From assembly GCA_041648665.1 (NCBI GenBank), contig JBAZOP010000003.1, forward strand, positions 69,082-133,081: a stretch of 64,000 bases of DNA, in the 5' to 3' direction. This document shows, one piece after another, positions 1 through 64,000 of this stretch. Within the stretch, counting starts at the first letter, position 1. Every line of letters starts with the position of its first letter. The notes beneath the pieces were generated by a model. The model ran no database searches, was not told the origin of the DNA, and saw only the letters and a program-made list of their open reading frames with translations. The translations under genes and the position numbers were made by a program. Source of the DNA: a bacterium. GTDB taxonomy: Bacteria > UBA10199 > 2-02-FULL-44-16 > JAAZCA01.

Positions 1-3000
1 TGTTCTGCTCATTGAACGTGAGGTACCCCTCCTCGAACATCCGCGCACGGAGGACTCGTGACGGCTTGACGGCCCCTGGCGCACTGATGTCGATGCCGTG
101 TTTGCTCTTCAGGTACATCGTGAGTCGCTCATCGTACTTGAGAGGAGCGTGGCGAGGCCTACCCTCTTTGTCGATCTCTTCCATCATCTCCGTAGGCTCT
201 TCGAGCGTCGGGTGCTCTTCCCGCGCCTCTGCGATCGCTTCGTCCTGTTCCATCCCCTCTTGCATCTTGGCGTCGATGTCCTGCTGTATTCTGGCAAACG
301 ACGCGTCCGCGGCTTTGCCGACGATCTCGTAGATACTGATCGGAGGGATCTTCACCCCTGCCCCAAACCTGTCCTGCTTGCCGGTCTCCTCCTGGAATTT
401 CTTGTCCAGTTCCGCCATTTGCTTCTTGGCGGTGTCTCGCGCGCTCGTGTCGAACTTGAACTCGTGGTAGTAGTCTCCCCACACCTGTAGCCAGTTCACG
501 AGGTCGTCGATCGCAACCGTTGTGCGCATGACGCTGGGGCGGATGCCTTGGAGCTGCTCGATCCACTTACGCATCTGCGCGCGCTCTTCTTCTGGCAGTG
601 AGAGCAGAGGGTCTCGATCGAAGAACCACTTCGGCAGATCGCGCATCGCGGCGAGAGCGGGGTAGCTCGTCTCCTTCATCTGCCCCCAGGTTGTGGCATC
701 TGCCCACTCGATGGCTTGCAGGAACCCCTCGTCGATCTTGGCGCGGTGCTCCTGCCTGATCGCCACCATGCCGCCGGAATACATCCCCACCGTCGCATGC
801 CGCCAGTCTGGTCTGCCTACGCCCTCACCCTTCTTCTTGGCGACGCCCATGAACTTGATCTCTCGACCGGGCTGGAAGATGACACGGTTCTTCTCCGTGT
901 CGTCCACACGGAAGCTCCGCGTGTCGATGCGTGTGGCGCGCTCGGTGAACGGGATCCAGTTGTAGGGCCTGCGAATGAGCGGCTGCACGGCCATGTCGCC
1001 GTGGACCGCAAACCACTCCACGATCCTTTCGGCCATGTGTTCGCGAACGATCCCAAGCTCCCCGGGCGAGGCGCTAGCCTTGAAGTCAATCCACTTGTCC
1101 CCGCGCTTGACCATGATCGACTGGAACTGCTTGGACGCAACGGTCGTGATCTCCGTAATCCAGGCGACCAGCGCCAGCGCAGCCGTGGGGCCCTTCTCGT
1201 TCCAGAAGCGCTTGTAGAGGTTCTGGAGCCCCTTGAGTACGTCCCAGTTCGGTTCGGTCTCGGGCTGCGTCTGGAAGTGGCTCAGAATGGGAGCCATGTC
1301 CTGCTCGGCCCAGGTGTTCTTGCGGCCCGCCCACCACGGTAGCCTGGAGGTGTGTCCAATCCGGTAGGTGAGTACGGCTCCCTGTCCCTTGGGCACGTCA
1401 TGGGGGTCCATGTGGACTTCCGGCAGGTAGAGCCTGAGCTTGTCCACGCCGGTCTGGTACGCCCACTCGGGGCTCTTGAGCGGCTTGTCGGAGACGGCGA
1501 TTCGCTCGCGGCGCGGACGCTGTTCTTCCCCTGGCTGCTGCCCCACGAACGGCGTAGGCACTTTGCGCCCCTCGGGCTCGGAGGCGATGATGCGCTCGTC
1601 GTCGAGCGGGCTCCCGCGCCGCCTGTGCATCCGCTGCGCTTCCTCGGTGGACATCACATCGCCCTTCTCCGCCTTGGCGATGTACGCGCCGATGATCACA
1701 ACGGAGTCGGGCTGGATGTGCACGTAGCCCTCGGTCGTCTTGATGCTCTCGTGCCCGAGCAGCGCTTGGATCTCGTCCAGGGGCATCCCCGCTTCCCTGG
1801 CGCAGGTGGCCCCGTAGTGCCGGAAGTTGTGGGCGTGGATCCGCTTGCGCTCGTCAGCGTTCAGACCCCGCTGCATCCCGCTCTTCACTTCCACAACGCG
1901 CGCTCGTTCCGCCAACGCGTAGAGCATGCGCCGAAGCCCGCTCGTATCCAGCGGCTCCAGGGCCGTCTGCTCCGGTTGCCCGTCGCGTTCGTTGGTGCCC
2001 CAGCGGACCAGCGACGGCACGATGGGCGCATTGGGGTTGGTCATCAGAGCTGCGCAGTACCTCGCCCAGTGCGACGGTTGAAGCTCGCCAGTCTCGGGAT
2101 TGACTTCGTTTTCTTGCGCTCGCTGCCGAAGGCCTTGATCGAAGGCGACCATGGCATCGCGGATCTCGCTGGACAACGGGATCTCGCGCGTCTTGTCGCC
2201 TTTGCCGCTGCGGATGCTCAGGGTGAGCAAACCGTTCTTCTCGTACAGATCCTTTCGCAGGGCTCCGACAAGCTCCTCGGATCGAAGGCAGGCGTGTGTG
2301 AGAAGGTAGAGAGCAAGCGTGTCCCGGAGCGATTCGAGGTTGGGACCGGCGGCGGCGCGGAAGATGGACTTGCGGAGAGGGTGGGTGAGCATCACCTCGC
2401 GCGCCGCGCGCTTGCGCTCCTCGCGGGCTCCACGCAGAGCGATTCGGGCGGGTTCCTTCCACACGTTGACGCGAAGCGGTGCTTCTCCGTGCGGCCCTGC
2501 GTCCCCCTTGAGCATCTCGCTCCAGATGGCGCTCAGGCCCGACAGGTACGTCGCGATCGAGCCCATCTTGATCGAGGCTCGCTTCTCGGGCACCACGTAG
2601 CGGTAGACCATCGGGTCGCGCTCCTTGCGCGTCCAGATGCGTCCCTGCTCCTTGCGCACTTCGATGCTCCTCGGGAGTCGGTACATCCATCGGTAGTCCC
2701 GGATGAGCATGCCCAGGCGCTTGTGCAACTGGGACAGGTCGTCGGTCCCGTCAGGCTTCTTGGGAACGAACTTGGCGCGCGTGGCGGGCGTGAGCATCTC
2801 GTAGATTTCGAGGATGTTCACCTGTCTGCCTCCGCGGGATGCCTTCTCGACGGCGCTGTAGATCATCCACGAGTCCATGCCGCTGGCCCGCACGATCATG
2901 CCTCGGATGTCGGGCGGATCGGTGCTGCGCATCCACTCGTACAGCTCCATCGCGACCCGGCGCGTGACCTCGTCCGGGTCCAGCTCCCTGCCGAACTTCG

Positions 3001-3253
3001 CCCTCATCCAGTAGGTGAAAATCTCCAGCGACTTGAGGTACACGCGGATCGTGTTGGAAGCGTCCTGGGGCTTGTTGCGGAGCCTGCGCTTGCCTCGGAG
3101 ATCCTCGCGCCGCACGCCCTTCGCGCTGTCCTTGAGACGAGAGACGAGCCGCTGGATCGCGTCCACGTACTTGGACTGCTGATCGACTTGGGAGTCCTCG
3201 AAGTACCCGAGTGCGTCGGGGCGGTTCGGGCGCGTGAGATCGAAGTCAGACAC
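1..3253 (-). CDS. Very large tyrosine recombinase/integrase-like protein (>=1084 aa, 3' end beyond window); catalytic HxxR...LGHESIKTTEGYxH region encoded ~1710-1870
   Basis: Minus frame open from the window edge to a GTG at 3251-3253 preceded by GGAG. Translation contains ...RIHAHNFRHYGATCAREAGMPLDEIQALLGHESIKTTEGYVHIQ (tyrosine recombinase box II and catalytic Tyr). No ORF is listed in this frame because it runs off the edge. The plus-strand ORF 1352..3286 is its R/L/G-rich antisense. Confidence 0.75.
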   Translation of the reverse strand, partial: MSDFDLTRPNRPDALGYFEDSQVDQQSKYVDAIQRLVSRLKDSAKGVRREDLRGKRRLRNKPQDASNTIRVYLKSLEIFTYWMRAKFGRELDPDEVTRRVAMELYEWMRSTDPPDIRGMIVRASGMDSWMIYSAVEKASRGGRQVNILEIYEMLTPATRAKFVPKKPDGTDDLSQLHKRLGMLIRDYRWMYRLPRSIEVRKEQGRIWTRKERDPMVYRYVVPEKRASIKMGSIATYLSGLSAIWSEMLKGDAGPHGEAPLRVNVWKEPARIALRGAREERKRAAREVMLTHPLRKSIFRAAAGPNLESLRDTLALYLLTHACLRSEELVGALRKDLYEKNGLLTLSIRSGKGDKTREIPLSSEIRDAMVAFDQGLRQRAQENEVNPETGELQPSHWARYCAALMTNPNAPIVPSLVRWGTNERDGQPEQTALEPLDTSGLRRMLYALAERARVVEVKSGMQRGLNADERKRIHAHNFRHYGATCAREAGMPLDEIQALLGHESIKTTEGYVHIQPDSVVIIGAYIAKAEKGDVMSTEEAQRMHRRRGSPLDDERIIASEPEGRKVPTPFVGQQPGEEQRPRRERIAVSDKPLKSPEWAYQTGVDKLRLYLPEVHMDPHDVPKGQGAVLTYRIGHTSRLPWWAGRKNTWAEQDMAPILSHFQTQPETEPNWDVLKGLQNLYKRFWNEKGPTAALALVAWITEITTVASKQFQSIMVKRGDKWIDFKASASPGELGIVREHMAERIVEWFAVHGDMAVQPLIRRPYNWIPFTERATRIDTRSFRVDDTEKNRVIFQPGREIKFMGVAKKKGEGVGRPDWRHATVGMYSGGMVAIRQEHRAKIDEGFLQAIEWADATTWGQMKETSYPALAAMRDLPKWFFDRDPLLSLPEEERAQMRKWIEQLQGIRPSVMRTTVAIDDLVNWLQVWGDYYHEFKFDTSARDTAKKQMAELDKKFQEETGKQDRFGAGVKIPPISIYEIVGKAADASFARIQQDIDAKMQEGMEQDEAIAEAREEHPTLEEPTEMMEEIDKEGRPRHAPLKYDERLTMYLKSKHGIDISAPGAVKPSRVLRARMFEEGYLTFNEQN

Positions 3254-3983
3254 CGCTATGCTCCGCGTTCGGATCCGACGCGCTGAAATGCCGGATCTCG
3301 TCGTTGATCTTCGTGCAGAGCGTCTCGCCCTCGCCCATCGATCCGCGCAGCCACCGCAGGTGGACTTCTCCGTGTGTCGGATGCTTGCCCGTGACCTCTA
3401 CCCTGCCATCGGACAGCTTGCACTTCGTTGCCGGGATGCCCTGGGCGATGCACTCGCGCACGAGCCCTTCGAGCCTGTCCTGCTGGTAGGACGAACGCGG
3501 CGTTCTCGCCCTCGGCTTGGTGTCGCGCTTGCGAGGGGCGTCTGACGGCTCGACGATGTCCTCGTCATCGTCTTCGTGCACAACGAGCGGGGAGGTGTCC
3601 AGCCCGAGCGACTGCGCGCGCATGTGCAGCGAGTGCGCTTCCTCACCGTCTGCCAGCTCGCAGGCGAACACGATGAGAAGCTCCAGCAGTTCCCGGAGCG
3701 ATGTGCGCCAGGACTCCTCGATGCTGCTTCCCAGGGCCTCGAACAGCACCTCGAACTTGCGGAACTTGTCGGGGCCCATGTTCTGCTTGAGAGCCGGGCT
3801 CTGCACCGCCGTCTTGCACATCTGGATCAGCGCGACCGTGCCGCCTGCGATCATCATCGTGGCTGTGGCGCAGGCCTGGGCAGTGACGGCGACCTCCCGC
3901 GACTCCTTGTTCTCTTCGAGAACCGCGATGGCGTACGAAACGAGGCGAAGGTCGAGACTTCGGCGCAACTTGCCTTGCTGCAT
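3246..3983 (-). CDS. hypothetical protein (~245 aa)
   Basis: Protein-like translation. The track start at 4019 is TTG; an ATG at 3983 (MQQGKLRR...) follows an intergenic palindrome. Confidence 0.6.
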   Translation of the reverse strand: MQQGKLRRSLDLRLVSYAIAVLEENKESREVAVTAQACATATMMIAGGTVALIQMCKTAVQSPALKQNMGPDKFRKFEVLFEALGSSIEESWRTSLRELLELLIVFACELADGEEAHSLHMRAQSLGLDTSPLVVHEDDDEDIVEPSDAPRKRDTKPRARTPRSSYQQDRLEGLVRECIAQGIPATKCKLSDGRVEVTGKHPTHGEVHLRWLRGSMGEGETLCTKINDEIRHFSASDPNAEHSGV

Positions 3984-4003
3984 GGCGATGATAGTGCGCC
4001 TAC

Positions 4004-4020
4004 GTTGCACTATGTGCAAC
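4004..4020. promoter_or_regulatory. perfect palindrome GTTGCAC-TAT-GTGCAAC, candidate operator
   Basis: 7-bp inverted repeat with a 3-nt spacer in the 66-nt intergenic region upstream of gene 3246..3983. Confidence 0.4.
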
Positions 4021-4049
4021 TGCTTACAAGCGGCCCAGTTCCAGACTTT

Positions 4050-4289
4050 CTAGTATCTACGGCCTTTGATTGTTTTGGGGCGGGGCCTGGGGACCATCAC
4101 GCGCTCGATCCTGCGGGCCGTTGTGGGCATGGCTTCGTACGCGTCGGACTGCACCTTCGAGCATGCCTCCAGCTCCGGGAGCCCGAGCTTGTTGACGGCT
4201 GGCGTGTACCACCAGTTGTGGGCCTTCAGGGCGATGATCTTGCCAGTCTCGTCGATGATGCCGCCGTCGTACTTGTGGAGCGTCGTCAT
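4050..4289 (-). CDS. hypothetical protein (~79 aa)
   Basis: ORF 4050..4316 trimmed to MTTLHKYDGG...; ATGA overlap with the next gene at 4286-4289. Confidence 0.5.
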   Translation of the reverse strand: MTTLHKYDGGIIDETGKIIALKAHNWWYTPAVNKLGLPELEACSKVQSDAYEAMPTTARRIERVMVPRPRPKTIKGRRY

Positions 4290-4873
4290 CTCTTCCACCC
4301 TTGTTCGCGCAGGCATCCTTCGATGTCAGGCGGCTTCCAGCCCTCTGGCTTCATCTGTTTGAGATTCACGATCGGCCCCCCGAGCTTGGTCATGTTGGCT
4401 CGGTGCACCTCCTCCGCGATCGGCCCGCCGTCGATGCCGAAGGCGATGCGGGAGCCCTCGACGACGTAGTCGGTGTCCGCGAACCCGTCAGCTGCGGCAG
4501 GAAGATCGACATCGACTTTCAGGCTGTCCAGGCAGTCGAGAGTCGTGCGCTTGAGATGCCCGAGCACACCTGCCCCGTGATCCGGCCTCTTGTCGTAGCA
4601 TGCTTCCGCAACCTCGAATGCCTCTTCCAGTACGAGTCGAACACGCAGCCTTACCGTCGCTTCGTCAGGGACCGTAGGCGTCGAGTTCTGGACTTGACCG
4701 ACCGCCTCCATGAACTCCTTCACCTGACAGTGTACCTTGCTCACCGCGAAGTCCGCGATCTGGGCAAGGATGCCGTGTACTGCCTCGTGCCACGTGAGGC
4801 AGCCGGGCTCAGGATCCTCCAGCAGCATTGTCAGCTTCTTCGACAATCCCAACAGCTTCTCGATGTTGCTCAC
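4286..4873 (-). CDS. MazG-like nucleotide pyrophosphohydrolase (tentative)
   Basis: 195 aa; helical EExxE-type segments (VRLRVRLVLEEAFEVAEAC) reminiscent of the MazG/HisE fold. Confidence 0.45.
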   Translation of the reverse strand: MSNIEKLLGLSKKLTMLLEDPEPGCLTWHEAVHGILAQIADFAVSKVHCQVKEFMEAVGQVQNSTPTVPDEATVRLRVRLVLEEAFEVAEACYDKRPDHGAGVLGHLKRTTLDCLDSLKVDVDLPAAADGFADTDYVVEGSRIAFGIDGGPIAEEVHRANMTKLGGPIVNLKQMKPEGWKPPDIEGCLREQGWKR

Positions 4874-5502
4874 GTCTCACCATCCTTGTAGCCCTGCATC
4901 ATCCTCGCCGCGACTTCCCCCGGTGTCTCCGGTTTGACGCTCCAGTCGATGCCCTTCTTCTCCTTCTGCTCCCCCGTAGGCTTCTCAGCCTCGACCTCGG
5001 ATCGGTATTTCGGCTTTTCGGAGGCCATGCCATACACAATGATCGCGTCGCACTGCCCGCATGTCGCGTGGAGGTGAGACCCTTTGTGTTTCCACTTACA
5101 GGTGGCTTCCGTGTAGAAGCGAACCTCGGAGCACTTCACCCCGTTGCACACGTGGCAGAAGAACTCTTCCTTTCCCTTCCACCTCAAGCGCCCCAAATCG
5201 TCCGTTCTTGGATCGGCGGGGGCCGATTCGGACTTCTTCTCAGTATCGTCCCCCACCTTCTCGGCAGGCTCCCGATACGGATGCCCGTTTTTGTCCTTCG
5301 CATCCGGCGCATCCGTGGTCAGGCTCACGATGCGGTTCAGGTACTCCTGGGCCTTCGCCTCCGCGTCGTGCATCCTCTTGCGCAGATCGCGGATGATGCG
5401 GAAGCGATAGACCGCGAGGGCTGAGCCCGCGACGATACCGAGCAGGATCAGAGTTAGCGCTGCCCAAAGTGTCAGCGGATGCGTTACAAGGTAATCAGCC
5501 AT
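4870..5502 (-). CDS. membrane-anchored protein with C-terminal Cys/His cluster
   Basis: N-terminal TM helix (LTLWAALTLILLGIVAGSALAV); CHVCNG...C..H..H..CGQC cluster. Confidence 0.55.
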   Translation of the reverse strand: MADYLVTHPLTLWAALTLILLGIVAGSALAVYRFRIIRDLRKRMHDAEAKAQEYLNRIVSLTTDAPDAKDKNGHPYREPAEKVGDDTEKKSESAPADPRTDDLGRLRWKGKEEFFCHVCNGVKCSEVRFYTEATCKWKHKGSHLHATCGQCDAIIVYGMASEKPKYRSEVEAEKPTGEQKEKKGIDWSVKPETPGEVAARMMQGYKDGET

Positions 5503-5514
5503 CTCGGATCTCCT

Positions 5515-5697
5515 TCAATCAGCTCGCGGTCGCTTGTGCCGGTTGAGCCAGCCGACGACGTGCACCTTCCCGCAGTATGGGCACTCGTAGCCGAATAGCT
5601 CGCACAGGATGATAGGAAAGCAGACAAAGGCGGCAAGCACGAAGCTCAGCGCTACGATCAGCAGGAGCTTGCCGACGAATACCAGTACAACGATCAC
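5515..5697 (-). CDS. small membrane protein (60 aa)
   Basis: Hydrophobic N-terminus plus CPYCG motif; ATGA overlap at 5694-5697. Confidence 0.45.
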   Translation of the reverse strand: MIVVLVFVGKLLLIVALSFVLAAFVCFPIILCELFGYECPYCGKVHVVGWLNRHKRPRAD

Positions 5698-5858
5698 TTC
5701 TCCTCCCTCGCGCGCAACTTGCGTATGCGCTCAATCTGCTCGTTGTTCTCCCTGATGCCTGCGCTACACAGCATCATGATGCGCGTGCAGCCGATGACGA
5801 CCGCGATGTCGCACAACACGGTGAGCGCTAGGAGCGTTATGTAGATGTAGTAGCCCAT
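5694..5858 (-). CDS. small membrane protein (~54 aa)
   Basis: MGYYIYITLLALTVLCDIAVVIGC...; its ATG overlaps the TGA of the SNF2 gene (ATGA at 5855-5860). Confidence 0.45.
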   Translation of the reverse strand: MGYYIYITLLALTVLCDIAVVIGCTRIMMLCSAGIRENNEQIERIRKLRAREEK

Positions 5859-7954
5859 CACTCTTCCCTCAACACTTCCGCCAGCGTCCCCTGCTTCTCG
5901 GTCCCCATGAGCCTCGCCAGGATCTCCGCTGGCAACTGCTTGTGGTAGCGGGGCAGGATGCGCTTGGCGAGTGCGACCTCGCCGTCTGTCAGCTGCCTTC
6001 GCTTGGCGATCTCTGCGACGCGCCTGCCCATGTGAGCGTGCGCTCCGGAGAACCCCATGCCGTCCCTCTGGCGAGCCCCGTCGCACAGCGCCGAGACCGC
6101 CAGGAAGCCCGCAGAGGCCGCTCCGCGCTCTTCGTCCGTCGCCACGGGCCAGACGATCTTGGGAGGCTTCGGAGGCTCCACGGGGCCAATGCGAGCAGCC
6201 GCGGTGTGCTCCAAGGCAGCGTCCGCGATCTGTTGCTTGCGAATGACCTTGGCGAGCATTACAGCGTCCAGGCTCTCGTCCACGGCGAGATGCTGGATGA
6301 GCACGGCGTTCCGCTGGGAAATCCTATGAATGCGATCTTCTGCTTGGCTCAGGTCTCCGGGCACCCAGGAGCTTTCGACGAACGCCATGTAGTCGGCTGC
6401 GGTCAGGGTGAGCCCGACGCCCGCCGCTTGGATGCTTCCGATGAACACCCTGATTTTCGGGTCGGACTGGAAGCGGTCCACGATGGCGAGCCGATCGTTC
6501 TGCGGAGTCGGGCCGTAGACGCACACGGCTTCGCTGCCATAGTGGGCGACAAGCTGCTCGATGACCGCGTGGTGGTGCGCCATGACGACGATCTTGGGCC
6601 GCTCCTCCAGGACGAGATCGAGATGCTCGAACACGGACGGGAGCTTCGCCAGGGCGAGCTTTTGCCGCTCCACCGAGATCGTCTTGAAGTCGATGTCCGC
6701 AATGGTCTGGCAGAGCCGGTCGAGCGCCATCTCGTACGCGACCGTGTCCCCGCCCGCTTCGGCCAAGTCCACCTCGGCAGCGAGCACATCGATCTGCCCG
6801 CTCTGCTTCGTCCATGCGGCGTGCTCCGCCTTGACCGCGGCAGACGCGCCCGTGGGCGGGAGGAACACGATTTGTCTGGTTTTCTTCGGCAAAAAGGGCA
6901 AAACGTCGGACTTTGCGCGTCGGATCATTACCGTCGATCTCATGCGTTCTTGCAGTTCTTCGAGGCGGCTCGCGCCGTCCGTGTGCCACACCTCGCGCGT
7001 GAATCCGCCTCGGACTCGGATGGTCTCCTTCACAGCGCCGCAGTAGCGCATCAGGAACGGCCATTCCAGGTTCCAGGTGACCGGGTCCAGGGCGTGCAGC
7101 AGCGGCCATAGCTCCTTCGGGCGGTTGGGCAGCGGCGTGCCCGTCAGGAACAGCGCGCGCTTGGCTTGGTTGATCAGTCCAAGCTGGGCAGGCTCCGCGG
7201 GTCTGCCTCGCTTCTTGTCCTCGCGTTTGCCCTTCTTGCCCAGGATGACTTCGCTCCGTTGTGCGGTGCCCGTCTTCATGCGGTGAGCTTCGTCCACGAT
7301 GAGAAGGCCCCAGGTCCGAGCCATCAGCGCTGCGCGGAGCTGGGCTGCACGCGGGCCGACAAGCCGCTCGTAGTTGACGATGACGAGATCGTTGCGAGGA
7401 TGCGGAGGATCGTTCGACTCCACAACGTGGATGAGCCGTGGGCGCACGAGCCACTTCTCTGCCTCGCGCTTCCACAACAGGCGCAGGCTTGCCGGGCAGA
7501 TGACGAGGATGCTGCCCATGTTGGGCACGGCATTGGCGACTCCGAGCGCCTCCACGGTTTTGCCAGTGCCACAAGAATCCGCCAGCAGCACATTCCTGCG
7601 CGCCAGCGCGTACTCGACGGCGGCAAGTTGGTACGGGTAGTATTCGCACCCGGGCGGCGCAGGCACTTCGAGCTTGCTGTCCGCGGCCTTGCTCGCCTCG
7701 ACGGTGCGGTAGTGATCCGCCAGCGAGTAGATCGCGGACTCGGCGAGGTACTTCTCCGCTCGGGAGGCCACCGTCTTGTCGGCGGTGAACCAGATGCGCG
7801 GCTCCATGTGAGCCTTGCAGGCTTCGCAGGCGTGGTAGCAGCGCTCGTCGCCGAAGTGGAAGTGGAAGCCCAGGCTCTTGAGATACTCGCGCGCGGGAAC
7901 GTCGTCGAAACGAATCTGCGCGTAGTAGATGCCGTGGCTGAACTCGATCTTCAT
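5858..7954 (-). CDS. SNF2/RAD54-family DNA helicase
   Basis: Motifs GTGKT (Walker A) and IVDEAH (DEAH box); C-terminal helicase domain. Start trimmed to MKIEFSHGIYY (the track start at 8053 adds an R-rich extension). Confidence 0.85.
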   Translation of the reverse strand: MKIEFSHGIYYAQIRFDDVPAREYLKSLGFHFHFGDERCYHACEACKAHMEPRIWFTADKTVASRAEKYLAESAIYSLADHYRTVEASKAADSKLEVPAPPGCEYYPYQLAAVEYALARRNVLLADSCGTGKTVEALGVANAVPNMGSILVICPASLRLLWKREAEKWLVRPRLIHVVESNDPPHPRNDLVIVNYERLVGPRAAQLRAALMARTWGLLIVDEAHRMKTGTAQRSEVILGKKGKREDKKRGRPAEPAQLGLINQAKRALFLTGTPLPNRPKELWPLLHALDPVTWNLEWPFLMRYCGAVKETIRVRGGFTREVWHTDGASRLEELQERMRSTVMIRRAKSDVLPFLPKKTRQIVFLPPTGASAAVKAEHAAWTKQSGQIDVLAAEVDLAEAGGDTVAYEMALDRLCQTIADIDFKTISVERQKLALAKLPSVFEHLDLVLEERPKIVVMAHHHAVIEQLVAHYGSEAVCVYGPTPQNDRLAIVDRFQSDPKIRVFIGSIQAAGVGLTLTAADYMAFVESSWVPGDLSQAEDRIHRISQRNAVLIQHLAVDESLDAVMLAKVIRKQQIADAALEHTAAARIGPVEPPKPPKIVWPVATDEERGAASAGFLAVSALCDGARQRDGMGFSGAHAHMGRRVAEIAKRRQLTDGEVALAKRILPRYHKQLPAEILARLMGTEKQGTLAEVLREE

Positions 7955-7956
7955 GC

Positions 7957-8640
7957 CTATCCTCGCGCCCCGGCAACCGTCATCGCGTTGGCGAACTCGG
8001 TCATGTACGGCAGGCGAAGGATCCACGCGCAGACACCTTCCGGCCCCGACCACTCGGGCATGCGGTGGCTCCTGCGGTCGAAGTACATCTTGAGCGCGGT
8101 CTCGTAGTTGAACGAATAGGTGGCCTTCTGCAAGAAGCTCTCGGGCAAGTGCATCTTGAGAAGGTGAAGCCGCTCGGGGGTCTTGTCGGAGCGGTACATT
8201 GCTCCAAGCCCGTTCACGTACTCCAGTTGGGCTTGCGTGATGCAGCCACCCTCAAAGTCGGACCGCTCCAGGTCGCGGCTTCCGAGCTTGTGCATCGTCG
8301 AGCACGAGTTGCGGACCGTCGAAACCTTGTACGTGTCGAGTTCCTGCCAGATCGCCCGCGGGATCGTGATGTCCCACCACACCTGGATCTGCCTCAAGAA
8401 CTTCCGGTGCGCACCACCGCCGCGGATCAGCGACAGGGCAAGCTTCATGTCGTCGGGGCCGATGGCGGGTTTTTCTGAGGACTTGATCCCGTAGTCATTG
8501 AGCGTCCAGCGATCGGAGTCATCCTCGAACCGACTGTCTGACTTCGCCCACGACTCCATGGGGTTCCTCATCCCACGCAAAGCCGCCCTCCAGCCGTAGA
8601 CCTCAACGTTCTCGATTTTCATGTTGCTTCCTTCCGTCAC
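7957..8640 (-). CDS. hypothetical protein; distant ThyX-like pattern but lacks the RHR motif
   Basis: 227 aa. Segments WRAALRGMRNPMES and ITIPRAIWQELDTYKVSTVRNSCS loosely resemble the ThyX RAARVSY and RQWFRHRIASY...S.R blocks, but the catalytic RHR is absent. Confidence 0.5.
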   Translation of the reverse strand: MTEGSNMKIENVEVYGWRAALRGMRNPMESWAKSDSRFEDDSDRWTLNDYGIKSSEKPAIGPDDMKLALSLIRGGGAHRKFLRQIQVWWDITIPRAIWQELDTYKVSTVRNSCSTMHKLGSRDLERSDFEGGCITQAQLEYVNGLGAMYRSDKTPERLHLLKMHLPESFLQKATYSFNYETALKMYFDRRSHRMPEWSGPEGVCAWILRLPYMTEFANAMTVAGARG

Positions 8641-9194
8641 GGCTTCCCGTACAGGCGTTCCATTTCGGTCCGGTGCTCAGCTTCGCGGCACTCGTGCTCT
8701 CGCCTGAGAACGGCAACGAGTGCTTTGAGCCCCCGGGGCGTGTCAACGTGATAGCCGGTCACATCGCGGCTTGGGGCTGGGCAAGCGCACGATCCTTCTG
8801 TGCGCACTTCCTTGCCGTGCGTCGTGAAGAGTTCGGCTGCTGCCGACAGCGGGAGAGGGTTGTACTTCGTGAAGCACACCCAGTAGTACCAGTTGCGGCG
8901 GAAAGACCAACCGTACGCTTCGGCTGTCACATCGTGCACATTGATCCACGTCGTTCCCGATCGTGCACACGCGTCGGGAGAAACAATGCCGCAGCGCCCC
9001 AGTTGCGCAGCCTCGGAGCCGGGCTTGTAGACTTCGGCTTCCCTTGTAGTGAACGTCACTACGCCTCGCGGTATTCCGGCCTCTGACAACTCGGCCAGCG
9101 CCGTGTCCTTGGCCTTTGCAGGGAACGGCGGATCGCCCAGGTTGGGGAAACCCACGAGTTCACCATCAAGATTACAGCTTGGATTCAGACTCAT
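8637..9194 (-). CDS. hypothetical protein with DPPF motif
   Basis: 185 aa; NLGDPPFP resembles motif IV of N6A/N4C methyltransferases, but the protein is short. ATGA overlaps at both ends. Confidence 0.5.
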   Translation of the reverse strand: MSLNPSCNLDGELVGFPNLGDPPFPAKAKDTALAELSEAGIPRGVVTFTTREAEVYKPGSEAAQLGRCGIVSPDACARSGTTWINVHDVTAEAYGWSFRRNWYYWVCFTKYNPLPLSAAAELFTTHGKEVRTEGSCACPAPSRDVTGYHVDTPRGLKALVAVLRREHECREAEHRTEMERLYGKP

Positions 9195-9568
9195 CGTTTT
9201 TCCTTCCTCCGCTCGCTCGGCTTGATGAACACGATCTTGATCTCACAGACGCGCTTGCCCCACCTCCCTATCTTCTCCACGCGGGCCATCACGTCGTAGC
9301 AGCCGTCGCCGAACCCGGAGGAGACGCAGACTCCCAGGCCCTCGTGCCCCATGTCGTACGAGAAGGACTTCATGGCCGGGCCACCGTGCATCCGCTCGAA
9401 GAGCCCGAGCTTGTTGCAGAAGTCTTCCCAGTCCTTGCCGATCGATTTCGGCTTGTCCTCGCCCTGGCGGTGCAACACGTAGCAGGGGTCGCCGATCCAC
9501 ACGAGCCCCGCATCCACACCGATCTCCCCGACCTTCACCCAGCTCGACTTTGTCCGTACCTTCTTCGT
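9191..9568 (-). CDS. hypothetical protein (~125 aa)
   Basis: Only the C-terminal 125 aa of track ORF 9191..11122 (from MKTTKKVRTK...) look protein-like; the upstream part is R-rich antisense. Confidence 0.55.
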   Translation of the reverse strand, partial: TKKVRTKSSWVKVGEIGVDAGLVWIGDPCYVLHRQGEDKPKSIGKDWEDFCNKLGLFERMHGGPAMKSFSYDMGHEGLGVCVSSGFGDGCYDVMARVEKIGRWGKRVCEIKIVFIKPSERRKEKR

Positions 9569-9573
9569 CGTCT

Positions 9574-10617
9574 TCATGTGTCTTCCTTCCCCAGCACGTG
9601 CTCTCGCACGTTGATCGGCGCATCTTCTGCCCCGCGCCAGTATGGCTCGATCTGGATTGCCTTGCGCAGCGCCCGGTTCACCCCATGCGGCTGCATCTTC
9701 CAGTGTCCGCGCACCAGCACCTGTACCTGCGGGATGCCAGCCTTGCGCTTGCCCTCCATGTATTGCCGGATGGCGGGTCGGCAGTCGATCTTGATCGGCT
9801 TGCCGACTTGGTACGTCGCGATTGTGGGAGGACCGTCCCGCAGCTTCGCAGACCTGTGCCCCGCGTCGATCTTGTTCTGCTTGGGAGGCCTGATGTTGGA
9901 CGGGTCGCTCATGGCGAGGCACGTTCCGCACACGAGCCTGCCCAACAGCGCCGCCGCCCGTTCGTCCACCTCCTCGAACGGGTGCACGAAGCTGCACTCG
10001 TCCCAGTGCGCGCTGTTTTCCTTCACGTCCAGCAGACACGTCACGTCGGGTCCGTACCTCCAGATGAGCACTGAGGAGTCGGAGAACGCCACCATGGCCC
10101 AGCCGTACGTCCGCTTGTCGCGCCAGCGAAGTGATGTGACGAGCACGTGGCGGATGTCGCTCAGCCGCCCGGTCGTGTCGTTCTTGATCTGGATGAGCCC
10201 CTCCGGGACAACGATGTCGAACGCGGGCCACGGCATCAGGATGTGCTCGCGCATCTCGTCGGTGACGCACGTTGCCATGAGCGCGGCGGCGTACTTGTGC
10301 CCCATGGTGACCTGTGGGAAGCCGCCTTGTGCCCAGCGGTGCGAGCCAATGAGGATGAGTTGGTCCCCTGGCTTTGCCGCCATGGTCGCGATGGCGAGCC
10401 CCTGCGCAGGATCGAAGTCCAGCTGGTGTTCGCTCAAGGCGTCCAGCAAGTCCTCGTCGGAGTTCATCGGCCCCACCGTGGAGAACACGACTTTGCCGAT
10501 GCCAGCCACCATCTCGCGGCTCATGCCTGTGTGGGGATCGACTCCCCAGACTCGCTGCGCAGCGTCCGCGGACTCGGCGAGCGCCTTCATCTGCGCCCAG
10601 TCTTCCGGCTGCATCAC
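9574..10617 (-). CDS. hypothetical protein (347 aa)
   Basis: Balanced composition; unrecognised. Confidence 0.6.
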   Translation of the reverse strand: MMQPEDWAQMKALAESADAAQRVWGVDPHTGMSREMVAGIGKVVFSTVGPMNSDEDLLDALSEHQLDFDPAQGLAIATMAAKPGDQLILIGSHRWAQGGFPQVTMGHKYAAALMATCVTDEMREHILMPWPAFDIVVPEGLIQIKNDTTGRLSDIRHVLVTSLRWRDKRTYGWAMVAFSDSSVLIWRYGPDVTCLLDVKENSAHWDECSFVHPFEEVDERAAALLGRLVCGTCLAMSDPSNIRPPKQNKIDAGHRSAKLRDGPPTIATYQVGKPIKIDCRPAIRQYMEGKRKAGIPQVQVLVRGHWKMQPHGVNRALRKAIQIEPYWRGAEDAPINVREHVLGKEDT

Positions 10618-11330
10618 GTGCCTCGCTTCTTCCTCTCCTGCTCCGCTTCCTCAGTCGTGCACCAACACCCGTAGTCCTCGCAGCTGACGAGCTGGCAGAG
10701 CGCGCCGTGGATTCTGTACAGGATCTCGGGCTCTCGGATGAGGTGGACGGCGAGCTTGACGGAGTAGCCGAACGTGTTGCCGCTGTGATCCGAAAGGTCG
10801 GCCAGCACCTTGCGCTGCTCGTCGTTCGAGGCGTCATTGAACGCTTTGACGGCCTCGACCGTCTTGCACGCTGCTGCGATCTTCGCTGCCGTCTCGCAGC
10901 AGAACATCTCGTAGGGCCCGAACTCTGGTCCCCACCCCGGCTTGTGCATGAAGAACAAGATGCGAAGGCGCATGTGAGTAGGCAGAGCTTCGACCCTGGC
11001 GTTCCACTCGGGGAGCTTGTCCGCGAACTCCTTCTCCTTCCTCGCCTTGCTCTCAGCGATCTCTCGCAGCCGCTCCACCTCGTACTCCTGCTGCGTCTGG
11101 TAGTAGTACACCCGGTCGCCACAGGCGACGCCTCGCACCGGATAGCCGAAGCCCTTGCCGTAGAAGCGAACCATCTCGCCCCTCTTCGGCAGCGGCAACT
11201 TCTCCGGATTGCTCACGCGCAGAAAGCCGCTGTCTTTCACGCGCAGCTCGAAATGGCCTGCGTCCTGCTGCGATGTGGACGCGCACTCCACGTCGTAGAA
11301 CTGCGTGTCGTCATCGGTCGGGTGTTTCAT
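10614..11330 (-). CDS. hypothetical protein (238 aa)
   Basis: ATGA overlap at 10614-10617. Confidence 0.6.
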   Translation of the reverse strand: MKHPTDDDTQFYDVECASTSQQDAGHFELRVKDSGFLRVSNPEKLPLPKRGEMVRFYGKGFGYPVRGVACGDRVYYYQTQQEYEVERLREIAESKARKEKEFADKLPEWNARVEALPTHMRLRILFFMHKPGWGPEFGPYEMFCCETAAKIAAACKTVEAVKAFNDASNDEQRKVLADLSDHSGNTFGYSVKLAVHLIREPEILYRIHGALCQLVSCEDYGCWCTTEEAEQERKKRGT

Positions 11331-11340
11331 GGACTTCCTT

Positions 11341-11595
11341 TCAGAGCTTCGCTTCCCAGGTCTTCAGCTCGGGCCAGTACGCCACGATGCCGCTCCCCAA
11401 GTTGTCGATGTGCGGGGTACCGAGCAGGAGCCCGTTCTCTCCCAGGCAGAGGCCCAGCCGGTACAGGTCACTCCAAGCCTTGAGCCTGACAGCTACGCAG
11501 CAGGCTCCGCGCATGCCCCGTCCTGAGTAGCCAACATCAGCTTCCCAGCCCAGCTCGTGGAGCTGAGCAACAACATCGGCGGGGACAACAAGCAT
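11341..11595 (-). CDS. hypothetical protein (84 aa)
   Basis: ORF track entry; protein-like translation. Confidence 0.45.
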   Translation of the reverse strand: MLVVPADVVAQLHELGWEADVGYSGRGMRGACCVAVRLKAWSDLYRLGLCLGENGLLLGTPHIDNLGSGIVAYWPELKTWEAKL

Positions 11596-11657
11596 GGGCT
11601 TCTCCTACCGTCAAAACCCCGCTCCCATGAGCGAGGTGAGGACGGGGCAGCGTGATG

Positions 11658-11933
11658 TCATTCGTCGGTCAAGAAACCGTCGATCGCTTCGGCTAACGCC
11701 ATCATCTCGGCGCGATTCAGAGATGCCGTCGCGATCATGAACACCGCTCCATCCTGTCCGTTGGATTTTGTGAGCGGGCTCCTGATCTGCAAGTTCCATG
11801 CTGCGCCGTGCTGGGTCGAGTACAGCCGGATTGCCTTCTCTCGTTGCGCATCGCGGTTCGACGCCACTTCCGCATAATTGATCGGTCGGTAGAACTCGTC
11901 CTGCGTTCCTATCTTTCTCATTTCGCGCTCCAA
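11658..11933 (-). CDS. hypothetical protein (91 aa)
   Basis: ORF track entry; protein-like translation. Confidence 0.5.
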   Translation of the reverse strand: MEREMRKIGTQDEFYRPINYAEVASNRDAQREKAIRLYSTQHGAAWNLQIRSPLTKSNGQDGAVFMIATASLNRAEMMALAEAIDGFLTDE

Positions 11934-11960
11934 TGCCTCGCCGTGGGCAAAGCTGGTGTC

Positions 11961-12713
11961 TCAGTCCCTCGTCTCCTCCGCAGAGTGCGTCATCGCCCTT
12001 CGCGCAACGATGACTCGCTCACCGTGCCCAGGCAGACGAATCGGCGGGTGCGTGGCGTGCTCAATGGCCCCTGGCCCCAGGCGCACGACATGCCCCGAAG
12101 GCAAGTTCGGCATCTTCGGCCCAAGGCCTCGAATGACCGCGATGTCACCCTGGCGTCGCACGATCTGGTTGGAGCACGACCGCCAGATCCAGTCGATGGC
12201 AGAGCGTACAGAGGCGAGCCCGGACGGTACCGCATGGGCGAAGAACGTCCCGCTCTCGTTGCGGCCCACCACGAACCGACTGCTCGTCTCCTTCGGGTAC
12301 CACTTGGAGGACTTGGCGTAGACCCGCTTGCGCGTGACCTCGATGAGAGCGAGCCCCGCGTGGCCTGAGTCGCAGTACGGCACCTGAGCCGCCAGCCCCG
12401 GGCCCACATAGTCGACCACGTTCGTGCTGCGGTAGTCGCCCCGTGTCGAACCATGCTCGTCGAAGTACAGCTGAGCCATGCGGGCGAGCCCGCGCCCCTG
12501 CCGCTGCATCTTCTGCGCCTCCCATCCGGACGCAGTCGGCGCGTACGGTTCGGCGAGGCCCAGCAGAGCCACGATGGCAACGTGCCGGGCGTTGACGAAC
12601 ATGCGTTTGGAAGGAGCCCCGCGCTTGCCAGCGATGGCTCGCTCCGCGGCCTTCTCCAGCTGGTCAAGCTGCGTCGTCTTGTCGTAGCTTCGGATGGCCT
12701 GTTTGAGGCTCAC
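11961..12713 (-). CDS. hypothetical protein (~250 aa)
   Basis: Track ORF 11961..13343 trimmed to a GTG at 12711-12713 that overlaps the ParB stop (GTGA). Confidence 0.5.
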   Translation of the reverse strand: MSLKQAIRSYDKTTQLDQLEKAAERAIAGKRGAPSKRMFVNARHVAIVALLGLAEPYAPTASGWEAQKMQRQGRGLARMAQLYFDEHGSTRGDYRSTNVVDYVGPGLAAQVPYCDSGHAGLALIEVTRKRVYAKSSKWYPKETSSRFVVGRNESGTFFAHAVPSGLASVRSAIDWIWRSCSNQIVRRQGDIAVIRGLGPKMPNLPSGHVVRLGPGAIEHATHPPIRLPGHGERVIVARRAMTHSAEETRD

Positions 12714-13594
12714 TTGCCGCTCTCCGTATCGATGCAGGCGTCCAGGGCCTTGTCGTCTCCGAACATCCATCGCATGGCCGCGAGGACTCCCTTGCCCATG
12801 GGCGAAAGGGTCTTCTCGCGCGCCGCCAGCGCTTCCATCTGCGGGGCCACTGCCTTGGCAGGGCGCAGCCGGAACTTGGGAGCCTTGCGCTTGCGCCCGC
12901 GGCCTCCCCTGGCTTCCTTCGCTTCCTTCGCCGCCTTGGGCGACCTCACGCTCAGGAGCCCCGCCGCCTCGAACTCCAGGATCTTGGCGTCCTGCTCGGC
13001 CTCGGGCAGCGTGGACAGGTCTCGGGCCACGCTCACGGCTAGCCGTTCCTGCTCCAGGAGCTTCTGCACGACGGCGCTGCACGACAGCAGCATCAGGGCG
13101 CTGCGCATGCCCCTGGCGTCGAAACCGAACCGAATCCTGGCCTGCTTCTCGTCGTGCCCCGCGTCGAGGTACCGGCGCAGCTTGAGCGCTTCGACCATGG
13201 GCGTGTCGTCCGTTCGGATTGAGTTGCGGGTGATCATGTAGCCCATGCTCTCCTCGCCGTTCGCGCGGCGGGAGGTGGCGGGCACCAGCCAGTGTTTGTC
13301 GCTGCCAGCTTCCTTCAGGCGACGGTTGGCCTCGATGCAGCACCGCACCCTCTGCCGTCCGTCGATGACCTCGACGATGGGGTTGCCGTGCTTGTCCTCG
13401 CCGTTCTTCCGGACCATGACCGGATCGAGCACGCCGTCTGCCATGATGGACAACACCAGCGATTCGTCCAGCGGGAGGTGAACCCGCTCGTCGTACAGCG
13501 GGTGACTCTTGTCCGTGACAATCGTCAGCGCCTCGGGTTCGTAGTTGTATCCGTTCAGGCGCGCTACCGCGCCGAACTCTTCCGCTCTGCTCAT
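12710..13594 (-). CDS. ParB-like nuclease (ParB/Srx) domain protein
   Basis: N-terminal ParB-like domain (LTIVTDKSHPLYDERVH...IEVIDGRQRVRCCIEA) with a basic C-terminal tail. Confidence 0.8.
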   Translation of the reverse strand: MSRAEEFGAVARLNGYNYEPEALTIVTDKSHPLYDERVHLPLDESLVLSIMADGVLDPVMVRKNGEDKHGNPIVEVIDGRQRVRCCIEANRRLKEAGSDKHWLVPATSRRANGEESMGYMITRNSIRTDDTPMVEALKLRRYLDAGHDEKQARIRFGFDARGMRSALMLLSCSAVVQKLLEQERLAVSVARDLSTLPEAEQDAKILEFEAAGLLSVRSPKAAKEAKEARGGRGRKRKAPKFRLRPAKAVAPQMEALAAREKTLSPMGKGVLAAMRWMFGDDKALDACIDTESGK

Positions 13595-13626
13595 CTGCTT
13601 GCCCCTGTCTGCCGCCTATGGCGGCA

Positions 13627-14334
13627 CTACGATGTCAATGCCTTGGCGCTGCCGCCTGTGAGCCCGGGTCTGCCCAGGTTCAGACTGCGGCCTGCCTCCA
13701 GGCCACGGTTGTAGGCGCAGGCGTCGCTGATCGACGACCGGACCGCCACGGTCTTCGTCCCGTTGGTAAGCGCCTCCCGAAACGCTTGCGCCTCGCCCTG
13801 CCGCTTGTCGATCACGGCCAGCGCGCTGGTAGATGCCGTTGCCCGGACTTCCTGCTTCGCCGCTTCGAGCTTCTCGCGGATGCCCGCGACGGCCCCCAGG
13901 TACCAGGAGGCGAAGGCGCTGCGCCCCATGCCCCGGCACTGCGCCTCCGCGAGCCTGCCCAGCTCATTCAGAGCATAGGCCAGCAGGTACTTGACCGACT
14001 CCACGTCGGACTTGCGCCCAACGAACTGGTAGGTGGTCACGCGCGTGTAGCGAGGCCGTGAAAACCACATCGAACAGCCGTTCGCTTTGACCAGGGCGAG
14101 CATCAGCCGCACCTTCCAGGTCGCCACGCGGCTGCCCTCCATCAGGACTTCCCCCGCCTCGACCATGGGCTCGGACGGCTCCTGCCCGCTGGCCTCCAGC
14201 TCAGCCACGCTCAGCCGGTGCTCGTCAATGAGCCGCTGGGCCGCGCCCATAGCTGCCGCGGCTTCGTTCTCGTTGCTGCTCTGCGCGAGCCGCAGGAGCT
14301 TGCGAACCTTGTCCAGGACGGGAGATAGATCCAT
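13627..14334 (-). CDS. DUF2786-family protein
   Basis: N-terminal LDKVRKLLRLAQSSNENEAAAAMGAAQRLIDEH matches the DUF2786 signature common in phages. Confidence 0.7.
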   Translation of the reverse strand: MDLSPVLDKVRKLLRLAQSSNENEAAAAMGAAQRLIDEHRLSVAELEASGQEPSEPMVEAGEVLMEGSRVATWKVRLMLALVKANGCSMWFSRPRYTRVTTYQFVGRKSDVESVKYLLAYALNELGRLAEAQCRGMGRSAFASWYLGAVAGIREKLEAAKQEVRATASTSALAVIDKRQGEAQAFREALTNGTKTVAVRSSISDACAYNRGLEAGRSLNLGRPGLTGGSAKALTS

Positions 14335-14338
14335 CGGG

Positions 14339-14590
14339 TTACGCCGCCTTTTTCTGCTCGGGGACGATCTCCCAGTATTGGAATCCGCCGCACTTGGTGC
14401 AGCAGCACGTCACGTCCTGCTTCTCGGTCCCCATCACGACAAGCTCGCCGCCGCACTTGCAGGCTGCCAGCACGCCCCCTGAGCGAGCCCGCGAGGCCCG
14501 TTCGACGGTGTTCTCCGACGTGGCCTTGCCCTTGCCCCACACGGGCTTGTCCTTGGCATCATCCCACCGACCGATCCGTCTGTACTTCAT
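14339..14590 (-). CDS. zinc-ribbon protein (~83 aa)
   Basis: Trimmed to MKYRRIGRWDD...; CKCGG...CCCTKCGG cluster. RBS ggAAGGAGCAAGcagATG lies downstream of a near-consensus promoter. Confidence 0.5.
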   Translation of the reverse strand: MKYRRIGRWDDAKDKPVWGKGKATSENTVERASRARSGGVLAACKCGGELVVMGTEKQDVTCCCTKCGGFQYWEIVPEQKKAA

Positions 14591-14610
14591 CTGCTTGCTC
14601 CTTCCGCTGT

Positions 14611-14641
14611 CTGACCATAACCACCACGCTGGCGGTGTCAA
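14611..14641 (-). promoter_or_regulatory. sigma70-like promoter TTGACA-N16-TATGGT
   Basis: Minus strand reads TTGACAccgccagcgtggtggTTATGGTcagac, followed by an AGGAGCAAG RBS and the ATG at 14590. Confidence 0.55.
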
Positions 14642-15114
14642 CGACTTTTACGCGATCGTATACTCCCCAACAAGTACGGCACGATACCGCTCTCGCATGA
14701 AAGCAGCTCTTCGGCGCGCTCCGTCAGCCCGGCCTTGTCCCGCACGTCCACCCAACAGCGCTCGGTGTAGTTCCAGGGCGACCACACGCCGATGACCGCG
14801 CCGCCGCAGGCGTTCGCCTCCAACCTGAAGGTCACGCCGTCCGTGGTCCCCTCGTGCGCCAACGACTCGGCCAGCTCAACGTTGAGGTCGATGTCCGTGT
14901 CGTCCACGGGCTCGCCCGTCTTCGATGCGAGCCGAATGACGGTGCCCCACTTGTAGTCGTCGCAGGACATGTCCTCCGGGGCGTCCACCGTCAGCCCCTT
15001 GTCCCGCAGCCCCGTCGCGAGCCGTTCCAGGAACGCCAGTATCTTGGGGCCGTAGCTCTTGGCGATCCGCTCGGTCGCCTTGGAGTACTTCTCCTCAGTC
15101 ATGGGGCGTGTCAT
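14638..15114 (-). CDS. hypothetical protein (~158 aa)
   Basis: Start trimmed to MTRPMTEEKYS, which is preceded by GGAGG. Confidence 0.55.
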   Translation of the reverse strand: MTRPMTEEKYSKATERIAKSYGPKILAFLERLATGLRDKGLTVDAPEDMSCDDYKWGTVIRLASKTGEPVDDTDIDLNVELAESLAHEGTTDGVTFRLEANACGGAVIGVWSPWNYTERCWVDVRDKAGLTERAEELLSCESGIVPYLLGSIRSRKSR

Positions 15115-15407
15115 TCGCCCAGCCTCCACACCTCGTGTGCACCAGCCATCAGCAGAGCCCGGTGGACGCAGGCATAGGACCAGTCTGCCAGTGCTGACGC
15201 GCTCCACACGGGGCACCGCTGACAAACGACGTTGGTGTCACGAAGGTGGCGGTAGATGTCCCCGATCGCCATCCCTGGTGCCACAGAAAGCAGCGACCGG
15301 ACGGCTTTCGTCAGCGCTACCCGTTCCTCCTCGGGCAGCCCCTTCGGCCAGCCGTGTCCGTCGCGCTCCACGTCCGTCAGGTACTTTTCCACATAGGTGA
15401 GATTCAT
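15111..15407 (-). CDS. hypothetical protein (98 aa)
   Basis: ATGA overlap at 15111-15114. Confidence 0.5.
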   Translation of the reverse strand: MNLTYVEKYLTDVERDGHGWPKGLPEEERVALTKAVRSLLSVAPGMAIGDIYRHLRDTNVVCQRCPVWSASALADWSYACVHRALLMAGAHEVWRLGE

Positions 15408-15438
15408 CGGCTTGCTCCTGCCATACGTGTATGGCGAC

Positions 15439-15798
15439 TCAATCCTCCCAGATCAGGGTGCCGCCCCGCGGGAGCTTCTGTGGCAACTGCTCGACGGGCA
15501 GACCAAACGCCTCCGCAATCTTGGGCAACCAGGACTTCCACTTCTCATGGCCGATCCTTCCCTCGCCAGCGTCACCATAGCGGCTCAGGTGGTCCTGCTC
15601 GCGGGAGTCTTTCGAGCCCAGCATCCAACATGGCCCGTAGTAGGACTGGCACCCGACACCACTCCAGCCGACATGCCCGCGCGTCTTGCAGACACAAACC
15701 TTGCCCCTGCGCAGCACCACGTCCCGCTCGGTTCCGTAGTCGGTCCCCAGCGAATGCCTCGAAAGCGTTTCCCTACTGGCTCGCTTCACCCACGGCAT
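15439..15798 (-). CDS. hypothetical protein (119 aa)
   Basis: ORF track entry. Confidence 0.5.
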   Translation of the reverse strand: MPWVKRASRETLSRHSLGTDYGTERDVVLRRGKVCVCKTRGHVGWSGVGCQSYYGPCWMLGSKDSREQDHLSRYGDAGEGRIGHEKWKSWLPKIAEAFGLPVEQLPQKLPRGGTLIWED

Positions 15799-15800
15799 GG

Positions 15801-16193
15801 CTACTCGGCCTCCACCAGCTTGTAGAGCTTCTCTCCGACCTTCACGCGCACCTCGAACGAATCGGGGAACCTACGCGCAAGCTCCAGCGCACCCTCGGCA
15901 GTCTCGAACGTGCAGGTGGGCTTGTTGTCATACCGCTCCTGAAGCAGCGGCACCCTGGCACGAAGCGCTGTACTGTCCGGGCTCAGGGTATCCAGCAGGA
16001 GCACCGTCTTCTCCCTCATGTCCAGCCACAGCGTCCCGTCCTCGCAGCGTGGAGGGATCCCTCCGCTATCATCTCCGATGGCGAAGCGCCCGCTCGGCAC
16101 GTGCAGCCACAGCTTGTGGCCTCGCGCACAGAGCCTTCCCATGTACCGCCACGACACGTGCCTCTCCGGTCCAACCGCGGTTGTCGTTGCCAT
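15801..16193 (-). CDS. hypothetical protein (~131 aa)
   Basis: Trimmed to MATTTAVGPERH...; 1-nt stop/start overlap (TGATG) with the upstream gene. Confidence 0.5.
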   Translation of the reverse strand: MATTTAVGPERHVSWRYMGRLCARGHKLWLHVPSGRFAIGDDSGGIPPRCEDGTLWLDMREKTVLLLDTLSPDSTALRARVPLLQERYDNKPTCTFETAEGALELARRFPDSFEVRVKVGEKLYKLVEAE

Positions 16194-16615
16194 CACACCA
16201 TCTCCTCGAATCCGCTCGCTGACATCTCGTCCGCAAGCTCGCCCTCGAACGTCTTGCCGCAGGTGCACGTCACCGTGTAGCTGGCGTGGACTCCGTAGTA
16301 CGTCGTGCGGTAGCGCATCGGAGTCGTCGGCTTCAGCCCCCGCGAGTCCTCGGTGGACTCGTACTCGCCTTCGATGGACAGCTCGTGCTCGCCCTCCGGA
16401 GCATCCTTGTGCTCCTCCATGTGCTCACGCACGGCGTCATCCTGGCCCTCCAGCTCGAACTCTGCCGACTTGAGTCCCTGACTGCACTCGCCGCAGCGCT
16501 TCTCCAGCGTCACCTGGATGTTGATGTTGCCCTCGTCGTCCACTTCGCAGGACTGCTCTTCGGGCTCTTCGTCACCCTCGTACGATACGAACTTGTTGCA
16601 ATCAGGACACCGCAT
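16193..16615 (-). CDS. acidic zinc-ribbon protein (140 aa)
   Basis: CPDCNK...CGEC and CTCGK motifs; E/D-rich. Confidence 0.55.
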   Translation of the reverse strand: MRCPDCNKFVSYEGDEEPEEQSCEVDDEGNINIQVTLEKRCGECSQGLKSAEFELEGQDDAVREHMEEHKDAPEGEHELSIEGEYESTEDSRGLKPTTPMRYRTTYYGVHASYTVTCTCGKTFEGELADEMSASGFEEMV

Positions 16616-16635
16616 CGCTTGCTCCCTTCAACGAA

Positions 16636-16669
16636 CCTGACATAACCATCGCACCGGGCGGCGCAAGGG
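16636..16669 (-). promoter_or_regulatory. promoter-like direct repeat copy A (TTGCGC-N16-TATGTC, ATGGTTA core)
   Basis: The 34-bp cctgacataaccatcgcaccgggcggcgcaaggg is identical to the copy at ~17166-17199; an RBS gaagggagcaa and the ATG follow ~20 nt downstream. Confidence 0.5.
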
Positions 16670-17146
16670 CTAGTCGTCGGAATCATCCTGGCCGGGCTTC
16701 CAGGTGCCGCTTGCGCCGGTCGCGTGCACCATCTCCAGGAAGCGCTGTGCTGCCTCGGGAGAGATACGCAGCCAGCCGCCATCCCTGTAGCTGTCCGCGT
16801 ACGCCTCGAACCCACGATCGCGCAGCCCGTCACGCAGCCCGTCTACGCGCCGCTTGAGTGCCTCGTACTCGGCTTGCTCCTTGGCGTCCTCTGCCCGCTC
16901 CTCTTGCGGGTAGAACCGGACCTCGCCCCTGCGCCCCAGAGCAACCTCCCCAGCCGCAGCGAGTCGCTTGATCGAGCCGCGCACCTGGGCAAGGCTCAGG
17001 GCTGTAGAGTGTGTCAGCCACCGGGCGCTAGTGCGCCCCAGCCTGCCGCCTTGGGGGCACTTCGCCTTGTCCTCTTCGTACTCCTTGACCAGCGAGCGCA
17101 GCACAGCTGCGTCCACTTGCTTCAACCACTCTTTGGTCTTCGCCAT
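16670..17146 (-). CDS. putative winged-helix DNA-binding protein (~159 aa)
   Basis: Trimmed to MAKTKEWLKQ...; LTHSTALSLAQVRGSIKRLAAAGEV resembles a wHTH. The gene is flanked on both sides by the 34-bp promoter repeat. Confidence 0.5.
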   Translation of the reverse strand: MAKTKEWLKQVDAAVLRSLVKEYEEDKAKCPQGGRLGRTSARWLTHSTALSLAQVRGSIKRLAAAGEVALGRRGEVRFYPQEERAEDAKEQAEYEALKRRVDGLRDGLRDRGFEAYADSYRDGGWLRISPEAAQRFLEMVHATGASGTWKPGQDDSDD

Positions 17147-17165
17147 AGCTTGCTCCTTCGACCAG

Positions 17166-17199
17166 CCTGACATAACCATCGCACCGGGCGGCGCAAGGG
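17166..17199 (-). promoter_or_regulatory. promoter-like direct repeat copy B
   Basis: Identical 34-mer, located ~20 nt upstream of the ATG at 17146. Confidence 0.5.
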
Positions 17200-17200
17200 G

Positions 17201-17506
17201 CTACGTCGTCAAACCCAAACGCTTCGCCGCGTCGTCGAGCGACTCGATCGTGAGGTTGCTGGGCAGCGCCGAATAGATGTTCCACCCGTTGCGGTTGCCC
17301 CGGACCGTGATGATCGCGACGTGGCCTGTGCTGAACTGCCACGCCTCGACGTAGGCGGAAGGCGACTCGGGATCGCCCATCGGCAGTTGCCACTGGCAGC
17401 GCGCATCGTGGTCGTCAAGCCACCGTTGCAGCTCCGGGTAGTTGCTTACCCACGGCTTGTCGCTGTTGTCCTTGTCTCTGGTTGTTCTGGATCTCGGTCG
17501 TGACAT
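17201..17506 (-). CDS. hypothetical protein (101 aa)
   Basis: SD GAGGAGG precedes the ATG. Confidence 0.5.
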   Translation of the reverse strand: MSRPRSRTTRDKDNSDKPWVSNYPELQRWLDDHDARCQWQLPMGDPESPSAYVEAWQFSTGHVAIITVRGNRNGWNIYSALPSNLTIESLDDAAKRLGLTT

Positions 17507-17515
17507 GTTGCCTCC

Positions 17516-17785
17516 TCATCCGCAGTGCGACAGCTCGCACCACTCGTTTGGGTTCTCGGGCACCGCGTCGCCGCAGGCCTTCAAGAACGCCTCGATCTGT
17601 CCCTGCTCTTGCACCGTGTACGTGTACCACCAGCCAGGACAGCCCAGCCAGAGCCACTCGCCACGGTGCTCCGTCATGATGTCTGCCGGTTGCTGCCCAG
17701 GCCGCATCGCGTAGGGAATACCCCACAGCGAAAGTGTGTCCGCTTGCCTGAACAGCACCCGGATTCTCGCTAGCTTCTCTAGCAT
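17516..17785 (-). CDS. hypothetical protein (~90 aa)
   Basis: Trimmed to MLEKLARIRV... with SD GGAGGG; a degenerate SAS lies just upstream (~17808-17826). Confidence 0.5.
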   Translation of the reverse strand: MLEKLARIRVLFRQADTLSLWGIPYAMRPGQQPADIMTEHRGEWLWLGCPGWWYTYTVQEQGQIEAFLKACGDAVPENPNEWCELSHCG

Positions 17786-17832
17786 CTTACCCTCCTGTGT
17801 CGCGGGGATGACATTGCTCCTGCTCCCAGTGT

Positions 17833-18249
17833 TCACAGCAGCGCGGGGATAGTTCCTGCCTTCGCTGCTGCGAGAACCGTGTCGATCACTTGCTGCGCCC
17901 ATCCGCCCGGGTAGCCGCGCATGACTTTGATGACGGGCTCGCTGTGGATGAAACGCCAGCCGTCCCAATCGGGCGACCAGAACTTGTCCCATCCGACCTT
18001 GACGTTGAAAGCATGGACCGGCGACCACCCCTCACGGGCGGCGTTGAGAATCGCGGTGCCCAGGTTCAGGTAGAACCCGAATGAGCCACCGTAGTCGCCG
18101 CACTGGAGCGTGACGCGCCAGCATGCGATCGGCACCTCCGCCTCGGGCGGGTAGTTTTTCAGCAGCGTGTCAAAATCCTGCCTTGTGAGGCGCGGCAGCT
18201 TCGGCACCTCGTCCAGCCTCTTGAACTTCTTACTGTCCACTCGAATCAT
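17833..18249 (-). CDS. hypothetical protein (~138 aa)
   Basis: Track ORF 17833..18645 trimmed to MIRVDSKKF... immediately after an SAS. The track's upstream residues (...RCGNHPATSRSKS) are the translated SAS/hairpin. Confidence 0.55.
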   Translation of the reverse strand: MIRVDSKKFKRLDEVPKLPRLTRQDFDTLLKNYPPEAEVPIACWRVTLQCGDYGGSFGFYLNLGTAILNAAREGWSPVHAFNVKVGWDKFWSPDWDGWRFIHSEPVIKVMRGYPGGWAQQVIDTVLAAAKAGTIPALL

Positions 18250-18311
18250 TGACTTGCTCCTGCTTGTGGCGGGATGATTCCCGCAACGGTGCCGCCGGGT
18301 GGCGGCTGTGC
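18250..18311 (-). repeat. intercistronic SAS + two-hairpin element #1
   Basis: Plus strand reads cattgacttgctcctgcttg, then hairpin gcgggatgattcccgc and hairpin gccgccgggtggcggc. Confidence 0.8.
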
Positions 18312-18620
18312 TCAGCGGAAGAACTTCGCCTTCGGGTACATCGCCAGCACCTGATTTCTGGCGTCCTCCCGACTCTTGGCTCGCAGCGTACCGTCGATCG
18401 TGCAGTCGTCGTTGGCAAACCAGTAGATCGGCGTGCCAAACCCGAAGTACGTGCCGTTTTCGTCGTAGGCACCGTCTGCACTCATGCGCACCTTGCGCAG
18501 CGTGATCTTGCCCGAGAAGGTAGGAGGCCCCTCCCATGTTCCGCGGCCCATTGCTGCGCCGCGTTTGGGGTCTCCGCACCATCCCTTGGGGTCGTGCGTC
18601 TTGTAGCTCGGTCTCGACAT
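18312..18620 (-). CDS. hypothetical protein (102 aa)
   Basis: ORF track entry; starts at an SAS. Confidence 0.55.
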   Translation of the reverse strand: MSRPSYKTHDPKGWCGDPKRGAAMGRGTWEGPPTFSGKITLRKVRMSADGAYDENGTYFGFGTPIYWFANDDCTIDGTLRAKSREDARNQVLAMYPKAKFFR

Positions 18621-18686
18621 GACTTGCTCCTGCGTTGTGGGGCATCGTAGCCCCGTTGGTGCCGCAGGCGAACCTGCGGCTTCGGT
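18621..18686 (-). repeat. SAS + two-hairpin element #2
   Basis: SAS variant catgacttgctcctgcgttg; hairpins ggggcatcgtagcccc and gccgcaggcgaacctgcggc. Confidence 0.75.
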
Positions 18687-19088
18687 TCAGATGTCCCTGG
18701 CGGGAAGGTCTGCGATCACGTAGTCGGCCATGCGGTCGTCACCGATGACGCCCGCTACGCGACGGATCGCTCGGATTGTTGCCTCCTCATCGGGCTTGCC
18801 ATGCGTAGCCCCGTTCGCAGGCGGGATGAGGTATCCAGCCTGCGAACCGCGCCAGCCAGCGGGGACGCCCCTCGGTCCGCTCTCCAGCATGCCGTAGACG
18901 AGCCTGCGCCCGTCTCCGGGCTGCCGCACCTTGATCCACCAAACGCGATTGGCTTGGCACTCGTGCTCACCATTGTAGTCGTGAGCGCTCGCGATCACAG
19001 GCCAATCCTTGGCGACGATACGCACAGGGTTTTCGTCCGAAAGCGCGACGACGATCTTCTTTTCCGTGGTGGTGGTCTTTTCTGACAT
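18687..19088 (-). CDS. hypothetical protein (133 aa)
   Basis: ORF track entry; starts at an SAS. Confidence 0.55.
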   Translation of the reverse strand: MSEKTTTTEKKIVVALSDENPVRIVAKDWPVIASAHDYNGEHECQANRVWWIKVRQPGDGRRLVYGMLESGPRGVPAGWRGSQAGYLIPPANGATHGKPDEEATIRAIRRVAGVIGDDRMADYVIADLPARDI

Positions 19089-19153
19089 GACGTACTCCTG
19101 CTTTAGCGTGGCTTGATTGCCACGGTAGTGCCTGGGCCATCCCAGGCTGCTAG
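19089..19153 (-). repeat. SAS + two-hairpin element #3
   Basis: SAS variant catgacgtactcctgcttt; hairpins gtggcttgattgccac and cctgggccatcccagg. Confidence 0.7.
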
Positions 19154-19360
19154 CTACTCCACCTCGGTGTAGACGGTGCGTTTTGTCGCCAGCACCATCG
19201 GCTCACCGCAGCACGTGAACACGTGGTCCTTGGGAGCGTCCCAGTAGTCCCCTGCGTTCGCGCTGTTTTCCGCACCGCACACATTACAGAGAAGGAAGGG
19301 GTGCGGGCCGGGCACACCGATCTGGTTCTTCAGATCCGCGACTGTGACTTTGTTGCTCAT
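19154..19360 (-). CDS. small Cys-rich protein (68 aa)
   Basis: CNVCG...CCGEP motifs; starts at an SAS. Confidence 0.5.
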   Translation of the reverse strand: MSNKVTVADLKNQIGVPGPHPFLLCNVCGAENSANAGDYWDAPKDHVFTCCGEPMVLATKRTVYTEVE

Positions 19361-19435
19361 TGACTTGCTCCTGCTACTCGCGGCGACATTGCCGCAATGG
19401 TGCTACCCGGCCACGACGGGGCTGGTAGCGGTAGG
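19361..19435 (-). repeat. SAS + hairpin element #4
   Basis: cattgacttgctcctgctact; hairpin gcggcgacattgccgc; a second imperfect stem gctacc...ggtagc. Confidence 0.75.
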
Positions 19436-19846
19436 TCAGCGGTGGAACTCCTCGAAGGGGCAGCGTCCGCTGGGAACGGGAGTGTAGCCTGTGCTCACGG
19501 CATCGTCCCAGGTGAGCCCGCAGGTGCCGCACGTCATGGGATCCTTGGCTTCGTCCCCGGGCTTGACCGGCTGCACCGGGAAGTCTGGAGGGACCACCAC
19601 GGTGTGTGTGGCGGGCACTGGCTCTTCGTCCATCTCATCCACGACGGAGATGTCTCGCCCGTCGTTGTCGGTCGGGTAGCTCGGGTAGCAGCGCCCGTTG
19701 AGCGTCTTGCCCCACGTAGTGGGAACGTCGAAGCCCTCTTCGTTCTCGTCCATGAGATCGTTGGCGAGCTTCATCGCCTGCTCTTCTGTCTCGGCTGCCA
19801 CGTCGAAACAGAGCCATGCCTTGGCTTGGCATCGGTATGTTTTCAC
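19436..19846 (-). CDS. hypothetical acidic protein (136 aa)
   Basis: GTG start; C-terminal CGTCG zinc-ribbon-like motif. Confidence 0.55.
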   Translation of the reverse strand: MKTYRCQAKAWLCFDVAAETEEQAMKLANDLMDENEEGFDVPTTWGKTLNGRCYPSYPTDNDGRDISVVDEMDEEPVPATHTVVVPPDFPVQPVKPGDEAKDPMTCGTCGLTWDDAVSTGYTPVPSGRCPFEEFHR

Positions 19847-19906
19847 GTTGTTGCTCCTGCTTTGTGCGGGTCTCCCCGCGTTGGTGCCGCCGTGTGGCGG
19901 CTCGAC
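19847..19906 (-). repeat. SAS + two-hairpin element #5
   Basis: SAS variant cacgttgttgctcctgcttt; the hairpin module gcgggtctccccgc...gccgccgtgtggcggc is identical to that of element #6. Confidence 0.75.
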
Positions 19907-20134
19907 TCATGCCCCTTGCACTCGCTTGGCGAAGTCCTTGAGCGCTTCCTCGTACTTGCTGAAGTAGTGCCCCCACACGTACTCGCTGTGCTCCATTTCG
20001 TGGGTGAGCACTTCGACGTGCGTGACGTACGGCTCGATGCCGTTGCCGATCTTGCGCAGCACGACGCGCGAAGGAAGTTGCTGCCCCTTGATACCGGGAC
20101 TTATGGGGCCTTCGGCCAGATGCCTTTGTTCCAT
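19907..20134 (-). CDS. hypothetical protein (75 aa)
   Basis: ORF track entry; starts at an SAS. Confidence 0.5.
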   Translation of the reverse strand: MEQRHLAEGPISPGIKGQQLPSRVVLRKIGNGIEPYVTHVEVLTHEMEHSEYVWGHYFSKYEEALKDFAKRVQGA

Positions 20135-20196
20135 GACGATTGCTCCTGCTTGGTGCGGGTCTCCCCGCGTTGGTGCCGCCGTGTGGCGGCTGGCAG
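20135..20196 (-). repeat. SAS + two-hairpin element #6
   Basis: catgacgattgctcctgcttg plus the same ~39-nt two-hairpin module as element #5. Confidence 0.75.
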
Positions 20197-21060
20197 CTAC
20201 GCTGCCGCGCTGTTGAGGTGCCCGGGTAGCATCCCCGCAGCGAAGCCCAGGCGGCGGTAGATGTACGCCGTGAGGAGCTTGGTGAGCCGCTCGCGTCCGT
20301 ACTTCGCCCAGTACCCATCCGCTGCCACGCCCTGTTCCCAGAGCGCGTGCAGCACGCTGTGAACCGGCCTCGGCATGTGCCCAGGCCCGCCAGCTTCGTT
20401 GATCGCGTTCATCAGCATGCTGGGCACGTAGTAGGGTTCCTCCATGTGGCCCAGGATGTGGCTCTTGGGGTCACCGTCGAGCACGGGCTTGCCGCTCTTG
20501 TCCTTCATGAGGCAGGCCCAGCAGTCCGCACCCGAAGGCTTGGGAACCTTCAGAGCGAACAGCGCGTCCATGTAGTCGGAGACGAACTTGCGAGCCCGCT
20601 TCTTGAGCTTGATGTCGCTCCGGGTCTTCTTGTCAGTCGCCAGCGGCGCACCCTTGACCTTGCCGGATTCCGTGACGGTCATGCCGTCCGTGAACACGTA
20701 GGCCTTGCCAGGAGACGCCCAGGGGTATTCCCCCGGCTTGTACATCTTGACGTACCAGATCCCGGCATCCGTGTAGATGGCGAGCCCTGCGGGCATCAGC
20801 GCGTTCAGACGACCCTTTGTCGTGGCCGTCTTGAAGCCGCATGACGAGATGATCATGCCGCCCGACTTGCGGAACACGGCGATCTTGCTGCCGAACAAGT
20901 GCAACTCGATGTTGCCCGCGTTCAGGCAGACCGACGTGTTCTCGCTCAGCTTGCGAGTCGTGACCGGCTTGCCGCGACTCATCAGCAGTGTCCCGCCGAT
21001 GACGCGGAAGAAGGTCTCGCCTCGCTTGTACTTCCTTCCTCCGAAATTCAACTTGTCCAT
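20197..21060 (-). CDS. hypothetical protein (~287 aa)
   Basis: Track ORF trimmed to MDKLNFGGRKY..., directly after an SAS (upstream residues ...SPSRSKV are the SAS translation). Confidence 0.6.
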   Translation of the reverse strand: MDKLNFGGRKYKRGETFFRVIGGTLLMSRGKPVTTRKLSENTSVCLNAGNIELHLFGSKIAVFRKSGGMIISSCGFKTATTKGRLNALMPAGLAIYTDAGIWYVKMYKPGEYPWASPGKAYVFTDGMTVTESGKVKGAPLATDKKTRSDIKLKKRARKFVSDYMDALFALKVPKPSGADCWACLMKDKSGKPVLDGDPKSHILGHMEEPYYVPSMLMNAINEAGGPGHMPRPVHSVLHALWEQGVAADGYWAKYGRERLTKLLTAYIYRRLGFAAGMLPGHLNSAAA

Positions 21061-21140
21061 GACTTTGCTCCTGCTTGGTGAGGGGACATCCCCTCGTTGG
21101 TGCCAGCCTAACCATGAACGGTCAGGTGGCAAGAGGCGGG
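21061..21140 (-). repeat. SAS + hairpin element #7 with embedded promoter-like motif
   Basis: catgactttgctcctgcttg; hairpin gaggggacatcccctc; then, on the minus strand, TTGCCA-N16-TAGGCT (plus ~21103-21141). Confidence 0.7.
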
Positions 21141-21141
21141 T
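21103..21141 (-). promoter_or_regulatory. sigma70-like promoter-like motif (TTGCCA...ATGGTTAGGCT)
   Basis: Related to the copy at ~24852-24891 (shared cctaaccat...ggtggcaag.g.ggcg) and to the 34-bp promoter repeat through the ATGGTTA core. Confidence 0.45.
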
Positions 21142-21806
21142 CAGTCGCGAGCCCAGCAACCGGGCAGCGTGACCGTTTCGGGCAGGGACTTCAGGAAGGC
21201 GATCACGTCCTCCGGGACTTCCTCGTACAGCCATTGGCTGCCGTACTTGTATCCACACTCCGGGCACGGCTTGTTCAGCAAGCCCTTGGGATGCTCTTCT
21301 GGGCGCACCCATCCCGTGGCCTTGGTTTCCCTCTTGTGTACCCGGTAAAAGGAAACGTCCAAAGGATGAAGCGTGCTCAAGGGCAGTGACAGAAGGAACC
21401 GCTGTCGCTCTGTCACGGCGGTCGAGCCGTTCTTGACCAGCTCCGCGACGCCGGATTCCACCAGATTGTTCCGCGCAGTGTAATGCTCAGTCTTGAGCAT
21501 GTACTCGATCACTTCTACCTTTTCGGTCACATCCCAATCCTTGCGCTGGTGCTCGCAACCGGCTCGCATGTCGTTCAGGTGCCAGCGGTTCCACACCTCT
21601 GCCAGCTTGGCGACATCAATCCCCGGGAACGGCTGGGTGACGTTGACCAGATCGATCTGACCGCAGCCACCCTTCGCATCACCATTACTCAGCGGTCCTT
21701 CAACGCCGGTCAGAGAGAGGCGCTTTCCGTCCCACTTGATGGTCACGAAGACCTTGCCGCAGTCACCTGTGCCCACCAGCACATGCTTTGTGAATGGTTC
21801 GATCAT
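21141..21806 (-). CDS. hypothetical protein (~221 aa)
   Basis: Trimmed to MIEPFTKHVLVG... after an SAS; contains a CPECG motif. Confidence 0.6.
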   Translation of the reverse strand: MIEPFTKHVLVGTGDCGKVFVTIKWDGKRLSLTGVEGPLSNGDAKGGCGQIDLVNVTQPFPGIDVAKLAEVWNRWHLNDMRAGCEHQRKDWDVTEKVEVIEYMLKTEHYTARNNLVESGVAELVKNGSTAVTERQRFLLSLPLSTLHPLDVSFYRVHKRETKATGWVRPEEHPKGLLNKPCPECGYKYGSQWLYEEVPEDVIAFLKSLPETVTLPGCWARD

Positions 21807-21876
21807 TGACTTGCTCCTGCTTGTGGCGGGATGATTCCCGCAACGGTGAGCACGCCGGGGAGGCGCGCTCGTAAGG
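21807..21876 (-). repeat. SAS + hairpin element #8
   Basis: cattgacttgctcctgcttgtggcgggatgattcccgcaacggtg, a ~45-nt stretch identical to element #1. Confidence 0.8.
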
Positions 21877-22386
21877 TCAAACGGCTGCGCGCTCGCTGCG
21901 AAGCTCATTGACCAGCGCTCGACGGTGAAGATCGGCTTTGTAGTACCGATCACAGTTGTACGTGTTCAGCATGGCTTCGCGGATCCGGTACCACGCTTGC
22001 TCTTCGCTGGCCTCGGAGCGACCCTGCCACGTCCGCTCGACTTCAGGAATCGGCGTGACGTAGGCGTTGACGATCGCCCAGTTGTCTTCTGGCCTGCCGT
22101 TGAACGAGATCGCGGGCGCGAGGCCGAATCCGCAGCCGGGTGCGCCGAGCGATCCCATGGTCTCACACGTGTCAGCGTCCAGGCCGCACTGCTCGACGAA
22201 CTTGTCGAACTGCTTGCGGGTGAGGATGGCGCAATACTTGCGATGCTTCCCGTGAGGGAATACCTCGCTGTAGTCCGCGCTCTCATCGCCCTCTGTGCAT
22301 TGCCACTGCCGAATGCACGGTGGCCTGTACTCCGAGACGCTAGCTCCGCGCGCTATGTCAAACGAGTAGATGACTGAGAACTTCAT
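21877..22386 (-). CDS. hypothetical protein (169 aa)
   Basis: ORF track entry; starts at an SAS. Confidence 0.55.
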   Translation of the reverse strand: MKFSVIYSFDIARGASVSEYRPPCIRQWQCTEGDESADYSEVFPHGKHRKYCAILTRKQFDKFVEQCGLDADTCETMGSLGAPGCGFGLAPAISFNGRPEDNWAIVNAYVTPIPEVERTWQGRSEASEEQAWYRIREAMLNTYNCDRYYKADLHRRALVNELRSERAAV

Positions 22387-22457
22387 TGTGACTTGCTCCT
22401 GCTTGTGCGTGGCACCATGCCACGTTGGCGCGTGCGCTTGCGGCGCACGCTTGGATG
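22387..22457 (-). repeat. SAS + two-hairpin element #9
   Basis: cattgtgacttgctcctgcttg; hairpins cgtggcaccatgccacg and gcgtgcgcttgcggcgcacgc. Confidence 0.75.
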
Positions 22458-22880
22458 CTACGGAAGCAGCATCGCGCAGATGTACAGGTAGCCGTAGCTC
22501 GCGTTCGGAGTCGCCACGAGGCGAACGCCGTTCTCTTCGATCTCAATCAGATCGCGACTGTCAGGGCTCACGTACTTGCTCGCCACGCGCTTGTGCAGCT
22601 TGTCCAGCAGCCCGGAGTCCCCGTTGAGCCTCTTCTGAAGATCCGGCCACCGGGACTGGTCGCCATCGGCCCCTTGCCGATTCGGCACGAGGTCCACGGA
22701 CTGAACCAGCTTCTTGTCCTCGATGATGCGCGTGCGCCCGCCGACACGTTTGCGAATGCGCTGCGTTTGGTAGCTCGACTGAAGGATCGCTCGCGCGCCC
22801 CAGGCGACTGCGCAGTCACGGTCAACGAGCCAGCCGCACCATGCGGGCTTGGGCCTGCTTGCGTTCTTCTCTTCTTCCAT
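22458..22880 (-). CDS. hypothetical protein (~140 aa)
   Basis: Trimmed to MEEEKNASRPKP... after an SAS. Confidence 0.55.
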   Translation of the reverse strand: MEEEKNASRPKPAWCGWLVDRDCAVAWGARAILQSSYQTQRIRKRVGGRTRIIEDKKLVQSVDLVPNRQGADGDQSRWPDLQKRLNGDSGLLDKLHKRVASKYVSPDSRDLIEIEENGVRLVATPNASYGYLYICAMLLP

Positions 22881-22957
22881 TGACTTTGCTCCTGCTTGTG
22901 GTGCGGGCACCATACCCGCCCTAGTGCCTCGCCGCTTCCTCACGGCGAGGCAGGCTT
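22881..22957 (-). repeat. SAS + two-hairpin element #10
   Basis: cattgactttgctcctgcttg; hairpins gcgggcaccatacccgc and gcctcgccgcttcctcacggcgaggc. Confidence 0.75.
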
Positions 22958-23335
22958 CTACTTGCTCCCTTCTCCCTGGCCGACATGTGCCCGCAAGCGC
23001 AGGAGCGTCCACCCTGCGGACTTGCGGCCTGAGTATCGGCGACCATCGATCATGGTCGCAAAGCACTGCACCACGACGGGGCAGTACGCGCCCGGAGGGT
23101 GAATGCGGTAGCGCCCAGTCAGAGCCAGCGGCGCAATGATCTTGTCGCCAGCCCAGTTCTTGAGCACAAACCGCCCGCCCTCCTCGCAGACGTGGCCGAT
23201 GACCACGCCTTGGGTATGATCCACAACCGGGCCGATAGAGGAGAACTGCGTCCCGTTGTGTTCAACGAAACCGATCTCCACCTGCGCTCCGGTCGCGGTC
23301 ACACCGCTTTCGGAATGAAAGGTTGTCTTGTCCAT
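22958..23335 (-). CDS. hypothetical protein (~125 aa)
   Basis: Trimmed to MDKTTFHSESG... after an SAS. Confidence 0.55.
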   Translation of the reverse strand: MDKTTFHSESGVTATGAQVEIGFVEHNGTQFSSIGPVVDHTQGVVIGHVCEEGGRFVLKNWAGDKIIAPLALTGRYRIHPPGAYCPVVVQCFATMIDGRRYSGRKSAGWTLLRLRAHVGQGEGSK

Positions 23336-23410
23336 TCGACTTGCTCCTGCTTGTGCGTGGCACCATGCCACGTTAGCGCCATCGTAGCGAGCTGGCTAGA
23401 TGGCGGGCGG
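23336..23410 (-). repeat. SAS + hairpin element #11
   Basis: cattcgacttgctcctgcttg; hairpin cgtggcaccatgccacg, identical to the hairpin of element #9. Confidence 0.75.
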
Positions 23411-23545
23411 TCAAATCTCCGTGTATGCCACAGACACTTGACGCCCCGGGTATTTTGCCTGGGCCTTCCTCTCCGCGTCGTTGTGCGACTTGGCTCTGAT
23501 CATTCCCACCTCTTCCCCGTCCACGTATACGATATATACCTTCAT
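23411..23545 (-). CDS. small protein (~44 aa), not in the ORF track
   Basis: An SAS-adjacent ATG followed by MKVYIVYVDGEEVGMIRAKSHNDAERKAQAKYPGRQVSVAYTEI; below the track's length cutoff. Confidence 0.4.
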   Translation of the reverse strand: MKVYIVYVDGEEVGMIRAKSHNDAERKAQAKYPGRQVSVAYTEI

Positions 23546-23641
23546 TCGACTTTTGCTCCTGCTATGGTGCGGGACCATGCCCGCCCTGGTGCATGCGCGC
23601 GCGAACGCGCATGCGAGGGATTGTGCTGCTGTGGTGGGATA
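23546..23641 (-). repeat. SAS + two-hairpin element #12
   Basis: SAS variant cattcgacttttgctcctgctatg; hairpin gcgggaccatgcccgc; palindrome gcatgcgcgcgcgaacgcgcatgc. Confidence 0.7.
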
Positions 23642-24802
23642 CTAGGCGGCGAGCGCTTGGGAGAAAATCTTGCCCGCGAACCGTTCCAGGTCGAGCACGT
23701 CGTCGCCGATCTGCGCCGAGCGTGCCTTGCGGGGCGCACCAGCGAGTGCCTTCGCCTCGATGTCCTGGCTGAGAGCCGACACGGCCTGCGCCGCATCGAG
23801 CCAGGAGATGCCCTTGCCGAGCGTGTGAGGCACGCGCGGGTCGGCGCTCTGCACCATTTCGACGACGCGCTTCGCCATGTCCTGGGAGACCTGACCCTTG
23901 AGGATCGTGTTCAAGCGGTCCACGGTCAGTTCCTTCTCACCCGCCGCGTTCAGCGAGTCGAACATCGACTGCCGCCGCTCGGGCAGAAGGAACTGCGATG
24001 TGCTGTCCTTGATCATGCTGATGGTGGCCTCGTGGTCGAGCTTGCGCGTGTCTTGCGACCAGTCCACGTCACGGTCGAGCCGCTGCCCGAGATGCACGCG
24101 GCGGAAGATCCGCTCAGTCGTCATCCCGTTCATGCAGGCCAACCGCAGGAAGAACGCCGTGATGCCCGCTGCCGTGCCGCCCCAGTCCGAATTGCGATAC
24201 TCGATTCCCAGGACGTAGGGGTCGCCGCCGACCATCTGCACCTGCGGAATGACCATCTTGATCGCGAACTGGAGATCCGTGCCGGTCGCTGAGAACGGGA
24301 CCGCGCCCGACTTGTCAGAGACTTCCAGCACGGTTTCGAGCAAGGGGCGGGTGTCGATCGTGTTGTAGCTGGCGGAGAGAACCGCCATGCCCAGTTCCAC
24401 GTCGGGCTTCTTGCGCGCGCGCACGAGGTGAGCCGGGGGCCTGCCGTCCTTGCCGACAAGGTGCGCCCAGTCCGTGTTCAGCACGTTCTGCAAGAGGTCG
24501 CGCGCCCAGTCCGTGTCAGCGTCCAGGCAGGCGTTCGCGAAGTTCGCGTTCACTACCTGACCGATGCCGTACACGTGGCTGAGAGCGTGGTCGTGCAGCA
24601 CGAGCGTATCGTGCTTGTCGAGCACCATCTGGACGTTGTTGTCCTGCGTGACCGCGAACTCCACAAGCTCCGCGGGCGCTTTGCGGTCCACCGGCATCTC
24701 GCTGAACACGCGCGCGACTTGCGCCTTCGCGTTCGGGAGGTTCCGATGGATCACTTCGTCCAGGCGTGCCGCCGCCTGTTCTGCCGAAACATTCTGCATC
24801 AT
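23642..24802 (-). CDS. hypothetical protein (386 aa), possibly a phage/plasmid DUF932-like family
   Basis: Largest protein in the SAS block; the family assignment is tentative. Confidence 0.6.
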   Translation of the reverse strand: MMQNVSAEQAAARLDEVIHRNLPNAKAQVARVFSEMPVDRKAPAELVEFAVTQDNNVQMVLDKHDTLVLHDHALSHVYGIGQVVNANFANACLDADTDWARDLLQNVLNTDWAHLVGKDGRPPAHLVRARKKPDVELGMAVLSASYNTIDTRPLLETVLEVSDKSGAVPFSATGTDLQFAIKMVIPQVQMVGGDPYVLGIEYRNSDWGGTAAGITAFFLRLACMNGMTTERIFRRVHLGQRLDRDVDWSQDTRKLDHEATISMIKDSTSQFLLPERRQSMFDSLNAAGEKELTVDRLNTILKGQVSQDMAKRVVEMVQSADPRVPHTLGKGISWLDAAQAVSALSQDIEAKALAGAPRKARSAQIGDDVLDLERFAGKIFSQALAA

Positions 24803-24904
24803 TTGACTTGCTCCTGCTTTAGTCGGGCCGCGACATGCGACCCGCTTGGTGCCATCCTAACCATTGCTGGCCGGGTGGCAAGGGAGGGCGTGACAGGCAA
24901 TGTC
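24803..24904 (-). repeat. SAS + hairpin element #13 with embedded promoter-like motif
   Basis: catttgacttgctcctgcttt; hairpin cgggccgcgacatgcgacccg; then the TTGCCA-N16-TAGGAT motif on the minus strand. Confidence 0.7.
24852..24891 (-). promoter_or_regulatory. sigma70-like promoter-like motif (TTGCCA...ATGGTTAGGAT)
   Basis: Same family as the copy at ~21103-21141. Confidence 0.45.
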
Positions 24905-25288
24905 CTAGTCCACGATCTCAGTGAGCGAGCACTGGAAAATCTCGTGGATGTAGTCCTTGATCTCGCGGCGGTCGCGTCCGGTGATGCGCAGGACGATTCC
25001 GTGCACGAGCGAAGCCTTGACGATCACGGTGTGCTCGGTCCAGCCATCGTACATGCCAACATCGTTCATGTGGTGGTAGCTGGTATGGATCACCAGCTTC
25101 TCGCCAGTGGACGCATCGAAGTCGAACGTGCATCCGTTGTCGAACCCGGAGCCGTGCGGCAACCTGTTCAGAACGAGCTGCTCAATCGTCTCGCGGTGCT
25201 TGACTCGCCATTCCGCATTGCCCTTCTCGGCACAACGCGCGTAGGCGTCAACGGATGACGCCAGCCTCTTGTAAACTGGCTCTTTCAT
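24905..25288 (-). CDS. hypothetical protein (~127 aa)
   Basis: Trimmed to MKEPVYKRLASS... after an SAS. Confidence 0.55.
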   Translation of the reverse strand: MKEPVYKRLASSVDAYARCAEKGNAEWRVKHRETIEQLVLNRLPHGSGFDNGCTFDFDASTGEKLVIHTSYHHMNDVGMYDGWTEHTVIVKASLVHGIVLRITGRDRREIKDYIHEIFQCSLTEIVD

Positions 25289-25363
25289 TGACTTGTGCTC
25301 CTGCTTTGTGCGGCGGGATTGCCGCATCAGTGCGCGTACCCGTGCGGGCGTACGCGCGTGGGG
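25289..25363 (-). repeat. SAS + two-hairpin element #14
   Basis: SAS variant cattgacttgtgctcctgcttt; hairpin gcggcgggattgccgc; long stem gcgcgtacccgtgcgggcgtacgcgc. Confidence 0.75.
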
Positions 25364-25660
25364 TCAACCGACCCGCTTGGACGCGCCAGCGGTTTCCATC
25401 TCCGCCACCAGTGCGCGCACCGCAGCGTCGCCACCCTTGTCGCTGTAGACGTGGTGCGGACGCCCGATGCGCCCCTCGAAGTCCCACCCTTCGTAGCCGT
25501 CGCGGCGCGCGAAATCGATCCGCGTTCCGTCTGCGCGTTCCAGGTAGAACTCTCCGAAGCCCATGTGATGCAGGGTTCCGAAGCGGTTGCAAGCGTTCAG
25601 GAAGTCGGAATCCCCGACAACCTTCTCGCTTCCATCAATCTGCTTGATCGTGTGAGGCAT
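25364..25660 (-). CDS. hypothetical protein (~98 aa)
   Basis: Trimmed to MPHTIKQIDGSEK... after an SAS. Confidence 0.5.
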   Translation of the reverse strand: MPHTIKQIDGSEKVVGDSDFLNACNRFGTLHHMGFGEFYLERADGTRIDFARRDGYEGWDFEGRIGRPHHVYSDKGGDAAVRALVAEMETAGASKRVG

Positions 25661-25731
25661 TGACTTGTGCTCCTGCTTTGAGAGGCGGCACCATACCGCC
25701 TTCAGTGCGTACGCGGGCGCGTACGCGAGGC
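25661..25731 (-). repeat. SAS + two-hairpin element #15
   Basis: cattgacttgtgctcctgcttt; hairpins ggcggcaccataccgcc and gcgtacgcgggcgcgtacgc. Confidence 0.75.
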
Positions 25732-26079
25732 TCAGTCCTCTGCGGTCTCTGGACGGGAGAACGGAAGCTGGTGACAGCCGCAACCGTGCGGGCAGCACCA
25801 TGCTTCCTTGAAGTCGTTTGTGCAGTTTCGGAGGCGTTCCGCTAGCTCGTAGATTTTGTTCGCCAGGGTTTCGTTGCACAAGCAATCGGCCCCGCAGAGC
25901 GCACGCTGGTAGCGGCGTTCGTCAAAATCAGTCCGAGCGTTCCACCTCGGATGGAAGTAGCCACCGGAGCTTGCTTTCCATTCCGCGTACACCACAAGCA
26001 ACCACTCGCGCGGCTGATCGTGAATGTTCTCGTACAGGTCAGCGTATGCCTCCGGTGCGTGAGACCATTCGCATGTCAT
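25732..26079 (-). CDS. Cys-rich protein (115 aa)
   Basis: CGADCLCNE and CCPHGCGCH clusters; starts at an SAS. Confidence 0.55.
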   Translation of the reverse strand: MTCEWSHAPEAYADLYENIHDQPREWLLVVYAEWKASSGGYFHPRWNARTDFDERRYQRALCGADCLCNETLANKIYELAERLRNCTNDFKEAWCCPHGCGCHQLPFSRPETAED

Positions 26080-26200
26080 GGTTTGCTCCTGCGCTGTGCT
26101 GACGGAATTGTCAGCGGTCGGTACCCGGGAATCGAACCCGGATCTCGCGGCACCAGTTACGGTGTCGCGTGACAGCTTGCTCCTAGGCGCGTCAAACGCA
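26080..26200 (-). repeat. SAS + three-hairpin element #16, including a tRNA T-arm-like hairpin
   Basis: SAS variant catggtttgctcctgcgctg; hairpin gctgacggaattgtcagc; hairpin ccgggaatcgaacccgg, which on the minus strand reads CCGGG-TTCGATT-CCCGG (a T-stem/T-loop); hairpin cgcggcaccagttacggtgtcgcg; then a degenerate SAS, cttgctcctagg. Confidence 0.6.
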
Positions 26201-27370
26201 CCATGCCCGGCGGTCAGATGCCCCGTCAGGCCTTTTGGCTATACCGATTTTGAGGTTGCTGGCGACAGGTTGACTATTGTCGCCAGAGAGCCCCTGCCCA
26301 CGTCTTAGCGTGAGCGGCAGGAGCAGGAGCGGGATCTACTTCCCCCACCACGCTGGTATGCCCAGTCACGGGCGCGTGATGGTTTCGGAACCTGCCTGGA
26401 AGCCGTACGGTCAAAAGCCCCGGGCTATCATGCGGCAGGCTCGCGCAGCTTGGAGCAGCGCGACGATCCAAAATGTCATCCCCGTTGAATTCGATTCACG
26501 TTGCCGGTTCACCTCAGTAGCAGCGGTCCGATTTGGCATGCGTCCCCATGGACAGCCGCGGACTTGCTTGCCCCCCGTCAAAGACAAGGGGCTGAGTTTA
26601 CCCGGTACGCGGGATAGTAGCTCTAGCCGGAACGGAATCTCTCCCGTGGCCCGCGGGTATCAGCCGCAGCGCCCTGCGCGTAGGACGGCTCAGGCGATCT
26701 GAGGGACGGAGCCCAGAGGCGCAGTCACGCCGCACGGTACGCCGTGCGGTTAGGCGAGCACCGCTTGTCCGTTCGCTTGTCGGTTCCGCTTGCTAGTCTT
26801 GCTTCAGGCGTTCACGGATCCAGGAGTCCACGCGAGACCTTGAGCCTTACCGAGCCGCCAAAAGCGACCCCTATACGCGCCGGTCCGAACGGAAACCTGC
26901 CCGGTTCCCTGGTGAGGGGAGGACTTGCGCGCCCCAAATGCTGGCGCAGCAGCGGTCACATGGGCCGGGTAGACCCGTGGCAGCCATCCGCTCGACTAGC
27001 GCGCGTTGCCGCGTCGCAATCGGGGCAGATGTTGCCCTATTGCTTGCAGGGTACGCCCCGCAAGGCTGGCGTGGTCCGGTCAAGGGCACCGGCTAGGCTC
27101 ACCCCACAACAGGCAGGCTCGCCAGGGGAGCCGCCCCGCCAACCGGGGCCGCGCTCCACCCTGTTGTTGTCCTGCACCCCACCCCCTCCCCTCCTATACG
27201 TGGCGATAGTGTTTCGCTATCAGCGCGTACAGGGGGTACATCGTGGCGATAGTGCACTGGTATAGTGTATCGTATTGCAGCGTCACGCGGTGTATTGTGA
27301 GGTGGTGTGATGTATCGCTGGAGCTTGCTGTCCAGCTTGGGAACGGAGCGCGCAGGGAGCGCGTGCGACG
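26201..27370. other. ~1.2 kb non-coding hub (candidate regulatory/ori region or ncRNA)
   Basis: Only R-rich junk ORFs are present. Contains a 9-bp-stem palindrome (ctggcgaca...tgtcgccag, ~26262-26290), CGCTTG x3 repeats (~26770-26800) and AT-richer iteron-like repeats (cgtggcgatagtg x2, GTGTAT x3, ATAGTG x3) at ~27190-27320. Confidence 0.5.
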
Positions 27371-27823
27371 CTACCGCGTGCGGCGACGGTGCGAACGGCT
27401 ACGGTTTGGCGTGGCCTTGCGCCGGGCGGCGAACCAGATGCCTGCTACGGCCAGCGCGACGGCTACCGCAACGTAGACCTTGCCGTACGGTTCGCAGCCG
27501 GAACCGTAAAGAGCGGGCAGGGCCAGCAGGGCGGGGCACTGCTTGCCGTGCGATGGCGCAGGTTGCGCGGGCTTCGGGGGCTGCACAGACCCCCACGGCA
27601 CGCATCTGCTCAGCTTTGGATCCCACCTCTGATCTGGTGCGAGGCAACCTCCCTTGCCGCCGTTCGCACCGCACGCGTCCATGAAGGCGTTCAGCGCAGA
27701 GCCCTTTGTCATGTCGAAGGGGATGCTCAGCGCCTGGGCCTGCTGCGCGCAGTCAACAGCCATCGTCGTGGCGGCATCCGCTGGAAGCGCGGCCATCTGC
27801 TTGTAGAAGTCTTCGTAGGTCAT
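27371..27823 (-). CDS. hypothetical protein with C-terminal TM anchor (150 aa)
   Basis: VYVAVAVALAVAGIWFAA, then a basic tail. Confidence 0.5.
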   Translation of the reverse strand: MTYEDFYKQMAALPADAATTMAVDCAQQAQALSIPFDMTKGSALNAFMDACGANGGKGGCLAPDQRWDPKLSRCVPWGSVQPPKPAQPAPSHGKQCPALLALPALYGSGCEPYGKVYVAVAVALAVAGIWFAARRKATPNRSRSHRRRTR

Positions 27824-27864
27824 GCCCCATTATCCACGACCCCCCGGAATCTCCAAGCGCGCGG

Positions 27865-28314
27865 CTACCTCTTGCGTTTGACCGGCGCAGCCGTCTCGCG
27901 CTCCTGTCTCACGTCGCACAGCAGTGCTTCCACCGTGCGCAGCTCGCGCGCAAGTGTCAGCTTGCGCACCTCCAGCCACTTCTCACCTTGAAGCAGCATG
28001 CGCTTCGCGGCCCCCAGCGGACCCCACCAGGAGAGCCCGGAGCGCTTTATCCTGTCCGCGCGCCGCTGCGCTGCCTCGAACGTTGGGAAGACGCCTACGA
28101 GCCGGAAGTGAGGGAAAGGTTGCCGCGCTTCGACGAGGACGGCGTAACGACTGCTCGCGGACCTTTTGGGCGGGACAAACACCGTCTTCTCCCGTAGGAT
28201 GTTTCCGTCCCCGTCTATAGTGGTAACGCGGAGACGCCTTCCGGGCATCAGCTTACGATCTCTGACATTCAACAACGTCAGCGACGACATCGGATGAGGG
28301 TTGGGCTTCTTCAT
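27865..28314 (-). CDS. hypothetical protein (149 aa)
   Basis: ORF track entry. Confidence 0.5.
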   Translation of the reverse strand: MKKPNPHPMSSLTLLNVRDRKLMPGRRLRVTTIDGDGNILREKTVFVPPKRSASSRYAVLVEARQPFPHFRLVGVFPTFEAAQRRADRIKRSGLSWWGPLGAAKRMLLQGEKWLEVRKLTLARELRTVEALLCDVRQERETAAPVKRKR

Positions 28315-28757
28315 CTCCCCTTCACCACATCCAGCGCAACCTTGTACAACTGCGCCAGCGCCATCGGTAGCCCAGGCTTATGGTCGCCACGCCCGCAGCA
28401 CCTGCACCCGCCGTTCGTTGCCATGCCGTGCGGCGTGATGAACATGCAGCTGTTGTCCCCACAACCGGCACGAGCCGTGACCGCTGCGACGGCCTCCACC
28501 AAGCGCGCATCCTCTCCACGAACAGGCGCGTCCTTCGCCAAAGTCGCGGCCAGCGTCCAACCCAAACGCCAAGCCGTTCCCTCTCTCCCTTCGTACGGCG
28601 TCGGATTCTTCTCAGTGCTCCGCAGGGCGATGTAGCTCAGCGCGCCCTCCAGGACGTAGTACACCCCGCTGAGCGGGCCGATCCCCGGCCTGTTCACCGC
28701 TTCGTTCACCTTGTGCAGGATTTCCTCCTGCTCTGGTGTGTGTCTACCCACTGTCAT
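28311..28757 (-). CDS. hypothetical protein (~148 aa)
   Basis: Trimmed to MTVGRHTPEQEE... Confidence 0.5.
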   Translation of the reverse strand: MTVGRHTPEQEEILHKVNEAVNRPGIGPLSGVYYVLEGALSYIALRSTEKNPTPYEGREGTAWRLGWTLAATLAKDAPVRGEDARLVEAVAAVTARAGCGDNSCMFITPHGMATNGGCRCCGRGDHKPGLPMALAQLYKVALDVVKGR

Positions 28758-29445
28758 GAACTCCCTCCTTCTTCTCCGTATCCTGTACGGGGGCGGCAGC
28801 TCGGCGGTTGAAATCATCTGCCAGTGCCCGGAGCACTTCACGAACCGTTTCTCCGTCAAGATCCATATCGGCAGCCAACTCGTGCAACGTTCTTCCCTCG
28901 GCTAACTCGGCGAGCACCCGGGCCAGTGGAAAACGTGTTCCGCGAACTACGGGGAGGCCTCCGCGCATATTTGGGTCCACGTCGATGAACGCAGCAGGAC
29001 CCCGCTCCTGCTTGGCCGCGGCGGGCGGCGAAGAAGAATCGGCAACCGCTCTCTGCCAAAGCCGTTCCGCCGTCTGCTGGTGCAGGTAGATGGCCGGCGG
29101 CTGCTCTGCACTGACCCCGTTGTCGCCCCTCTCGACGAGCCCCGTGTACGTGACCCGAAGAACCAACGGTCCCTCCGCACCCATCACCCAGAGACAGCAC
29201 ACCTTCTCGAACCGAAGCTCCGGATTGGCTGGCCACCCTTCCTTCAGATGTCTGAGGGACGCGCGCGGCCAACACGCCTTGACGAACTCCCACAGGGGCT
29301 CGTTTGGGCGCACGACGAAGGTCAGCGCTCTGCCCTCGTTCACCCAGGGCAGCGGGTCTTTCTCGTGCTGCTCACGCGACCACGTCTGCTGCTCGTTGAA
29401 GTTCTTGTTCGCCTCGTCTACCAGAAAGTCCATCAATGTAGTCAC
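28744..29445 (-). CDS. DUF433-containing protein (233 aa)
   Basis: GLPVVRGTRFPLARVLAELAEGRTLHELAADMDLDGETVREVL resembles DUF433. Confidence 0.55.
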   Translation of the reverse strand: MTTLMDFLVDEANKNFNEQQTWSREQHEKDPLPWVNEGRALTFVVRPNEPLWEFVKACWPRASLRHLKEGWPANPELRFEKVCCLWVMGAEGPLVLRVTYTGLVERGDNGVSAEQPPAIYLHQQTAERLWQRAVADSSSPPAAAKQERGPAAFIDVDPNMRGGLPVVRGTRFPLARVLAELAEGRTLHELAADMDLDGETVREVLRALADDFNRRAAAPVQDTEKKEGVHDSG

Positions 29446-29469
29446 ATCTGCCTCCGGGTTGCCGTAACA

Positions 29470-30399
29470 CTAGATCATGTCGTCGCTCGGCAGGCCCCCA
29501 AGCCAGTCAGGCAGCTTGCAGGCATGGGCAACGCAGTAATCGTACGTGAGATCGCGCTGGATCTGCGTCGGTGCCTTGTCCCCGCAGAACACGAACTGTG
29601 CGTTGTCCAGCAGCATGCTCGTGCAGAATTTCAGCCAGCCATCCGCCGCAAGCCCATCTTCCGTGCTCCCCAGAGCCCCGGCCAGGGCGATGTGCTCGTG
29701 ATAGCGGCAGCGGTAGAATTTTCCCTCCGGGGAGAGCCAGCCCGTGTCCGAAGTCACCGCGTTCTCTGCGGGCGGGAGGGGGAAGCTAGGGGGATCGTCT
29801 TCTTTCTCGACCGGCTCTGCGGGCAACTCCGCCGCAGACGCGCCTTTCGGCCCTTGTGCAGGACTGCCGCTCCGCGCGTCGAAAGGCGGCGGGCACTGTT
29901 GCCAGTAGGGCAGCGTATCGTAGTCGTAGGGCTCCTTGATTATCGGATGGTGCACTAAGGAGCCTCCGCTCCCCGCTTTTCTTTGTGGGATCTTGCGCTT
30001 CCCTGTAGGGCTTGCGACGTACTCCACGTCTCCGATCAGAAGCTGAATCAGGTCTGCTTCGCCGTCTCTCGCCTTGTCCCGCTCCTTCATGAGTCTGGCG
30101 AGCACCGCGGAGAGCTTGGGCAGCGGCTGCCCGTGCACGGTGGTCGTCGCATCGTCGGGCACCATCTCGATGCTGTTTTCGCGGCTGTCCCCAACGAGCT
30201 TCGCTTTGCCTTCAAGGATCTCGATGGCCTGCGCCAACGTGATCCCCTGGAGCCCGTCCATGAGCGTGCGGAGCGCGTGATCGGGGCGATCCTCTTCGGC
30301 CCACAGATTTCGGACATGCTGCGTGAGCCATTCCCCGTCGATGGAAAAGCACAGCGTGTATGTCTCAGCTCGTGCTGCGTTATCGCTCTTGCCTCCCAC
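29470..30399 (-). CDS. hypothetical protein (309 aa)
   Basis: ORF track entry; protein-like translation. Confidence 0.6.
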   Translation of the reverse strand: MGGKSDNAARAETYTLCFSIDGEWLTQHVRNLWAEEDRPDHALRTLMDGLQGITLAQAIEILEGKAKLVGDSRENSIEMVPDDATTTVHGQPLPKLSAVLARLMKERDKARDGEADLIQLLIGDVEYVASPTGKRKIPQRKAGSGGSLVHHPIIKEPYDYDTLPYWQQCPPPFDARSGSPAQGPKGASAAELPAEPVEKEDDPPSFPLPPAENAVTSDTGWLSPEGKFYRCRYHEHIALAGALGSTEDGLAADGWLKFCTSMLLDNAQFVFCGDKAPTQIQRDLTYDYCVAHACKLPDWLGGLPSDDMI

Positions 30400-30413
30400 A
30401 ACTGCCCCCTCCT

Positions 30414-30731
30414 CTACCAGAACATCGCCCGCACGAGATACACGATCCCGCCCAGCAGCCCCGTAGCGACGAACAGGCAGACGGCTGCCAGAATGCCGAG
30501 ACTTCTCCTGGTCACGCGCCGATCAAGCTCGGGGTCCATCCCCTCGAACACCCTATCGAAGAGCCTGATCGCGAGCATCGGCTCGTTCCGCATCGCACGG
30601 AACATCGTGTCGCGCAGGACTTCCTTGTTGACCAGAATGCCGCGCCGGTCCACCCACGACTCCAACGCCACGATGTTGCCCGCGCGCACCAGGGCTCGTC
30701 CCTCTTCCAGCTCTGCTTCGGTCAGCTTCAT
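30414..30731 (-). CDS. hypothetical protein with C-terminal TM (~105 aa)
   Basis: Trimmed to MKLTEAELEEG... Confidence 0.45.
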   Translation of the reverse strand: MKLTEAELEEGRALVRAGNIVALESWVDRRGILVNKEVLRDTMFRAMRNEPMLAIRLFDRVFEGMDPELDRRVTRRSLGILAAVCLFVATGLLGGIVYLVRAMFW

Positions 30732-30930
30732 GGCTCTCCCTCTCCCTGCATCCCATGCACTTGCACCACGTCCACGATCTCGACGGACATGAAGCACCTC
30801 TGCATCTCTTCGCTGTTGTCCAAAGCGTTCTGCACGCACTCCTGCACGAAGCTCAACGTGCTCTCCGTCATCCTGGGCACCCGAATGTTCACGGTCACTT
30901 CCACGAGAGGATCGCTCACTTCTTCACCGC
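30728..30930 (-). CDS. small hypothetical protein (start uncertain)
   Basis: Only the C-terminal ~65 aa of ORF 30728..31120 look protein-like. Confidence 0.3.
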
Positions 30931-31215
30931 CCCGCTCGTAGCCTTGTCTGCCAGACGGATCGCCTTGTCCAACAACCGGAGGGCATCGTCGCGTTCCTTC
31001 CTGAGCACATCGACCATTTTCTCGTGGATGTCGTTGAGCGCAACGACGCGGGCCTGCTCTGTGGCAAGCTGGGCGCGAAGTGCGTCGATCCGCTCTTGGT
31101 CCAACTCTCTCACCAAACACACGGAGCAGCGTCCTCCGTTCGGCTGATCCATCCTATGTAGGGTCGCGACGGTGTGCCCGCAGCCGTGGCAGAAGTATTG
31201 CGCCTGGGTGATCAT
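30916..31215 (-). CDS. zinc-ribbon/coiled-coil protein (~99 aa)
   Basis: CHGCGH...CSVC motifs; trimmed to MITQAQYF... Confidence 0.45.
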   Translation of the reverse strand: MITQAQYFCHGCGHTVATLHRMDQPNGGRCSVCLVRELDQERIDALRAQLATEQARVVALNDIHEKMVDVLRKERDDALRLLDKAIRLADKATSGAVKK

Positions 31216-31406
31216 GCGCCCAGCATAACCACGCGAGCGCCCCGCCGTCAATACGAACGTGTAAAAGAATCAGGATCTCTTCGCCGCCCGCCACGCAGCG
31301 AATGCGGCGAGGCCAGCCAGCGCTGCGATCAGCATCTCATCCCACCAAACAGCCAGGAAGACCAGCGCGGCATCACCGCCACGGTTGCGCGCGAGCTTGC
31401 GTTGCC

Positions 31407-31643
31407 TCACCACGCCGTTTTCTCCCAGTCCTCACGCGGCTTCTCGGGCGCTCCCGTGAACAGCACCGACACGAGAAATCCAGCCACCAAGATCCCGCCC
31501 ACAACGAGCAGGGCGACCGGCATGTCGCCGAAGTCGGGCCTGACGGGAACGAGGTCGCCCATCCACCCAGCGGTTGCGCGCGAAGGGAGAGGTCCACCCT
31601 TGCCGCACGGGCAGGGCTGCTTGTAGGGAGGAAGCTGGCTCAT
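31407..31643 (-). CDS. small membrane protein (78 aa)
   Basis: CPCGKG motif plus a TM helix. Confidence 0.45.
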   Translation of the reverse strand: MSQLPPYKQPCPCGKGGPLPSRATAGWMGDLVPVRPDFGDMPVALLVVGGILVAGFLVSVLFTGAPEKPREDWEKTAW

Positions 31644-31651
31644 GATCGCTC

Positions 31652-31972
31652 CTACAGGTCTTGCCAGTAGATTTTGCCAACATCGTCGGCATAAATCTCA
31701 CGCAGAGCCACTTCCTCCTGCTCCATTTTTGTCACGACGATGAGGTGGGTGACAGGGATGAGATACGTGAGAATGCCGATTGCTGCATCCTGGGCCTCGT
31801 TGAAGCTGCTGAACTTCTTGGACTCCCAGCCGGTTTCCTTCATGGTTCTCTCGTTGATCGCAACGAGCCAACACGACCCGGTCCCGGGGAAGTCGTAGGT
31901 GGGTGCCCGGTGAGCCCACTTCCATCCTGAAGGCAGGCTGGCGACGTTTCTTCGGGCGGCTCCATGTCTCAT
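31652..31972 (-). CDS. hypothetical protein (106 aa)
   Basis: ORF track entry. Confidence 0.5.
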   Translation of the reverse strand: MRHGAARRNVASLPSGWKWAHRAPTYDFPGTGSCWLVAINERTMKETGWESKKFSSFNEAQDAAIGILTYLIPVTHLIVVTKMEQEEVALREIYADDVGKIYWQDL

Positions 31973-32006
31973 GGATCCGGATCCTACATCCAGATCCCGG
32001 GTTCTG

Positions 32007-32333
32007 TCACGGATCTCGATGCCCGCAGTACCGACAGCGCATCTTCGCGGCGTAGGTGACCGCTGAGTAGAACCGGGTGCGGTACAGGCCCTTCTTCCCG
32101 CACTTCGGGCACACCTCGAACCGCTCGCCCTTCTTCACCCGCACGCAGTCGGTGACGATCGGTCGTGCATCTCCACGATCGCATCGTGAGCAGTGGGCGA
32201 CCTCCCCTACAACGGGTCTTCGAGCCATCAGGTGTCCGACCTCGTGTCCGCACTCCAGCACCAGCCTACCGAGCCCGACCTTGCGCCCGTGGTTGTACAC
32301 GCGGTTCTTCCTTGCAACGATCTTGCGCAGCAT
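32007..32333 (-). CDS. zinc-ribbon protein (~108 aa)
   Basis: CSRCD...CPKCG...CRYCG motifs; trimmed to MLRKIVARKN... Confidence 0.5.
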   Translation of the reverse strand: MLRKIVARKNRVYNHGRKVGLGRLVLECGHEVGHLMARRPVVGEVAHCSRCDRGDARPIVTDCVRVKKGERFEVCPKCGKKGLYRTRFYSAVTYAAKMRCRYCGHRDP

Positions 32334-32341
32334 CGGCACCT

Positions 32342-32587
32342 TCAGGAAGGGAGGGTGAACTTCCCCATGGACTTGAAGTCTCCATTGGTCTGGATCACGC
32401 CCATCAGCACGTCCCCGTGCCCCTGGTGCTCGGAGACAAAGGCCGCGAGCTGGTCGCACTCCTGCATCGTGTCCGGGATCAACATCACGTTGCAGATCGT
32501 GCAGAGCATGGCCGCGTCCTTCTCCTCATCGTCCAGTCCGTCGTCTTCGGCGGGACCAGGGCACTCCTGAACGTCAGCGGTCTTCAT
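32342..32587 (-). CDS. small acidic Cys-containing protein (~81 aa)
   Basis: Trimmed to MKTADVQECPG... Confidence 0.4.
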   Translation of the reverse strand: MKTADVQECPGPAEDDGLDDEEKDAAMLCTICNVMLIPDTMQECDQLAAFVSEHQGHGDVLMGVIQTNGDFKSMGKFTLPS

Positions 32588-32790
32588 TTTACTCGGCTCT
32601 GGTGCCGCCCTCGGGCATGGAATCACAACGGTATCAGGCCGCTTGGCGCATCGCAAGGGGAAGGGCGAACCACAAAAGACGAACGCCCCACCGGACCATC
32701 CGGCAGGGCGCACGCCTTTCGCGTAACTCAGCTCGGCCAAGATGCCCACTGCGCTACCCGATGTCAACGGCCACGGTGTAGAATGCTCCC

Positions 32791-33537
32791 ATGCGCAACG
32801 GGACCGGCTGCATCCACGACCCGCCCACCGTCCGCGGCTCGCACTCGAAAGAGCAGGTGTTCGGGACAGCCCTGCTCAACGAGCCCCCGGACATCCTGGA
32901 CCTGACCCTCCTGATCGACAGCATCCGGCAGCAGAACCGGCAGCCTACTTGCGTTGGCTTCGGCACAGGTCAAGCCATCCAGGTGGTGGCCAAGCAGAAC
33001 GGATGCCCGCACATCGCCGTGCCCTCCGCTCGGCACCTGTTTGCCCAAGCCTGCGGCATCGCTCACGACCCGGGGCTGGACGGCACGACCATCGGGGCCT
33101 GCATCGAGGGAGCGCAGCTGGGCGGCATCATCGACGAGAATCTCCTGCCGTACGACCCGGCGAAGGTCTACGACGAGATCGACCTGGACGTGCTCCAGAT
33201 GGGGCTCGTGCGCATCGGCCTGAAGGCGCACCGGCTCATCGAGTTCGGCGAAGACGTGGACAGGGCTGTGAAGCTCGCCGTAGCGTCAGGCAAGGGCGTC
33301 GTGGGCGGCATCGACGTGGACGATCTGTTCTTGGAGTGGCCCGCGGGAGAGGTCTACCCGGGCATCACGGGCGAGTACGCGGGCGGGCACGCCATGAACT
33401 TGCTCGATTTTCCGCTGGGACTGCCCCGCTGGGTTGGCAGCTACGGCGCGAATTGGGCAGAGGGCGGGCTCATCACAACGGCGTGGGATGTCGTGAGGAA
33501 GGCGAGGTCGCTGTGGATCATCGACTACGTGCCGTAG
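32791..33537 (+). CDS. hypothetical protein (248 aa); weak papain-like Q..C pattern
   Basis: Plus-strand gene in an otherwise minus-strand block; NRQPTCVGFGTGQA. Confidence 0.5.
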   Translation: MRNGTGCIHDPPTVRGSHSKEQVFGTALLNEPPDILDLTLLIDSIRQQNRQPTCVGFGTGQAIQVVAKQNGCPHIAVPSARHLFAQACGIAHDPGLDGTTIGACIEGAQLGGIIDENLLPYDPAKVYDEIDLDVLQMGLVRIGLKAHRLIEFGEDVDRAVKLAVASGKGVVGGIDVDDLFLEWPAGEVYPGITGEYAGGHAMNLLDFPLGLPRWVGSYGANWAEGGLITTAWDVVRKARSLWIIDYVP

Positions 33538-33800
33538 CGGCACTTCTGCTGCTCACCGATTGCGGCACCTGCGAGCCGCCGCCGCCGAAGCCCCCGGGCG
33601 AGCCCAGTGTGCAAGCGGCATGCGACACGTTGTGTCGCTTCAAGTGCCCGGAGTGCACACCGAAGGCCATGTCGTGTCAGGATTCGCTCAGTAGGCTCCT
33701 GGAAGTCGGCACGGTCACGCCAGAGAGGCTGTCGTGCATCTCGGGAGCGGACGGGGTTGAGCAGCTTGCGACGTGCAAGGTGAAGTGCGCCGGGCAGTGA
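33513..33800 (+). CDS. putative Cys-rich secreted/lipoprotein (~95 aa)
   Basis: GTG start inside the tail of ORF 32742..33800; the lipobox-like LTDC has D at -1, which is atypical. Confidence 0.3.
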   Translation: MDHRLRAVAALLLLTDCGTCEPPPPKPPGEPSVQAACDTLCRFKCPECTPKAMSCQDSLSRLLEVGTVTPERLSCISGADGVEQLATCKVKCAGQ

Positions 33801-33801
33801 T

Positions 33802-34017
33802 TCAGTCGCTCTTGCCGATCAGCTGTTGAACCATTTTGGTCAGGCAGTGGTCCGAGCGAAAGCTCTTCACCCGACGCCAGCTCTGCTCGCCCATGGCATC
33901 CAAGCCTCCCTCTTCAATCGAAAGGTAGCCCGATTCCTCTAGCACGACACGACACAGCGTTTCCACCTCGTGGTTCACCTTCGACGCGTACCCATGAAAG
34001 AGAAGTTTTCCAGTCAT
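33802..34017 (-). CDS. hypothetical protein (71 aa)
   Basis: ORF track entry. Confidence 0.45.
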   Translation of the reverse strand: MTGKLLFHGYASKVNHEVETLCRVVLEESGYLSIEEGGLDAMGEQSWRRVKSFRSDHCLTKMVQQLIGKSD

Positions 34018-34023
34018 TTTGTA

Positions 34024-34221
34024 TCACCTTTTGCACCCGGCTCCTCGGGGTAGGACCCACACACCGTCCCGCCTACGCACGAGAAACACTTCCTTCATCA
34101 CACGCCAAGCACGCCCACACCACCGACTCTGCTCTGGCGTCATTTGCGAGTCTGTTATCCTTGGGTCAGTGAGCGCCAACAGGATCTGCTGGCATCGCTT
34201 CAAGTCGTTCGGTGGTTTCAT
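34024..34221 (-). CDS. small hypothetical protein
   Basis: Trimmed to MKPPNDLKRCQQ... Confidence 0.35.
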   Translation of the reverse strand: MKPPNDLKRCQQILLALTDPRITDSQMTPEQSRWCGRAWRVMKEVFLVRRRDGVWVLPRGAGCKR

Positions 34222-34547
34222 CGTGGATTCTCCTTGTGCTGCCGCCACGCCCTCTCGAACTCTGCCTTCTCGCGCTCGGCCCGCTTCTGCTTCTCGCGGT
34301 CCTCTGCCACCGTGCGAGCCAGTGACTCTACCCGCTCCAGATTCTTCAGCACGATCTCGTTAGCTGCTTTCGTCACCGCGTCACGAAGAATCTTCGCACA
34401 CCCCTCGCAGGTGTCGTTGATAACGGGCCACTTGCGCGTCTCGGGTATGTCCCAGCCCTCGAAGTTGGGGCTCGTCTGGAACGAGCCGTAGTTTTCCGTC
34501 GCGTCACTGAGCCGCCTAGCGCACACGCCACAATAGCAAGCCATCAC
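34218..34547 (-). CDS. Cys-containing protein (109 aa)
   Basis: CYCGVC and CEGC motifs. Confidence 0.5.
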   Translation of the reverse strand: MMACYCGVCARRLSDATENYGSFQTSPNFEGWDIPETRKWPVINDTCEGCAKILRDAVTKAANEIVLKNLERVESLARTVAEDREKQKRAEREKAEFERAWRQHKENPR

Positions 34548-34548
34548 G

Positions 34549-34770
34549 TCACCTCGGCAGTCCGAATACCTCCAGCGATCCTTCGTAGTCGCGCCCGGTC
34601 AGGTACCTGAGCGACTCCTTGGAGACCGGGCACCCCATCTTCCAGTCCCACACCCGCTGCGTCCTCGGACCCCAGATGCCATCGACAGCAATCTGCTCGT
34701 CGGCGTGCCACGAGGTGTCGAACTCCATGCGGTTGAGGATGCCCTGAATCTCCTCTACGATGGCGATCAT
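34549..34770 (-). CDS. peptidoglycan-binding domain (PG_binding_1-like) protein
   Basis: IAVDGIWGPRTQRVW matches the DGxxGxxT core of PG-binding domains. Confidence 0.5.
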   Translation of the reverse strand: MIAIVEEIQGILNRMEFDTSWHADEQIAVDGIWGPRTQRVWDWKMGCPVSKESLRYLTGRDYEGSLEVFGLPR

Positions 34771-35468
34771 GGTCCGAACCCATCCAATCTCGGCCTGATC
34801 CCGGCCTTCCGCAGCTGATCGAACGCTGTTTGCGCGCACCTGTGCAGAGTGCCGATCCGTTCATCCGCAATCCGCAGCTGGTTCCGCAGCGCCTGATTCT
34901 CCGCCGCGGCATCCTCGCGAGAAGCAATCTCCTTCTCGTACAGGTCGGACGCTTCGTGCGCGATCTTCTTCCACGCCGCGAGCTTCGATCCGTAGATCGA
35001 CTCGGCGTCGTTGACGAGAGCGCCGATGCGCGCCTCGATCTGCTCAACGGTTGCGGTCGAGGGGCTCAGGTTCGCAGCCCTGGCGAACCGCTCGCGCAGA
35101 TCCGACTCGGGCTGGCGGACGGCGAAAGAATAGAGCCTGCCTTCGGGGATGTCCGTCAGATCGAACGTGGACACCATGACGTGAGCGTTCCACTCTTCTC
35201 TCGTCGGGTTCTCGACGAGCACTGTGACCCTTTCTCCAGTTCGCAGGACAACCGGCTCGTATGTGCGGTAGCAATCCCTGTCAAAGACGGTGCGACGACC
35301 CGCTGTGACAGTCCGTATGTAAAGCGCGCCGGTCGTCTCCCATACATCAACCAGCTGCACGAGCTTCTCAGCGACGTACATAAGAGTCTGTGACCCACCA
35401 GATGGGATCGGGCTCGAACTGGTCAGATTGTGCTCGGACATTCTGCCTCTCATGTTCTCGATCTTCAT
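34767..35468 (-). CDS. hypothetical protein (~233 aa)
   Basis: Trimmed to MKIENMRGRM... Confidence 0.55.
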   Translation of the reverse strand: MKIENMRGRMSEHNLTSSSPIPSGGSQTLMYVAEKLVQLVDVWETTGALYIRTVTAGRRTVFDRDCYRTYEPVVLRTGERVTVLVENPTREEWNAHVMVSTFDLTDIPEGRLYSFAVRQPESDLRERFARAANLSPSTATVEQIEARIGALVNDAESIYGSKLAAWKKIAHEASDLYEKEIASREDAAAENQALRNQLRIADERIGTLHRCAQTAFDQLRKAGIRPRLDGFGP

Positions 35469-36022
35469 GATCTTACCTTCCCCTTCGGCGTTGTCGCCAC
35501 TTCGTGTAGCCTCCGCCAGATCGCCTGCGCCTCCCCGAGCGGCATCACGCGGTGTTCGCATCCGTTCGGAACCCCCAGAACCGACATCTGCGTATCGGCG
35601 GCCATCCTCGACGGAAACATGAGCACCTTGTCGTGTAGAGTCGCCCAGCCGCCTCCGATGTACCACAGCCACTCGCCGTTGTGTGCCTTCTGGACACGCC
35701 CTAGCACCCACGGCTGGCCAATCTCGTCATCGACTTCCTCGACCGGGGGCTCAGCCGTGGTCTTCTCGTCAGGGACACGGATCTGCTGGAAGTCGAGTCT
35801 GCGCAGGTAGTGCGTATCGCTGCTGTAGCGGGCCTTCCCACTGACACGAAGTCGGCCAACACAGGGCTCCCCTGGCTTCGCGCCGCAGCACTTGCACGTC
35901 ACGTACGCCACACAGACGTGCGTGCGCATGTAGCGCCCCCGCTCGTTGGGCACCACGACGAACACCATGTTCTTATGCCCAGCGGCGATGATCGGAGCGG
36001 AAGGGTACGGTTTCTTAGTCAT
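35465..36022 (-). CDS. hypothetical protein (185 aa)
   Basis: ORF track entry; protein-like translation. Confidence 0.55.
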   Translation of the reverse strand: MTKKPYPSAPIIAAGHKNMVFVVVPNERGRYMRTHVCVAYVTCKCCGAKPGEPCVGRLRVSGKARYSSDTHYLRRLDFQQIRVPDEKTTAEPPVEEVDDEIGQPWVLGRVQKAHNGEWLWYIGGGWATLHDKVLMFPSRMAADTQMSVLGVPNGCEHRVMPLGEAQAIWRRLHEVATTPKGKVRS

Positions 36023-36031
36023 CTCGACGCC

Positions 36032-36331
36032 TCAATCGTAGTACGCCACGCTCAGCATCTTGTAGAGAGCGAACGGAACACCTTGTTCCAGCATGTACCC
36101 CACAACTCTCTTGCCAACCATCTCGTCCCTGTCGCGGGCCTTGGCAAAGACGCGAAGCATGTGCGCCTGCCACAGCGTTGGGCTCAGCTCCCCGCGCTCC
36201 CACTTCGAGACGGTCATCTCATGCACGCCGAGAAGCTGTCCGAGCCTCGCCTCCGTCATGGAGAGAGCTTTGCGCAACCGGGTGATGCCCCTTGGGCGCA
36301 TGCTGAAGGTGGTTTCTGTGAAGGTCTTCAT
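36032..36331 (-). CDS. XRE-family HTH transcriptional regulator
   Basis: LSMTEARLGQLLGVHEMTVSKWERGELSP is a canonical HTH_XRE. Confidence 0.6.
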   Translation of the reverse strand: MKTFTETTFSMRPRGITRLRKALSMTEARLGQLLGVHEMTVSKWERGELSPTLWQAHMLRVFAKARDRDEMVGKRVVGYMLEQGVPFALYKMLSVAYYD

Positions 36332-36639
36332 GACTTCTCTACCGGCACCTGGGCTCGCAGCCTGGGGATAGCCAGTTCGCAAGTCCGCAATCCGACCGCT
36401 AAAGGCATGGGCAACTTCTCGATCCCACCGATCGAGTTCACGTACTCGCGAGCCTTCTTCGTGCAGCGCTCCAGATCGCCCATCTCCCGCTCGCGCTCTG
36501 GAGTGCCGGGCGCAGTGCCCTGCGCAGCCAACAGAAGGTGCATCTTCGCTTCCGCCAATAGATCAACCACGCGGAGCAACTCAGGTGTGAGTTTCACGGC
36601 TTCACCAGCCGCAAATGCGTCTTCGCCGCCGCCATCCAC
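36328..36639 (-). CDS. hypothetical protein
   Basis: ORF track entry; moderately protein-like. Confidence 0.35.
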   Translation of the reverse strand: MDGGGEDAFAAGEAVKLTPELLRVVDLLAEAKMHLLLAAQGTAPGTPEREREMGDLERCTKKAREYVNSIGGIEKLPMPLAVGLRTCELAIPRLRAQVPVEKS

Positions 36640-36842
36640 TTGGCGATCTGCTGATCGGCCTCCCGCTCCACCTCGTCCTTGGTCTCGTCATCGAAGGCCG
36701 CGGCGTAGATGACCTCCAGTGGGTGTTTCAGATCGTACTCTTCCCCTCGCGCGAGCACGACCTTCTTGGCGATCTTGGTGACGCTGTTCCAGTACACAAC
36801 GAGTTCGCGTTCCCCAACGGCTGCAAGTCTGACGAATGCCAT
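36594..36842 (-). CDS. hypothetical protein (~82 aa)
   Basis: Trimmed to MAFVRLAAVGER... Confidence 0.4.
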   Translation of the reverse strand: MAFVRLAAVGERELVVYWNSVTKIAKKVVLARGEEYDLKHPLEVIYAAAFDDETKDEVEREADQQIAKWMAAAKTHLRLVKP

Positions 36843-36853
36843 ACTTCCTCCGT

Positions 36854-37084
36854 TCAGCAGGGAGCGCAGCCAGGGTGAGTAGGGCAGTACACCTCGCACT
36901 CCTGCGCGTCCTCCTCCACGGCGTCCTCGTCCGACGCTTCCTCAGACCCAGCGTCCTCCTGCTGGGCGTCGGGCGCAACCTCGCTCTCCGCCTCCCCTGC
37001 GTCGGGCACCTGATCCCCAGAGCCGATGTTCACCGACCCGCCGCATGCGGCCAACAAAACCAACAACCACCCGTACCTGATCAT
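36854..37084 (-). CDS. acidic lipoprotein (76 aa)
   Basis: Signal peptide and lipobox LLAAC; D/E-rich mature part ending in CPTHPGCAPC. Confidence 0.5.
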   Translation of the reverse strand: MIRYGWLLVLLAACGGSVNIGSGDQVPDAGEAESEVAPDAQQEDAGSEEASDEDAVEEDAQECEVYCPTHPGCAPC

Positions 37085-37473
37085 GCCATTCCTCCCTTAC
37101 TGTTGACGCCCATCGCAAACGAGCCCGGGGCCTGCCCAGCGAGTGCTTCCGCCATGTTCACAAAGGGGCACTCGATGCCCTTCACCTTCAGGGCTCCGAT
37201 GAGCTGAAGCCCGATGTGCCCACCCTTCATCAGCTCGCATTCCTGATAGATGATCGCGCGCGTCGTATCTGTCATCCCGGGCTCGGTGCCGTTCCACAGC
37301 GCGGCGGCGTGCGTCCACTGCTTCGCGAACTGCTCCTGCGACATGTTGGGCTTTCCGCAGAGGATCGTGAACTCCTTGCCTTGCATCTTGAGTACGACAG
37401 TAATCTGGTTCGGATAGTAGGCGCAGAAGATGTCGGCGGCAGGGAAGCCCAGCCTGCGCAGGGCCTCCCACAT
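37081..37473 (-). CDS. hypothetical protein (~130 aa)
   Basis: Trimmed to MWEALRRLGF... Confidence 0.45.
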   Translation of the reverse strand: MWEALRRLGFPAADIFCAYYPNQITVVLKMQGKEFTILCGKPNMSQEQFAKQWTHAAALWNGTEPGMTDTTRAIIYQECELMKGGHIGLQLIGALKVKGIECPFVNMAEALAGQAPGSFAMGVNSKGGMA

Positions 37474-37547
37474 TGCGAGCACTTCCCGGATCGGCGCGGG
37501 GATGTGGCGCGGTTGGATGGGTCGAACGCGGGGGCTCTTGGCTTTGG

Positions 37548-37751
37548 TCACGACTTCTTCTCCTGTATCCGACCGTACATCACACCCCACGAGAAGCGCC
37601 AAATAACGAACGACACGCCGCATTCGTCGAACTCAATAGCGAGCCAGCGGATCCAGACGGATCCTTCGATCAGGCGGCACGCGTAAGGCTTGACCCAGAA
37701 GGGCAGATCCAGCACCTGCCATGCCTTGCCGAAGCGGCGGAGCACTTTCAC
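37548..37751 (-). CDS. small Trp-rich protein (67 aa)
   Basis: ORF track entry. Confidence 0.4.
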   Translation of the reverse strand: MKVLRRFGKAWQVLDLPFWVKPYACRLIEGSVWIRWLAIEFDECGVSFVIWRFSWGVMYGRIQEKKS

Positions 37752-38569
37752 GGCTCCACCTCGTAGCTCGTGATCACAACCTCGCCGACCTTACCCCGCT
37801 TGCTGGCGTCGCAGTTCACGTTGCGCCGCGCCGAGACGGAGTGGATGCGGAAGCCGCCGAACATCTCGCGCACCTCGGGCGTGTCGGCCTGCGACAGCAT
37901 CACGTACGCGCCTCGCTGCCTTGCCTCGCAGCAAGACGCGCGGAGCCGCTTCAAGTCCTCCAGGCCGAAGCCGCCCGGCGTGTACGTCGTGAAGTTCGCT
38001 GTCTTGGTTAGAGGCACATAAGGCGGGTCACAGTAAGCCAGCGAGCCCTCCTCCGCGTTCGCTATGATGCTCTGAAAGTCCGCGCACATGATGCGAGCCT
38101 TCTGAAGAGCCGCGGAGCACGCGCGAAGGTTCTCTTCGTCACACGTCGTCGGCAGCTTGTCGTCCTTCCACTTGCCCCACGGCACGTTGAAGCCACCGCT
38201 CTTGTTGACGCGATAGAGGCCGTTGAAGTCGGTGTGATTCAGGTAGATCGTCCTGGCAGCCGCCGCGGCAGGGGACAGATCCGCTGGCTTCAGGCTGCGC
38301 AGCGCGTAGTACCGCTTCTCGTCGATCGGCAACTTCTTCAGCTCGTGAATCACGGAACCCACCTGAAGGGCGACTGCTAGGTAGCAGCTCACAAGCTCCA
38401 GGTTGGCGTCGGAGACGGTTGCGTGCTCCGGTGCCAGATCGAAGAACATCGCGCCGCCGCCAAGGAACGGCTCGTAGTAGTGGTTGAAGCTCTTCGGCAT
38501 CAGCGCGCGAAGCTGTGGGAGAAGCTGGGTCTTCCCACCTGCCCAACGGAGCAGGGGATAAGCCTTCAC
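37748..38569 (-). CDS. dam: DNA adenine methyltransferase (Dam/D12 class)
   Basis: N-terminal YPLLRWAGGK motif and DPPY motif IV (AYCDPPYVPL). GTG start at 38569; the track start at 38731 adds R-rich antisense. Confidence 0.85.
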   Translation of the reverse strand: MKAYPLLRWAGGKTQLLPQLRALMPKSFNHYYEPFLGGGAMFFDLAPEHATVSDANLELVSCYLAVALQVGSVIHELKKLPIDEKRYYALRSLKPADLSPAAAAARTIYLNHTDFNGLYRVNKSGGFNVPWGKWKDDKLPTTCDEENLRACSAALQKARIMCADFQSIIANAEEGSLAYCDPPYVPLTKTANFTTYTPGGFGLEDLKRLRASCCEARQRGAYVMLSQADTPEVREMFGGFRIHSVSARRNVNCDASKRGKVGEVVITSYEVEP

Positions 38570-39081
38570 GTCGCCCCCGTCATGCGTCGGACATGCGTCA
38601 CGAAGTCCTGCCCTGGCCGCACGTTGTGCTTCTCCAGGTAGTGGGCGAAGCCCTCGGGCCACACGAACGTCCCATCGGTCAGGTCTGCGTCGCCCATCTC
38701 CGCGTCGTCGATGCCGCACTTGAAGCGGCACGTGGAGTAACCGAAGTAGCGCTCCAGGACGCGACCCTTGCGCAGGTACGCGATCACCATGCCGCGCTCG
38801 GCAGGATCCCAGGAAGGGTCAACGAAGTCCTTCGGATCCGGAAGAGACAGCAACGATTGCAGACGAACGTTGCCCGCGAGCCACGTGAGAATGCCAAGTG
38901 ATCGAGGAGTCTGGATAGCCTCAATGAGCCTGTGGAAATCCGATGGCTGCCTATCGGCTGACGGCGGTCTCCAGTACCCGATAGCCCGAAGCCCTTGCGT
39001 GCCCTCGATATTGTCGGGGTGCTTAGGCAGAACCATCGACTTAGGCTGCTCGATCACGGCGTCGCCCCCATCTCCTTGCAC
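38566..39081 (-). CDS. hypothetical protein (171 aa)
   Basis: GTGA overlap with dam. Confidence 0.55.
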   Translation of the reverse strand: MQGDGGDAVIEQPKSMVLPKHPDNIEGTQGLRAIGYWRPPSADRQPSDFHRLIEAIQTPRSLGILTWLAGNVRLQSLLSLPDPKDFVDPSWDPAERGMVIAYLRKGRVLERYFGYSTCRFKCGIDDAEMGDADLTDGTFVWPEGFAHYLEKHNVRPGQDFVTHVRRMTGAT

Positions 39082-39254
39082 CCTGCATGCTTGGCCTTGA
39101 ACACCGCTTCCGTCCAGCGCCAGTCGTGGAGACTGATCGGGTACTTGCGGACCTCACCCTTCCCACAACGGGCGCAGCGGATGGCGCACTGATTGTCGCT
39201 GACCATCTCGACCACGCCCCACGTCACCTCGACCGGCTTGCTGTCCTTACCCAT
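39054..39254 (-). CDS. small Cys-rich protein (66 aa)
   Basis: CAIRCARCG motif. Confidence 0.45.
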   Translation of the reverse strand: MGKDSKPVEVTWGVVEMVSDNQCAIRCARCGKGEVRKYPISLHDWRWTEAVFKAKHAGCKEMGATP

Positions 39255-39618
39255 CGACGACCTCCATCACTTCCACGCCCGCCTTCCGCGCTTGGCGCAC
39301 ACAATCCTCCGTGCCTTTTCCGCCCGGGAATGCCACGACGAGATCCGGCTTGCCTTCATCGAGCATGCGCCGGTTGCGGATCGGCCCCGCCGCATACCCG
39401 TCCCGATCCCAGTTGGCGGGGAACGAGAACAGATCGCACTTGAACACGTCTGCGATGTGAAACGTTCGCAGAACCCACTGCGCCGCGAGTGTGTCGGCTC
39501 CGCGTGCTGCGCCGTGGATGAGCGCGTCGATGCCACGCTCCGCATGCAGCTTGTCGAGAACCTCGAACACGCGCTCGCGGTTGGCGTAGTCCCTGCCGCC
39601 GCAGACCAGTACGCGCAT
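39247..39618 (-). CDS. DUF2493/SLOG-like Rossmann protein (~123 aa)
   Basis: Trimmed to MRVLVCGGRDYANRER...; the GGRDY pattern is typical of phage-associated SLOG/DUF2493 proteins. Confidence 0.5.
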   Translation of the reverse strand: MRVLVCGGRDYANRERVFEVLDKLHAERGIDALIHGAARGADTLAAQWVLRTFHIADVFKCDLFSFPANWDRDGYAAGPIRNRRMLDEGKPDLVVAFPGGKGTEDCVRQARKAGVEVMEVVDG

Positions 39619-39845
39619 CACAGTCCAGCCTTCCTGCGCATGGCAGCAACGTTGCTGGCCGACAGCGCCAACGATGCGCGACTCTCCGCCCGCGCTTCTG
39701 GCGACTTCACGGAGAAGCGCCGATACCCGTTGCGGCCAATCGGGCAGTCGTAGCACTCGTACTCCGCTCCGTACCCAAACCCGTAGTCGGGCGTGGTCAG
39801 TCCGACACGCTCGGATCCGCACCAGATGCACTTTACGCCGCTCAT
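39618..39845 (-). CDS. zinc-ribbon protein (~75 aa)
   Basis: CIWCG...CYDCP motifs. Confidence 0.45.
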   Translation of the reverse strand: MSGVKCIWCGSERVGLTTPDYGFGYGAEYECYDCPIGRNGYRRFSVKSPEARAESRASLALSASNVAAMRRKAGL

Positions 39846-40882
39846 CGGATCTCCGTGGCGGAAACCCCGCCCTTCAGGCCGGGGAGGAGCCGCGTCCTCC
39901 ATGCGTTGTAGGTCAGGAAACGCACATCTGCTGGCTTCGCGTTCTGGCAAAGGCGCTTACCATCTGCCACTGCGAGCAGGCTGATCCTCCCAGCCATCGT
40001 CCCGCCAACGTAGACCAACCCGTACTTCGGGTGCGTGACCAGCGATCCTCGCTTCAGTCCACGACTGCGCGTGCCCCCGTACGCCTTGCGAACCCCGCCC
40101 TTCGCGGGCTGAAGCATGTGCAGTTGTCGCCGATGCAGTCGGATCGGCGAGACGCACATCATCCGCTTGTTCTCTGGCAGAATGTGCCCACCGACGTACC
40201 AGTTGGCGAGCACCCAGCTGTCCACGCAGTGCGCCTCGAAGACTTCCGACATCTTCGACTTGGACTTCTTGAGCCCCGCGGCATTGCGCAGCTCGAACGT
40301 CTCCCACCCTTGCTTCACGTGCACGTTGCCGAAACGCTTCAGCTCTTCGTAAAACCACGCCTTACCGACTTCGAGCGGGGAGAAGCTGCGGTTCCACTTC
40401 CGCTGCCACTTCTTGGTCTTCGCCCTGATGTCCTCGACGGCGATGTCGGTGATCGGAAACACCTTCGCGAGCTGCTCGACGATGCGCAACTTCCACTGCC
40501 ATCGTGCCTTCGTGCTCGGAGGAAGACCCCCGCGAGCACGGTTCTTCCTGCACGCCCGATAAGGCGTCTTACGGGACCGACGCGCCCGACGCATGTTGTG
40601 GCGCACCTCCACGGCATCCTTGACGTGCCGCACAGCATCCGCCTGGATGTTGAGCAGCGTGTGCGCCTCAGACTTGACCGTGAACCCTTCCTTCTTCGAT
40701 CCGGGATCGATTCCAACCACAACTGGCTGCAAGACTCGACTAGACGGCTCAACGTTCAGGCGGATGCAGAAGATGCCTCGCTTCCAGAAGGGCGTTGCCT
40801 TCCTCGATGCGACCATCTGCCGCGCTCGCTTTTCCGAGCACGGCATCAATGGCATCCGCTGACTGTCAACAACTGGAACCAC
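39842..40882 (-). CDS. isrB: IsrB (HNH-less IscB-type OMEGA RNA-guided nickase)
   Basis: N-terminal PLMP motif (QRMPLMPCSEK); RuvC-I QPVVVGIDPGSKKEG; Arg-rich bridge helix; RuvC-II IAVEDIR; RuvC-III EAHCVDSW; no HNH insert. Strong positional match to OgeuIscB blocks. Confidence 0.8.
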   Translation of the reverse strand: MVPVVDSQRMPLMPCSEKRARQMVASRKATPFWKRGIFCIRLNVEPSSRVLQPVVVGIDPGSKKEGFTVKSEAHTLLNIQADAVRHVKDAVEVRHNMRRARRSRKTPYRACRKNRARGGLPPSTKARWQWKLRIVEQLAKVFPITDIAVEDIRAKTKKWQRKWNRSFSPLEVGKAWFYEELKRFGNVHVKQGWETFELRNAAGLKKSKSKMSEVFEAHCVDSWVLANWYVGGHILPENKRMMCVSPIRLHRRQLHMLQPAKGGVRKAYGGTRSRGLKRGSLVTHPKYGLVYVGGTMAGRISLLAVADGKRLCQNAKPADVRFLTYNAWRTRLLPGLKGGVSATEIR

Positions 40883-41100
40883 AAATCACCTCAAGAAGAA
40901 TGCCCGTAAGGGCCTTGTGTATGCGCCACTTCGACACCTTCCGGCCGAGGGAAGCGGGGCTAGTGGGGCACCCCGCATGTCGCTCGCCCTGCCACGGGCA
41001 GCCGGTTCGGTTGGCGGCACGGAGCCGCCCTGTCTAGTCAACCGTTTGGTCTCTCTGGTCCGCATGGCTTTGCTTTCCTTCAAGCCCCTGCCTTTAGGGA
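40883..41100 (-). ncRNA. candidate omegaRNA scaffold for IsrB (upstream of isrB)
   Basis: ~220-nt GC-rich region immediately 5' of isrB with multiple potential stems (gccctgccacgggcagccgg, ggcggcacggagccgcc). IscB/IsrB omegaRNAs are encoded at this position. Confidence 0.35.
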
Positions 41101-41311
41101 GGGGTGGTTGACTGTAGTAGTAATGCGAGGAAGGGTGCACTTCCTGCAACTGGCACACGATCTGCGACCGCTCGAACTCGATGTACGGCCCGCGCCCGCC
41201 GATCACAACCCGTCGGTACCCGACCGAGAACAAGACGCCGGTCTCGGTGTAGAGGCGCATCATGGTCGAGCCTTCAACCGGAATGCGCAAGCGAGCAGCG
41301 TAGTCTTGCAT
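40886..41311 (-). pseudogene. ORF possibly disrupted by the IsrB element insertion
   Basis: The first ~70 aa (MQDYAARLRIPVEG...SSHYYY) are protein-like; the remainder is R/P-rich and coincides with the putative omegaRNA. Confidence 0.25.
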
Positions 41312-41868
41312 CAGCCCTCCAGACTCTTCATGCGCAGCACCACCGGCAGCATATCCTTCCGCGCACGCTCCGCCGCCGTTTTCCCAAAGTGCTGCTCGAT
41401 GCCTCTTGCCAGGATCTCAAACCCCCACCGAAGCCTCCACCGTACTCCGTCGTCTGCTGTGAAAATCACGTTGTCGATCCGCCCCACCTCCAGCGGGAAC
41501 AGCCACTCGTGTCTCCAGAGAGCCGCCAGGGAAAGCGGAACCATCAGATCATCCACGTCAACGAGGATGAGCGCTTCGTCGCCGCCATCGGTTGCGGGGA
41601 GGAGCACAACGGTCTGCTCGACGCCGTTGAACTCGACGGAGCCCCTGATCTGGCGGCTGATACCGGGCTCGGCACTGTACCTGTTGGCCACCTCCCGCTG
41701 ATCCCAGACCGACTCCATCGAGCTTGCCAACCCGATCACGTCTTCGAGGGAAGCGTGAACGTCGGCAAAGATAATGGGATCGCCGCATGACATTATGGCA
41801 TCTATGGCAGCGCGGCACGCCATGCTCAGCCCGGTCATGTCGGAGCGGTACACGGGACGCTTTTTCAT
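41311..41868 (-). CDS. hypothetical protein (~185 aa)
   Basis: Trimmed to MKKRPVYRSD... Confidence 0.55.
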   Translation of the reverse strand: MKKRPVYRSDMTGLSMACRAAIDAIMSCGDPIIFADVHASLEDVIGLASSMESVWDQREVANRYSAEPGISRQIRGSVEFNGVEQTVVLLPATDGGDEALILVDVDDLMVPLSLAALWRHEWLFPLEVGRIDNVIFTADDGVRWRLRWGFEILARGIEQHFGKTAAERARKDMLPVVLRMKSLEG

Positions 41869-42266
41869 CGAATCTCCTTCATCCCGAACGGCAGCGTGAA
41901 CCCCTTGGGCAGCACCCACAGGTGGTACAGGTTCGCGTGGTCAACCAACTCGGCTTGCGCTGGAAACACCTCGATTGCGACCCGGTCCTCACCGACGATC
42001 TCGTTCTTGACGCGCTGCAGTTCCTGCCAGGAGCGCACGGGGGCCTCGTCGTTGCGCCGGATCATCAGCCGCTCGACCGTGCCCCACTCCGTCACATGGT
42101 AGACGATCTGCACGACGTACACGTTGTTCTTGAACACCGCCTCGACGTTGCGCAGACTGGGGTACTTCGCCGGGTCGGGCCTGGGCACGCGCTCCCATTC
42201 GGACCAGCCCTGGCGCATGAGCTTGCGTCCGACCGACCTGGAGGCTCTGCGCTGGAGACGGCTCAC
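41865..42266 (-). CDS. hypothetical protein (133 aa)
   Basis: ORF track entry. Confidence 0.55.
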   Translation of the reverse strand: MSRLQRRASRSVGRKLMRQGWSEWERVPRPDPAKYPSLRNVEAVFKNNVYVVQIVYHVTEWGTVERLMIRRNDEAPVRSWQELQRVKNEIVGEDRVAIEVFPAQAELVDHANLYHLWVLPKGFTLPFGMKEIR

Positions 42267-42574
42267 GAGTTTGCTTCCTTCTTGCGTTCAGCGTCCATCT
42301 CCAAGAACCGCTTGCGCTGCCGCTCCCTTTGTGCTTCAGCCTTCGCCTCCGCAGCGTCGTACTCGGCCTTGGTGCAGATCGACCAGTACGTGACCGTTTC
42401 TGTCTCCACGACAGCCAGCTGCGCGCCGCACTTTCGGCATTCCAGCTCGGAGCCCGCCCTCATCTCGTAGTAATCGTCCTGTTGGAACTCGTGGCCACAC
42501 ACGGGGCACGTGACCATCGGGGCCGCCGTTGTGGTGCTCACTGCACGTCCCTCGAAAAGAGCGGGAACATCCAC
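42263..42574 (-). CDS. zinc-ribbon protein (103 aa)
   Basis: CPVCG...CRKCG motifs. Confidence 0.5.
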   Translation of the reverse strand: MDVPALFEGRAVSTTTAAPMVTCPVCGHEFQQDDYYEMRAGSELECRKCGAQLAVVETETVTYWSICTKAEYDAAEAKAEAQRERQRKRFLEMDAERKKEANS

Positions 42575-42756
42575 ATCATGTCTGTCCTATTTCTCCTCAT
42601 CACAGCGTCCAGATGCGCCCTTTGCAGAGCATCCAGGGGCCGCTTGCTATATGCGATCGACGCGGCGACCGCTGCCCTGAGCCGTGCGCGGTTGCGTTCC
42701 ATGTACTTGCGAGCACGCCTGCGCCTCCTGCGGGCTCTGTGGCTACGAGAACTCAT
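42538..42756 (-). CDS. small basic protein (~72 aa)
   Basis: Trimmed to MSSRSHRARRRRR...; ATGA overlap. Confidence 0.3.
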   Translation of the reverse strand: MSSRSHRARRRRRRARKYMERNRARLRAAVAASIAYSKRPLDALQRAHLDAVMRRNRTDMMWMFPLFSRDVQ

Positions 42757-42986
42757 TTGTCGGCTCCGTACTTGTCCAAGTCTTCCTTCGGCCACCATGG
42801 GGGTGCCTGCTTTTTGACCACCAATGCCACCACTTCGGCCCTGAACTCCTTTGTGGCAGCGATCGACCACAGACCTCCATGCACCCATCCGTCTCTGAAC
42901 CCTGCCGAGTAAAGCGCTCTCCCGACGACAGAGATCAGCAGAACGGCTTCGGCAAACATCGCGACGAGCAGCCAAACCCACTGCAT
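42753..42986 (-). CDS. small membrane protein (~77 aa)
   Basis: MQWVWLLVAMFAEAVLLISVV. Confidence 0.45.
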   Translation of the reverse strand: MQWVWLLVAMFAEAVLLISVVGRALYSAGFRDGWVHGGLWSIAATKEFRAEVVALVVKKQAPPWWPKEDLDKYGADK

Positions 42987-43891
42987 CACGCCACCCTCTT
43001 GAGCGCCGTTGCGATCTCCGCCACGCGCTTGAAGTCTCGAACCTCGACAGCCTTCTTCAGCTCGGCCTCCATGCGCCGCGGTTGCCCATCCACGGCACGC
43101 CGCGGTTCGAGGTCGGGACGTTCGCAGTCGAATAGCTCCCGACACACCTTCCAGGTAGCGTCACCGTTCGAGTAGACGCCCCACATGTCGTTCATGTTGG
43201 TGAACACCGTGCCGCGAAACAGTCGCCCGTTCCTGCGCACGTATTTGATCTGACCGTTGAAGATCGGCTTCTTGTCCCGATCCACGTTCTGCCCACAGGT
43301 GCCTTGCCTATATTCCTTTTCTGTTGGCCAACCGCGCTCGTCTCGCTCGAAACGGATCGCCTCCCACCTCTGGTTGAAGTCCGCGAGCGGATCCGCGCGT
43401 GCAGGGTTCCGGCCCTCCATCGCGCGAAGAATCGACAGCGCGAACGGCTCCCCTGGCATCGGAGGCGACTTGCCAAAGTCCATCGTGTACCCGAACTCTA
43501 TCCACTTCTGGATGAGACGCAGCGCGGCCAGCGCTGTCTGAAGCCGGATGAGGCGAGGCATCTTCCGCATCTTGTCGAAGTCGTACCGTCCACCGTTGCG
43601 GTTCTCGACGTTGGCGACGTTCTGATAGAACATCACCTTCATCGTGCGCCCGGACTGCTCCGCGTTGAACTCTAGATCGCCGAGACGCCCATATCTGCGG
43701 CACGGGCCAAGGCACTTGTAGTGCTTCTCGATCTCTGGGTCGCGCGTCACCTTGAACCCGTGGAACTTCATGCGCTCCATCGTGCTCTGGAACGTCTTCA
43801 ACATGGCCACGTCGTCCACGTGCTCTTCCCAGACCATCACGGACGTGTCGTGGATACGGATGCGACCCTCGCGATGCCACCATTGCGTCAT
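42986..43891 (-). CDS. hypothetical protein (301 aa)
   Basis: ORF track entry; protein-like translation. Confidence 0.6.
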   Translation of the reverse strand: MTQWWHREGRIRIHDTSVMVWEEHVDDVAMLKTFQSTMERMKFHGFKVTRDPEIEKHYKCLGPCRRYGRLGDLEFNAEQSGRTMKVMFYQNVANVENRNGGRYDFDKMRKMPRLIRLQTALAALRLIQKWIEFGYTMDFGKSPPMPGEPFALSILRAMEGRNPARADPLADFNQRWEAIRFERDERGWPTEKEYRQGTCGQNVDRDKKPIFNGQIKYVRRNGRLFRGTVFTNMNDMWGVYSNGDATWKVCRELFDCERPDLEPRRAVDGQPRRMEAELKKAVEVRDFKRVAEIATALKRVA

Positions 43892-44214
43892 TGCCCGATA
43901 CCTCGTCTGCTCAGGTTCACCGGCTCGCCATCACACTCCCACAACGGGTAGTTCGGAGGGCCGCATTGATCGATATGGCAGCAGCCGACATTCAGACTTT
44001 CCCACATCTTGCACGAGCCGCAGTCGCGCATGTGGCACAGGTCGTCGAGCGCTTCGAGAAAGCAAAGCGCGCACAGCACGCCCTTCCCGTCCTTGCCCGT
44101 CCACGGCTTGGCGTGTCCGTTGCGCTCAGCGAGGCGAGCATAGCGATCGAAGTCGGCCTGCTCGTGGAGTCGCCCGCACTTCCGACAGTTGGGAGGGATG
44201 CCGTAGGTGTTCAT
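43888..44214 (-). CDS. Cys-rich protein (~108 aa)
   Basis: CRKCG...CALCF...CGSC...CCHIDQC motifs. Confidence 0.45.
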   Translation of the reverse strand: MNTYGIPPNCRKCGRLHEQADFDRYARLAERNGHAKPWTGKDGKGVLCALCFLEALDDLCHMRDCGSCKMWESLNVGCCHIDQCGPPNYPLWECDGEPVNLSRRGIGQ

Positions 44215-44219
44215 CGCGC

Positions 44220-44645
44220 TCACCACCACGGCTCGACTGGACGCCTTGGAATGACCCAATCGCCAACGTCGAGCCCGGAACACGCAGGATTCCCTCTGCT
44301 CGGGCGGGGGAATTTGTAGCGAGCCGTCCCGATCAAAAGCGCCGCTCCGACTCTACCCAAAAGGAAAGCCCCGATCAAGATTTCGCGCGTGGGAGCGTCC
44401 GGGCAGAATGCAAGCGTCTCTGTTTCCACGTCGGCCCCCGGGATACGAACGCGCAGAACCGTTGCTTGTCCGTCAATCCGCTTGCCGTCCGGGCCCCGTG
44501 GCATTCTCGGAGGCTCACAGAGCGTCGCTCCCGCTGCCCTTGCCGCCGACTTGGAGAGGAAGATGCCGCCCGTGAACCCGGTGTCCACAAGGGCATCGCG
44601 CGCGATCTTTCTCACCCAAGAAATCTCGATAGGGATTGTGATCAT
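44220..44645 (-). CDS. retropepsin-like aspartic protease (clan AA)
   Basis: ALVDTGFTGG (D-T-G motif) and the later ILIGAFLLGR. Confidence 0.55.
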   Translation of the reverse strand: MITIPIEISWVRKIARDALVDTGFTGGIFLSKSAARAAGATLCEPPRMPRGPDGKRIDGQATVLRVRIPGADVETETLAFCPDAPTREILIGAFLLGRVGAALLIGTARYKFPRPSRGNPACSGLDVGDWVIPRRPVEPWW

Positions 44646-44848
44646 CGTCCCACCTTCACGACCCACCCATCGGGCAACGTGTACTCGCTCGTTCCTGAGT
44701 CGAACCTCGTTCCCTTCGGCCACACGATCCTCACGCGCTTGTCGGGTTCGTCAGTCACCCCGCAGCCGTGGCTGATCAGCTCCCTGCGCTGCCCCCGCAG
44801 GTTGTCTGCAAGGATCGACGTTGACAGCACCTCGAAGACTTCGTTCAT
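44642..44848 (-). CDS. hypothetical protein (68 aa)
   Basis: ORF track entry. Confidence 0.45.
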   Translation of the reverse strand: MNEVFEVLSTSILADNLRGQRRELISHGCGVTDEPDKRVRIVWPKGTRFDSGTSEYTLPDGWVVKVGR

Positions 44849-45252
44849 CAGTTGAGCGCCTTTCCATCGGCTTCCGACGCAACGATCGTACCGTGCATGA
44901 CTCTGCCGATCTGCGCGTTGGCCCGCAGGCTGTCGAGCACGGCTCCCTGAAGCGTCTCGCGGAGCGCGGTGTCAGCGTGCTTCGAGATCATGACCATCAC
45001 CGGGTCGCCACGCACATCCACAACGGCCAGCGCCTCGTCTGGGAACCGGCCAGCGTCGAACTCCTCGATCGTCACCACCGGCTGGCGTCCCTGCGCAAAG
45101 ACGACAAGGATCGCCGGGTCCGGATCCCCGCTGGCCCGAAGCACCATGACCCGGCACTGGATCTGTTCGAGCACGCTCGCCAGATCGGTTGCCATCCCTT
45201 CCTTGCCTGAAAACATCGCTTTTATTTCTTCCTTGACGCCGCGTCTCGGCAT
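44848..45252 (-). CDS. hypothetical protein (~134 aa), first gene of the leftward operon
   Basis: The ATG at 45252 is preferred over the track's GTG at 45261. Confidence 0.5.
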   Translation of the reverse strand: MPRRGVKEEIKAMFSGKEGMATDLASVLEQIQCRVMVLRASGDPDPAILVVFAQGRQPVVTIEEFDAGRFPDEALAVVDVRGDPVMVMISKHADTALRETLQGAVLDSLRANAQIGRVMHGTIVASEADGKALN

Positions 45253-45261
45253 GTATATCAC
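45231..45261 (+). promoter_or_regulatory. rightward sigma70-like promoter (TTGACG-N15/17-TATATCAC) with an upstream AT-rich tract
   Basis: ttgacgccgcgtctcggcatgtatatcac, located immediately upstream of the RHH gene. Confidence 0.5.
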
Positions 45262-45292
45262 TGATGGTATGTCGCATCCCGGTGAAAGTCAA
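45262..45292 (-). promoter_or_regulatory. leftward sigma70-like promoter (TTGACT-N17-TACCAT), face-to-face with the rightward promoter
   Basis: Minus strand reads TTGACTttcaccgggatgcgacaTACCATcagtgatatacATG; the -10 elements of the two promoters lie ~10 bp apart. Confidence 0.5.
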
Positions 45293-45511
45293 CAGCTCAA
45301 AGGTCTCCAGATCGCTCTTCGTATCTCGCAGGAGATGGATGACGAACTTCTCCAGCTCGCGCAGCGATGGGAGCGCACGATGACGCTCGACACGCGCGTG
45401 GGCAAGACGACGATCGCGCGCGAGGCTCTCAAGCGGGGCATGAGGCTGATCGACGAGGAGCTTACGGCCATCGAGGCGAAGCAAGGGAAGAAGAAGGACG
45501 GCGGGCGATGA
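45269..45511 (+). CDS. ribbon-helix-helix (CopG/Arc-like) DNA-binding protein
   Basis: [38 protein letters not shown]...; a beta-strand followed by two helices, consistent with RHH. Confidence 0.5.
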
Positions 45512-45681
45512 CCTACGAGTACGAGTGCGACGCCTGCGGACACGAGTGGGAGCAGGAACAGAAGATCACTGAGGAGCCGGTGAAGGTGTGCCCGAAGTGC
45601 GGGGAAGAGGCGGCGAAGCGGCTCGTGTCCAACGGCAACTTCGTGCTCAAGGGGAAGAACTGGGCGAGGGATGGGTACTGA
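45508..45681 (+). CDS. FmdB-family zinc-ribbon protein (57 aa)
   Basis: [18 protein letters not shown]...VCPKCGEE matches the FmdB signature. Confidence 0.6.
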
Positions 45682-45868
45682 CGCAAAGCCCACGTGGCTC
45701 CTCCGCGTCGAGATGCAGCACGCTGTCTTCGGTATCATCGTTGCGGCAGACGGCAGCGTGATGGAAGCCGCGCCCATCGCGAAGTGGTCGGTGGGTAAAC
45801 GAGGTCGGGAAGTCGTTCGGTACTTCAGGGAGCGGGGAGCGACGGTAACGGTGCATGGAGGGAAGTAG
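45671..45868 (+). CDS. hypothetical protein (65 aa)
   Basis: ORF track entry. Confidence 0.4.
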
Positions 45869-45871
45869 TCG

Positions 45872-46531
45872 ATGAGCGAGAAGCACGTAAAGATCGTCCG
45901 AGCAGTCCGGGACCAGCTCAAGGCCTACGGCGTCAACAAGGACGAGAGCCTGCGTGACGCTATCGATCGGCTCACGGCTGAGCACGCGCTCGCGACCGAT
46001 GAAGCGCGCACCTACAAGAGGCTCACGGAGGAGGCGCAGCAAGAAGCTGCCCTGGCCCGCAAGACGCGTGACGAGGCAGAGGCAACAGCGATCGTCGCGC
46101 TGGCGAAGGAGAGAGCTGCGACGTTCCAGAACCGCGCGCTGCGAGCGTTCCTTGATCTGGTCATCGAGCGCAGCGGCGCGCAGATCCAGAAGGACTACGC
46201 GGGGGCCCTGGCGGAGATCGATGCGCGGAGCAAGACCATCGCGAAGGAAGCGGGCACGACCCGGCTGGAAGACGACATCCGAGAAGTGGAAGCCCGACGC
46301 GTGACGGCGTTCGCTCAGTCGATGCAGGGGAAGTCGTTCGACACCTACGGGAATCCGCTACCAAACGGCGTGCTTTGTAGAAAGAGGGACTCGTATCTCG
46401 ACGACTGCCTCGCCCCGAACCCGAAACATCCTGGCGCGAATTGCCATCGTCCGAAGACGCACGGTGGCCAGCACCAGAACGGGGACGACGTGTGGGGCGA
46501 TGAACCTGAAAGCAGAAAGGCAGGTGCGTGA
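45872..46531 (+). CDS. hypothetical coiled-coil protein (219 aa)
   Basis: ORF track entry; protein-like translation. Confidence 0.55.
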   Translation: MSEKHVKIVRAVRDQLKAYGVNKDESLRDAIDRLTAEHALATDEARTYKRLTEEAQQEAALARKTRDEAEATAIVALAKERAATFQNRALRAFLDLVIERSGAQIQKDYAGALAEIDARSKTIAKEAGTTRLEDDIREVEARRVTAFAQSMQGKSFDTYGNPLPNGVLCRKRDSYLDDCLAPNPKHPGANCHRPKTHGGQHQNGDDVWGDEPESRKAGA

Positions 46532-46914
46532 TGCCCTGGTGCTACGCAACGTCCAGAGAAGCCGAAGCATGGAACGGAAACTTCGCGACGCGGGAAGAGG
46601 CGATCGAGGAGGGAACTCGCGAGTACGAGGGCGACGCTGATCATTTCTTCGTCGCGTGCGGCGAGTGTCCGGACCCGGCTGATGCCATGCCCCGAGCGCT
46701 CGACATCATCGAGATGATGGTGGAGTGTGCTGGCGACGAATGGGGCGAGATCGCGGAGGACTGGCCCGAAGTCTCTAAGGAAGAGGAGAAGGAACTGGAC
46801 GACATCCTGGAGGGATGGGCACGCAAACACTGCCGCATCTCGTTCTTCATGGTGGATGGCGACAAGGCAGAGGAGGTGCGCATCGCGAAGGCAGAGGAGC
46901 CGAAGCAACCGTGA
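46528..46914 (+). CDS. acidic hypothetical protein (128 aa)
   Basis: ORF track entry. Confidence 0.5.
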   Translation: MMPWCYATSREAEAWNGNFATREEAIEEGTREYEGDADHFFVACGECPDPADAMPRALDIIEMMVECAGDEWGEIAEDWPEVSKEEEKELDDILEGWARKHCRISFFMVDGDKAEEVRIAKAEEPKQP

Positions 46915-47114
46915 GCGCGCGGCAAGAGAGGATGGTCGAAGCCAGACAGCGCCTCGATGACGCGATCGGCGCGCTCTCCGACCTGTACGAGTACGGCCAC
47001 CTGCTCGCCCAGACCGAGCCCGACAAGCTCCTGATGCTGGCTGTTGAGGAGATCCGAAAGGCGCGGGACGAGAAGCGCAACGAGAAGAAAGGCACGCGAA
47101 CACATGGACGATGA
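46911..47114 (+). CDS. small hypothetical protein (~67 aa)
   Basis: GTG start overlapping the previous stop. Confidence 0.4.
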   Translation: MSARQERMVEARQRLDDAIGALSDLYEYGHLLAQTEPDKLLMLAVEEIRKARDEKRNEKKGTRTHGR

Positions 47115-47685
47115 TGCTGCCAACAAGACTCCGGAGCCCGCTCCGTTCGTCTGCCCATACCACAGGCCGTCTCCACCCTGGACATGGCGCGACACCGTAG
47201 GGGTGCTGCTCCTGATTGCCGCTGCGACCGTGCTCACCATCGGCATGTATCACGTCGAAAAGCTGAGCGAGCACTACTGGATCATGTCGGCCTACCTCAC
47301 GAAGCCCATAACGCTGTACTCTTACCGTGGACATCGTGAGTGGGTAGATCGGGATCGGATCGAGAAGTCCGACGCGGACGACTACGGCCAAGCGTACAGG
47401 GAGGGGTACCACGACGGCAAGGGCATGTGCGTGGCCGCGTACAAGAGGACGAAGAGCCCAACTGCGCTCTGGGTCTCGACGGGTTGCATCGACGCCTGCG
47501 CTGCCATGCGCAAGGCGGGGGCTCACGACATGAGTGCACAGACGCCCGGACATGCCTGCGAGTTCTTCTGCGAGGCGGGCAACGAGCGGGGCTACGACGA
47601 TCCGTGGCCGGTTGCGTGCTTCCAGCGGGCGAAGTCGCAGCAGGATGTCCACGACTGCTGGATCGGGGCGGAGAAGAAACAATGA
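47104..47685 (+). CDS. membrane-anchored Cys-rich protein (~193 aa)
   Basis: TM helix VGVLLLIAAATVLTIG followed by a Cys/His-rich domain. Confidence 0.55.
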   Translation: MDDDAANKTPEPAPFVCPYHRPSPPWTWRDTVGVLLLIAAATVLTIGMYHVEKLSEHYWIMSAYLTKPITLYSYRGHREWVDRDRIEKSDADDYGQAYREGYHDGKGMCVAAYKRTKSPTALWVSTGCIDACAAMRKAGAHDMSAQTPGHACEFFCEAGNERGYDDPWPVACFQRAKSQQDVHDCWIGAEKKQ

Positions 47686-47918
47686 CCAGGATGGCTCACC
47701 ACGAAGAGTGTGGCATCTGCCACAGCGACCACATGTGCGAGCACAGGCTTCCGAAAGTCGAACCTCGCCCTCCGAGCATCTGCCCCCTGTGCGGAGAGCC
47801 GATCAACCCGCTCGACGAGATCGAGACCGATCGGGACCGCCTGATGAGGGCAGCGCCCGGCTGCACCACCGATGGGTGGATCGCTCACAAGAGCTGTGTC
47901 ACCAAGGCGGGCACGTGA
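47682..47918 (+). CDS. zinc-ribbon protein (~78 aa)
   Basis: CGICH...CPLCG motifs. Confidence 0.45.
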   Translation: MTRMAHHEECGICHSDHMCEHRLPKVEPRPPSICPLCGEPINPLDEIETDRDRLMRAAPGCTTDGWIAHKSCVTKAGT

Positions 47919-48760
47919 CCACCCCCAAGACAACGTGCGGGACATGCGGCGGTGACTACCCAGTCGGCTCGACATGTCCTAGCTGCGGTCCCCACAACCC
48001 CGGAGCGGCGCTGTTGGGCGCTCTCCGCGGGCACGGCAGTGGCTTGGCACCCGATCCGTTCGAGCAGGCCGAAGCGTGCCCGTACTGCGACATCAAGGAC
48101 CAAGTGATCAAGGCTGCTGGCGAGCAGATCGAGGCTCTCGAACAGAAGCTCGCTGACGCCGCTGCTGATCGCGACAGGAACGCATCGTCCGTCGAGACAC
48201 TGATCCGCGAGATTGGCTACAACCGCGTGCTACCGTATGGAGATGTGGGCGCTGCCGTCGAGTACGCCCGCGGGCTGCACGCGAGGATCGCATCCGACGC
48301 AAGCGACAACGCCAGATTGTGCAATGCCCTCAACCGGGACAAGACCGGGCTGGCGCAGGCGCTCGTGGATGTCCTGACTGAAGCCAGGGGTCGTCGCTGG
48401 CTCGGGCCAGAAGGCGGGTGGGGCTCGTACGAGTGGCAGGAGCACACGACGGACACGCTGCGCAAGGAGATCGAGTGGGCCCTGGACGCCATCGAGACGA
48501 TCGCGAAGAAGGCGCTCGCCACGTCGGGCGCGCTCGCGACGGAGACGCTTCGGCTCACAGCAGAAAAAGCCCGCGCGATGTGCAGAACGGCGGTAGACAT
48601 ACCCAGCCGCTACGGCATGATCGAAGGCGCGCACCATAAGCAGTGGGTCATCGACCAGATGCTTCGGAAGATGCTCGGAGAAGCGGGCTACGCTACTTGG
48701 GTAGCGGGGATGAACGCGGACCCCGACTTCGCACCGTGGGACACGGGGATCGCGCCATGA
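47915..48760 (+). CDS. zinc-ribbon/coiled-coil protein (~281 aa)
   Basis: GTG start; CGTCG...CPSCG...CPYCD motifs. Confidence 0.55.
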   Translation: MTTPKTTCGTCGGDYPVGSTCPSCGPHNPGAALLGALRGHGSGLAPDPFEQAEACPYCDIKDQVIKAAGEQIEALEQKLADAAADRDRNASSVETLIREIGYNRVLPYGDVGAAVEYARGLHARIASDASDNARLCNALNRDKTGLAQALVDVLTEARGRRWLGPEGGWGSYEWQEHTTDTLRKEIEWALDAIETIAKKALATSGALATETLRLTAEKARAMCRTAVDIPSRYGMIEGAHHKQWVIDQMLRKMLGEAGYATWVAGMNADPDFAPWDTGIAP

Positions 48761-49014
48761 AGGCCCTCTGCCCCTGTGGCCGCATCGCCACGTGGTTCTA
48801 CATGCTCTGCACACCCGCTCCGGTCGTGTACTGCGATGCCTGCGTGCCCCGCAACTGCGCCTGCGGCGTCTGCCAGCAGTTCGGAGAAGAGCGTGACGAG
48901 CAGGGGCGCTTGACGCCCTGCATTTGGTGGGCCGAAGAGCCGCATGGAGTGGATGATAGCGAGCCCGGGTGGATCGCACACGATCAGCCGTTCGAGCAAC
49001 CGGAGGCGACGTGA
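48757..49014 (+). CDS. Cys-rich protein (~85 aa)
   Basis: CPCG...CDACVPRNCACGVC motifs. Confidence 0.45.
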   Translation: MKALCPCGRIATWFYMLCTPAPVVYCDACVPRNCACGVCQQFGEERDEQGRLTPCIWWAEEPHGVDDSEPGWIAHDQPFEQPEAT

Positions 49015-49445
49015 AAAAGCTCAAGGTGCTCCCACCCATGACGTGCGATCCCGGCTGCGGGGACTGCTGCGGTATCGTCCCGGTGACCGAGACCGAGTTC
49101 CAGCGGGTCGCTCGATACGCCCGCGAGCACGCCGTCGAGCCGCTGCGGCAAAGGATCACCTGCCCCTGGTTCCAGCAGGGCAGCTGCGCGGTCTACCCGG
49201 CGAGACCCCTGCCATGCCGCCTGTTCGGGCACACCCCGGGGCTGGCGTGTCCGAGAGGGCACAGCGCGTTCGTGTGGGAGCGCGAGATTCAGCGCATGAT
49301 GCGAGCGAACGGAAAGCCCGTAAAGCTGCTGCACGACGTGTTCCCCGACTTCAGGAATGGGATGGCGCTCGACATGTTTATCGATCAGATCCAGCAGGCC
49401 GCGCAGTTGTACGCTCGCGACATGAAGTTCGCGGGAGGGGTGTGA
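49011..49445 (+). CDS. YkgJ-family Cys-cluster protein
   Basis: CDPGCGDCCG, with later CPWF...C...C motifs. Confidence 0.55.
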   Translation: MKKLKVLPPMTCDPGCGDCCGIVPVTETEFQRVARYAREHAVEPLRQRITCPWFQQGSCAVYPARPLPCRLFGHTPGLACPRGHSAFVWEREIQRMMRANGKPVKLLHDVFPDFRNGMALDMFIDQIQQAAQLYARDMKFAGGV

Positions 49446-49447
49446 GT

Positions 49448-49723
49448 ATGAGTAGGGACGAAGAACCGAACATCATGTTGCCGGATGAAACGCAGCGCAT
49501 ATCGGACCTGCACAACGAGGCCTTGGCTGACCTGAGCATCGCGCTCGACATACTCGAAGATGAGCAGTGGGACGGGGACACGGCTGCGCTACCGGACGAA
49601 CGCGACAGGGGCTGCGCGACGTGCAAGAACTCGGAGGTGGATGGAGCGCACAAGTGCGATTGTGCCAAAGCCCTGCTGCTGCGCAAGTACGGGCGGAAGG
49701 TCAAGATCCAGGGGGATCCTTGA
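49448..49723 (+). CDS. hypothetical protein (~91 aa)
   Basis: CATCK...CDCAK motifs. Confidence 0.45.
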   Translation: MSRDEEPNIMLPDETQRISDLHNEALADLSIALDILEDEQWDGDTAALPDERDRGCATCKNSEVDGAHKCDCAKALLLRKYGRKVKIQGDP

Positions 49724-49863
49724 GGCTCAACTGGCACCGTCCCCGAGGCCACCCGATGCCCTTCCGACAGCGCTTCGCTCGTCCACAACCCCTGCGGTGC
49801 CGCTCCCTGCCGAGGCCGTCTGTGCCGCCTGCATGCGCCCGTAGCGCCGAGTCGCTGGCCTGC

Positions 49864-50082
49864 GTGAGAAGGACGAGGCTTGAGATCGCCGTCCAGCAGT
49901 TCGAGCAGATCGCGAAGCGCATCCAGATCGAGAACAGCGACACCGGAACCACAGCGTACGGCATCCGGATCGACCGGGGCCTGCTCTCGGTGCGCGTGTT
50001 CGTGAACGGCGAGCTTCGCGAGGTGATTGACCTACCAACCAGGGACGAGTACCCTACGATGTCGTACGGGAACCGCGTCTGA
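49864..50082 (+). CDS. small hypothetical protein (start uncertain, GTG/TTG)
   Basis: Only the tail of ORF 49567..50082 is protein-like. Confidence 0.3.
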   Translation: MRRTRLEIAVQQFEQIAKRIQIENSDTGTTAYGIRIDRGLLSVRVFVNGELREVIDLPTRDEYPTMSYGNRV

Positions 50083-50110
50083 CCCCACTCGCTGATAAGG
50101 AGCTGGCAAC

Positions 50111-50740
50111 ATGGATCTGGCCTCTATTGAGCAACTCGCAAATACCATCGCTTCCATCCCTGATACGCGGCCCGACTGGATGAAAAACGTGTGCATGGGA
50201 AATGAGGGCTGGCTATATTACAGATTCTTCCACGAGTTCATTCAAAGGCATGGGCCAGCGCGTGTTGTAGATATTGGGACTCACATGGCAGGTTCTGCTG
50301 TACACCTCGCCTGCGGCAACCCGCAGGGCCACGTCTACACAATGGACCCGGACCCGAACTCAAAGAACTGCGTCGCGCTTCTTCCGGTGAAGAACATCAC
50401 GGCGTTCACGGGTACTTCCATGGCTCTGGCGGATCAAATCCGCCGGTTCGGGCCGTTCGACATCGCTGTCATCGACGGCGAACACCACATCAATCACATG
50501 TACCCAGAATACGTGTGCTACCGAAGCATGGTGAAAGACGGAGGGCTCATCTTCTTCGACGACGTGAACTATGACCAGTTCCCCAGCATGCGTATTGCCT
50601 GGGATCTCATCCCGGACCCCAAAGCGCTGCTACCTACGCTGCACTTCTCTGGGTTCGGCGTCTGCAAGGTAGACCACAGCATCCACGCCCTGGAGCTTCG
50701 GGCCGCTCTGCGGCAGAGAGAGCGAAGAGCTACGGCTTGA
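50111..50740 (+). CDS. class I SAM-dependent O-methyltransferase (TylF/MycF-like)
   Basis: Rossmann GxG (VVDIGTHMAGSAVHLA) and IDGEHH motifs. Confidence 0.7.
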   Translation: MDLASIEQLANTIASIPDTRPDWMKNVCMGNEGWLYYRFFHEFIQRHGPARVVDIGTHMAGSAVHLACGNPQGHVYTMDPDPNSKNCVALLPVKNITAFTGTSMALADQIRRFGPFDIAVIDGEHHINHMYPEYVCYRSMVKDGGLIFFDDVNYDQFPSMRIAWDLIPDPKALLPTLHFSGFGVCKVDHSIHALELRAALRQRERRATA

Positions 50741-51218
50741 TCGCCTCGAAGAATGAGTCGAGACCTTCGATGCGGTTGTCCACGATGACGTAGGACTTCC
50801 TACCGTTCTCGATCATCCACTCCCCGAACAGCACCTTGTACGCGTCGTGCGAGAAGCGCCAGCAGTCGGTCGGATACGCATGGTACCCCCATGCCCAGGC
50901 GGCGCTGATGCACAGTAGCCCACTCGGGCGAAGCACGCGATCCATCTCAAGCACGAGCTTCCATGGCATAGAGACGTGTTCCAGGCTGTTCGCTGAAACC
51001 ACTGCATCCACGCTTGCGTCGGCCAGCGGGATCTTGAATGGTTCCTTCTCGACGATGTCTACGTTCGGACCTTTCTCGATGTCGAACCCGATGTACTTCG
51101 GGCCAAACAGCCCGCGCAGGTTCCCATTTACGTCGTAGGCTCCAACATCCAGGACCACCGCATGCTTCGGCACCTTCTTCGCGAACTCCGCTAGTCTATT
51201 GTAGCTCTGTGCGTGCAT
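50730..51218 (-). CDS. SAM-dependent methyltransferase (Methyltransf_11-like)
   Basis: VLDVGAYDVNG and VDAVVSANSLEHV motifs. Confidence 0.7.
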   Translation of the reverse strand: MHAQSYNRLAEFAKKVPKHAVVLDVGAYDVNGNLRGLFGPKYIGFDIEKGPNVDIVEKEPFKIPLADASVDAVVSANSLEHVSMPWKLVLEMDRVLRPSGLLCISAAWAWGYHAYPTDCWRFSHDAYKVLFGEWMIENGRKSYVIVDNRIEGLDSFFEAIKP

Positions 51219-52011
51219 TTTCGTTCTCCCGTTTCAAAAAACCAGTTGGGTTCCATGTAACACAGAACCGCTCCCGATCCCTGTCGCTTGCAAACTTTTT
51301 GTTTTCGGCCAGAAATGCCGCGACCGCCTCATAGGGGCCAGGAGAATGGCCGACGTTCAACCCGTGATGGCAAATCGTATCTTCCACGATCAGATAGCTG
51401 CCGCACGTTACCACGTCTCCATAGGTTCGCATCACGCTCAGCGTGTGTTCATACGTGTGCGCCGTGTCCTCAATCACGAGAACCGTCTCCGCTCCGCTGC
51501 ACAGTTTCTTCACATCTCCGAATCTCGCGATGACATCCCCCTGCACCAGCTTGATTCTAGGGTGCCTCGGAACCGTCTCGTGCAGCATCGCGAAGCTCTT
51601 GTCCACACCTACGACGAAGCCCTTCCCGATGCTCTGGCACGTGTCAGCAAGCCACAGTGTTGCCCCGCCCCTGGATACACCCAGCTCGACGACAGCGTTT
51701 GGCCGAAGCTCGTACATGATCTCTCGATACGTCCACAAGTCGAACGGGTTCTTGAGTGCCACGACTCCATTGTACGCCATGAGACCGGACATCAGGCGCT
51801 CCTGGACTTTAGCGAGAGCGTCGCGTACCTTCGCCTTCTGCATCCCTCGCAGGAGCTTCAGCATATCCTTTGCGCACGCCATGACCCACATGTCAGCAGG
51901 CACGCCCACCGACTTCAGTGGCCACGGATGGCGCGGTGTGAACAACTCTGCCTCGACAATCGGTAAAATCTCCGACACTGGCCTATCAAGCATGGCTTCC
52001 ATGATTGGCAT
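51196..52011 (-). CDS. CmcI/cephalosporin-hydroxylase-family methyltransferase
   Basis: VVELGVSRGGATLWLA...VLVIEDTAHT resembles Methyltransf_24. Confidence 0.65.
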   Translation of the reverse strand: MPIMEAMLDRPVSEILPIVEAELFTPRHPWPLKSVGVPADMWVMACAKDMLKLLRGMQKAKVRDALAKVQERLMSGLMAYNGVVALKNPFDLWTYREIMYELRPNAVVELGVSRGGATLWLADTCQSIGKGFVVGVDKSFAMLHETVPRHPRIKLVQGDVIARFGDVKKLCSGAETVLVIEDTAHTYEHTLSVMRTYGDVVTCGSYLIVEDTICHHGLNVGHSPGPYEAVAAFLAENKKFASDRDRERFCVTWNPTGFLKRENENARTELQ

Positions 52012-52014
52012 GAT

Positions 52015-52752
52015 TCAACCCTTGAAATACGGGCTCGCTGGCGGAGCCCTGTGCCCATACGCGGAGACCTCCCCGATGTGCTTGCACATGCAGGGGTGAG
52101 CGTTGAAGATTGGGATCTTGTGCAGCGCACAGGCTCGGTTGATGCCCATATCCGCGTACCAGTCCAGTGCCCCGCCATAGACCGGCAACAGCATCTTCTC
52201 GCTAATCGTCATGGCAAATTGCGACGCGACAGCAGCAGGCATGCACAGACCATGGTTGGCGTAAAAAGCAGTCGGGTACTTCCACTTCATCAGGAGATCC
52301 TCTCCGAAGCCGGTGGCATCCACCCGATCAAAGTCTTCCAGTCGATACAAGTGATGCAGAGTTATCATCCACTTGTCGCACTTGCCCGACACGACGCGCA
52401 CAAGCGCTTCCACTCGCTTGTACCAATCGCGAGCCAAAATCACGTCATCCTCGAATACGCACCCTGGCTCACCTGTCTCCGCGATCCACTTCAGAGCCCG
52501 CACCAAATTCAGGGTCAGCCTGATGCCTCCATGCGTCGCGTCCGCGAGTTCGATTGGAGGGGTCACGTGGACATACGTGCCTTCCGGGACTGATGGTACG
52601 ATATGATGATCGACGAATACCCCCATGTTCGTGGCCTGAAAAGTCGGATCTTTCTCGACCATCTCGCGCAGCGTCTGCTCGCAATATCCATACCCGATCC
52701 CTATTCTAGGAGCCGTGGTGGTTGCTGCGCGCATCATGATCTTTGTCTCCAC
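52015..52752 (-). CDS. glycosyltransferase (GT25-like, tentative)
   Basis: 245 aa; loose resemblance to LOS glycosyltransferases. Confidence 0.45.
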   Translation of the reverse strand: METKIMMRAATTTAPRIGIGYGYCEQTLREMVEKDPTFQATNMGVFVDHHIVPSVPEGTYVHVTPPIELADATHGGIRLTLNLVRALKWIAETGEPGCVFEDDVILARDWYKRVEALVRVVSGKCDKWMITLHHLYRLEDFDRVDATGFGEDLLMKWKYPTAFYANHGLCMPAAVASQFAMTISEKMLLPVYGGALDWYADMGINRACALHKIPIFNAHPCMCKHIGEVSAYGHRAPPASPYFKG

Positions 52753-52764
52753 GGATACCGCCTG

Positions 52765-53619
52765 TTACCACACGGTTTGCACCATCGGGTGATGTAGTAG
52801 ATGTTCTCGGCTCAGTGCCTGCTCGACGTATTCTCGATACCTACCCACGTCGCGACTGACGCGCCGACCGAACCGCTTTGGCCCATCCATGTGCAGAATC
52901 ACCTTCCCAGGCGTGTCTGACATCAGGCTGTACTTTTCCGGATCCAGTTGCACAGGAGAAATGTCCGCTTCCATCGCTGCGCAGTTCATCGGAGTATTCT
53001 CAGGAAGGATCGCCAAGGCTCGCGCGTTCGGATGCGCAATACCGAACTCCGACGTGCGCTGAAACATCTGGATCACCTTCTCACACCGTCGCACAAACAA
53101 GAATGCTGCCCCGAAGTACGGCCTCCTGTTCAGTGCGTCCTGTTCTGGCAAGTTGAAGAAACTCTTCAATTCTGCACCCGAATCGGGGCAGATGTCCAGA
53201 CGACTGCCAAGATCGCTTCTGCATCTGGCATGGTCGTGCCTAAGCTCTACCGTGCTTGAATGCACCTGCATGTACGAGGAGTTGTCCACTACGGCTGCCA
53301 GCCCGGTCCTGTGAGACTCCTTGATCCCTTCATGCAGCGAAGCAAGTGGCACGGTGTCCGCGTCGAGAAGCACGACCTCCCTGTCGCCTGCGCAGCTGAG
53401 TAGGTGCAACCACGATCTGGGCTTGCGAATGTAGTGCTGCGGATACTCGTCATCCACAGGGCGGTGCTCTATCCAGTCCGGGAAGTCTCTGGCATACTTC
53501 TGGGGGCTGTAGACGATCACCGTCATATCAGGATCTGCGCGTCTCGCGCAGCATGCGCTTATCAGCGCCATGCCGACGTAGATCCCGTCCGCGTAGTACG
53601 CAAGGATCGTCTGGCTCAC
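52765..53619 (-). CDS. nucleotide-sugar glycosyltransferase (DxD type)
   Basis: VVLLDADTV DxD motif; GTG start with GTGA overlap. Confidence 0.5.
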   Translation of the reverse strand: MSQTILAYYADGIYVGMALISACCARRADPDMTVIVYSPQKYARDFPDWIEHRPVDDEYPQHYIRKPRSWLHLLSCAGDREVVLLDADTVPLASLHEGIKESHRTGLAAVVDNSSYMQVHSSTVELRHDHARCRSDLGSRLDICPDSGAELKSFFNLPEQDALNRRPYFGAAFLFVRRCEKVIQMFQRTSEFGIAHPNARALAILPENTPMNCAAMEADISPVQLDPEKYSLMSDTPGKVILHMDGPKRFGRRVSRDVGRYREYVEQALSREHLLHHPMVQTVW

Positions 53620-54422
53620 GCGACGCTCCGCTTCTTGAACACCGTGGTCGCGCACCCCAGCCTCTGCAACTTCTCCACAGATACTGGGCACGCGACGCCG
53701 CTGGAGCTTATCTCCCAAGCGTCGTACCCGCCCTCCATCATCTCAACACCGAACCTCTTCGCGTAGTGAGGACGCCAGCTGCACACAAAGATCGGAGGCT
53801 TCTCTGTGGATAGGATACCGGAAGCTCCCGACACGACCTCTGGTTCAGCCCCGCACGCGCCGCAGAATATCACGTCTGGAACACTCGACAGGGCGAAGTC
53901 AAGATTCGCCACTTTCACGTCCAGCGACATCCAGTCGTCAGCGCCGCAAACGATAGACCCTTCCATGGGAGAACGGGGCGGGCACCTGAGATCGTGACTT
54001 CCGCAGACATCGCTCACCGCGCACTCGTGTACGTCAGTGACGGCAGAGAGCCCGTTGAGCCTCAGATTATCCATCAGCAAGGGAACCAGCTGTGGGTTCG
54101 GCTCGAACGCGTCCACGTGTCCGTTCTCACCAACGAGATGAGCGAACAGCATAGTGTAGTAGCCAACGTTCGCGCCGATTTCCACGACGTGCATCCCGCG
54201 ACGGATGATCCCGCACATGGCAGCTGTTATCCAGCTTTCCCAGTAGCCATCGAACACGACATGTGGCGCAAACGTCGTGTCCGAAGAGAGCACGAACGTC
54301 TTGAACATCCCAAGCGTGTGGCAAAGCACTCTATCCGGCGGGAATGAAACCGCCCTAACTTTGCTGCGAGAGAACTCTTCAATCTTCTGAGGAGTGGGGT
54401 TGCTCAGGTAAATCGACATCAC
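53616..54422 (-). CDS. FkbM-family methyltransferase
   Basis: VVEIGANVGYYT...FEPNP resembles Methyltransf_21. Confidence 0.7.
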   Translation of the reverse strand: MMSIYLSNPTPQKIEEFSRSKVRAVSFPPDRVLCHTLGMFKTFVLSSDTTFAPHVVFDGYWESWITAAMCGIIRRGMHVVEIGANVGYYTMLFAHLVGENGHVDAFEPNPQLVPLLMDNLRLNGLSAVTDVHECAVSDVCGSHDLRCPPRSPMEGSIVCGADDWMSLDVKVANLDFALSSVPDVIFCGACGAEPEVVSGASGILSTEKPPIFVCSWRPHYAKRFGVEMMEGGYDAWEISSSGVACPVSVEKLQRLGCATTVFKKRSVA

Positions 54423-55210
54423 TTCCCCGCATTCGTCAGTGTGTCGTTGTACTCTTTCGCAGCGCGCAGAACGCTCATGTCCACCCCAACACTAGCGGCG
54501 GCAACGAGCATAGCGTTCGTATCCTTCGGCAGGCATTTCCCACCGAACCCCCTATACCCCTTGTGGAACACGTCCAAGTGCGTCGGCCCACACATCGGGT
54601 CCACTTCCGCCGCTCGACGTATATCCTCGTACTGTGCCCCAATCGCTTGCGACATGTCGTACATCTGGTTGGCGAACGACACCTTCACCGCGTACCAGCA
54701 GTTGGCGAAATACTTGACGAGTTCTGCCTCTGTGCTTTTCATCAGCAAGACGAACCCGGCTGGCGGCAGTAGCGACAACACCCGATGAAGAACTTGAGCG
54801 TCTCTGCTGCCCGCAAACCCCACAACGTGGCGCGCGGGGTGTAGAAAGTCGTCCACTGCTGTTGCGTCGGACAAGAACTCTGGCATGAATAGGATCGCCA
54901 AGGTAGGATGCTTGGCTTGTAGCGCCGCGGTAGTCCCCGGGGCCACGGTTGAGCGAATGACGACGATGATGCCCTCGCGAGCGGACAGCTTGCGCACAGC
55001 ATCTTCGACAGCCGACACATCGCATGCTCCATCGGCGCGTTCAGGAGTCGGCACGCACACGAATGCGACTTGACAATCGGCAACCGCATCCCAGTCGTTG
55101 TAGCCCTTCGCCGGATCGTAGACGGACAGCTCGCATCTGCTCGCGAGCCACTCTGCCATCGCGGCCCCTACCGTGCCGTGCCCAATGACCGCTACACGCT
55201 CTGCGCTCAC
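54419..55210 (-). CDS. UDP-glucose/GDP-mannose dehydrogenase-family protein, short (263 aa)
   Basis: N-terminal NAD-binding VAVIGHGTVG and central domain FANCWYAVKVSFANQ; the usual C-terminal UDP-binding domain appears absent. Confidence 0.65.
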   Translation of the reverse strand: MSAERVAVIGHGTVGAAMAEWLASRCELSVYDPAKGYNDWDAVADCQVAFVCVPTPERADGACDVSAVEDAVRKLSAREGIIVVIRSTVAPGTTAALQAKHPTLAILFMPEFLSDATAVDDFLHPARHVVGFAGSRDAQVLHRVLSLLPPAGFVLLMKSTEAELVKYFANCWYAVKVSFANQMYDMSQAIGAQYEDIRRAAEVDPMCGPTHLDVFHKGYRGFGGKCLPKDTNAMLVAAASVGVDMSVLRAAKEYNDTLTNAGK

Positions 55211-55764
55211 GCCTGCCCCTCCGCCGCTGCCTCCGCGGGGGCCATCTGCACGAACGGCGCGGTCACCTGATACTTCGCAAACTTCTTGGACCCGATCTGC
55301 TCCACCTGCTTGCTCTCCCGAAGCTCCCGCATCGCGCGCTTCACCTGCGAGATCGACCAGTCGAACTGTGTGGCGAGCGAGCCATGGATCTCCGCCAGCG
55401 CGACCGGCTCCGCGAACCCACTCAGGTAGCTCAGGATCTCGCGCTTCACGTCCTGCATCGGCGCAGCCTTGGACTTGCTCACGATGACCTTGCTCTTGCC
55501 GATCACCTTCTTGGCCCGCTGCATGAGCCCAGAACGCTTCTTCTGCACCTTACCCATCGGCTTACCGTCCCGGGCCACCTTGCGCGCCCCGCCCCGGCGA
55601 TCCCCTCCCGCGTCCAGGTACATCTCGTGCAGGAACTGCTTGTGCGCCTCGCAGTGCGCCTCCGCGAGCTTGTCCGTGATCTCTTTCGAGTAGAGCGGCC
55701 TGAGCGTCGCAAAAAACAAGTCGTAGAGCGACGAACGCGCCTTCTCGATCTTCTTTTGGGACAT
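55207..55764 (-). CDS. hypothetical basic protein (185 aa), first gene of the glycan-modification operon
   Basis: ORF track entry; ATGA overlap with the next gene. Confidence 0.5.
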   Translation of the reverse strand: MSQKKIEKARSSLYDLFFATLRPLYSKEITDKLAEAHCEAHKQFLHEMYLDAGGDRRGGARKVARDGKPMGKVQKKRSGLMQRAKKVIGKSKVIVSKSKAAPMQDVKREILSYLSGFAEPVALAEIHGSLATQFDWSISQVKRAMRELRESKQVEQIGSKKFAKYQVTAPFVQMAPAEAAAEGQA

Positions 55765-55772
55765 GCGAAGAA

Positions 55773-55801
55773 TGATTAGCCGAACAACAAGAATTTGTCA
55801 A
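55773..55801 (-). promoter_or_regulatory. near-consensus sigma70 promoter TTGACA-N17-TAATCA, giving an essentially leaderless transcript
   Basis: Minus strand reads TTGACAaattcttgttgttcggcTAATCATtcttcgcATG; the ATG lies ~13 nt after the -10. Confidence 0.55.
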
Positions 55802-56205
55802 CGCGCCGTCATCGCACGATAGGCGAGGAAGCCAAGGATCGCTGCGATGACCACGACGGCTGCGCGTGGCGAGGAGGCCACGGATGCTTGGATCACAGGG
55901 GGTTGCGTGATGACGATCTCGGACTCCGTTTCGTCAGGCGGCGTCTCTTCGTCTGGGACTTCCGGCGAAAGGGACGCGTACAAGTTCGATAGGGCCTGCT
56001 CGATGGCCGAAGCGTAGTACCCGTCGATCTGAGGCTCGTCCCCGATGATGATGAGCGGCACCTGCTTGATGGCCGAGTCCTCGCCCGCGTCGTGAACGTT
56101 GACCGTGACGCCGTGGGAGGCCGGGTCCGACGCCATGATCTGCGCCTTCGCTTTTTCGCAATGCTCGCAATACGGTCGCGTAAAGATGTCGATCTGGGTT
56201 CTCAC
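55798..56205 (-). CDS. glutaredoxin/NrdH-like protein with C-terminal TM anchor
   Basis: VRTQIDIFTRPYCEHCEKAK (CxxC) and PLIIIGDE...GY motifs; GTG start. Confidence 0.5.
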   Translation of the reverse strand: MRTQIDIFTRPYCEHCEKAKAQIMASDPASHGVTVNVHDAGEDSAIKQVPLIIIGDEPQIDGYYASAIEQALSNLYASLSPEVPDEETPPDETESEIVITQPPVIQASVASSPRAAVVVIAAILGFLAYRAMTAR

Positions 56206-56242
56206 GCGTGCACCGCCCGGAGGATCTTCGGGGTGAGCCCGA

Positions 56243-57412
56243 TCATTTTTCGCTACCAGACGCTGCCGGTGCAACATCTAATGCCGATGCATCCTTCAGG
56301 TTACCCCGAAGGACGGGTTGATCTCCCAAAGCTCGCAGGAAGATCCCGCGAGCGCCATTGTAGTCTCGATCCATCGAGAGTCCCGTCTTCGCCGAGCGCA
56401 CCACCTTCGAGCCGCCGAGCTTGGCGTTCACTTCACCCGTCCACGATACCGTCTTGCTCGTCCAAGCCTCGTTCTGATCGAGCACGAGCTTGCCGTACTC
56501 GAATGCCTTGTGCTTCAGAAACATCCTGAAACGGTAGTGGGCAAACGTCAGCATCGAACGCACCGACTTCGCCCGGAGCTTACGCGCACCTCGTTGCACC
56601 ATCTCCTGCGTCTCGAACGGAGGCAGGATGATCACGTCGAAGCTCTTCACTAGAAATGCCGCCACCTTGTGATGCAGCTCGTCCACGAGGTTGTGGAGCC
56701 TGCTCTGCATGTTCAGAATCGCGCGGCGCAAGTTCCGTTTTCGGAAGCGCTGCGTCTCCAGCTTGCGCCTGGAGATCAGATCGTCGATGTGCGCGCATAG
56801 CCGCTGAATCTGTCCAAAGTCACCGTCTCCGAGCTTGCCACAACCTGTCTCGGCGTAGAACGTTTGGAAGGATCGCACCCCGGGATCGAGAGCAACGACG
56901 CGCCCTTGGTTTTCGGCTGCGCATCGCTTCTGCTGTACGGGAACGATCAGAAACCAACGCCCTCTTGCACGTACCAACCGCAGATCACCGTGTCCCTTCG
57001 GCACCTCCTCGACCATTCGGATCTCGCCCTTGGAGAGAGTCGGGTATATTCCTCCACGACGGAATGCACTCTTCGGAATGAAACATGACTGCACGGGTTG
57101 TTTCCTGGACCTGAAGCCCACCTCTTGAAACTCGCCCGTCTCCATGAACTTGCGCTTCGCCGCCGACACCGCCCTGCACGCGTCCCTCATTGCCACGGAT
57201 CGGATCTGGTAGGGCGTCTCCTCGGACCATGGCGGCAACGCCTTGAGCAGGCCCGTCTTGATCTTCTTCCAGTTCGCCTTGGTGCCGGGCGTTCGGAGGA
57301 AGGCGACCGCTGCGTTGAACGCGACGCGCGAGGTCCCGAGCCATCGGCGGAAGACGCCTGCCTGCTGGTCAGTGGGGTAGATCCGGATCTTCTTTGATTT
57401 GAGCAGCGTATC
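56243..57412 (-). CDS. tnpB: TnpB (IS607-type OMEGA nuclease), start codon unresolved
   Basis: KKIRIYPTDQQAGVFRRWLGTSRVAFN (OrfB N-terminus); RuvC-I VVALDPGVR; RuvC-II ILPPFETQEM; RuvC-III DRDYNGARGI. The zinc-finger cysteines are replaced (TSKT...SAKT). No ATG or GTG lies near the homologous N-terminus. Confidence 0.7.
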   Translation of the reverse strand, partial: DTLLKSKKIRIYPTDQQAGVFRRWLGTSRVAFNAAVAFLRTPGTKANWKKIKTGLLKALPPWSEETPYQIRSVAMRDACRAVSAAKRKFMETGEFQEVGFRSRKQPVQSCFIPKSAFRRGGIYPTLSKGEIRMVEEVPKGHGDLRLVRARGRWFLIVPVQQKRCAAENQGRVVALDPGVRSFQTFYAETGCGKLGDGDFGQIQRLCAHIDDLISRRKLETQRFRKRNLRRAILNMQSRLHNLVDELHHKVAAFLVKSFDVIILPPFETQEMVQRGARKLRAKSVRSMLTFAHYRFRMFLKHKAFEYGKLVLDQNEAWTSKTVSWTGEVNAKLGGSKVVRSAKTGLSMDRDYNGARGIFLRALGDQPVLRGNLKDASALDVAPAASGSEK

Positions 57413-57941
57413 GTCTGAGGCCGTGCATTCGGCAAGAGAAGACGTGAACGATGGCAAGAAGATCGTCGGAAAGCTCCCGCTCGGGGCTGTGTTCAGTCTG
57501 ATTGAGAACCACGAGTTCTCCACCGTTATGTTCGAGAAGATGCCCGAGAAGTTCGACACCAAAGCGGGCAAGGCGGTCCTTGTGGGCAACCACAACCGTG
57601 AGCTTTGCTCCGCGTGCCAGTCGGTCCAGTAGGGAGAGCAATCCTTTACGCTTGAAGTTGAGCCCACTCCCGATGTCTTTGACAATTTCTGCGTTCGGGA
57701 AGCGCTGTCGCATGTAGATGATCTGTCTTGCGAGGTCATCCTTCTGCTTGGGAGAGGAGACCCGGCAGTAGCAGACAATAGCTGGAGGCAGGCCGTCCTT
57801 GACGAAGGAATCGACATCGAGAAGCCGCTGGCCAGCAGCGTTGCGCACGTGTTTGATGAGCCCTTCATCGGCGTACTTCCGGATCGTGTTCGGGCACATG
57901 CCAAGAATCTGGCAGGCCATCCGCAGTGGAACCAACTTCAT
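57369..57941 (-). CDS. tnpA: IS607-family serine recombinase TnpA (MerR-like HTH + resolvase domain)
   Basis: N-terminal MerR-type HTH (LRMACQILGMCPNTIRKYADEG) and catalytic serine VCYCRVSSPKQKDD. Confidence 0.8.
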   Translation of the reverse strand: MKLVPLRMACQILGMCPNTIRKYADEGLIKHVRNAAGQRLLDVDSFVKDGLPPAIVCYCRVSSPKQKDDLARQIIYMRQRFPNAEIVKDIGSGLNFKRKGLLSLLDRLARGAKLTVVVAHKDRLARFGVELLGHLLEHNGGELVVLNQTEHSPERELSDDLLAIVHVFSCRMHGLRRYAAQIKEDPDLPH

Positions 57942-57970
57942 GGCGTCTGGTAGAGAACGGTAGCATCTCG

Positions 57971-58717
57971 TTAGCTATTCGTCAACCCCCAGTGGATGTC
58001 GGCGAGCATGTACCCCACGGCCCCGAGCACGAAGAAGATGACCGCGACCTGCATCGCCCCGCTCGCCCCAGCCTGCCGAGGCGCGGACAAGCCGAGGGCG
58101 ACGAAGGTGTTGGCGGCGCGCACGAAGTTCGCCACGTAGTCGTGCTGGCCGTACATGCCCAGGATGCCAGGGCCATCAGCCATGCCGGTGTCGTTGCAGG
58201 CGCACGTCTCTGCGGGCTTCCCGCAACCGTTGTACGCCTTCACCGCCGCGAGTACCGAGCCACCGAAGTTCTTCGTCATCTTCACGATGAGGTTGCCCGC
58301 GTCGATGATCTGCTGCTCCGGGTGCTCGTTGTAGAACTGCGGCTCGTGACCGTACATCCGGCACGTCATCGGGATGAACTGCATCAGGCCGCACGCGCCA
58401 GCGTCGCTGCACACCGTGGGGTTGCCGCCCGATTCGATCTGCATGATGCCCACAAGCCAGGACGGCGGGATGCCGTTGATCTCGGCAGCGTTCTGGATGG
58501 CCGCGCCCCAGCGGCCCCAGACGTTTGTGGCCATCTTCTGAGCGCGCGCGCTTGCGATGTCCCAGGAGGGGAACCCCTGGCCTTCGACCTCGATCCGCCC
58601 GTCCTCCCACAGCCGGTAGGGGACGCCACAGGGATTGAACCACGCGCTCGGCATGGCCCCATCATACACGCGGGGCGCTTGTCCGAAAAGCGCCCGAGGC
58701 TGTATGCTCTCGTCCAT
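57971..58717 (-). CDS. lytic transglycosylase (SLT domain) with C-terminal TM segment
   Basis: IMQIESGGNP...GLMQF are SLT catalytic motifs; C-terminal AVIFFVLGAVGYMLA. Confidence 0.75.
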   Translation of the reverse strand: MDESIQPRALFGQAPRVYDGAMPSAWFNPCGVPYRLWEDGRIEVEGQGFPSWDIASARAQKMATNVWGRWGAAIQNAAEINGIPPSWLVGIMQIESGGNPTVCSDAGACGLMQFIPMTCRMYGHEPQFYNEHPEQQIIDAGNLIVKMTKNFGGSVLAAVKAYNGCGKPAETCACNDTGMADGPGILGMYGQHDYVANFVRAANTFVALGLSAPRQAGASGAMQVAVIFFVLGAVGYMLADIHWGLTNS

Positions 58718-58907
58718 GAAGATCGCCTTCTACGTCGGGTTGTGCGGAGGGTATGGGGCCATGGAGGCTCGTCAGTACGAGCGTCTACAGACAGAAACCG
58801 AAGCGCTCGCCAAAAAGAACCACGAGAAGGACGCATCGGTCCCGCTGTTTCATCCCGTACCACCGCTGCTCGTGGTAGACACGAAGGATTTTGAAGGTCA
58901 CGGATGA
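58716..58907 (+). CDS. small membrane protein (~63 aa)
   Basis: MKIAFYVGLCGGYGAM... Confidence 0.4.
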   Translation: MKIAFYVGLCGGYGAMEARQYERLQTETEALAKKNHEKDASVPLFHPVPPLLVVDTKDFEGHG

Positions 58908-59635
58908 AAGATTCGACGCCCCTCATCCTGGGAGGCCTGCTGCTCGTTGCGGGCATCGGCATCGCCAAGAGTCTAAGCGCCCGGTGCGTTCCGAACATCA
59001 AGGCGGGCTCGCGCGTCTTTCTGGTCGGCGACAGCCTTGCCGTGGGGCTCGGCCCCTACGTGAAGAAGCTCTGCACCAGCGTCGGAGCAGACTTCGATGC
59101 GGCGTCCCAGATCAGCACGACGACCGGCTTCTGGGTGGGCAACGCGGAGTTCAAAGCGCAGATCGCAGCGTTTCAGCCGACCATCGTCCTGGTCTCGCTG
59201 GGCACGAACGACACGGCGGGAAACACCCAGGCCCCGCAGCTCTCCGCCAACATCGCCGCCATGATCGACATCATCCGGGCGACCGGAGCGATCGTCTACT
59301 GGATCCTTCCCCCGACGCTGCCCTTCGCAGACAGGTTCTCGGCGCTCGTGAGGCAGACCGGGGTGCCGGTGTTCGAGTCGAGCAGGTTCGCCATCCCGCG
59401 GGGGCCCGACAACCTGCACCCCACCGGGCTGGGCTACGCATCGTGGGCGGGCGTCATTTGGCAGACCGCAACGTGCAGCAAGGAGCCACCCGCAGTCTCC
59501 CTGTCCGGGCTCGGCAGGCTGCGCTTCCTGCCCCTCAACGGTGTGAGGCCGCGGGCGAGCGGCGTGATGAGCCGTGTTGCCCCTGCGCGCCCAGTCAGAC
59601 GGCGCAAGCCGACCATCACGTTCAGACGGACTTGA
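58904..59635 (+). CDS. SGNH/GDSL hydrolase with signal peptide
   Basis: VFLVGDSLAVG, SLGTND and D..H blocks. Confidence 0.65.
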   Translation: MKDSTPLILGGLLLVAGIGIAKSLSARCVPNIKAGSRVFLVGDSLAVGLGPYVKKLCTSVGADFDAASQISTTTGFWVGNAEFKAQIAAFQPTIVLVSLGTNDTAGNTQAPQLSANIAAMIDIIRATGAIVYWILPPTLPFADRFSALVRQTGVPVFESSRFAIPRGPDNLHPTGLGYASWAGVIWQTATCSKEPPAVSLSGLGRLRFLPLNGVRPRASGVMSRVAPARPVRRRKPTITFRRT

Positions 59636-59641
59636 GAGGAC

Positions 59642-61309
59642 ATGCTCATGCGCGCACGTAGACCGTTTGGCATCTTCAACAACGTGCCCGAGCCATTGCG
59701 CGGGCTCGGGGAGGAAGACAAGGGCGACGAGTCTGGGTGCGAGTCGCTGATCCTTGCGGGGAAAACGAAAGAGTACGAGCAGTGCGAGGAATCATACTGG
59801 GGGAGCAGCGCGGGTGACTGTCACCAGTTTCAGAAGCGCATGAGAGAAGGGGGCGAGATCAACGACGATTGGTGTAGGAGCAAAGGAGGCACCGATCCCG
59901 AGCCCTGCGTCGAGCTGGCGCACTCCTGCATTTCCACCGTGGTTTGCCAAGTCTTCAACTACATGTACGGCGGGGGCGCGTTCACAAAGCAATGCGGCCA
60001 GTACGGCGAGCCCGTGGGGGATGTGATCTGGTACCTGTCCGGTTTTCAGTTCGCCTCCGGTCTGCTTGGCCCCATTTCGGAAGCAATCAAGTGCATCGGT
60101 GCCAACTCAGGATCCTGCTGGACCAACATAGAGACCCTCTATTCCCAGTATGCGAAGGGCGTCGGGAAACTCCTCGCCGACATCACCAAACTCTGGGACA
60201 CCCAAAGGGCCGAGGCGGGGCTGCCCTGGTCTGCGGTCTGCATCGACGCCCCATTCCTGAGTATCGCCGCGATGATCGCAAGGGGAGATGTCCCCGCTAC
60301 CCTGAACGCGCCGTCGAGGGCAAAGCTCCTCAGTGCGTTGAAAGCCTCCCAGGGCTACGCGCCCAAGGGCTGGGCGGTCACGGAGGGCTACGCGCCCAAG
60401 GGCTTCACGATGGCGTGCGTCAAGGACGGGGGATGCGAGTGCCCACCGAAAACCTTCGGCCTGGAGGAAGCCTTCGTCGAGCTTTCCCTGTGGACTGACC
60501 CAAACGGGTTTCAGAAGACCATTTCGACAAACAGGCTGGTGTTCCTCAACAAGAGCAGCTGGGTGCAGGCGTTCTCACGAGGGATAGCCTCCAGCGTCCA
60601 GCTTGTGGATCCTGAGATCGCGAAAACGTTGAAGCCTGTTTCTGTGATGTCGCTTACGAGAAAGTTCATCGCGGGTCCGGTGGGCCTGTCGGGCGAAGAC
60701 ATGTCCGGGTACTCGCCCCCTATGCTCCCGGAGGGATCCAAGCCTCTCAAGCTGTTCTTGACGTACGACCTGTTCAAGCTGAACTACGAGAACAGCTCCG
60801 ACAACTGCGCCTTCAACCTGTACATCGACCAGAAAGGTGGGCCGGAAGCGTGCAAGAGCATCGCGGCCTCCAACGATTCCAGGGTCTGCGCAGGCGTTGC
60901 GCAAGAGCTTCTTAGTCAGAGGCTGGAGGCTTTGCGCCGGGTGCTCCCACTCGTCATTGGCGCGATGACGGCGCACAACGCGCACTATGCCATGCGGTGG
61001 CAGCAGTCCAAGGGAACCATCCCTTTCCCTGCCCAGGGCGCTCCCGCCAAGAAGATGTTGTCCGTGAGGGCACTGAAGCTCGACCTCGTACCGGCTGCTC
61101 CCAAGGCCAAGGTCTCCATTGCGCCGAAAAACAGGTTCTCCATCGTCCAGCCGTTGAAGCCGGGTGTGGATCTACCGGGCAGAGCAGGGTCCGTCACAAG
61201 ATGGGTGCTCATCGCGGCGATCGCGGCCCTTGTCGGTGTGGGGATCTGGGCCGGGACGAAAAAAAGGCGAGCAGCCCCGAACCGCCGCCGCAGAATCCGC
61301 CGATACTGA
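59642..61309 (+). CDS. large Cys-rich secreted protein with C-terminal TM anchor and basic tail (555 aa)
   Basis: More than 20 Cys residues; tandem GYAPKG(W/F) repeat; TM VLIAAIAALVGVGIWAG followed by KKRRAAPNRRRRIRRY. Confidence 0.6.
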   Translation: MLMRARRPFGIFNNVPEPLRGLGEEDKGDESGCESLILAGKTKEYEQCEESYWGSSAGDCHQFQKRMREGGEINDDWCRSKGGTDPEPCVELAHSCISTVVCQVFNYMYGGGAFTKQCGQYGEPVGDVIWYLSGFQFASGLLGPISEAIKCIGANSGSCWTNIETLYSQYAKGVGKLLADITKLWDTQRAEAGLPWSAVCIDAPFLSIAAMIARGDVPATLNAPSRAKLLSALKASQGYAPKGWAVTEGYAPKGFTMACVKDGGCECPPKTFGLEEAFVELSLWTDPNGFQKTISTNRLVFLNKSSWVQAFSRGIASSVQLVDPEIAKTLKPVSVMSLTRKFIAGPVGLSGEDMSGYSPPMLPEGSKPLKLFLTYDLFKLNYENSSDNCAFNLYIDQKGGPEACKSIAASNDSRVCAGVAQELLSQRLEALRRVLPLVIGAMTAHNAHYAMRWQQSKGTIPFPAQGAPAKKMLSVRALKLDLVPAAPKAKVSIAPKNRFSIVQPLKPGVDLPGRAGSVTRWVLIAAIAALVGVGIWAGTKKRRAAPNRRRRIRRY

Positions 61310-61367
61310 AACAAGTTGGAGGAACGGGACAGCTCGTGATACGCATGGTGTCGAAGGAGCGACAACC

Positions 61368-62102
61368 ATGCAATTTGTCGAGATTTTGTTCGGTATCATC
61401 CTGATGTTCGCCGCTACCCGAGGGAAATTGCCTGAAGATCAGGTGCGACTTCACCAAGTGGCCTTTGATCAGTGGGAAGCCGTCGATGCAGCGCCCCAAA
61501 CCCCTGTCCGCGGAGAAGCGGGCCGCGAAGCATCAGCGCTGGCCCTGGCAGCCGTCTCGGGGCACGAGAGCGGGTTCTGGTCCAAGGTCCAGGACTGCTC
61601 GGCCTGCTTCGTCGGTAGCCAGTATTGTGATCGCGGAATGAGTATTTCACTTTTTCAGTTGCGCACCGGGAGCGGGGCGTTCGGCGACTACACGCGCGAG
61701 CAGCTCTGTGAAAGCAATGCGCTGGCGACGGAGCGCGCGCTCGTGCTGCTCAACCGGCATCGGCGGGCGCACACGACCCTGGCGCTGTTCAAGGGCTACG
61801 CACGCGGGGGTCGCAGCGGAGCCGCCGAGGAGATGGACGCGATGTACGCGACGGCGCTGCGCAAGGCGGGCATCGTCGTCACCTACGGCACGACGGTCGA
61901 TGCCGAAGGCAAGGAGCACAGGGGGCTCAAGGCTGCTTGGCTCCCTGGCCGGAAGCCGGTGCCGGGTGAACCAGAAGCTGCCATGCCCACGTTGCCCAGA
62001 CTCGACATCCGTCTGCCCGATCCCCTGCGTATTGGGGCCTGGAACAGTGAAGCTGGTCGTCCCACATACCAACTTCGATTTCTCGCGCATCCAGGTACCT
62101 AA
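61368..62102 (+). CDS. hypothetical membrane protein, possible SLT-like (VSGHESGFW); the 3' ~175 nt are doubtful
   Basis: Trimmed to MQFVEILFGIILMF...; the last ~60 aa overlap the convergent SGNH gene in antisense. Confidence 0.4.
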   Translation: MQFVEILFGIILMFAATRGKLPEDQVRLHQVAFDQWEAVDAAPQTPVRGEAGREASALALAAVSGHESGFWSKVQDCSACFVGSQYCDRGMSISLFQLRTGSGAFGDYTREQLCESNALATERALVLLNRHRRAHTTLALFKGYARGGRSGAAEEMDAMYATALRKAGIVVTYGTTVDAEGKEHRGLKAAWLPGRKPVPGEPEAAMPTLPRLDIRLPDPLRIGAWNSEAGRPTYQLRFLAHPGT

Positions 62103-62532
62103 ACCCCGTCCTGCTCACCATTTGCACAAACGCTTCCAGCCCCTTGGCCGCTCGCCTGAGCTTCGGAGGCCCAAGCCAGACGACCTCACGAGCCCCGAGC
62201 CCATCCAGCCGCTTCGACACGCGGGCCAGGAACGGCCCCTCGTTGCGGACAACGGACGGCCCCATATACGCATCGTTCGAGCCCAGACTGACCAGCACAG
62301 CGGTGGGACGGAACTGCGCGGCCATGGCCCACAGCGGGCCGTCAGAAGCCCAGGAAATGACGCTGGAGCCAGGAGCGACGACCGCTTTGAACGTGACGCC
62401 GTCACGCGTGGCGAGAACAGGAAACTCGTGCGAGAGCAGGAACGCTTGGGAGTCCCCGATGAGGAGCACACGATCGCCTGCCGTGAGGGACATGAGCCCA
62501 ATGGTAAACCCGAGTGTCCAGAATCCCGTCAC
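61927..62532 (-). CDS. SGNH/GDSL hydrolase with signal peptide
   Basis: LLIGDSQA, SLGSND and DQLH blocks. Confidence 0.6.
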   Translation of the reverse strand: MTGFWTLGFTIGLMSLTAGDRVLLIGDSQAFLLSHEFPVLATRDGVTFKAVVAPGSSVISWASDGPLWAMAAQFRPTAVLVSLGSNDAYMGPSVVRNEGPFLARVSKRLDGLGAREVVWLGPPKLRRAAKGLEAFVQMVSRTGFRYLDAREIEVGMWDDQLHCSRPQYAGDRADGCRVWATWAWQLLVHPAPASGQGAKQP

Positions 62533-63029
62533 GTGCAGCCCTGCTTGATGTAGCGGACGAGCTGGTCCATCGTCCTGAGCGCGGATCGCTGACAGACGTA
62601 GAAGTTCTCGTCGATGTTGCGTACCCGATCGTGTTTGGCCACGATCCGGAAAAACGTCTTGGTTTGACTGTTGATCGCGAGCATCGCTCCGGTGATCTGG
62701 CTGACGAACACGTAGGCGACCGGCGGGGGCTTCTTCGCATCGTAGCCCGCAACGGTGTCTACAAAGGGTTCGTCGTAGGGGAAGTCGGCAGCGCAGGTGA
62801 ACCGCTCCCCGCGGCTCTTGATCTCGATGACGTGCCCATCAACGATCAGGTCGGTATCGGACTTCGTCCACCGGCTCGCTTCCGATACGTCCTGCCGCAC
62901 CGTTAGGTTGGGGATCTCGACGGCGAGCCCCGAGCACCGGAAGAAGACGGCGGGCAGGTGCTGCCACGCGTAGCCCTTCTTCAGCTGATCGAAGAACAGC
63001 GCGTCGTTCGAGAACCAGTCCTCGCTCAC
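62529..63029 (-). CDS. PD-(D/E)xK-like nuclease-fold protein (tentative)
   Basis: DLIVDGHVIEIKS pattern; ATGA overlap. Confidence 0.45.
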   Translation of the reverse strand: MSEDWFSNDALFFDQLKKGYAWQHLPAVFFRCSGLAVEIPNLTVRQDVSEASRWTKSDTDLIVDGHVIEIKSRGERFTCAADFPYDEPFVDTVAGYDAKKPPPVAYVFVSQITGAMLAINSQTKTFFRIVAKHDRVRNIDENFYVCQRSALRTMDQLVRYIKQGCT

Positions 63030-63478
63030 AACGAGCCTTCGCGCACACGTCGGAGCGTGTCCCCGATCTGTTGCTGCAAAGCGATCGATTCTACCCGGAG
63101 CGCTTCATACTTCGCCATGAGAACGCCGAGATCGGACGGCGCGTCCGTCTGGTCGTTGTTGTACCGGCATGTCGAATCAGGCTCTGATCGGAACCACTTC
63201 TGGACGGCCTCCATCCATTCACCGCGGCACCCCTTGCACACGCGCATCGAGAACAGGCCATACGTCGTCGCCTGTTCCTCCCACTTGTACGGAGGAGCCT
63301 CGAACTCCGCACAGCCGAACTTCGGGTCGTCACCGCAGGACTTCACGACGACGCCATGCAGCCCGATCGGCATCAGAGGGATGCCAAGCTCGCGCATATC
63401 GTAGAAGCACGCCATGCACAACGTGCGCCTGTCCGTGCCGATGCTCCCGCAGCGTTCGCACTTCTCGCCTTCGCTCAC
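63026..63478 (-). CDS. zinc-ribbon protein (~150 aa)
   Basis: GTG start with GTGA overlap; CERCG...CMAC motifs. Confidence 0.45.
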   Translation of the reverse strand: MSEGEKCERCGSIGTDRRTLCMACFYDMRELGIPLMPIGLHGVVVKSCGDDPKFGCAEFEAPPYKWEEQATTYGLFSMRVCKGCRGEWMEAVQKWFRSEPDSTCRYNNDQTDAPSDLGVLMAKYEALRVESIALQQQIGDTLRRVREGSL

Positions 63479-63888
63479 GGCTTTTCTCCTTCTGGCACCT
63501 TGTGCGCCTGAACCTTGCACGACGTGAACCACTGCGGCCTGAGATTGTACTTGTCGAGCCACGTGTTCCAGGTGGCTTCGAGCATCGCGTCGAGATCCTC
63601 CATCTCCCCGCGCGGAACATCGTCGAGCCACGTCTCTACCCAGTCGGCTCCGAGTGTGTCGTCGCAGGCGCGCTCTTGTGCATCCTCGATCACGCGGTCC
63701 GCAACGGGTGGATACGTTTCGGTCGTGTAGTCAGCCTCGCACGTCCAGAAGTTGTCGCCGGGCTCCAGATCGAACTCCGCGACGGCTGCGGCCATGGCCT
63801 CCTCGCGCGTGTCGAACGGGCCGCACGAAAACGACTCCTCGCTGTCGCTGGCCCAAAACGAAGGTTTCGATTCTGTCTTGTCTGCCAT
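63475..63888 (-). CDS. acidic hypothetical protein (137 aa)
   Basis: ORF track entry; protein-like translation. Confidence 0.5.
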   Translation of the reverse strand: MADKTESKPSFWASDSEESFSCGPFDTREEAMAAAVAEFDLEPGDNFWTCEADYTTETYPPVADRVIEDAQERACDDTLGADWVETWLDDVPRGEMEDLDAMLEATWNTWLDKYNLRPQWFTSCKVQAHKVPEGEKP

Positions 63889-64000
63889 TGCTCAATACTC
63901 CGTAGTGCAAAGGTATCCGCGTCCATCCGACTGGCACCACTCCGCACACGTCTTGCGCGGGTGGCCGACTGGGCAGTCATCGTAGTGGCCGTTCGGACCT

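Follow-up and report, generated by a model that had tools for sequence, protein, structure and literature searches.

In phages, the OL and OR regions of lambda and the stoperators of mycobacteriophage L5 are early operator/promoter regions where repressor sites are repeated. GOLLD and ROOL are large ornate phage-associated RNAs that often lie beside tRNAs, and both are represented in Rfam. Bacterial RNase P cleaves hairpins made of an acceptor stem, a T stem and a T loop, and also acts on phage RNAs and operon mRNAs (PMC11143913).

The locus described here is a 1.3-kb gene-free stretch (the hub, positions 26080-27370) in a phage-like element and the biggest gap in the window, by which the whole 64-kb stretch of DNA analysed is meant. 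About 17 short genes follow it in a leftward array running from 26.1 to 18.2 kb. The hub is non-coding, and it is tentatively read here as the array's control and leader region, itself transcribed, with a tRNA-like processing mark. Feature coordinates are provided in Table 1.

Results

The original prediction, made from the letters alone, saw no credible ORF at 26.1-27.37 kb and placed the hub at the head of a leftward operon; both statements held. The GC frame plot was flat across the hub (max-min 0.02-0.15, vs 0.2-0.5 in flanking genes), the six longest ORFs gave nothing significant in Pfam or PHROG, and one 65-aa internal ORF had just three PHROG matches at E 0.008-0.08. Peptides translated from the six frames matched relatives solely through the nucleotide-conserved head block; those from five of the six frames matched the relative L008 only inside this block (L008 5060-5241), so conservation there is at the nucleotide level. 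The same six-frame comparison gave no protein remnants in the leader body. A hidden gene was ruled out by the frame plot, the family searches and the six-frame comparison. We considered and rejected that the 115-aa gene extends N-terminally over the T arm, because ATG, GTG and TTG are all missing there in the window, because the window and L008 frames differ relative to a conserved upstream motif, and because the T-arm stems change compensatorily. The extension frame is open in the window and in L008, and F-D-S occurs in both translations.

The hub was compared using two full hub sequences, those of the window and L008. Homologues in L008 were found for just 2 window proteins. Gene content around the hub is shuffled between relatives. 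The relatives look phage-like: tail-fibre-like proteins and DnaB are among their products, and IMG/VR is the source of two of the contigs. Phage and plasmid collections gave no match to the window DNA, GTDB genomes scanned with the 386-aa protein and its alignment gave nothing, and IMG/VR gave only relatives at 45% and 29%, both without a hub. No terminator-like site was found inside the hub on either strand, and read-through is possible.

Table 1. Coordinates and basis of the features of the hub, listed in the leftward direction
Feature	Positions	Strand	Basis
Conserved head block, likely operator/promoter region	27169-27334	-	Alignment to L008 and L032
Two 13-nt direct repeats CACTATCGCCACG, 43 nt apart	27199-27254	-	Also kept in L008
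Inverted half-site forming imperfect dyad TGATAG-N7-CTATCG	27222-27204	-	Kept in L008
Leader body, 921 nt, GC-rich, non-coding	26248-27168	-	Frame plot, Rfam, alignments
12-nt tandem repeat, 2.5 copies, CGCTTG core, lineage-specific	26761-26792		TRF
Palindrome, 9-bp arms, 10-nt loop, lineage-specific	26259-26286		No L008 counterpart
tRNA-like element, 7-bp acceptor-like stem (26247-26241 with 26124-26118)	26118-26247	-	MFE and centroid folds
Single-stranded AGGAGCAAG motif, RBS-like, without start codon	26176-26184	-	Conserved in relatives
Hairpin CGCG-A-CACC / GGUG-C-CGCG, 4 nt upstream of T arm	26146-26169	-	Fold and L008
T arm CCGGG-UUCGAUU-CCCGG	26125-26141	-	Invariant positions in seven copies
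Hairpin B (GCUGAC-AAUUCC-GUCAGC) and first-gene RBS	26084-26115	-	Model R1, 22.9 bits, E 4.5e-4

The head block was aligned to L008 5081-5245 at 72% identity over 166 nt, with a 95-nt core at 85%, and its upstream half was also aligned to the relative L032, where it follows a gene of unrelated context. Left and right of the block, the window and L008 have unrelated protein genes, and the proposal that the repeats at 27190-27320 form a cis element is upheld by this pattern. L008 keeps both direct repeats (13/13 and 12/13), their spacing and the dyad. The arrangement TGACG-N17-ATACCAG is kept in the window and L008, with ACACCAG as the second element in L032. Short repeats lying upstream are lineage-specific (ATACAC-like in the window, ATGACGT in L008, ACGTGAC in L032). 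The contig of L032 ends exactly at the repeats. As predicted, 27190-27320 is AT-richer (52.7% GC, vs 64.7% in the remaining hub), CGTGGCGATAGTG occurs twice there (27199 and 27242, nowhere else in the window) and ATAGTG has three copies in the head region, out of seven in the whole window; GTGTAT, counted three times in the prediction, is exact only at 27265 and 27290.

No sigma-70-like promoter passed a scan of the hub, and the best -10 candidates (TATACC, TACACC or CATACC) are without the usual final T. A T7-type promoter at AATACGATACACTATA, which resembles the T7 consensus, was discarded; L008 does not keep the likeness, and a gene for a single-subunit RNA polymerase is absent. An IMG/VR DNA-pattern scan for the head block returned nothing, and the five IMG/VR loci matching the repeat pair are all unrelated coding repeats. 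CTATCGCCACGAT tentatively resembles TCGCCA, the box B of P1 parS. The dyad and repeated sites are conserved in relatives at the operon head, as in a repressor operator/promoter region, and modules and genes follow only downstream of the block. The head block is most likely an operator/promoter that would bind one or more DNA-binding proteins, and its conservation and repeat geometry suggest that it probably holds the promoter.

The leader body has nearly the same length in L008 (890 nt), and no similarity beyond chance was detected between its sequence and L008, L027 or L026. Rfam gave no family in the body or the rest of the hub; GOLLD, ROOL, OLE, HEARO and group I/II introns were without covariance-model matches. 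The palindrome and the CGCTTG repeats of the original prediction (the latter at 26762, 26774 and 26787; TRF period 12) are both present, and neither is conserved in L008, whose hub has no tandem repeats. The palindrome is not followed by a T-run on either strand.

Three consecutive minus-strand hairpins had been predicted and were found at 26169-26146, 26143-26123 and 26115-26098. The first has 8 bp plus an A/C mismatch and a 6-nt loop, and at this position L008 has CG-A-CACCUC / GAGGUG-C-CG between conserved flanks. AGGAGCAAG, which precedes the hairpin and T arm, has likewise placed counterparts in L008 (AGGAGCAAGG) and L026 (GGAGCAAGG), and an IMG/VR DNA-pattern scan for the AGGAGCAAG-hairpin motif found nothing. 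The second hairpin, extendable to 7 bp, holds a canonical T arm with a 5-bp stem, G53-C61 and a loop of the form U54-U55-C56-R57-A58-N-Y. The T stems differ between the window and L008 (CCGGG/CCCGG vs GGCAG/CUGCC, with loops UUCGAUU vs UUCGACU), and every pair except G53-C61 is changed with pairing kept. GGTTCGANTCC occurs once in the window and also in 11% of shuffles; the single window site alone is therefore not significant, and significance comes from the relatives.

An acceptor stem had been held to be impossible; one can be formed, since UCGGUAU (plus-strand 26241-26247) pairs with GUACCGA (26118-26124) directly beside the T stem and encloses the internal hairpins. The equivalent L008 stem in the centroid fold is UCAAUGC (6136-6142) with GCAUUGG (6207-6213), and the 5' acceptor strand lies 99 nt from the T arm in the window vs 44 nt in L008. 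In both, the acceptor-like helix is coaxial with the T stem-loop, as in RNase P minihelix substrates, and 7-bp closing stems also adjoin the T stem in L026 and in three L027 copies. Over 12 acceptor and T-stem pairs in seven copies, 94% of cells are paired, a count that is partly circular because the 5' acceptor strands were chosen for complementarity; a chance 7-bp match within 150 nt is expected at roughly 0.16 per site. The acceptor pairing has a rival in the module reading, under which the GU-ACCGAC that follows the hairpin corresponds to the linker of the module (GCA-CCAAC). The stem is followed by C-CGC in the window and C-CGG in L008, with neither an encoded CCA nor the 3' RCCA that base-pairs with the P15 loop of RNase P RNA.

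ARAGORN found 0 tRNA genes in the window, L008, L026 and L027, and the Rfam tRNA family had no match even at E 10. No cloverleaf is formed: the element is 130 nt long, vs about 73-95 nt for a canonical tRNA gene, and the hairpin beside the T arm has the 6-nt loop in place of the 7-nt loop of an anticodon arm. The ARAGORN tmRNA search and Rfam were negative for tmRNA and there is no G3-U70 pair. Rfam mascRNA-menRNA (RF01684) matched weakly at 26120-26154 (15.4 bits, E 8.8, threshold 42.5 bits). Twister, hammerhead, pistol, hatchet and HDV-like ribozymes were absent from the window and L008 at Rfam E up to 10. These results support a tRNA-like mimic rather than an intact tRNA, as the prediction had allowed.

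Related elements carry further T-arm hairpins, which lie between genes and on the gene strand. A GTTCGANYC scan of the window, L008, L026 and L027 gave 13 coding matches with only 1-3 flanking pairs; eight of the nine intergenic matches had 4-7-bp stems, all eight on the gene strand. The T-arm elements number up to three per relative and are always intergenic, and in seven copies from four elements G53, U54, U55, C56, G57, A58 and C61 are invariant while the stems differ. The L027 copies are 48-nt minihelices ending NCCA, laid out as acceptor-UA-C-UGGUC(UC)-T arm-acceptor-N-CCA, that is, as a tRNA without D and anticodon arms; only L027 has U/C-CCA after the stem. They match tRNA 3' halves in phage records, such as tRNA-TERM of Sinorhizobium phages and a tRNA-Ser; 561 phage records match, 396 of them from Mycobacterium phages. 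The window copy matches phage tRNAs over the T arm only (query positions 15-42), not the acceptor 3' strand. Three Twister-P5 ribozymes above the Rfam threshold were found in L026, where they are intergenic and share an array with T-arm elements. A twister in the orthologous slot was dropped as a candidate, the 379-aa protein of L026 being no homologue of the 386-aa window protein. The recurrent gene-strand T arms, the NCCA minihelices and the twisters favour RNA processing over an att scar, and the tRNA-like hairpin probably marks an RNA cutting site before the small-gene array.

The module analysis was done with a covariance model (R1). The hairpin B unit is the first of 17 intergenic module copies in the window, all within 18255-26115 on the minus strand; L008 has 8, and modules lie only downstream of the hub. 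Pairing in hairpin B reaches 98.5%, two of its five pairs show compensatory changes, and the module includes a ribosome-binding site and start codon. In front of every downstream gene, the slot of the tRNA-like element is taken by a two-hairpin module of simpler build. Reading the module linker as a sigma-54 or sigma-70 promoter was set aside because it does not fit the required spacing, and pairing of the hairpin B loop with its flanks as a pseudoknot was rejected after inspection of the alignment, which had no consistent covariation.

Discussion

Under the tentative reading of the hub as control and leader region, the head block (27334-27169) would bind one or more DNA-binding proteins and drive leftward transcription, which would run through the GC-rich leader of about 0.9 kb; both direction and extent are predicted. 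This leader keeps its length and probably its RNA folding, while its sequence turns over. The leader would end in the acceptor-like stem stacked on the canonical T arm. Of the host's tRNA-processing enzymes, RNase P may cut on the 5' side of the tRNA-like element and RNase Z or RNase E possibly on the 3' side, separating the leader from the messenger, and the first cistron would then start at hairpin B and its RBS. In downstream slots the two-hairpin modules, and in relatives the mini tRNA-like helices or twisters, might serve as alternative punctuation of the polycistronic RNA. A wider claim, possible and yet doubtful, is that the phage-like lineage punctuates long early polycistronic transcripts with interchangeable end-forming devices (minihelices, twisters, two-hairpin modules) and that the first mark frees a structured leader RNA of about 0.9 kb with a function of its own. 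Bacterial viruses would on this view have an equivalent of mitochondrial tRNA punctuation and of MALAT1/mascRNA.

If host RNase P or RNase Z does cut the tRNA-like elements, the phage would borrow the tRNA-maturation machinery of its host for its own mRNAs, relatives would solve the same processing problem with self-cleaving ribozymes, and the purpose of bacterial twister ribozymes would have a testable case. Gene-strand intergenic T-arm hairpins in phage arrays offer a search handle for RNA-processing signals and possibly for new ribozyme classes.

The leader body could instead be the product, a large structured ncRNA with a 5' end set by the promoter, a 3' end cleaved at the tRNA-like element, in the manner of MALAT1 and mascRNA, and a function of its own, such as host takeover or defence evasion. 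We consider this rather unlikely. Its length and both ends are conserved despite full sequence turnover and unrelated neighbours, a third relative has a 1.68-kb interval without a forward gene in the corresponding place, and no gene is called in at least the first 0.9 kb of L027. The window body folds better than its shuffles on the gene strand (z = -4.6, vs -1.5 on the other strand, from only 20 shuffles), but local 200-nt z-scores are mostly near zero, and in L008 it is the opposite strand that folds better (-3.1, vs -1.8 on the gene strand). Similarly, the L008 body has 7 GNRA-tetraloop hairpins on the gene strand and 0 on the opposite one (shuffle mean 0.63, 0 of 300 shuffles reaching 7, P < 0.004), whereas the window body has just 2 (P = 0.15). 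Known large bacterial RNAs keep some conserved sequence islands and none is shared here, Rfam has no match, and covariation is impossible from two sequences. The head block has also been weighed as a replication origin, partition or packaging site, with repeats for Rep, ParB or terminase and the remainder as spacer. This is unlikely, even with a repeat-rich layout (two 13-nt repeats, a dyad, lineage-specific short repeats), locally lower GC, a ParB-like gene at 12710-13594, a block better conserved than the neighbouring proteins and the L032 contig stopping right at the repeats. An iteron origin would have at least three spaced repeats, an AT-rich unwinding element, an initiator and a skew switch; here the direct repeats number only two, 52.7% GC makes no such element, and no initiator, terminase or other replication gene is adjacent. 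Cumulative GC skew, proposed as a check of the predicted ori, has no turn at 26-27 kb, the 11-mer is absent elsewhere in the window, and a location at the head of a unidirectional array suits a promoter better.

The hairpins might act as single-stranded DNA, either as attC-like cassette recombination sites or as single-strand promoters of a transferred leading region. Structured repeats do fill consecutive gaps between small mosaic genes that form a unidirectional array, motif arrays in such gaps have been so interpreted before (PMC5737381), the surrounding gene content is shuffled between relatives, and a tyrosine recombinase is encoded at 1352-3286. We judge the proposal improbable: the recombinase has 645 aa and sits at the far end of the array rather than its head, no R'/R''-type core (GTTRRRY / RYYYAAC) is present in the aligned modules, the L026 twisters function as RNA and the relatives are phage-like. 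The module contains a ribosome-binding site and start codon and is therefore tied to translation. Highly improbable, in our estimate, is that the T-arm hairpin is a scar of tRNA-gene integration or a decayed phage tRNA in decayed or neutral DNA, close to the att remnant first suggested. The T arm does match phage tRNA genes, as the L027 copies match tRNA 3' halves, the sequence is tRNA-derived, and an integrase is encoded in the window. Against this, T-stem pairs differ while pairing is kept (all but G53-C61), therefore not decay; several intergenic gene-strand copies occur per relative, the tRNA match ends at the T arm, the integrase is 23 kb distant and the body is without protein remnants.

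Read as a control and leader region, the hub can be set beside described systems. With the acceptor-stem/T-arm minihelix substrates of bacterial RNase P and its natural non-tRNA substrates (among them phage M3 RNA, P1/P7 C4 RNA and operon mRNAs; PMC11143913) it has in common a canonical-loop T arm stacked on a 6-7-bp helix within a longer transcript, and the L027 copies additionally end NCCA; the window and L008 differ in having no CCA and in enclosing 44-99 nt of additional hairpins within the closing stem, and cleavage here is predicted only. Mitochondrial tRNA punctuation and t-elements (PMC1920247) likewise place a tRNA-like fold between a long RNA and the next unit as a putative end-forming signal, and the MALAT1/MEN-beta 3' elements have the same placement and gave the weak match (RF01684); the setting here is bacterial and phage-like, the score is far below threshold, and homology is neither expected nor claimed. 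The twister copies (RF02684, type P5) of L026 sit in gaps just upstream of RBSs in a related unidirectional array with T arms, whereas the window and L008 hold no known ribozyme. Like lambda OL/OR and the L5 stoperators, the head block has short direct and inverted sites that head an early-type operon and are better conserved than the genes, but no adjacent repressor gene or consensus promoter was identified and a 0.9-kb leader follows. The hub differs from GOLLD and ROOL in having no conserved core and no sequence common to both copies, and resembles them as a large non-coding phage-like stretch that ends by a tRNA-like fold and is GNRA-rich in its L008 copy.

Extent and coding content of the hub

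The hub, which is the largest gap of the window and unique in sequence within it, lies between the stop codon of the 150-aa gene (27371) and the start codon (ATG, 26079) of the 115-aa gene. GC by codon position is flat in the hub, with a maximum-minus-minimum difference of 0.02-0.15, whereas the genes on either side give 0.2-0.5. No significant Pfam or PHROG match was obtained for the six longest ORFs within it, and the sole matches were three to PHROG (E 0.008-0.08), all for one 65-aa ORF. Six-frame peptides of the hub matched relatives via the head block only, and as five of the six frames gave such matches, conservation is at the nucleotide level and not that of a protein. The tRNA and Rfam searches proposed as checks returned 0 tRNA or tmRNA across the whole window (ARAGORN) and nothing at Rfam gathering scores; at E up to 10, the sole match was to mascRNA/MEN-beta (15.4 bits), over the T arm. 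All hairpins and repeats listed in the original prediction exist, with small corrections: GTGTAT has two exact copies, not three, and an acceptor stem, said to be impossible, can form. Here UCGGUAU pairs with GUACCGA immediately 3' of the T stem, in both the minimum-energy and centroid folds. Further coordinates are collected in the table.

The window has a GC content of ~62%, and between 3 and 45 kb nearly every gene points leftward. Besides a tyrosine integrase, the identifiable proteins are an SNF2 helicase, a ParB-like protein, a Dam methylase, an RRXRR/HNH protein, a MazG-like hydrolase, and a TnpB-like protein; the remaining ones are mostly unknown or match phage families only. The TnpB/Cas12f-like protein (553 aa) carries HTH_OrfB_IS605 and a Cas12f1-like TNB domain. 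One region, with GC down to 56-59% and genes resembling sugar-modification enzymes (CmcI-type methyltransferase, UDP-glucose dehydrogenase fragment), could represent host DNA or a separate module. The window sequence lies on a metagenome-assembled contig of 134 kb, and an identical copy is present in Logan SRR8542065. Distant relatives of the 386-aa protein adjoin tail-fibre-like and DnaB genes and also occur in IMG/VR contigs, and the element is therefore termed phage-like.

Coordinates of features in the window and in related contigs
Feature	Sequence	Position	Strand
Tyrosine integrase	window	1352-3286	
Low-GC region	window	50000-55300	
TnpB/Cas12f-like protein	window	56243-57904	-
G-rich run	window	27169-27192	-
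Tandem repeat, 12 nt	window	26761-26792	
Palindrome	window	26259-26286	
Acceptor-like stem, UCGGUAU	window	26247-26241	-
Acceptor-like stem, GUACCGA	window	26124-26118	-
Hub's third hairpin	window	26115-26098	
GG(G/U)CUUU(U)GAC	window	26385-26420	-
GG(G/U)CUUU(U)GAC	L008	5879-5913, 6024-6044	
GG(G/U)CUUU(U)GAC	L027	about 195-215	
Mini tRNA-like elements, near-identical, 45-48 nt	L027	1326-1368, 2168-2212, 3060-3104	+
Degenerate full-size tRNA-like sequence	L026	6530-6610	+
Twister-P5, each directly upstream of a ribosome-binding site	L026	7146-7199, 8352-8403, 9419-9471	+

Relatives and the head block

The DNA had no match in phage or plasmid collections, GTDB genomes, or IMG/VR. The same layout was found in one JGI metagenome contig (L008), which encodes a homologue of the 386-aa protein at 74%; only two window proteins have homologues there. 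The head blocks align over 166 nt at 72% (window 27334-27169 to L008 5081-5245), with a 95-nt core at 85% identity. A gene-free body follows in both (window, 921 nt; L008, 890 nt), and the two body sequences are not alignable. On the 3' side of the body, both have AGGAGCAAG(G)CUGUC, then a hairpin with conserved flanks, and then the T arm. A 76% relative, known from its gene map alone, has a 1.68-kb interval without a forward gene at the same position. In a 649-nt contig (L032), a homologue (56%) of the 150-aa gene that lies upstream is followed by the upstream half of the head block. Positions 531-649 (+) of this contig correspond to window positions of about 27340-27250 (-), and its end coincides exactly with the first CACTATCGCCACG repeat; contig L027 starts inside its own gene-free head region. 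Either assembly breaks at repeats or physical ends of the genome could account for these contig ends. The short motif GG(G/U)CUUU(U)GAC is present in the gene-free head regions of the window, L008, and L027 with marginal statistics (E = 0.12); in L008 it forms a hairpin loop at two places.

On the gene strand, the head block reads ...GTGACG-N16-TATACC-AGTG, CACTATCGCCACG, N30, CACTATCGCCACG-TATAGG, and a G-rich run. The N30 spacer contains TGATAGCG; the TGATAG arm of this sequence and the first bases of the second repeat make up the dyad TGATAG-N7-CTATCG. In L008 the two 13-mers are retained at the same spacing of 43 nt, along with the dyad and the G-run, and TGACG lies 17 nt from ATACCAG in the window as in L008. 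The upstream side of the core carries lineage-specific short repeats (window, ATACAC-like; L008, ATGACGT; L032, ACGTGAC). Judged from sequence, the arrangement corresponds to a protein-binding control region, one of the roles originally proposed, and the conservation in L008 supports it. No sigma-70 consensus passed in the scan, and the promoter is therefore a presumed one. An origin of replication, also proposed, is unlikely at the head block, where there are two direct repeats only, a local GC of 52.7%, and no adjacent initiator gene, and cumulative GC skew drops steadily across the hub without a turn. The G-rich run GGAGGGGAGGGGGTGGGGTGCAGG, directly after the second operator-like repeat on the gene strand (L008 counterpart GGGGGGTGGGGTGCAG), may be a G-quadruplex or part of the initial transcribed sequence.

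The body may have a role as RNA, as its length and both ends are kept despite complete sequence turnover. The window body folds with z = -4.6 on the gene strand vs -1.5 on the other, but local z-scores along it are near zero and the L008 fold z-scores favour the non-gene strand. GNRA-tetraloop hairpins number seven on the gene strand of the L008 body and none on the other, a count reached in 0 of 300 shuffles, although the window body has only two (P = 0.15). Moreover, the two bodies, the only ones compared, have no sequence in common. The palindrome and the 12-nt tandem repeat were given no weight because neither has an L008 counterpart.

T-arm elements

Homologues of the 115-aa protein led to contigs L026, L027, L029, and L030. 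The window, L008, L026, and L027 were scanned for GTTCGANYC (loop plus closing pair) with no stem requirement. The 13 coding matches among the 22 have merely 1-3 complementary flanking bases; eight of the nine intergenic ones have 4-7-bp stems, all on the gene strand. Three copies in L027, a few bases past stop codons, read GGCGCGC-UA-C-UGGUC(UC)-GCGGG-UUCGAYU-CCCGC-CGCGCGC-N-CCA, that is, an acceptor stem, UA, a variable-loop-like UGGUC, a T arm, and NCCA. ARAGORN did not call them; they have the make-up of a tRNA minus its D and anticodon arms. A 142-nt version in L026 is closed by GCUGCGC/GCGCAGC and that of L008 by UCAAUGC/GCAUUGG. Over seven copies, pairing in the acceptor-plus-T helix (12 pairs) amounts to 94%, with both-side changes at 11 pairs, counting 5' acceptor strands that were picked for complementarity. 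Stems of at least 5 bp were demanded in the hairpin scan by which the copies first came to light. Because of these two selections, the independent evidence for the family is the GTTCGANYC scan and the window/L008 comparison. The window copy matches phage tRNA genes in the T arm only, and the L027 copies match tRNA 3' halves. The T-arm elements are tRNA-derived in origin, yet not intact tRNAs. The proposed tRNA-like mimic is supported; the proposed att scar is not. The original observation was largely right and its interpretation partly right.

L026 also has a degenerate full-size tRNA-like sequence in a 291-nt intergenic gap. It comprises a D-arm-like GUCUGGUAGAC, an anticodon-like loop of 8 nt (ACUUAUAG), and a T arm whose stem has 4 bp, and it gave no tRNA call.

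Intergenic modules and proposed function

Three intergenic gaps of one unidirectional small-gene array in L026, which also holds T-arm elements, are Twister-P5 ribozymes (56.5, 50.9, and 49.4 bits vs an Rfam gathering threshold of 37.6). No known ribozyme was detected in the window or L008. From 26.1 to 18.2 kb of the window, every gene is preceded by the same module: hairpin A (GC-ending), a linker R-C-Y-N-N-N, hairpin B (loop mostly AAUNNC), ACNAAGCAGGAGCAA, 4-6 nt, and ATG. A covariance model built on hairpin B and the ribosome-binding site found 17 minus-strand copies in the window, confined to 18255-26115 with none elsewhere in the 64 kb. L008 has eight, each lying downstream of its hub. 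Pairing in hairpin B reaches 98.5%, and two of its pairs show compensatory changes. The module matched no Rfam family and may serve as a signal for protein binding or for processing. The third hairpin of the hub is module copy number one, and the T-arm hairpin fills the hairpin A slot of this module, followed by ACCGAC, which matches the linker. Hairpin A is followed by RCC in 16 of 28 modules and by RCCA in nine.

The intergenic slots of the arrays therefore hold three kinds of structured elements: tRNA-like minihelices, twister ribozymes, and two-hairpin modules. Since RNA cleavage is the known activity of the first two, a role of 26247-26118 in RNA processing is favoured by analogy, in which it would split a long leader from the first cistron. 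Two points weaken this reading: neither the window copy nor that of L008 has a CCA, and a competing reading takes ACCGAC as a module linker. New here are the overlooked acceptor-like stem, the intergenic T-arm element family, and its presence alongside twister ribozymes in a related array. Bacterial RNase P cleaves hairpins having only an acceptor stem, T stem, and T loop, as well as phage RNAs and operon mRNAs (PMC11143913), and in plant mitochondria mRNA ends are formed by tRNA-like t-elements (PMC1920247).

Follow-up and report, generated by a model that had tools for sequence, protein, structure and literature searches.

Of the relatives of Cas9, IsrB elements are the smallest, and genome editing takes an interest in them. 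A candidate for one of them lies in the stretch of bacterial DNA considered here (64 kb in length, hereafter called the window), in which the first-pass annotation had recognized an isrB gene with a candidate omegaRNA upstream of it, apparently inserted into a resident reading frame and possibly co-opted by a phage-like element. This description raises several questions. Is the protein complete? Is an RNA really encoded next to it, and where does its guide come from? Where are the ends of the element? Did it simply insert into the neighboring gene, and can it still move? The locus is very probably an intact, non-autonomous IS200/IS605-type (ISC1-like) element composed of an omegaRNA and isrB, lying co-directionally within a phage-like operon.

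The IsrB protein and its RNA

The isrB gene occupies positions 39842..40882 (all features of the element and of the two genes flanking it are on the minus strand) and comprises 346 codons and a stop codon, as delineated by the open reading frame and by Pfam and structure matches. It starts with GTG at 40882..40880, ahead of which lies a Shine-Dalgarno-like GAGG (40892..40889), and ends with TGA at 39844..39842. The Pfam family RRXRR (PF14239) matches residues 2-161 (E=8.4e-37), and no Pfam match to an HNH domain was found in the 346-aa protein; the absence of HNH is the feature that separates IsrB from IscB. Among solved structures, DtIsrB (8DMB; E=9e-36) gives the best match, and residues 2-325 are contiguously aligned with it; IscB structures align with only the N-terminal ~115-155 residues. 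The protein has the motifs PLMP (residues 11-14), GIDPG (57-61), VEDIR (149-153) and HCVDSW (218-223) and an Arg-rich bridge helix (RRARRSRK, 98-105), and its N-terminal region including PLMP aligns to the N-terminus of DtIsrB. The RuvC residues D59 in GIDPG, E150 in VEDIR, and H218 and D221 in HCVDSW are intact and align with the RuvC motifs of DtIsrB. R310 and Q313 (in GKRLCQ) align with R323 and Q326, the TAM readers of DtIsrB, and a C-terminal TAM-interacting domain is recognizable in that the alignment to 8DMB reaches residue 325. Judged from these matches, the frame 39842..40882 is a full-length, RuvC-only IsrB without HNH, with the coordinates and motifs that had been claimed for it, and in combination with its RNA it is predicted to make a nick in the non-target strand. 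It has 5594 homologues at E<=1e-3, and an identical protein is already on record. Gene callers push many of these homologues upstream into the RNA region, which results in versions of roughly 400 aa.

Directly upstream, the scaffold of the putative omegaRNA extends over 230 nt (40883..41112), as indicated by a match to Rfam HEARO (RF02033) and by covariation. A local search with this covariance model matched 40881..41112 on the minus strand over the full model length (positions 1-211) with 40.6 bits (E=2.3e-6), a score below the family gathering score of 83, and the match skips or replaces one internal segment of the model. It is the sole match in the whole 64-kb window (E=6.4e-5 at that scope). 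The scaffold begins with stem S1, in which GTCAACC (41112..41106) pairs with GGTTGAC, followed by SL1 (41104..41085), which is also a transposon-end hairpin. It contains two pseudoknots, the adaptor (GCCA/UGGC) and the nexus (CCACU/AGUGG), and its terminal hairpin lies just 5' of the Shine-Dalgarno-like GAGG. In an alignment of 14 sequences, 35 of the 48 base pairs have changed on both sides in a compensatory manner, and 89.5% of the cells are paired, as compared with 28-40% in slid controls. For the nexus pseudoknot the paired fraction is 98.6%, with three of the five pairs covarying; the adaptor pseudoknot (94.6%) is nearly invariant and is therefore backed by conservation alone. When a sequence profile (nhmmer), rather than a purpose-built covariance model, was used for the scaffold search, 74 of the 87 loci proved to have the RNA immediately upstream of IsrB; the profile includes the window sequence, so the window's own match is not independent evidence. 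All helices of the scaffold, like the two pseudoknots, are preserved in the window sequence. A HEARO-type omegaRNA is thus encoded directly 5' of isrB as far as homology and covariation can tell; the proposal of an omegaRNA at this place holds, although its end lies at 41112 and not at 41100.

The same region is crossed by the open reading frame 40886..41311. Could this frame encode a true 141-aa protein, so that the conserved region is coding rather than RNA? The frame is open for 141 codons, a 141-aa protein is called on record (P0121, named hypothetical protein by NCBI), and IsrB homologues are often called at roughly 400 aa through this region. Against this, homology to a protein family ends at codon 66, substitutions among relatives are compensatory across the RNA stems, and HEARO matches the region from end to end. 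The tail of the frame (40886..41112) has no protein homologues except its own record, and its conservation is explained by the base-pair covariation of the RNA. A genuine 141-aa protein is hence scarcely credible; the tail is better regarded as non-genic, the upstream frame running through the omegaRNA to a chance stop codon.

As to the guide, GTCAAC is the precise limit of conservation in every locus, and this is also true of two copies that share a genome. The 20 nt of flanking DNA directly 5' of the scaffold, TTCCTCGCATTACTACTACA (41113..41132), would thus be the guide, for which the length of 20 nt is borrowed from DtIsrB (PMC9581776). This 20-mer is unique in the window, where no second target was found, and the pattern of guide plus NTGA had 0 matches in a viral contig collection.

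Ends of the element and the truncated gene X

The IS ends and the TAM-like flank, which the first-pass annotation had proposed to define, could be defined by comparison with three multi-copy genomes: the element extends from 41112 to 39846. Its omegaRNA-distal end (39846..39884; LE in the TnpA convention) consists of a hairpin and a 19-nt tail. The hairpin, CCCCGGCC-TGAA-GGGCGGGG (39884..39865), lies within the C-terminal coding sequence of IsrB and is kept across loci with compensatory changes, and copy-to-copy homology stops right after this end. A subterminal hairpin is thereby found at each end (41104..41085 and 39884..39865). A Y1 TnpA acting on the element would be expected to have cognate hairpins of the pattern CCCCNNCC-TRAA-GGNNGGGG.

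Just outside the element at the far end lies ATGA (39842..39845; TCAT on the plus strand). Copies in the same genome are identical as far as [A/G]TGA and then diverge, and 45 of the 46 loci have NTGA 15-24 nt beyond this hairpin (38 ATGA and 7 GTGA). The TAM of DtIsrB has been published as NTGA (PMC9581776), and that of GstIscB is TTCAT 5' of LE, that is, ATGAA in the nuclease sense (bioRxiv 10.1101/2023.03.14.532601). The ATGA flank is thus a TAM-like motif that matches the NTGA of DtIsrB, with both putative TAM-reading residues kept. The isrB frame stops at its TGA, and the gene downstream starts at its ATG. In the sub-clade comprising the window copy and those of loci L084, L085/L086, L004 and L087, isrB has no internal stop codon and uses the TGA of the TAM. 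In the window protein, a 20-residue C-terminal extension crosses the end hairpin, so that the frame is closed by the TGA of the TAM. In this sub-clade the same ATGA is able to give the next gene its start.

What has been interrupted? Upstream of the element lies the 5' fragment (66 codons; 41113..41311) of a gene, here called X, which belongs to a phage family with the motif GYRRVVIGGRGPYIEF and is cut at the element boundary. The X family is widespread in phage-like contigs. Its homologues are 121-143 aa long and run past the cut as x-E-[WYH]-R-[ST]...YADY..SPFDL; a 125-aa X query is matched up to residue 86-125 in the 80 metagenome loci that were retained. ORF 40886..41311 shares homology with this family over its first 66 codons only, in good agreement with the earlier view that it is protein-like for about 70 codons. 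On the other side of the element is a gene unrelated to X (39618..39845), which encodes a 75-aa zinc-ribbon-like protein (CxxC...CxxC), has its ATG within the TAM, and is also called on the source contig. When four complete members of the family were used as tblastn queries, the first 66 codons were all that was recovered from the entire window, and inspection of three downstream reading frames revealed no likeness to the C-terminal part of X. One candidate remnant after the element (ATGAGCGGCGT...) reads N-E-R-R in the X frame, as against the family pattern x-E-[WYH]-R; the likeness ends there, and since a plausible zinc-ribbon gene begins with this stretch, the match was taken as chance.

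The suggested disruption therefore stands in that the boundary of the element coincides exactly with the break in X after codon 66, but the locus is not a simple insertion, because the 3' half of X is absent from the window and the right flank is unrelated. Since X is cut at codon 66 and the gene that follows is unrelated to it, the insertion must have been accompanied or followed by a deletion or rearrangement of some kind at the boundary. The simplest route to non-matching flanks would be for two copies of the element within a genome to have recombined with each other. In other respects the copy is intact and ordinary for this known type of mobile element, and it behaves as published models predict.

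Mode of action, mobility and rival readings

What can be observed is how the element is built and where it ends, together with its TAM-like flank, the structure of its RNA, and the conservation of the residues for catalysis and TAM reading. We infer its transcription, guide length, nicking and homing as follows. A read-through transcript from the upstream phage genes would contain the 20 nt of 5' flank as the guide and then the 230-nt scaffold; a promoter and terminator scan of 39000..44500 detected no promoter-like site, and IscB elements tend to be co-oriented with the upstream gene (bioRxiv 10.1101/2023.03.14.532601). IsrB would be translated from the GTG at 40882 and then bind to the guide-scaffold RNA, and the complex would nick the non-target strand where a guide match precedes NTGA. 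Such a target would be present only where the element is absent: at the donor joint (guide plus ATGA) left after excision by TnpA, in which ...CATTACTACTACA would be directly joined to ATGAGCGG, and in sibling or co-infecting genomes having the same junction free of the element. The nick would lead to recombinational repair off the element-bearing copy, by which the element would be kept or spread. The resident copy would be protected because its guide match precedes GTCA, the start of the scaffold, and not NTGA. Movement to a new site would require a Y1 transposase (TnpA) in trans; no tnpA (Y1, HUH) is found among the 79 predicted proteins of the 64-kb window, as had been noticed before, and most IscB/IsrB elements are described in the literature as lacking it.

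Is there a natural empty site? Phage records contain nothing that megablast could match to 34000..48000, and the upstream 202-aa gene used as a query against viral contigs found nothing. The 301-aa gene at 42986..43891 has homologues of at most 49% identity besides its own record (P0134, on the window's source contig), and their contigs (L171, L172) have no other gene in common with the window; nor do the 80 viral loci with the downstream YAcAr gene. The 80 metagenome loci with gene X contain no IsrB, and synteny is seen in only one of them (L088), where X is uninterrupted and the 301-aa gene comes after it. Since the two flanks are contiguous in no relative, the donor joint for this guide is hypothetical, no natural counterpart having been seen.

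Relatives of the element itself are found at other sites. An IsrB copy with 87.6% identity (L084) occupies a different site in another assembly (ERZ27250602; the window is from ERZ27247363), and copies with 70-75% identity occupy further sites, one in an uncultured phage record and others in phage-like contigs. These bear on the idea that the element is a stranded relic, once mobile and now fixed, in which transposition and homing have ceased and the ORF and RNA have not yet decayed. The lack of tnpA in the window, the non-contiguous flanks, which leave no natural empty site known, and a guide without another match in the window or in viral contigs would all suit a relic. However, the ORF is full-length with all catalytic and TAM-reading residues, nothing is damaged in the scaffold helices, the two pseudoknots, the two end hairpins or the TAM, and a close copy exists elsewhere, so we consider a relic rather unlikely.

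Another idea is that the nickase has been co-opted by a phage, either as an RNA-guided weapon against competitors with an intact X or as a regulator. The element is tightly set in a phage-like operon, with the isrB stop overlapping the start of the next gene; its guide comes from a gene family widespread among phage-like contigs, and its closest relatives are in one uncultured phage record and in contigs of phage-like gene organization. Nevertheless, the overlap at ATGA is due to the TAM itself, and the element keeps everything that marks a mobile IS: a hairpin at either end, a TAM flank and a guide derived from the flank. In a hand alignment, the stretch of the nearest uninterrupted X (L088) that corresponds to the 20-nt guide has 4 mismatches and precedes AGGA, not NTGA, and the viral contig collection has zero guide-plus-TAM matches. 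Co-option, raised by the first-pass annotation, thus finds no support here, because both ends, the guide and the TAM are all canonical, and we regard it as most improbable.

The interpretation as an intact mobile element allows a further, speculative step, to which we give a minor chance: the window element and its relatives of 70-88% identity might be a lineage spreading among large phages by RNA-guided homing into co-infecting genomes. The stop-less isrB of the sub-clade and its ATGA start would suit phage operons, in which ATGA stop/start junctions are dense, and if this were true, the lost 3' half of X would be a scar left when a nick induced recombination at the boundary of the element. 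Such homing would be non-restorative, a mode that the literature has so far regarded as theoretical in phages. The phage-like contig and the close relatives at other phage-like sites make the element a candidate for testing homing by OMEGA nickases between phages. It also provides, for a very large family, a natural IsrB example in which guide, scaffold, TAM and both ends are mapped to the base.

Comparison with known systems

DtIsrB from Desulfovirgula thermocuniculi (8DMB; PMC9581776) has the same order of PLMP, split RuvC and bridge helix without HNH, and likewise a TI domain with an Arg/Gln pair that reads the G and A of the TAM, which is also NTGA. Its RNA is likewise upstream and contains S1, SL1 and SL2, an adaptor pseudoknot (SL2-SL5) and a nexus pseudoknot (SL4-3' region), and the scaffold likewise has a Shine-Dalgarno-like sequence at its 3' end, right behind the terminal hairpin. 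The two differ in that the sequences are distant (E=9e-36) and the DtIsrB scaffold is 262 nt, as against about 230 nt in the window; unlike DtIsrB, the window element is in a GC-rich, phage-like contig and has the 20-residue C-terminal extension. With Rfam HEARO (RF02033), the window scaffold has in common the outer stem, the first hairpin and the core helices.

Among phage homologues, IsrB of uncultured phage LR745208.1 is 70% identical, gp1 of Bacillus phage AgentSmith 44%, and the homologue of Microcystis phage LMM01 33%; the flanking genes in all three are unlike those of the window. LR745208 has scaffold sequence in common with the window, although its scaffold 5' stem and C-terminal hairpin region look degraded, and AgentSmith has an upstream HEARO match of 46 bits, likewise below the threshold.

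The ISGst5 IscB element of Geobacillus stearothermophilus (bioRxiv 10.1101/2023.03.14.532601) differs in having HNH and making double-strand breaks, whereas the window IsrB is predicted to nick only, and in having a host genome that provides active TnpA, whereas none was found in the 64-kb window. It is likewise a non-autonomous IS200/IS605-type element with an omegaRNA opposite the TAM end, a flank-derived guide and co-orientation with the upstream gene, and it serves as the model for donor-joint cleavage and homing (bioRxiv 10.1101/2023.03.14.532601).

The IsrB protein and its omegaRNA

The minus-strand ORF at 39842..40882 encodes a protein of 346 amino acids that matches Pfam RRXRR (PF14239) over residues 2-161 (E=8.4e-37) and has no Pfam match to HNH. 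Its best match among solved structures is the IsrB of Desulfovirgula thermocuniculi (DtIsrB, 8DMB; E=9.3e-36), aligned over residues 2-325, whereas the match to IscB structures is confined to the N-terminal ~115-155 residues. Thus it is an IsrB rather than an IscB, as a first-pass annotation made from the sequence alone had proposed. The PLMP (residues 11-14), split RuvC and arginine-rich (RRARRSRK, residues 98-105) motifs named there are all in place and aligned to DtIsrB, with GIDPG (57-61, including D59), VEDIR (149-153, E150) and HCVDSW (218-223, H218 and D221) on the equivalent motifs. The G and A of the DtIsrB target-adjacent motif (TAM) are read by R323 and Q326 (PMC9581776), with which R310 and Q313 of the window protein, in the conserved motif GKRLCQ, align. 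Since both the motifs and the TAM-reading residues are matched, the protein can be regarded, on its sequence, as a complete and apparently active IsrB. A Shine-Dalgarno-like GAGG (40892..40889, minus strand) lies 6 nt ahead of its GTG start. The family is very large (5594 homologous proteins at E<=1e-3) and is multi-copy in Poribacteria, a Competibacteraceae genome and cyanobacteria.

The omegaRNA proposed upstream of isrB was recovered by a covariance-model search: HEARO, the IscB-associated RNA of Rfam, matches 40881..41112 (minus strand) across the entire model with 40.6 bits (E=2.3e-6 locally), uniquely within the 64-kb window (E=6.4e-5 at that search size). This score is below the Rfam gathering score of 83, and therefore the RNA structure was tested independently, using an alignment of the window with the upstream regions of 13 relatives (59-88% protein identity), all of which align from GTCAAC to the start codon. 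RNAalifold predicted 36 pairs, 29 of them with compensatory changes. Adding the outer stem and another hairpin gives a 48-pair structure, which has standard pairs in 89.5% of cells, versus 28-40% in controls with partners shifted by 1-3 columns, changes on both sides in 35 pairs, and a covariation score of 0.61 versus 0.07-0.11 in the shifted controls. The nexus pseudoknot, pairing CCACU of the SL4 loop with a downstream AGUGG, is 98.6% paired and covaries in three of five pairs, and the adaptor pseudoknot GCCA/UGGC is conserved but nearly invariant; the arrangement is as in DtIsrB-type RNA (PMC9581776). A profile built from the 14 RNAs has a hit directly ahead of IsrB in 74 of 87 loci. It hits the window a single time, by construction because the window RNA is part of the profile. 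The last 75 codons of ORF 40886..41311 (minus strand) are this omegaRNA sequence read in frame; the alternative that the upstream region codes for protein is excluded by the base-pair covariation.

Element ends, flanking motif and guide

Both ends and the TAM-like flank could be mapped by comparing copies within the same genome. Such copies share an identical stretch, which begins with (A)GTCAAC or (A)GTAAAG at the RNA-side boundary and runs up to [A/G]TGA at the far boundary; outside it they are unrelated. The element thereby spans 41112..39846 (minus strand), with hairpins on the RNA side (41104..41085) and on the far side (39884..39865), the latter lying 19-20 nt inside the boundary and conserved with compensatory changes. 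In 45 of 46 loci the far-side hairpin is followed by NTGA at a distance of 15-24 nt (38 ATGA, 7 GTGA). Copies that are nearly identical elsewhere can differ in having A or G here, which indicates that the motif is part of the target rather than of the element. The ATGA of the window (39845..39842, minus strand) agrees with the DtIsrB TAM, NTGA, and with TTCAT 5′ of the left end of Geobacillus IscB (GstIscB), which is ATGAA in the nuclease sense.

The isrB frame in the window and in relatives L084, L085, L086, L004 and L087 reads across the end hairpin and stops at the TAM's TGA, so that the element in this sub-clade has no stop codon of its own, a feature of modest interest. The stop in the Poribacteria copies (compared loci L019-L083) is a TAA in the end-hairpin loop. 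The putative guide TTCCTCGCATTACTACTACA, made up of the 20 nt of flank next to the scaffold (41132..41113, minus strand), occurs once in the window, where it is followed by GTCA, not NTGA; IsrB would thus be expected to spare the resident copy. That the element is an inert relic is unlikely, as its ORF, every RNA helix tested and the two pseudoknots are intact, and so are its two ends.

The interrupted gene and its phage-like setting

ORF 40886..41311, recorded at NCBI as "MAG: hypothetical protein WC683_02940 [bacterium]" (P0121), resembles a protein family (members of 121-143 aa) in its first 66 codons only, and the break coincides within a base with the element boundary. In the 80 metagenome loci retained, the match to a 125-aa query extends to residue 86-125, well beyond codon 66. 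The family continues as x-E-[WYH]-R-[ST]...YADY..SPFDL where the window copy (...SSHYYY), here called X (41113..41311, minus strand), runs into GTCAAC. Because homologues run on past this point, the disruption proposed in the first-pass annotation is correct. The X family has an invariant GYRRVVIGGRGPYIE motif and no Pfam match, and is uncharacterised and widespread in metagenomic, apparently phage, contigs (L091-L170).

However, simple insertion does not account for the locus. The 3′ half of X is absent throughout the 64-kb window, a loss of modest interest in itself, and the right flank opens with the ATG of a 75-aa zinc-ribbon-like gene unrelated to X. On the contig with the closest intact X (L088, 69% identical), X is followed by a homologue (89% identity) of window gene 42986..43891, which lies five genes upstream in the window. 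Homology between the two sequences (L088 1..580, window 43840..44080, minus strand) begins precisely at the ATGA of this 301-aa gene, and the genes upstream of it are unrelated, so that the sequences form a mosaic joined at a gene boundary. The missing 3′ half, the unrelated flank and this gene order therefore point to a deletion or rearrangement with one end at the element boundary, for which recombination between two element copies in one genome would be the simplest explanation. No empty site was found in phage records, viral contigs, searches with the guide plus NTGA pattern, or loci carrying the neighbouring genes. The ~410 nt between confident minus-strand genes at 42575..42985 contain, by a crude gene call, no ORF with coding-like codon-position G+C.

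The window belongs to a 134-kb metagenomic contig (ERZ27247363 k141_1124820); its genes are short, dense and mainly on one strand, with no tRNA genes among them. PHROG and Pfam matches include an SNF2 helicase, several DNA methyltransferases, a ParB-like protein, a MazG-like pyrophosphohydrolase and an SLT lysin annotated as virion or tail lysin. As the window showed neither a capsid nor a terminase gene, "phage-like" is a reasonable, not a proven, description. No Y1 transposase is present among the 79 predicted window proteins, in keeping with the reported absence of tnpA. The closest IsrB relatives occupy different sites in similar settings, a point of modest interest, as is the phage-like context itself: a 70%-identical IsrB lies in a 485-kb record deposited as uncultured phage, other close relatives in 74- and 172-kb contigs built of small unannotated genes, and an 87.6%-identical copy on a 2-kb contig.

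At L087, a locus of the 172-kb type, joining the flanks in a reconstruction by hand gives an ATGA stop/start overlap of two genes. Co-option of the nickase by the phage, a possibility raised in the first-pass annotation, is quite improbable: no specific evidence speaks for it, a TAM of ATGA by itself accounts for the embedding in an operon, and hand alignment of the guide with the nearest intact X shows 4 mismatches over its 20 positions and no TAM.

Several other loci may be mentioned here. In a Microcoleaceae locus (L012, ~4029..4100), a thioredoxin-like gene (MSNSVIVINDEKFETEV...WAGWCGPCK) starts at the ATG of the flanking ATGA, with the element directly in front of this host gene start. 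The copy in LR745208.1 (uncultured phage; L001 5773..6003 and 6960..7010) may be decaying: the 5′ strand of its outer RNA stem is altered (AGTAAC... versus GTCAAC), its C-terminal hairpin region is missing, its IsrB ORF ends 17 residues earlier, overlapping a cold-shock-like gene, and no canonical start codon aligns to the window GTG. The window also has a second OMEGA-type gene (56243..57904, minus strand) with HTH_OrfB_IS605 (residues 168-201) and Cas12f1-like TNB (residues 456-521) domains. Among solved structures the gene product is closest to 'TnpB-like protein L79' (9B0L; E=2e-23). Its first ~160 codons look non-genic, the called start is putative, no tnpA adjoins it, and G+C around it (50-58 kb) is 0.57-0.60, lower than in the remaining window.

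Proposed working and comparison with known systems

How would such an element work? With no promoter-like site near it, and with IscB elements known for co-orientation with the upstream gene, transcription would probably enter from the phage operon. By analogy with DtIsrB and GstIscB, on which this model of transcription, guide length, nicking and homing rests, the transcript would include the guide from the flank, and the nick by IsrB would fall in DNA bearing a guide match plus NTGA. Such a site would be present only in DNA that lacks the element, whether an excision joint or an element-free genome copy, and repair from an element-bearing copy could restore or spread the element. Transposition to new sites would require TnpA in trans.

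The finding is real, and the first-pass interpretation was essentially right. The anatomy observed here, from the two ends and the TAM-like flank to the RNA structure and the conserved residues, fits the published IscB/IsrB model with no modification needed; the element is a well-preserved and canonical representative of the IsrB OMEGA elements, an already known kind.
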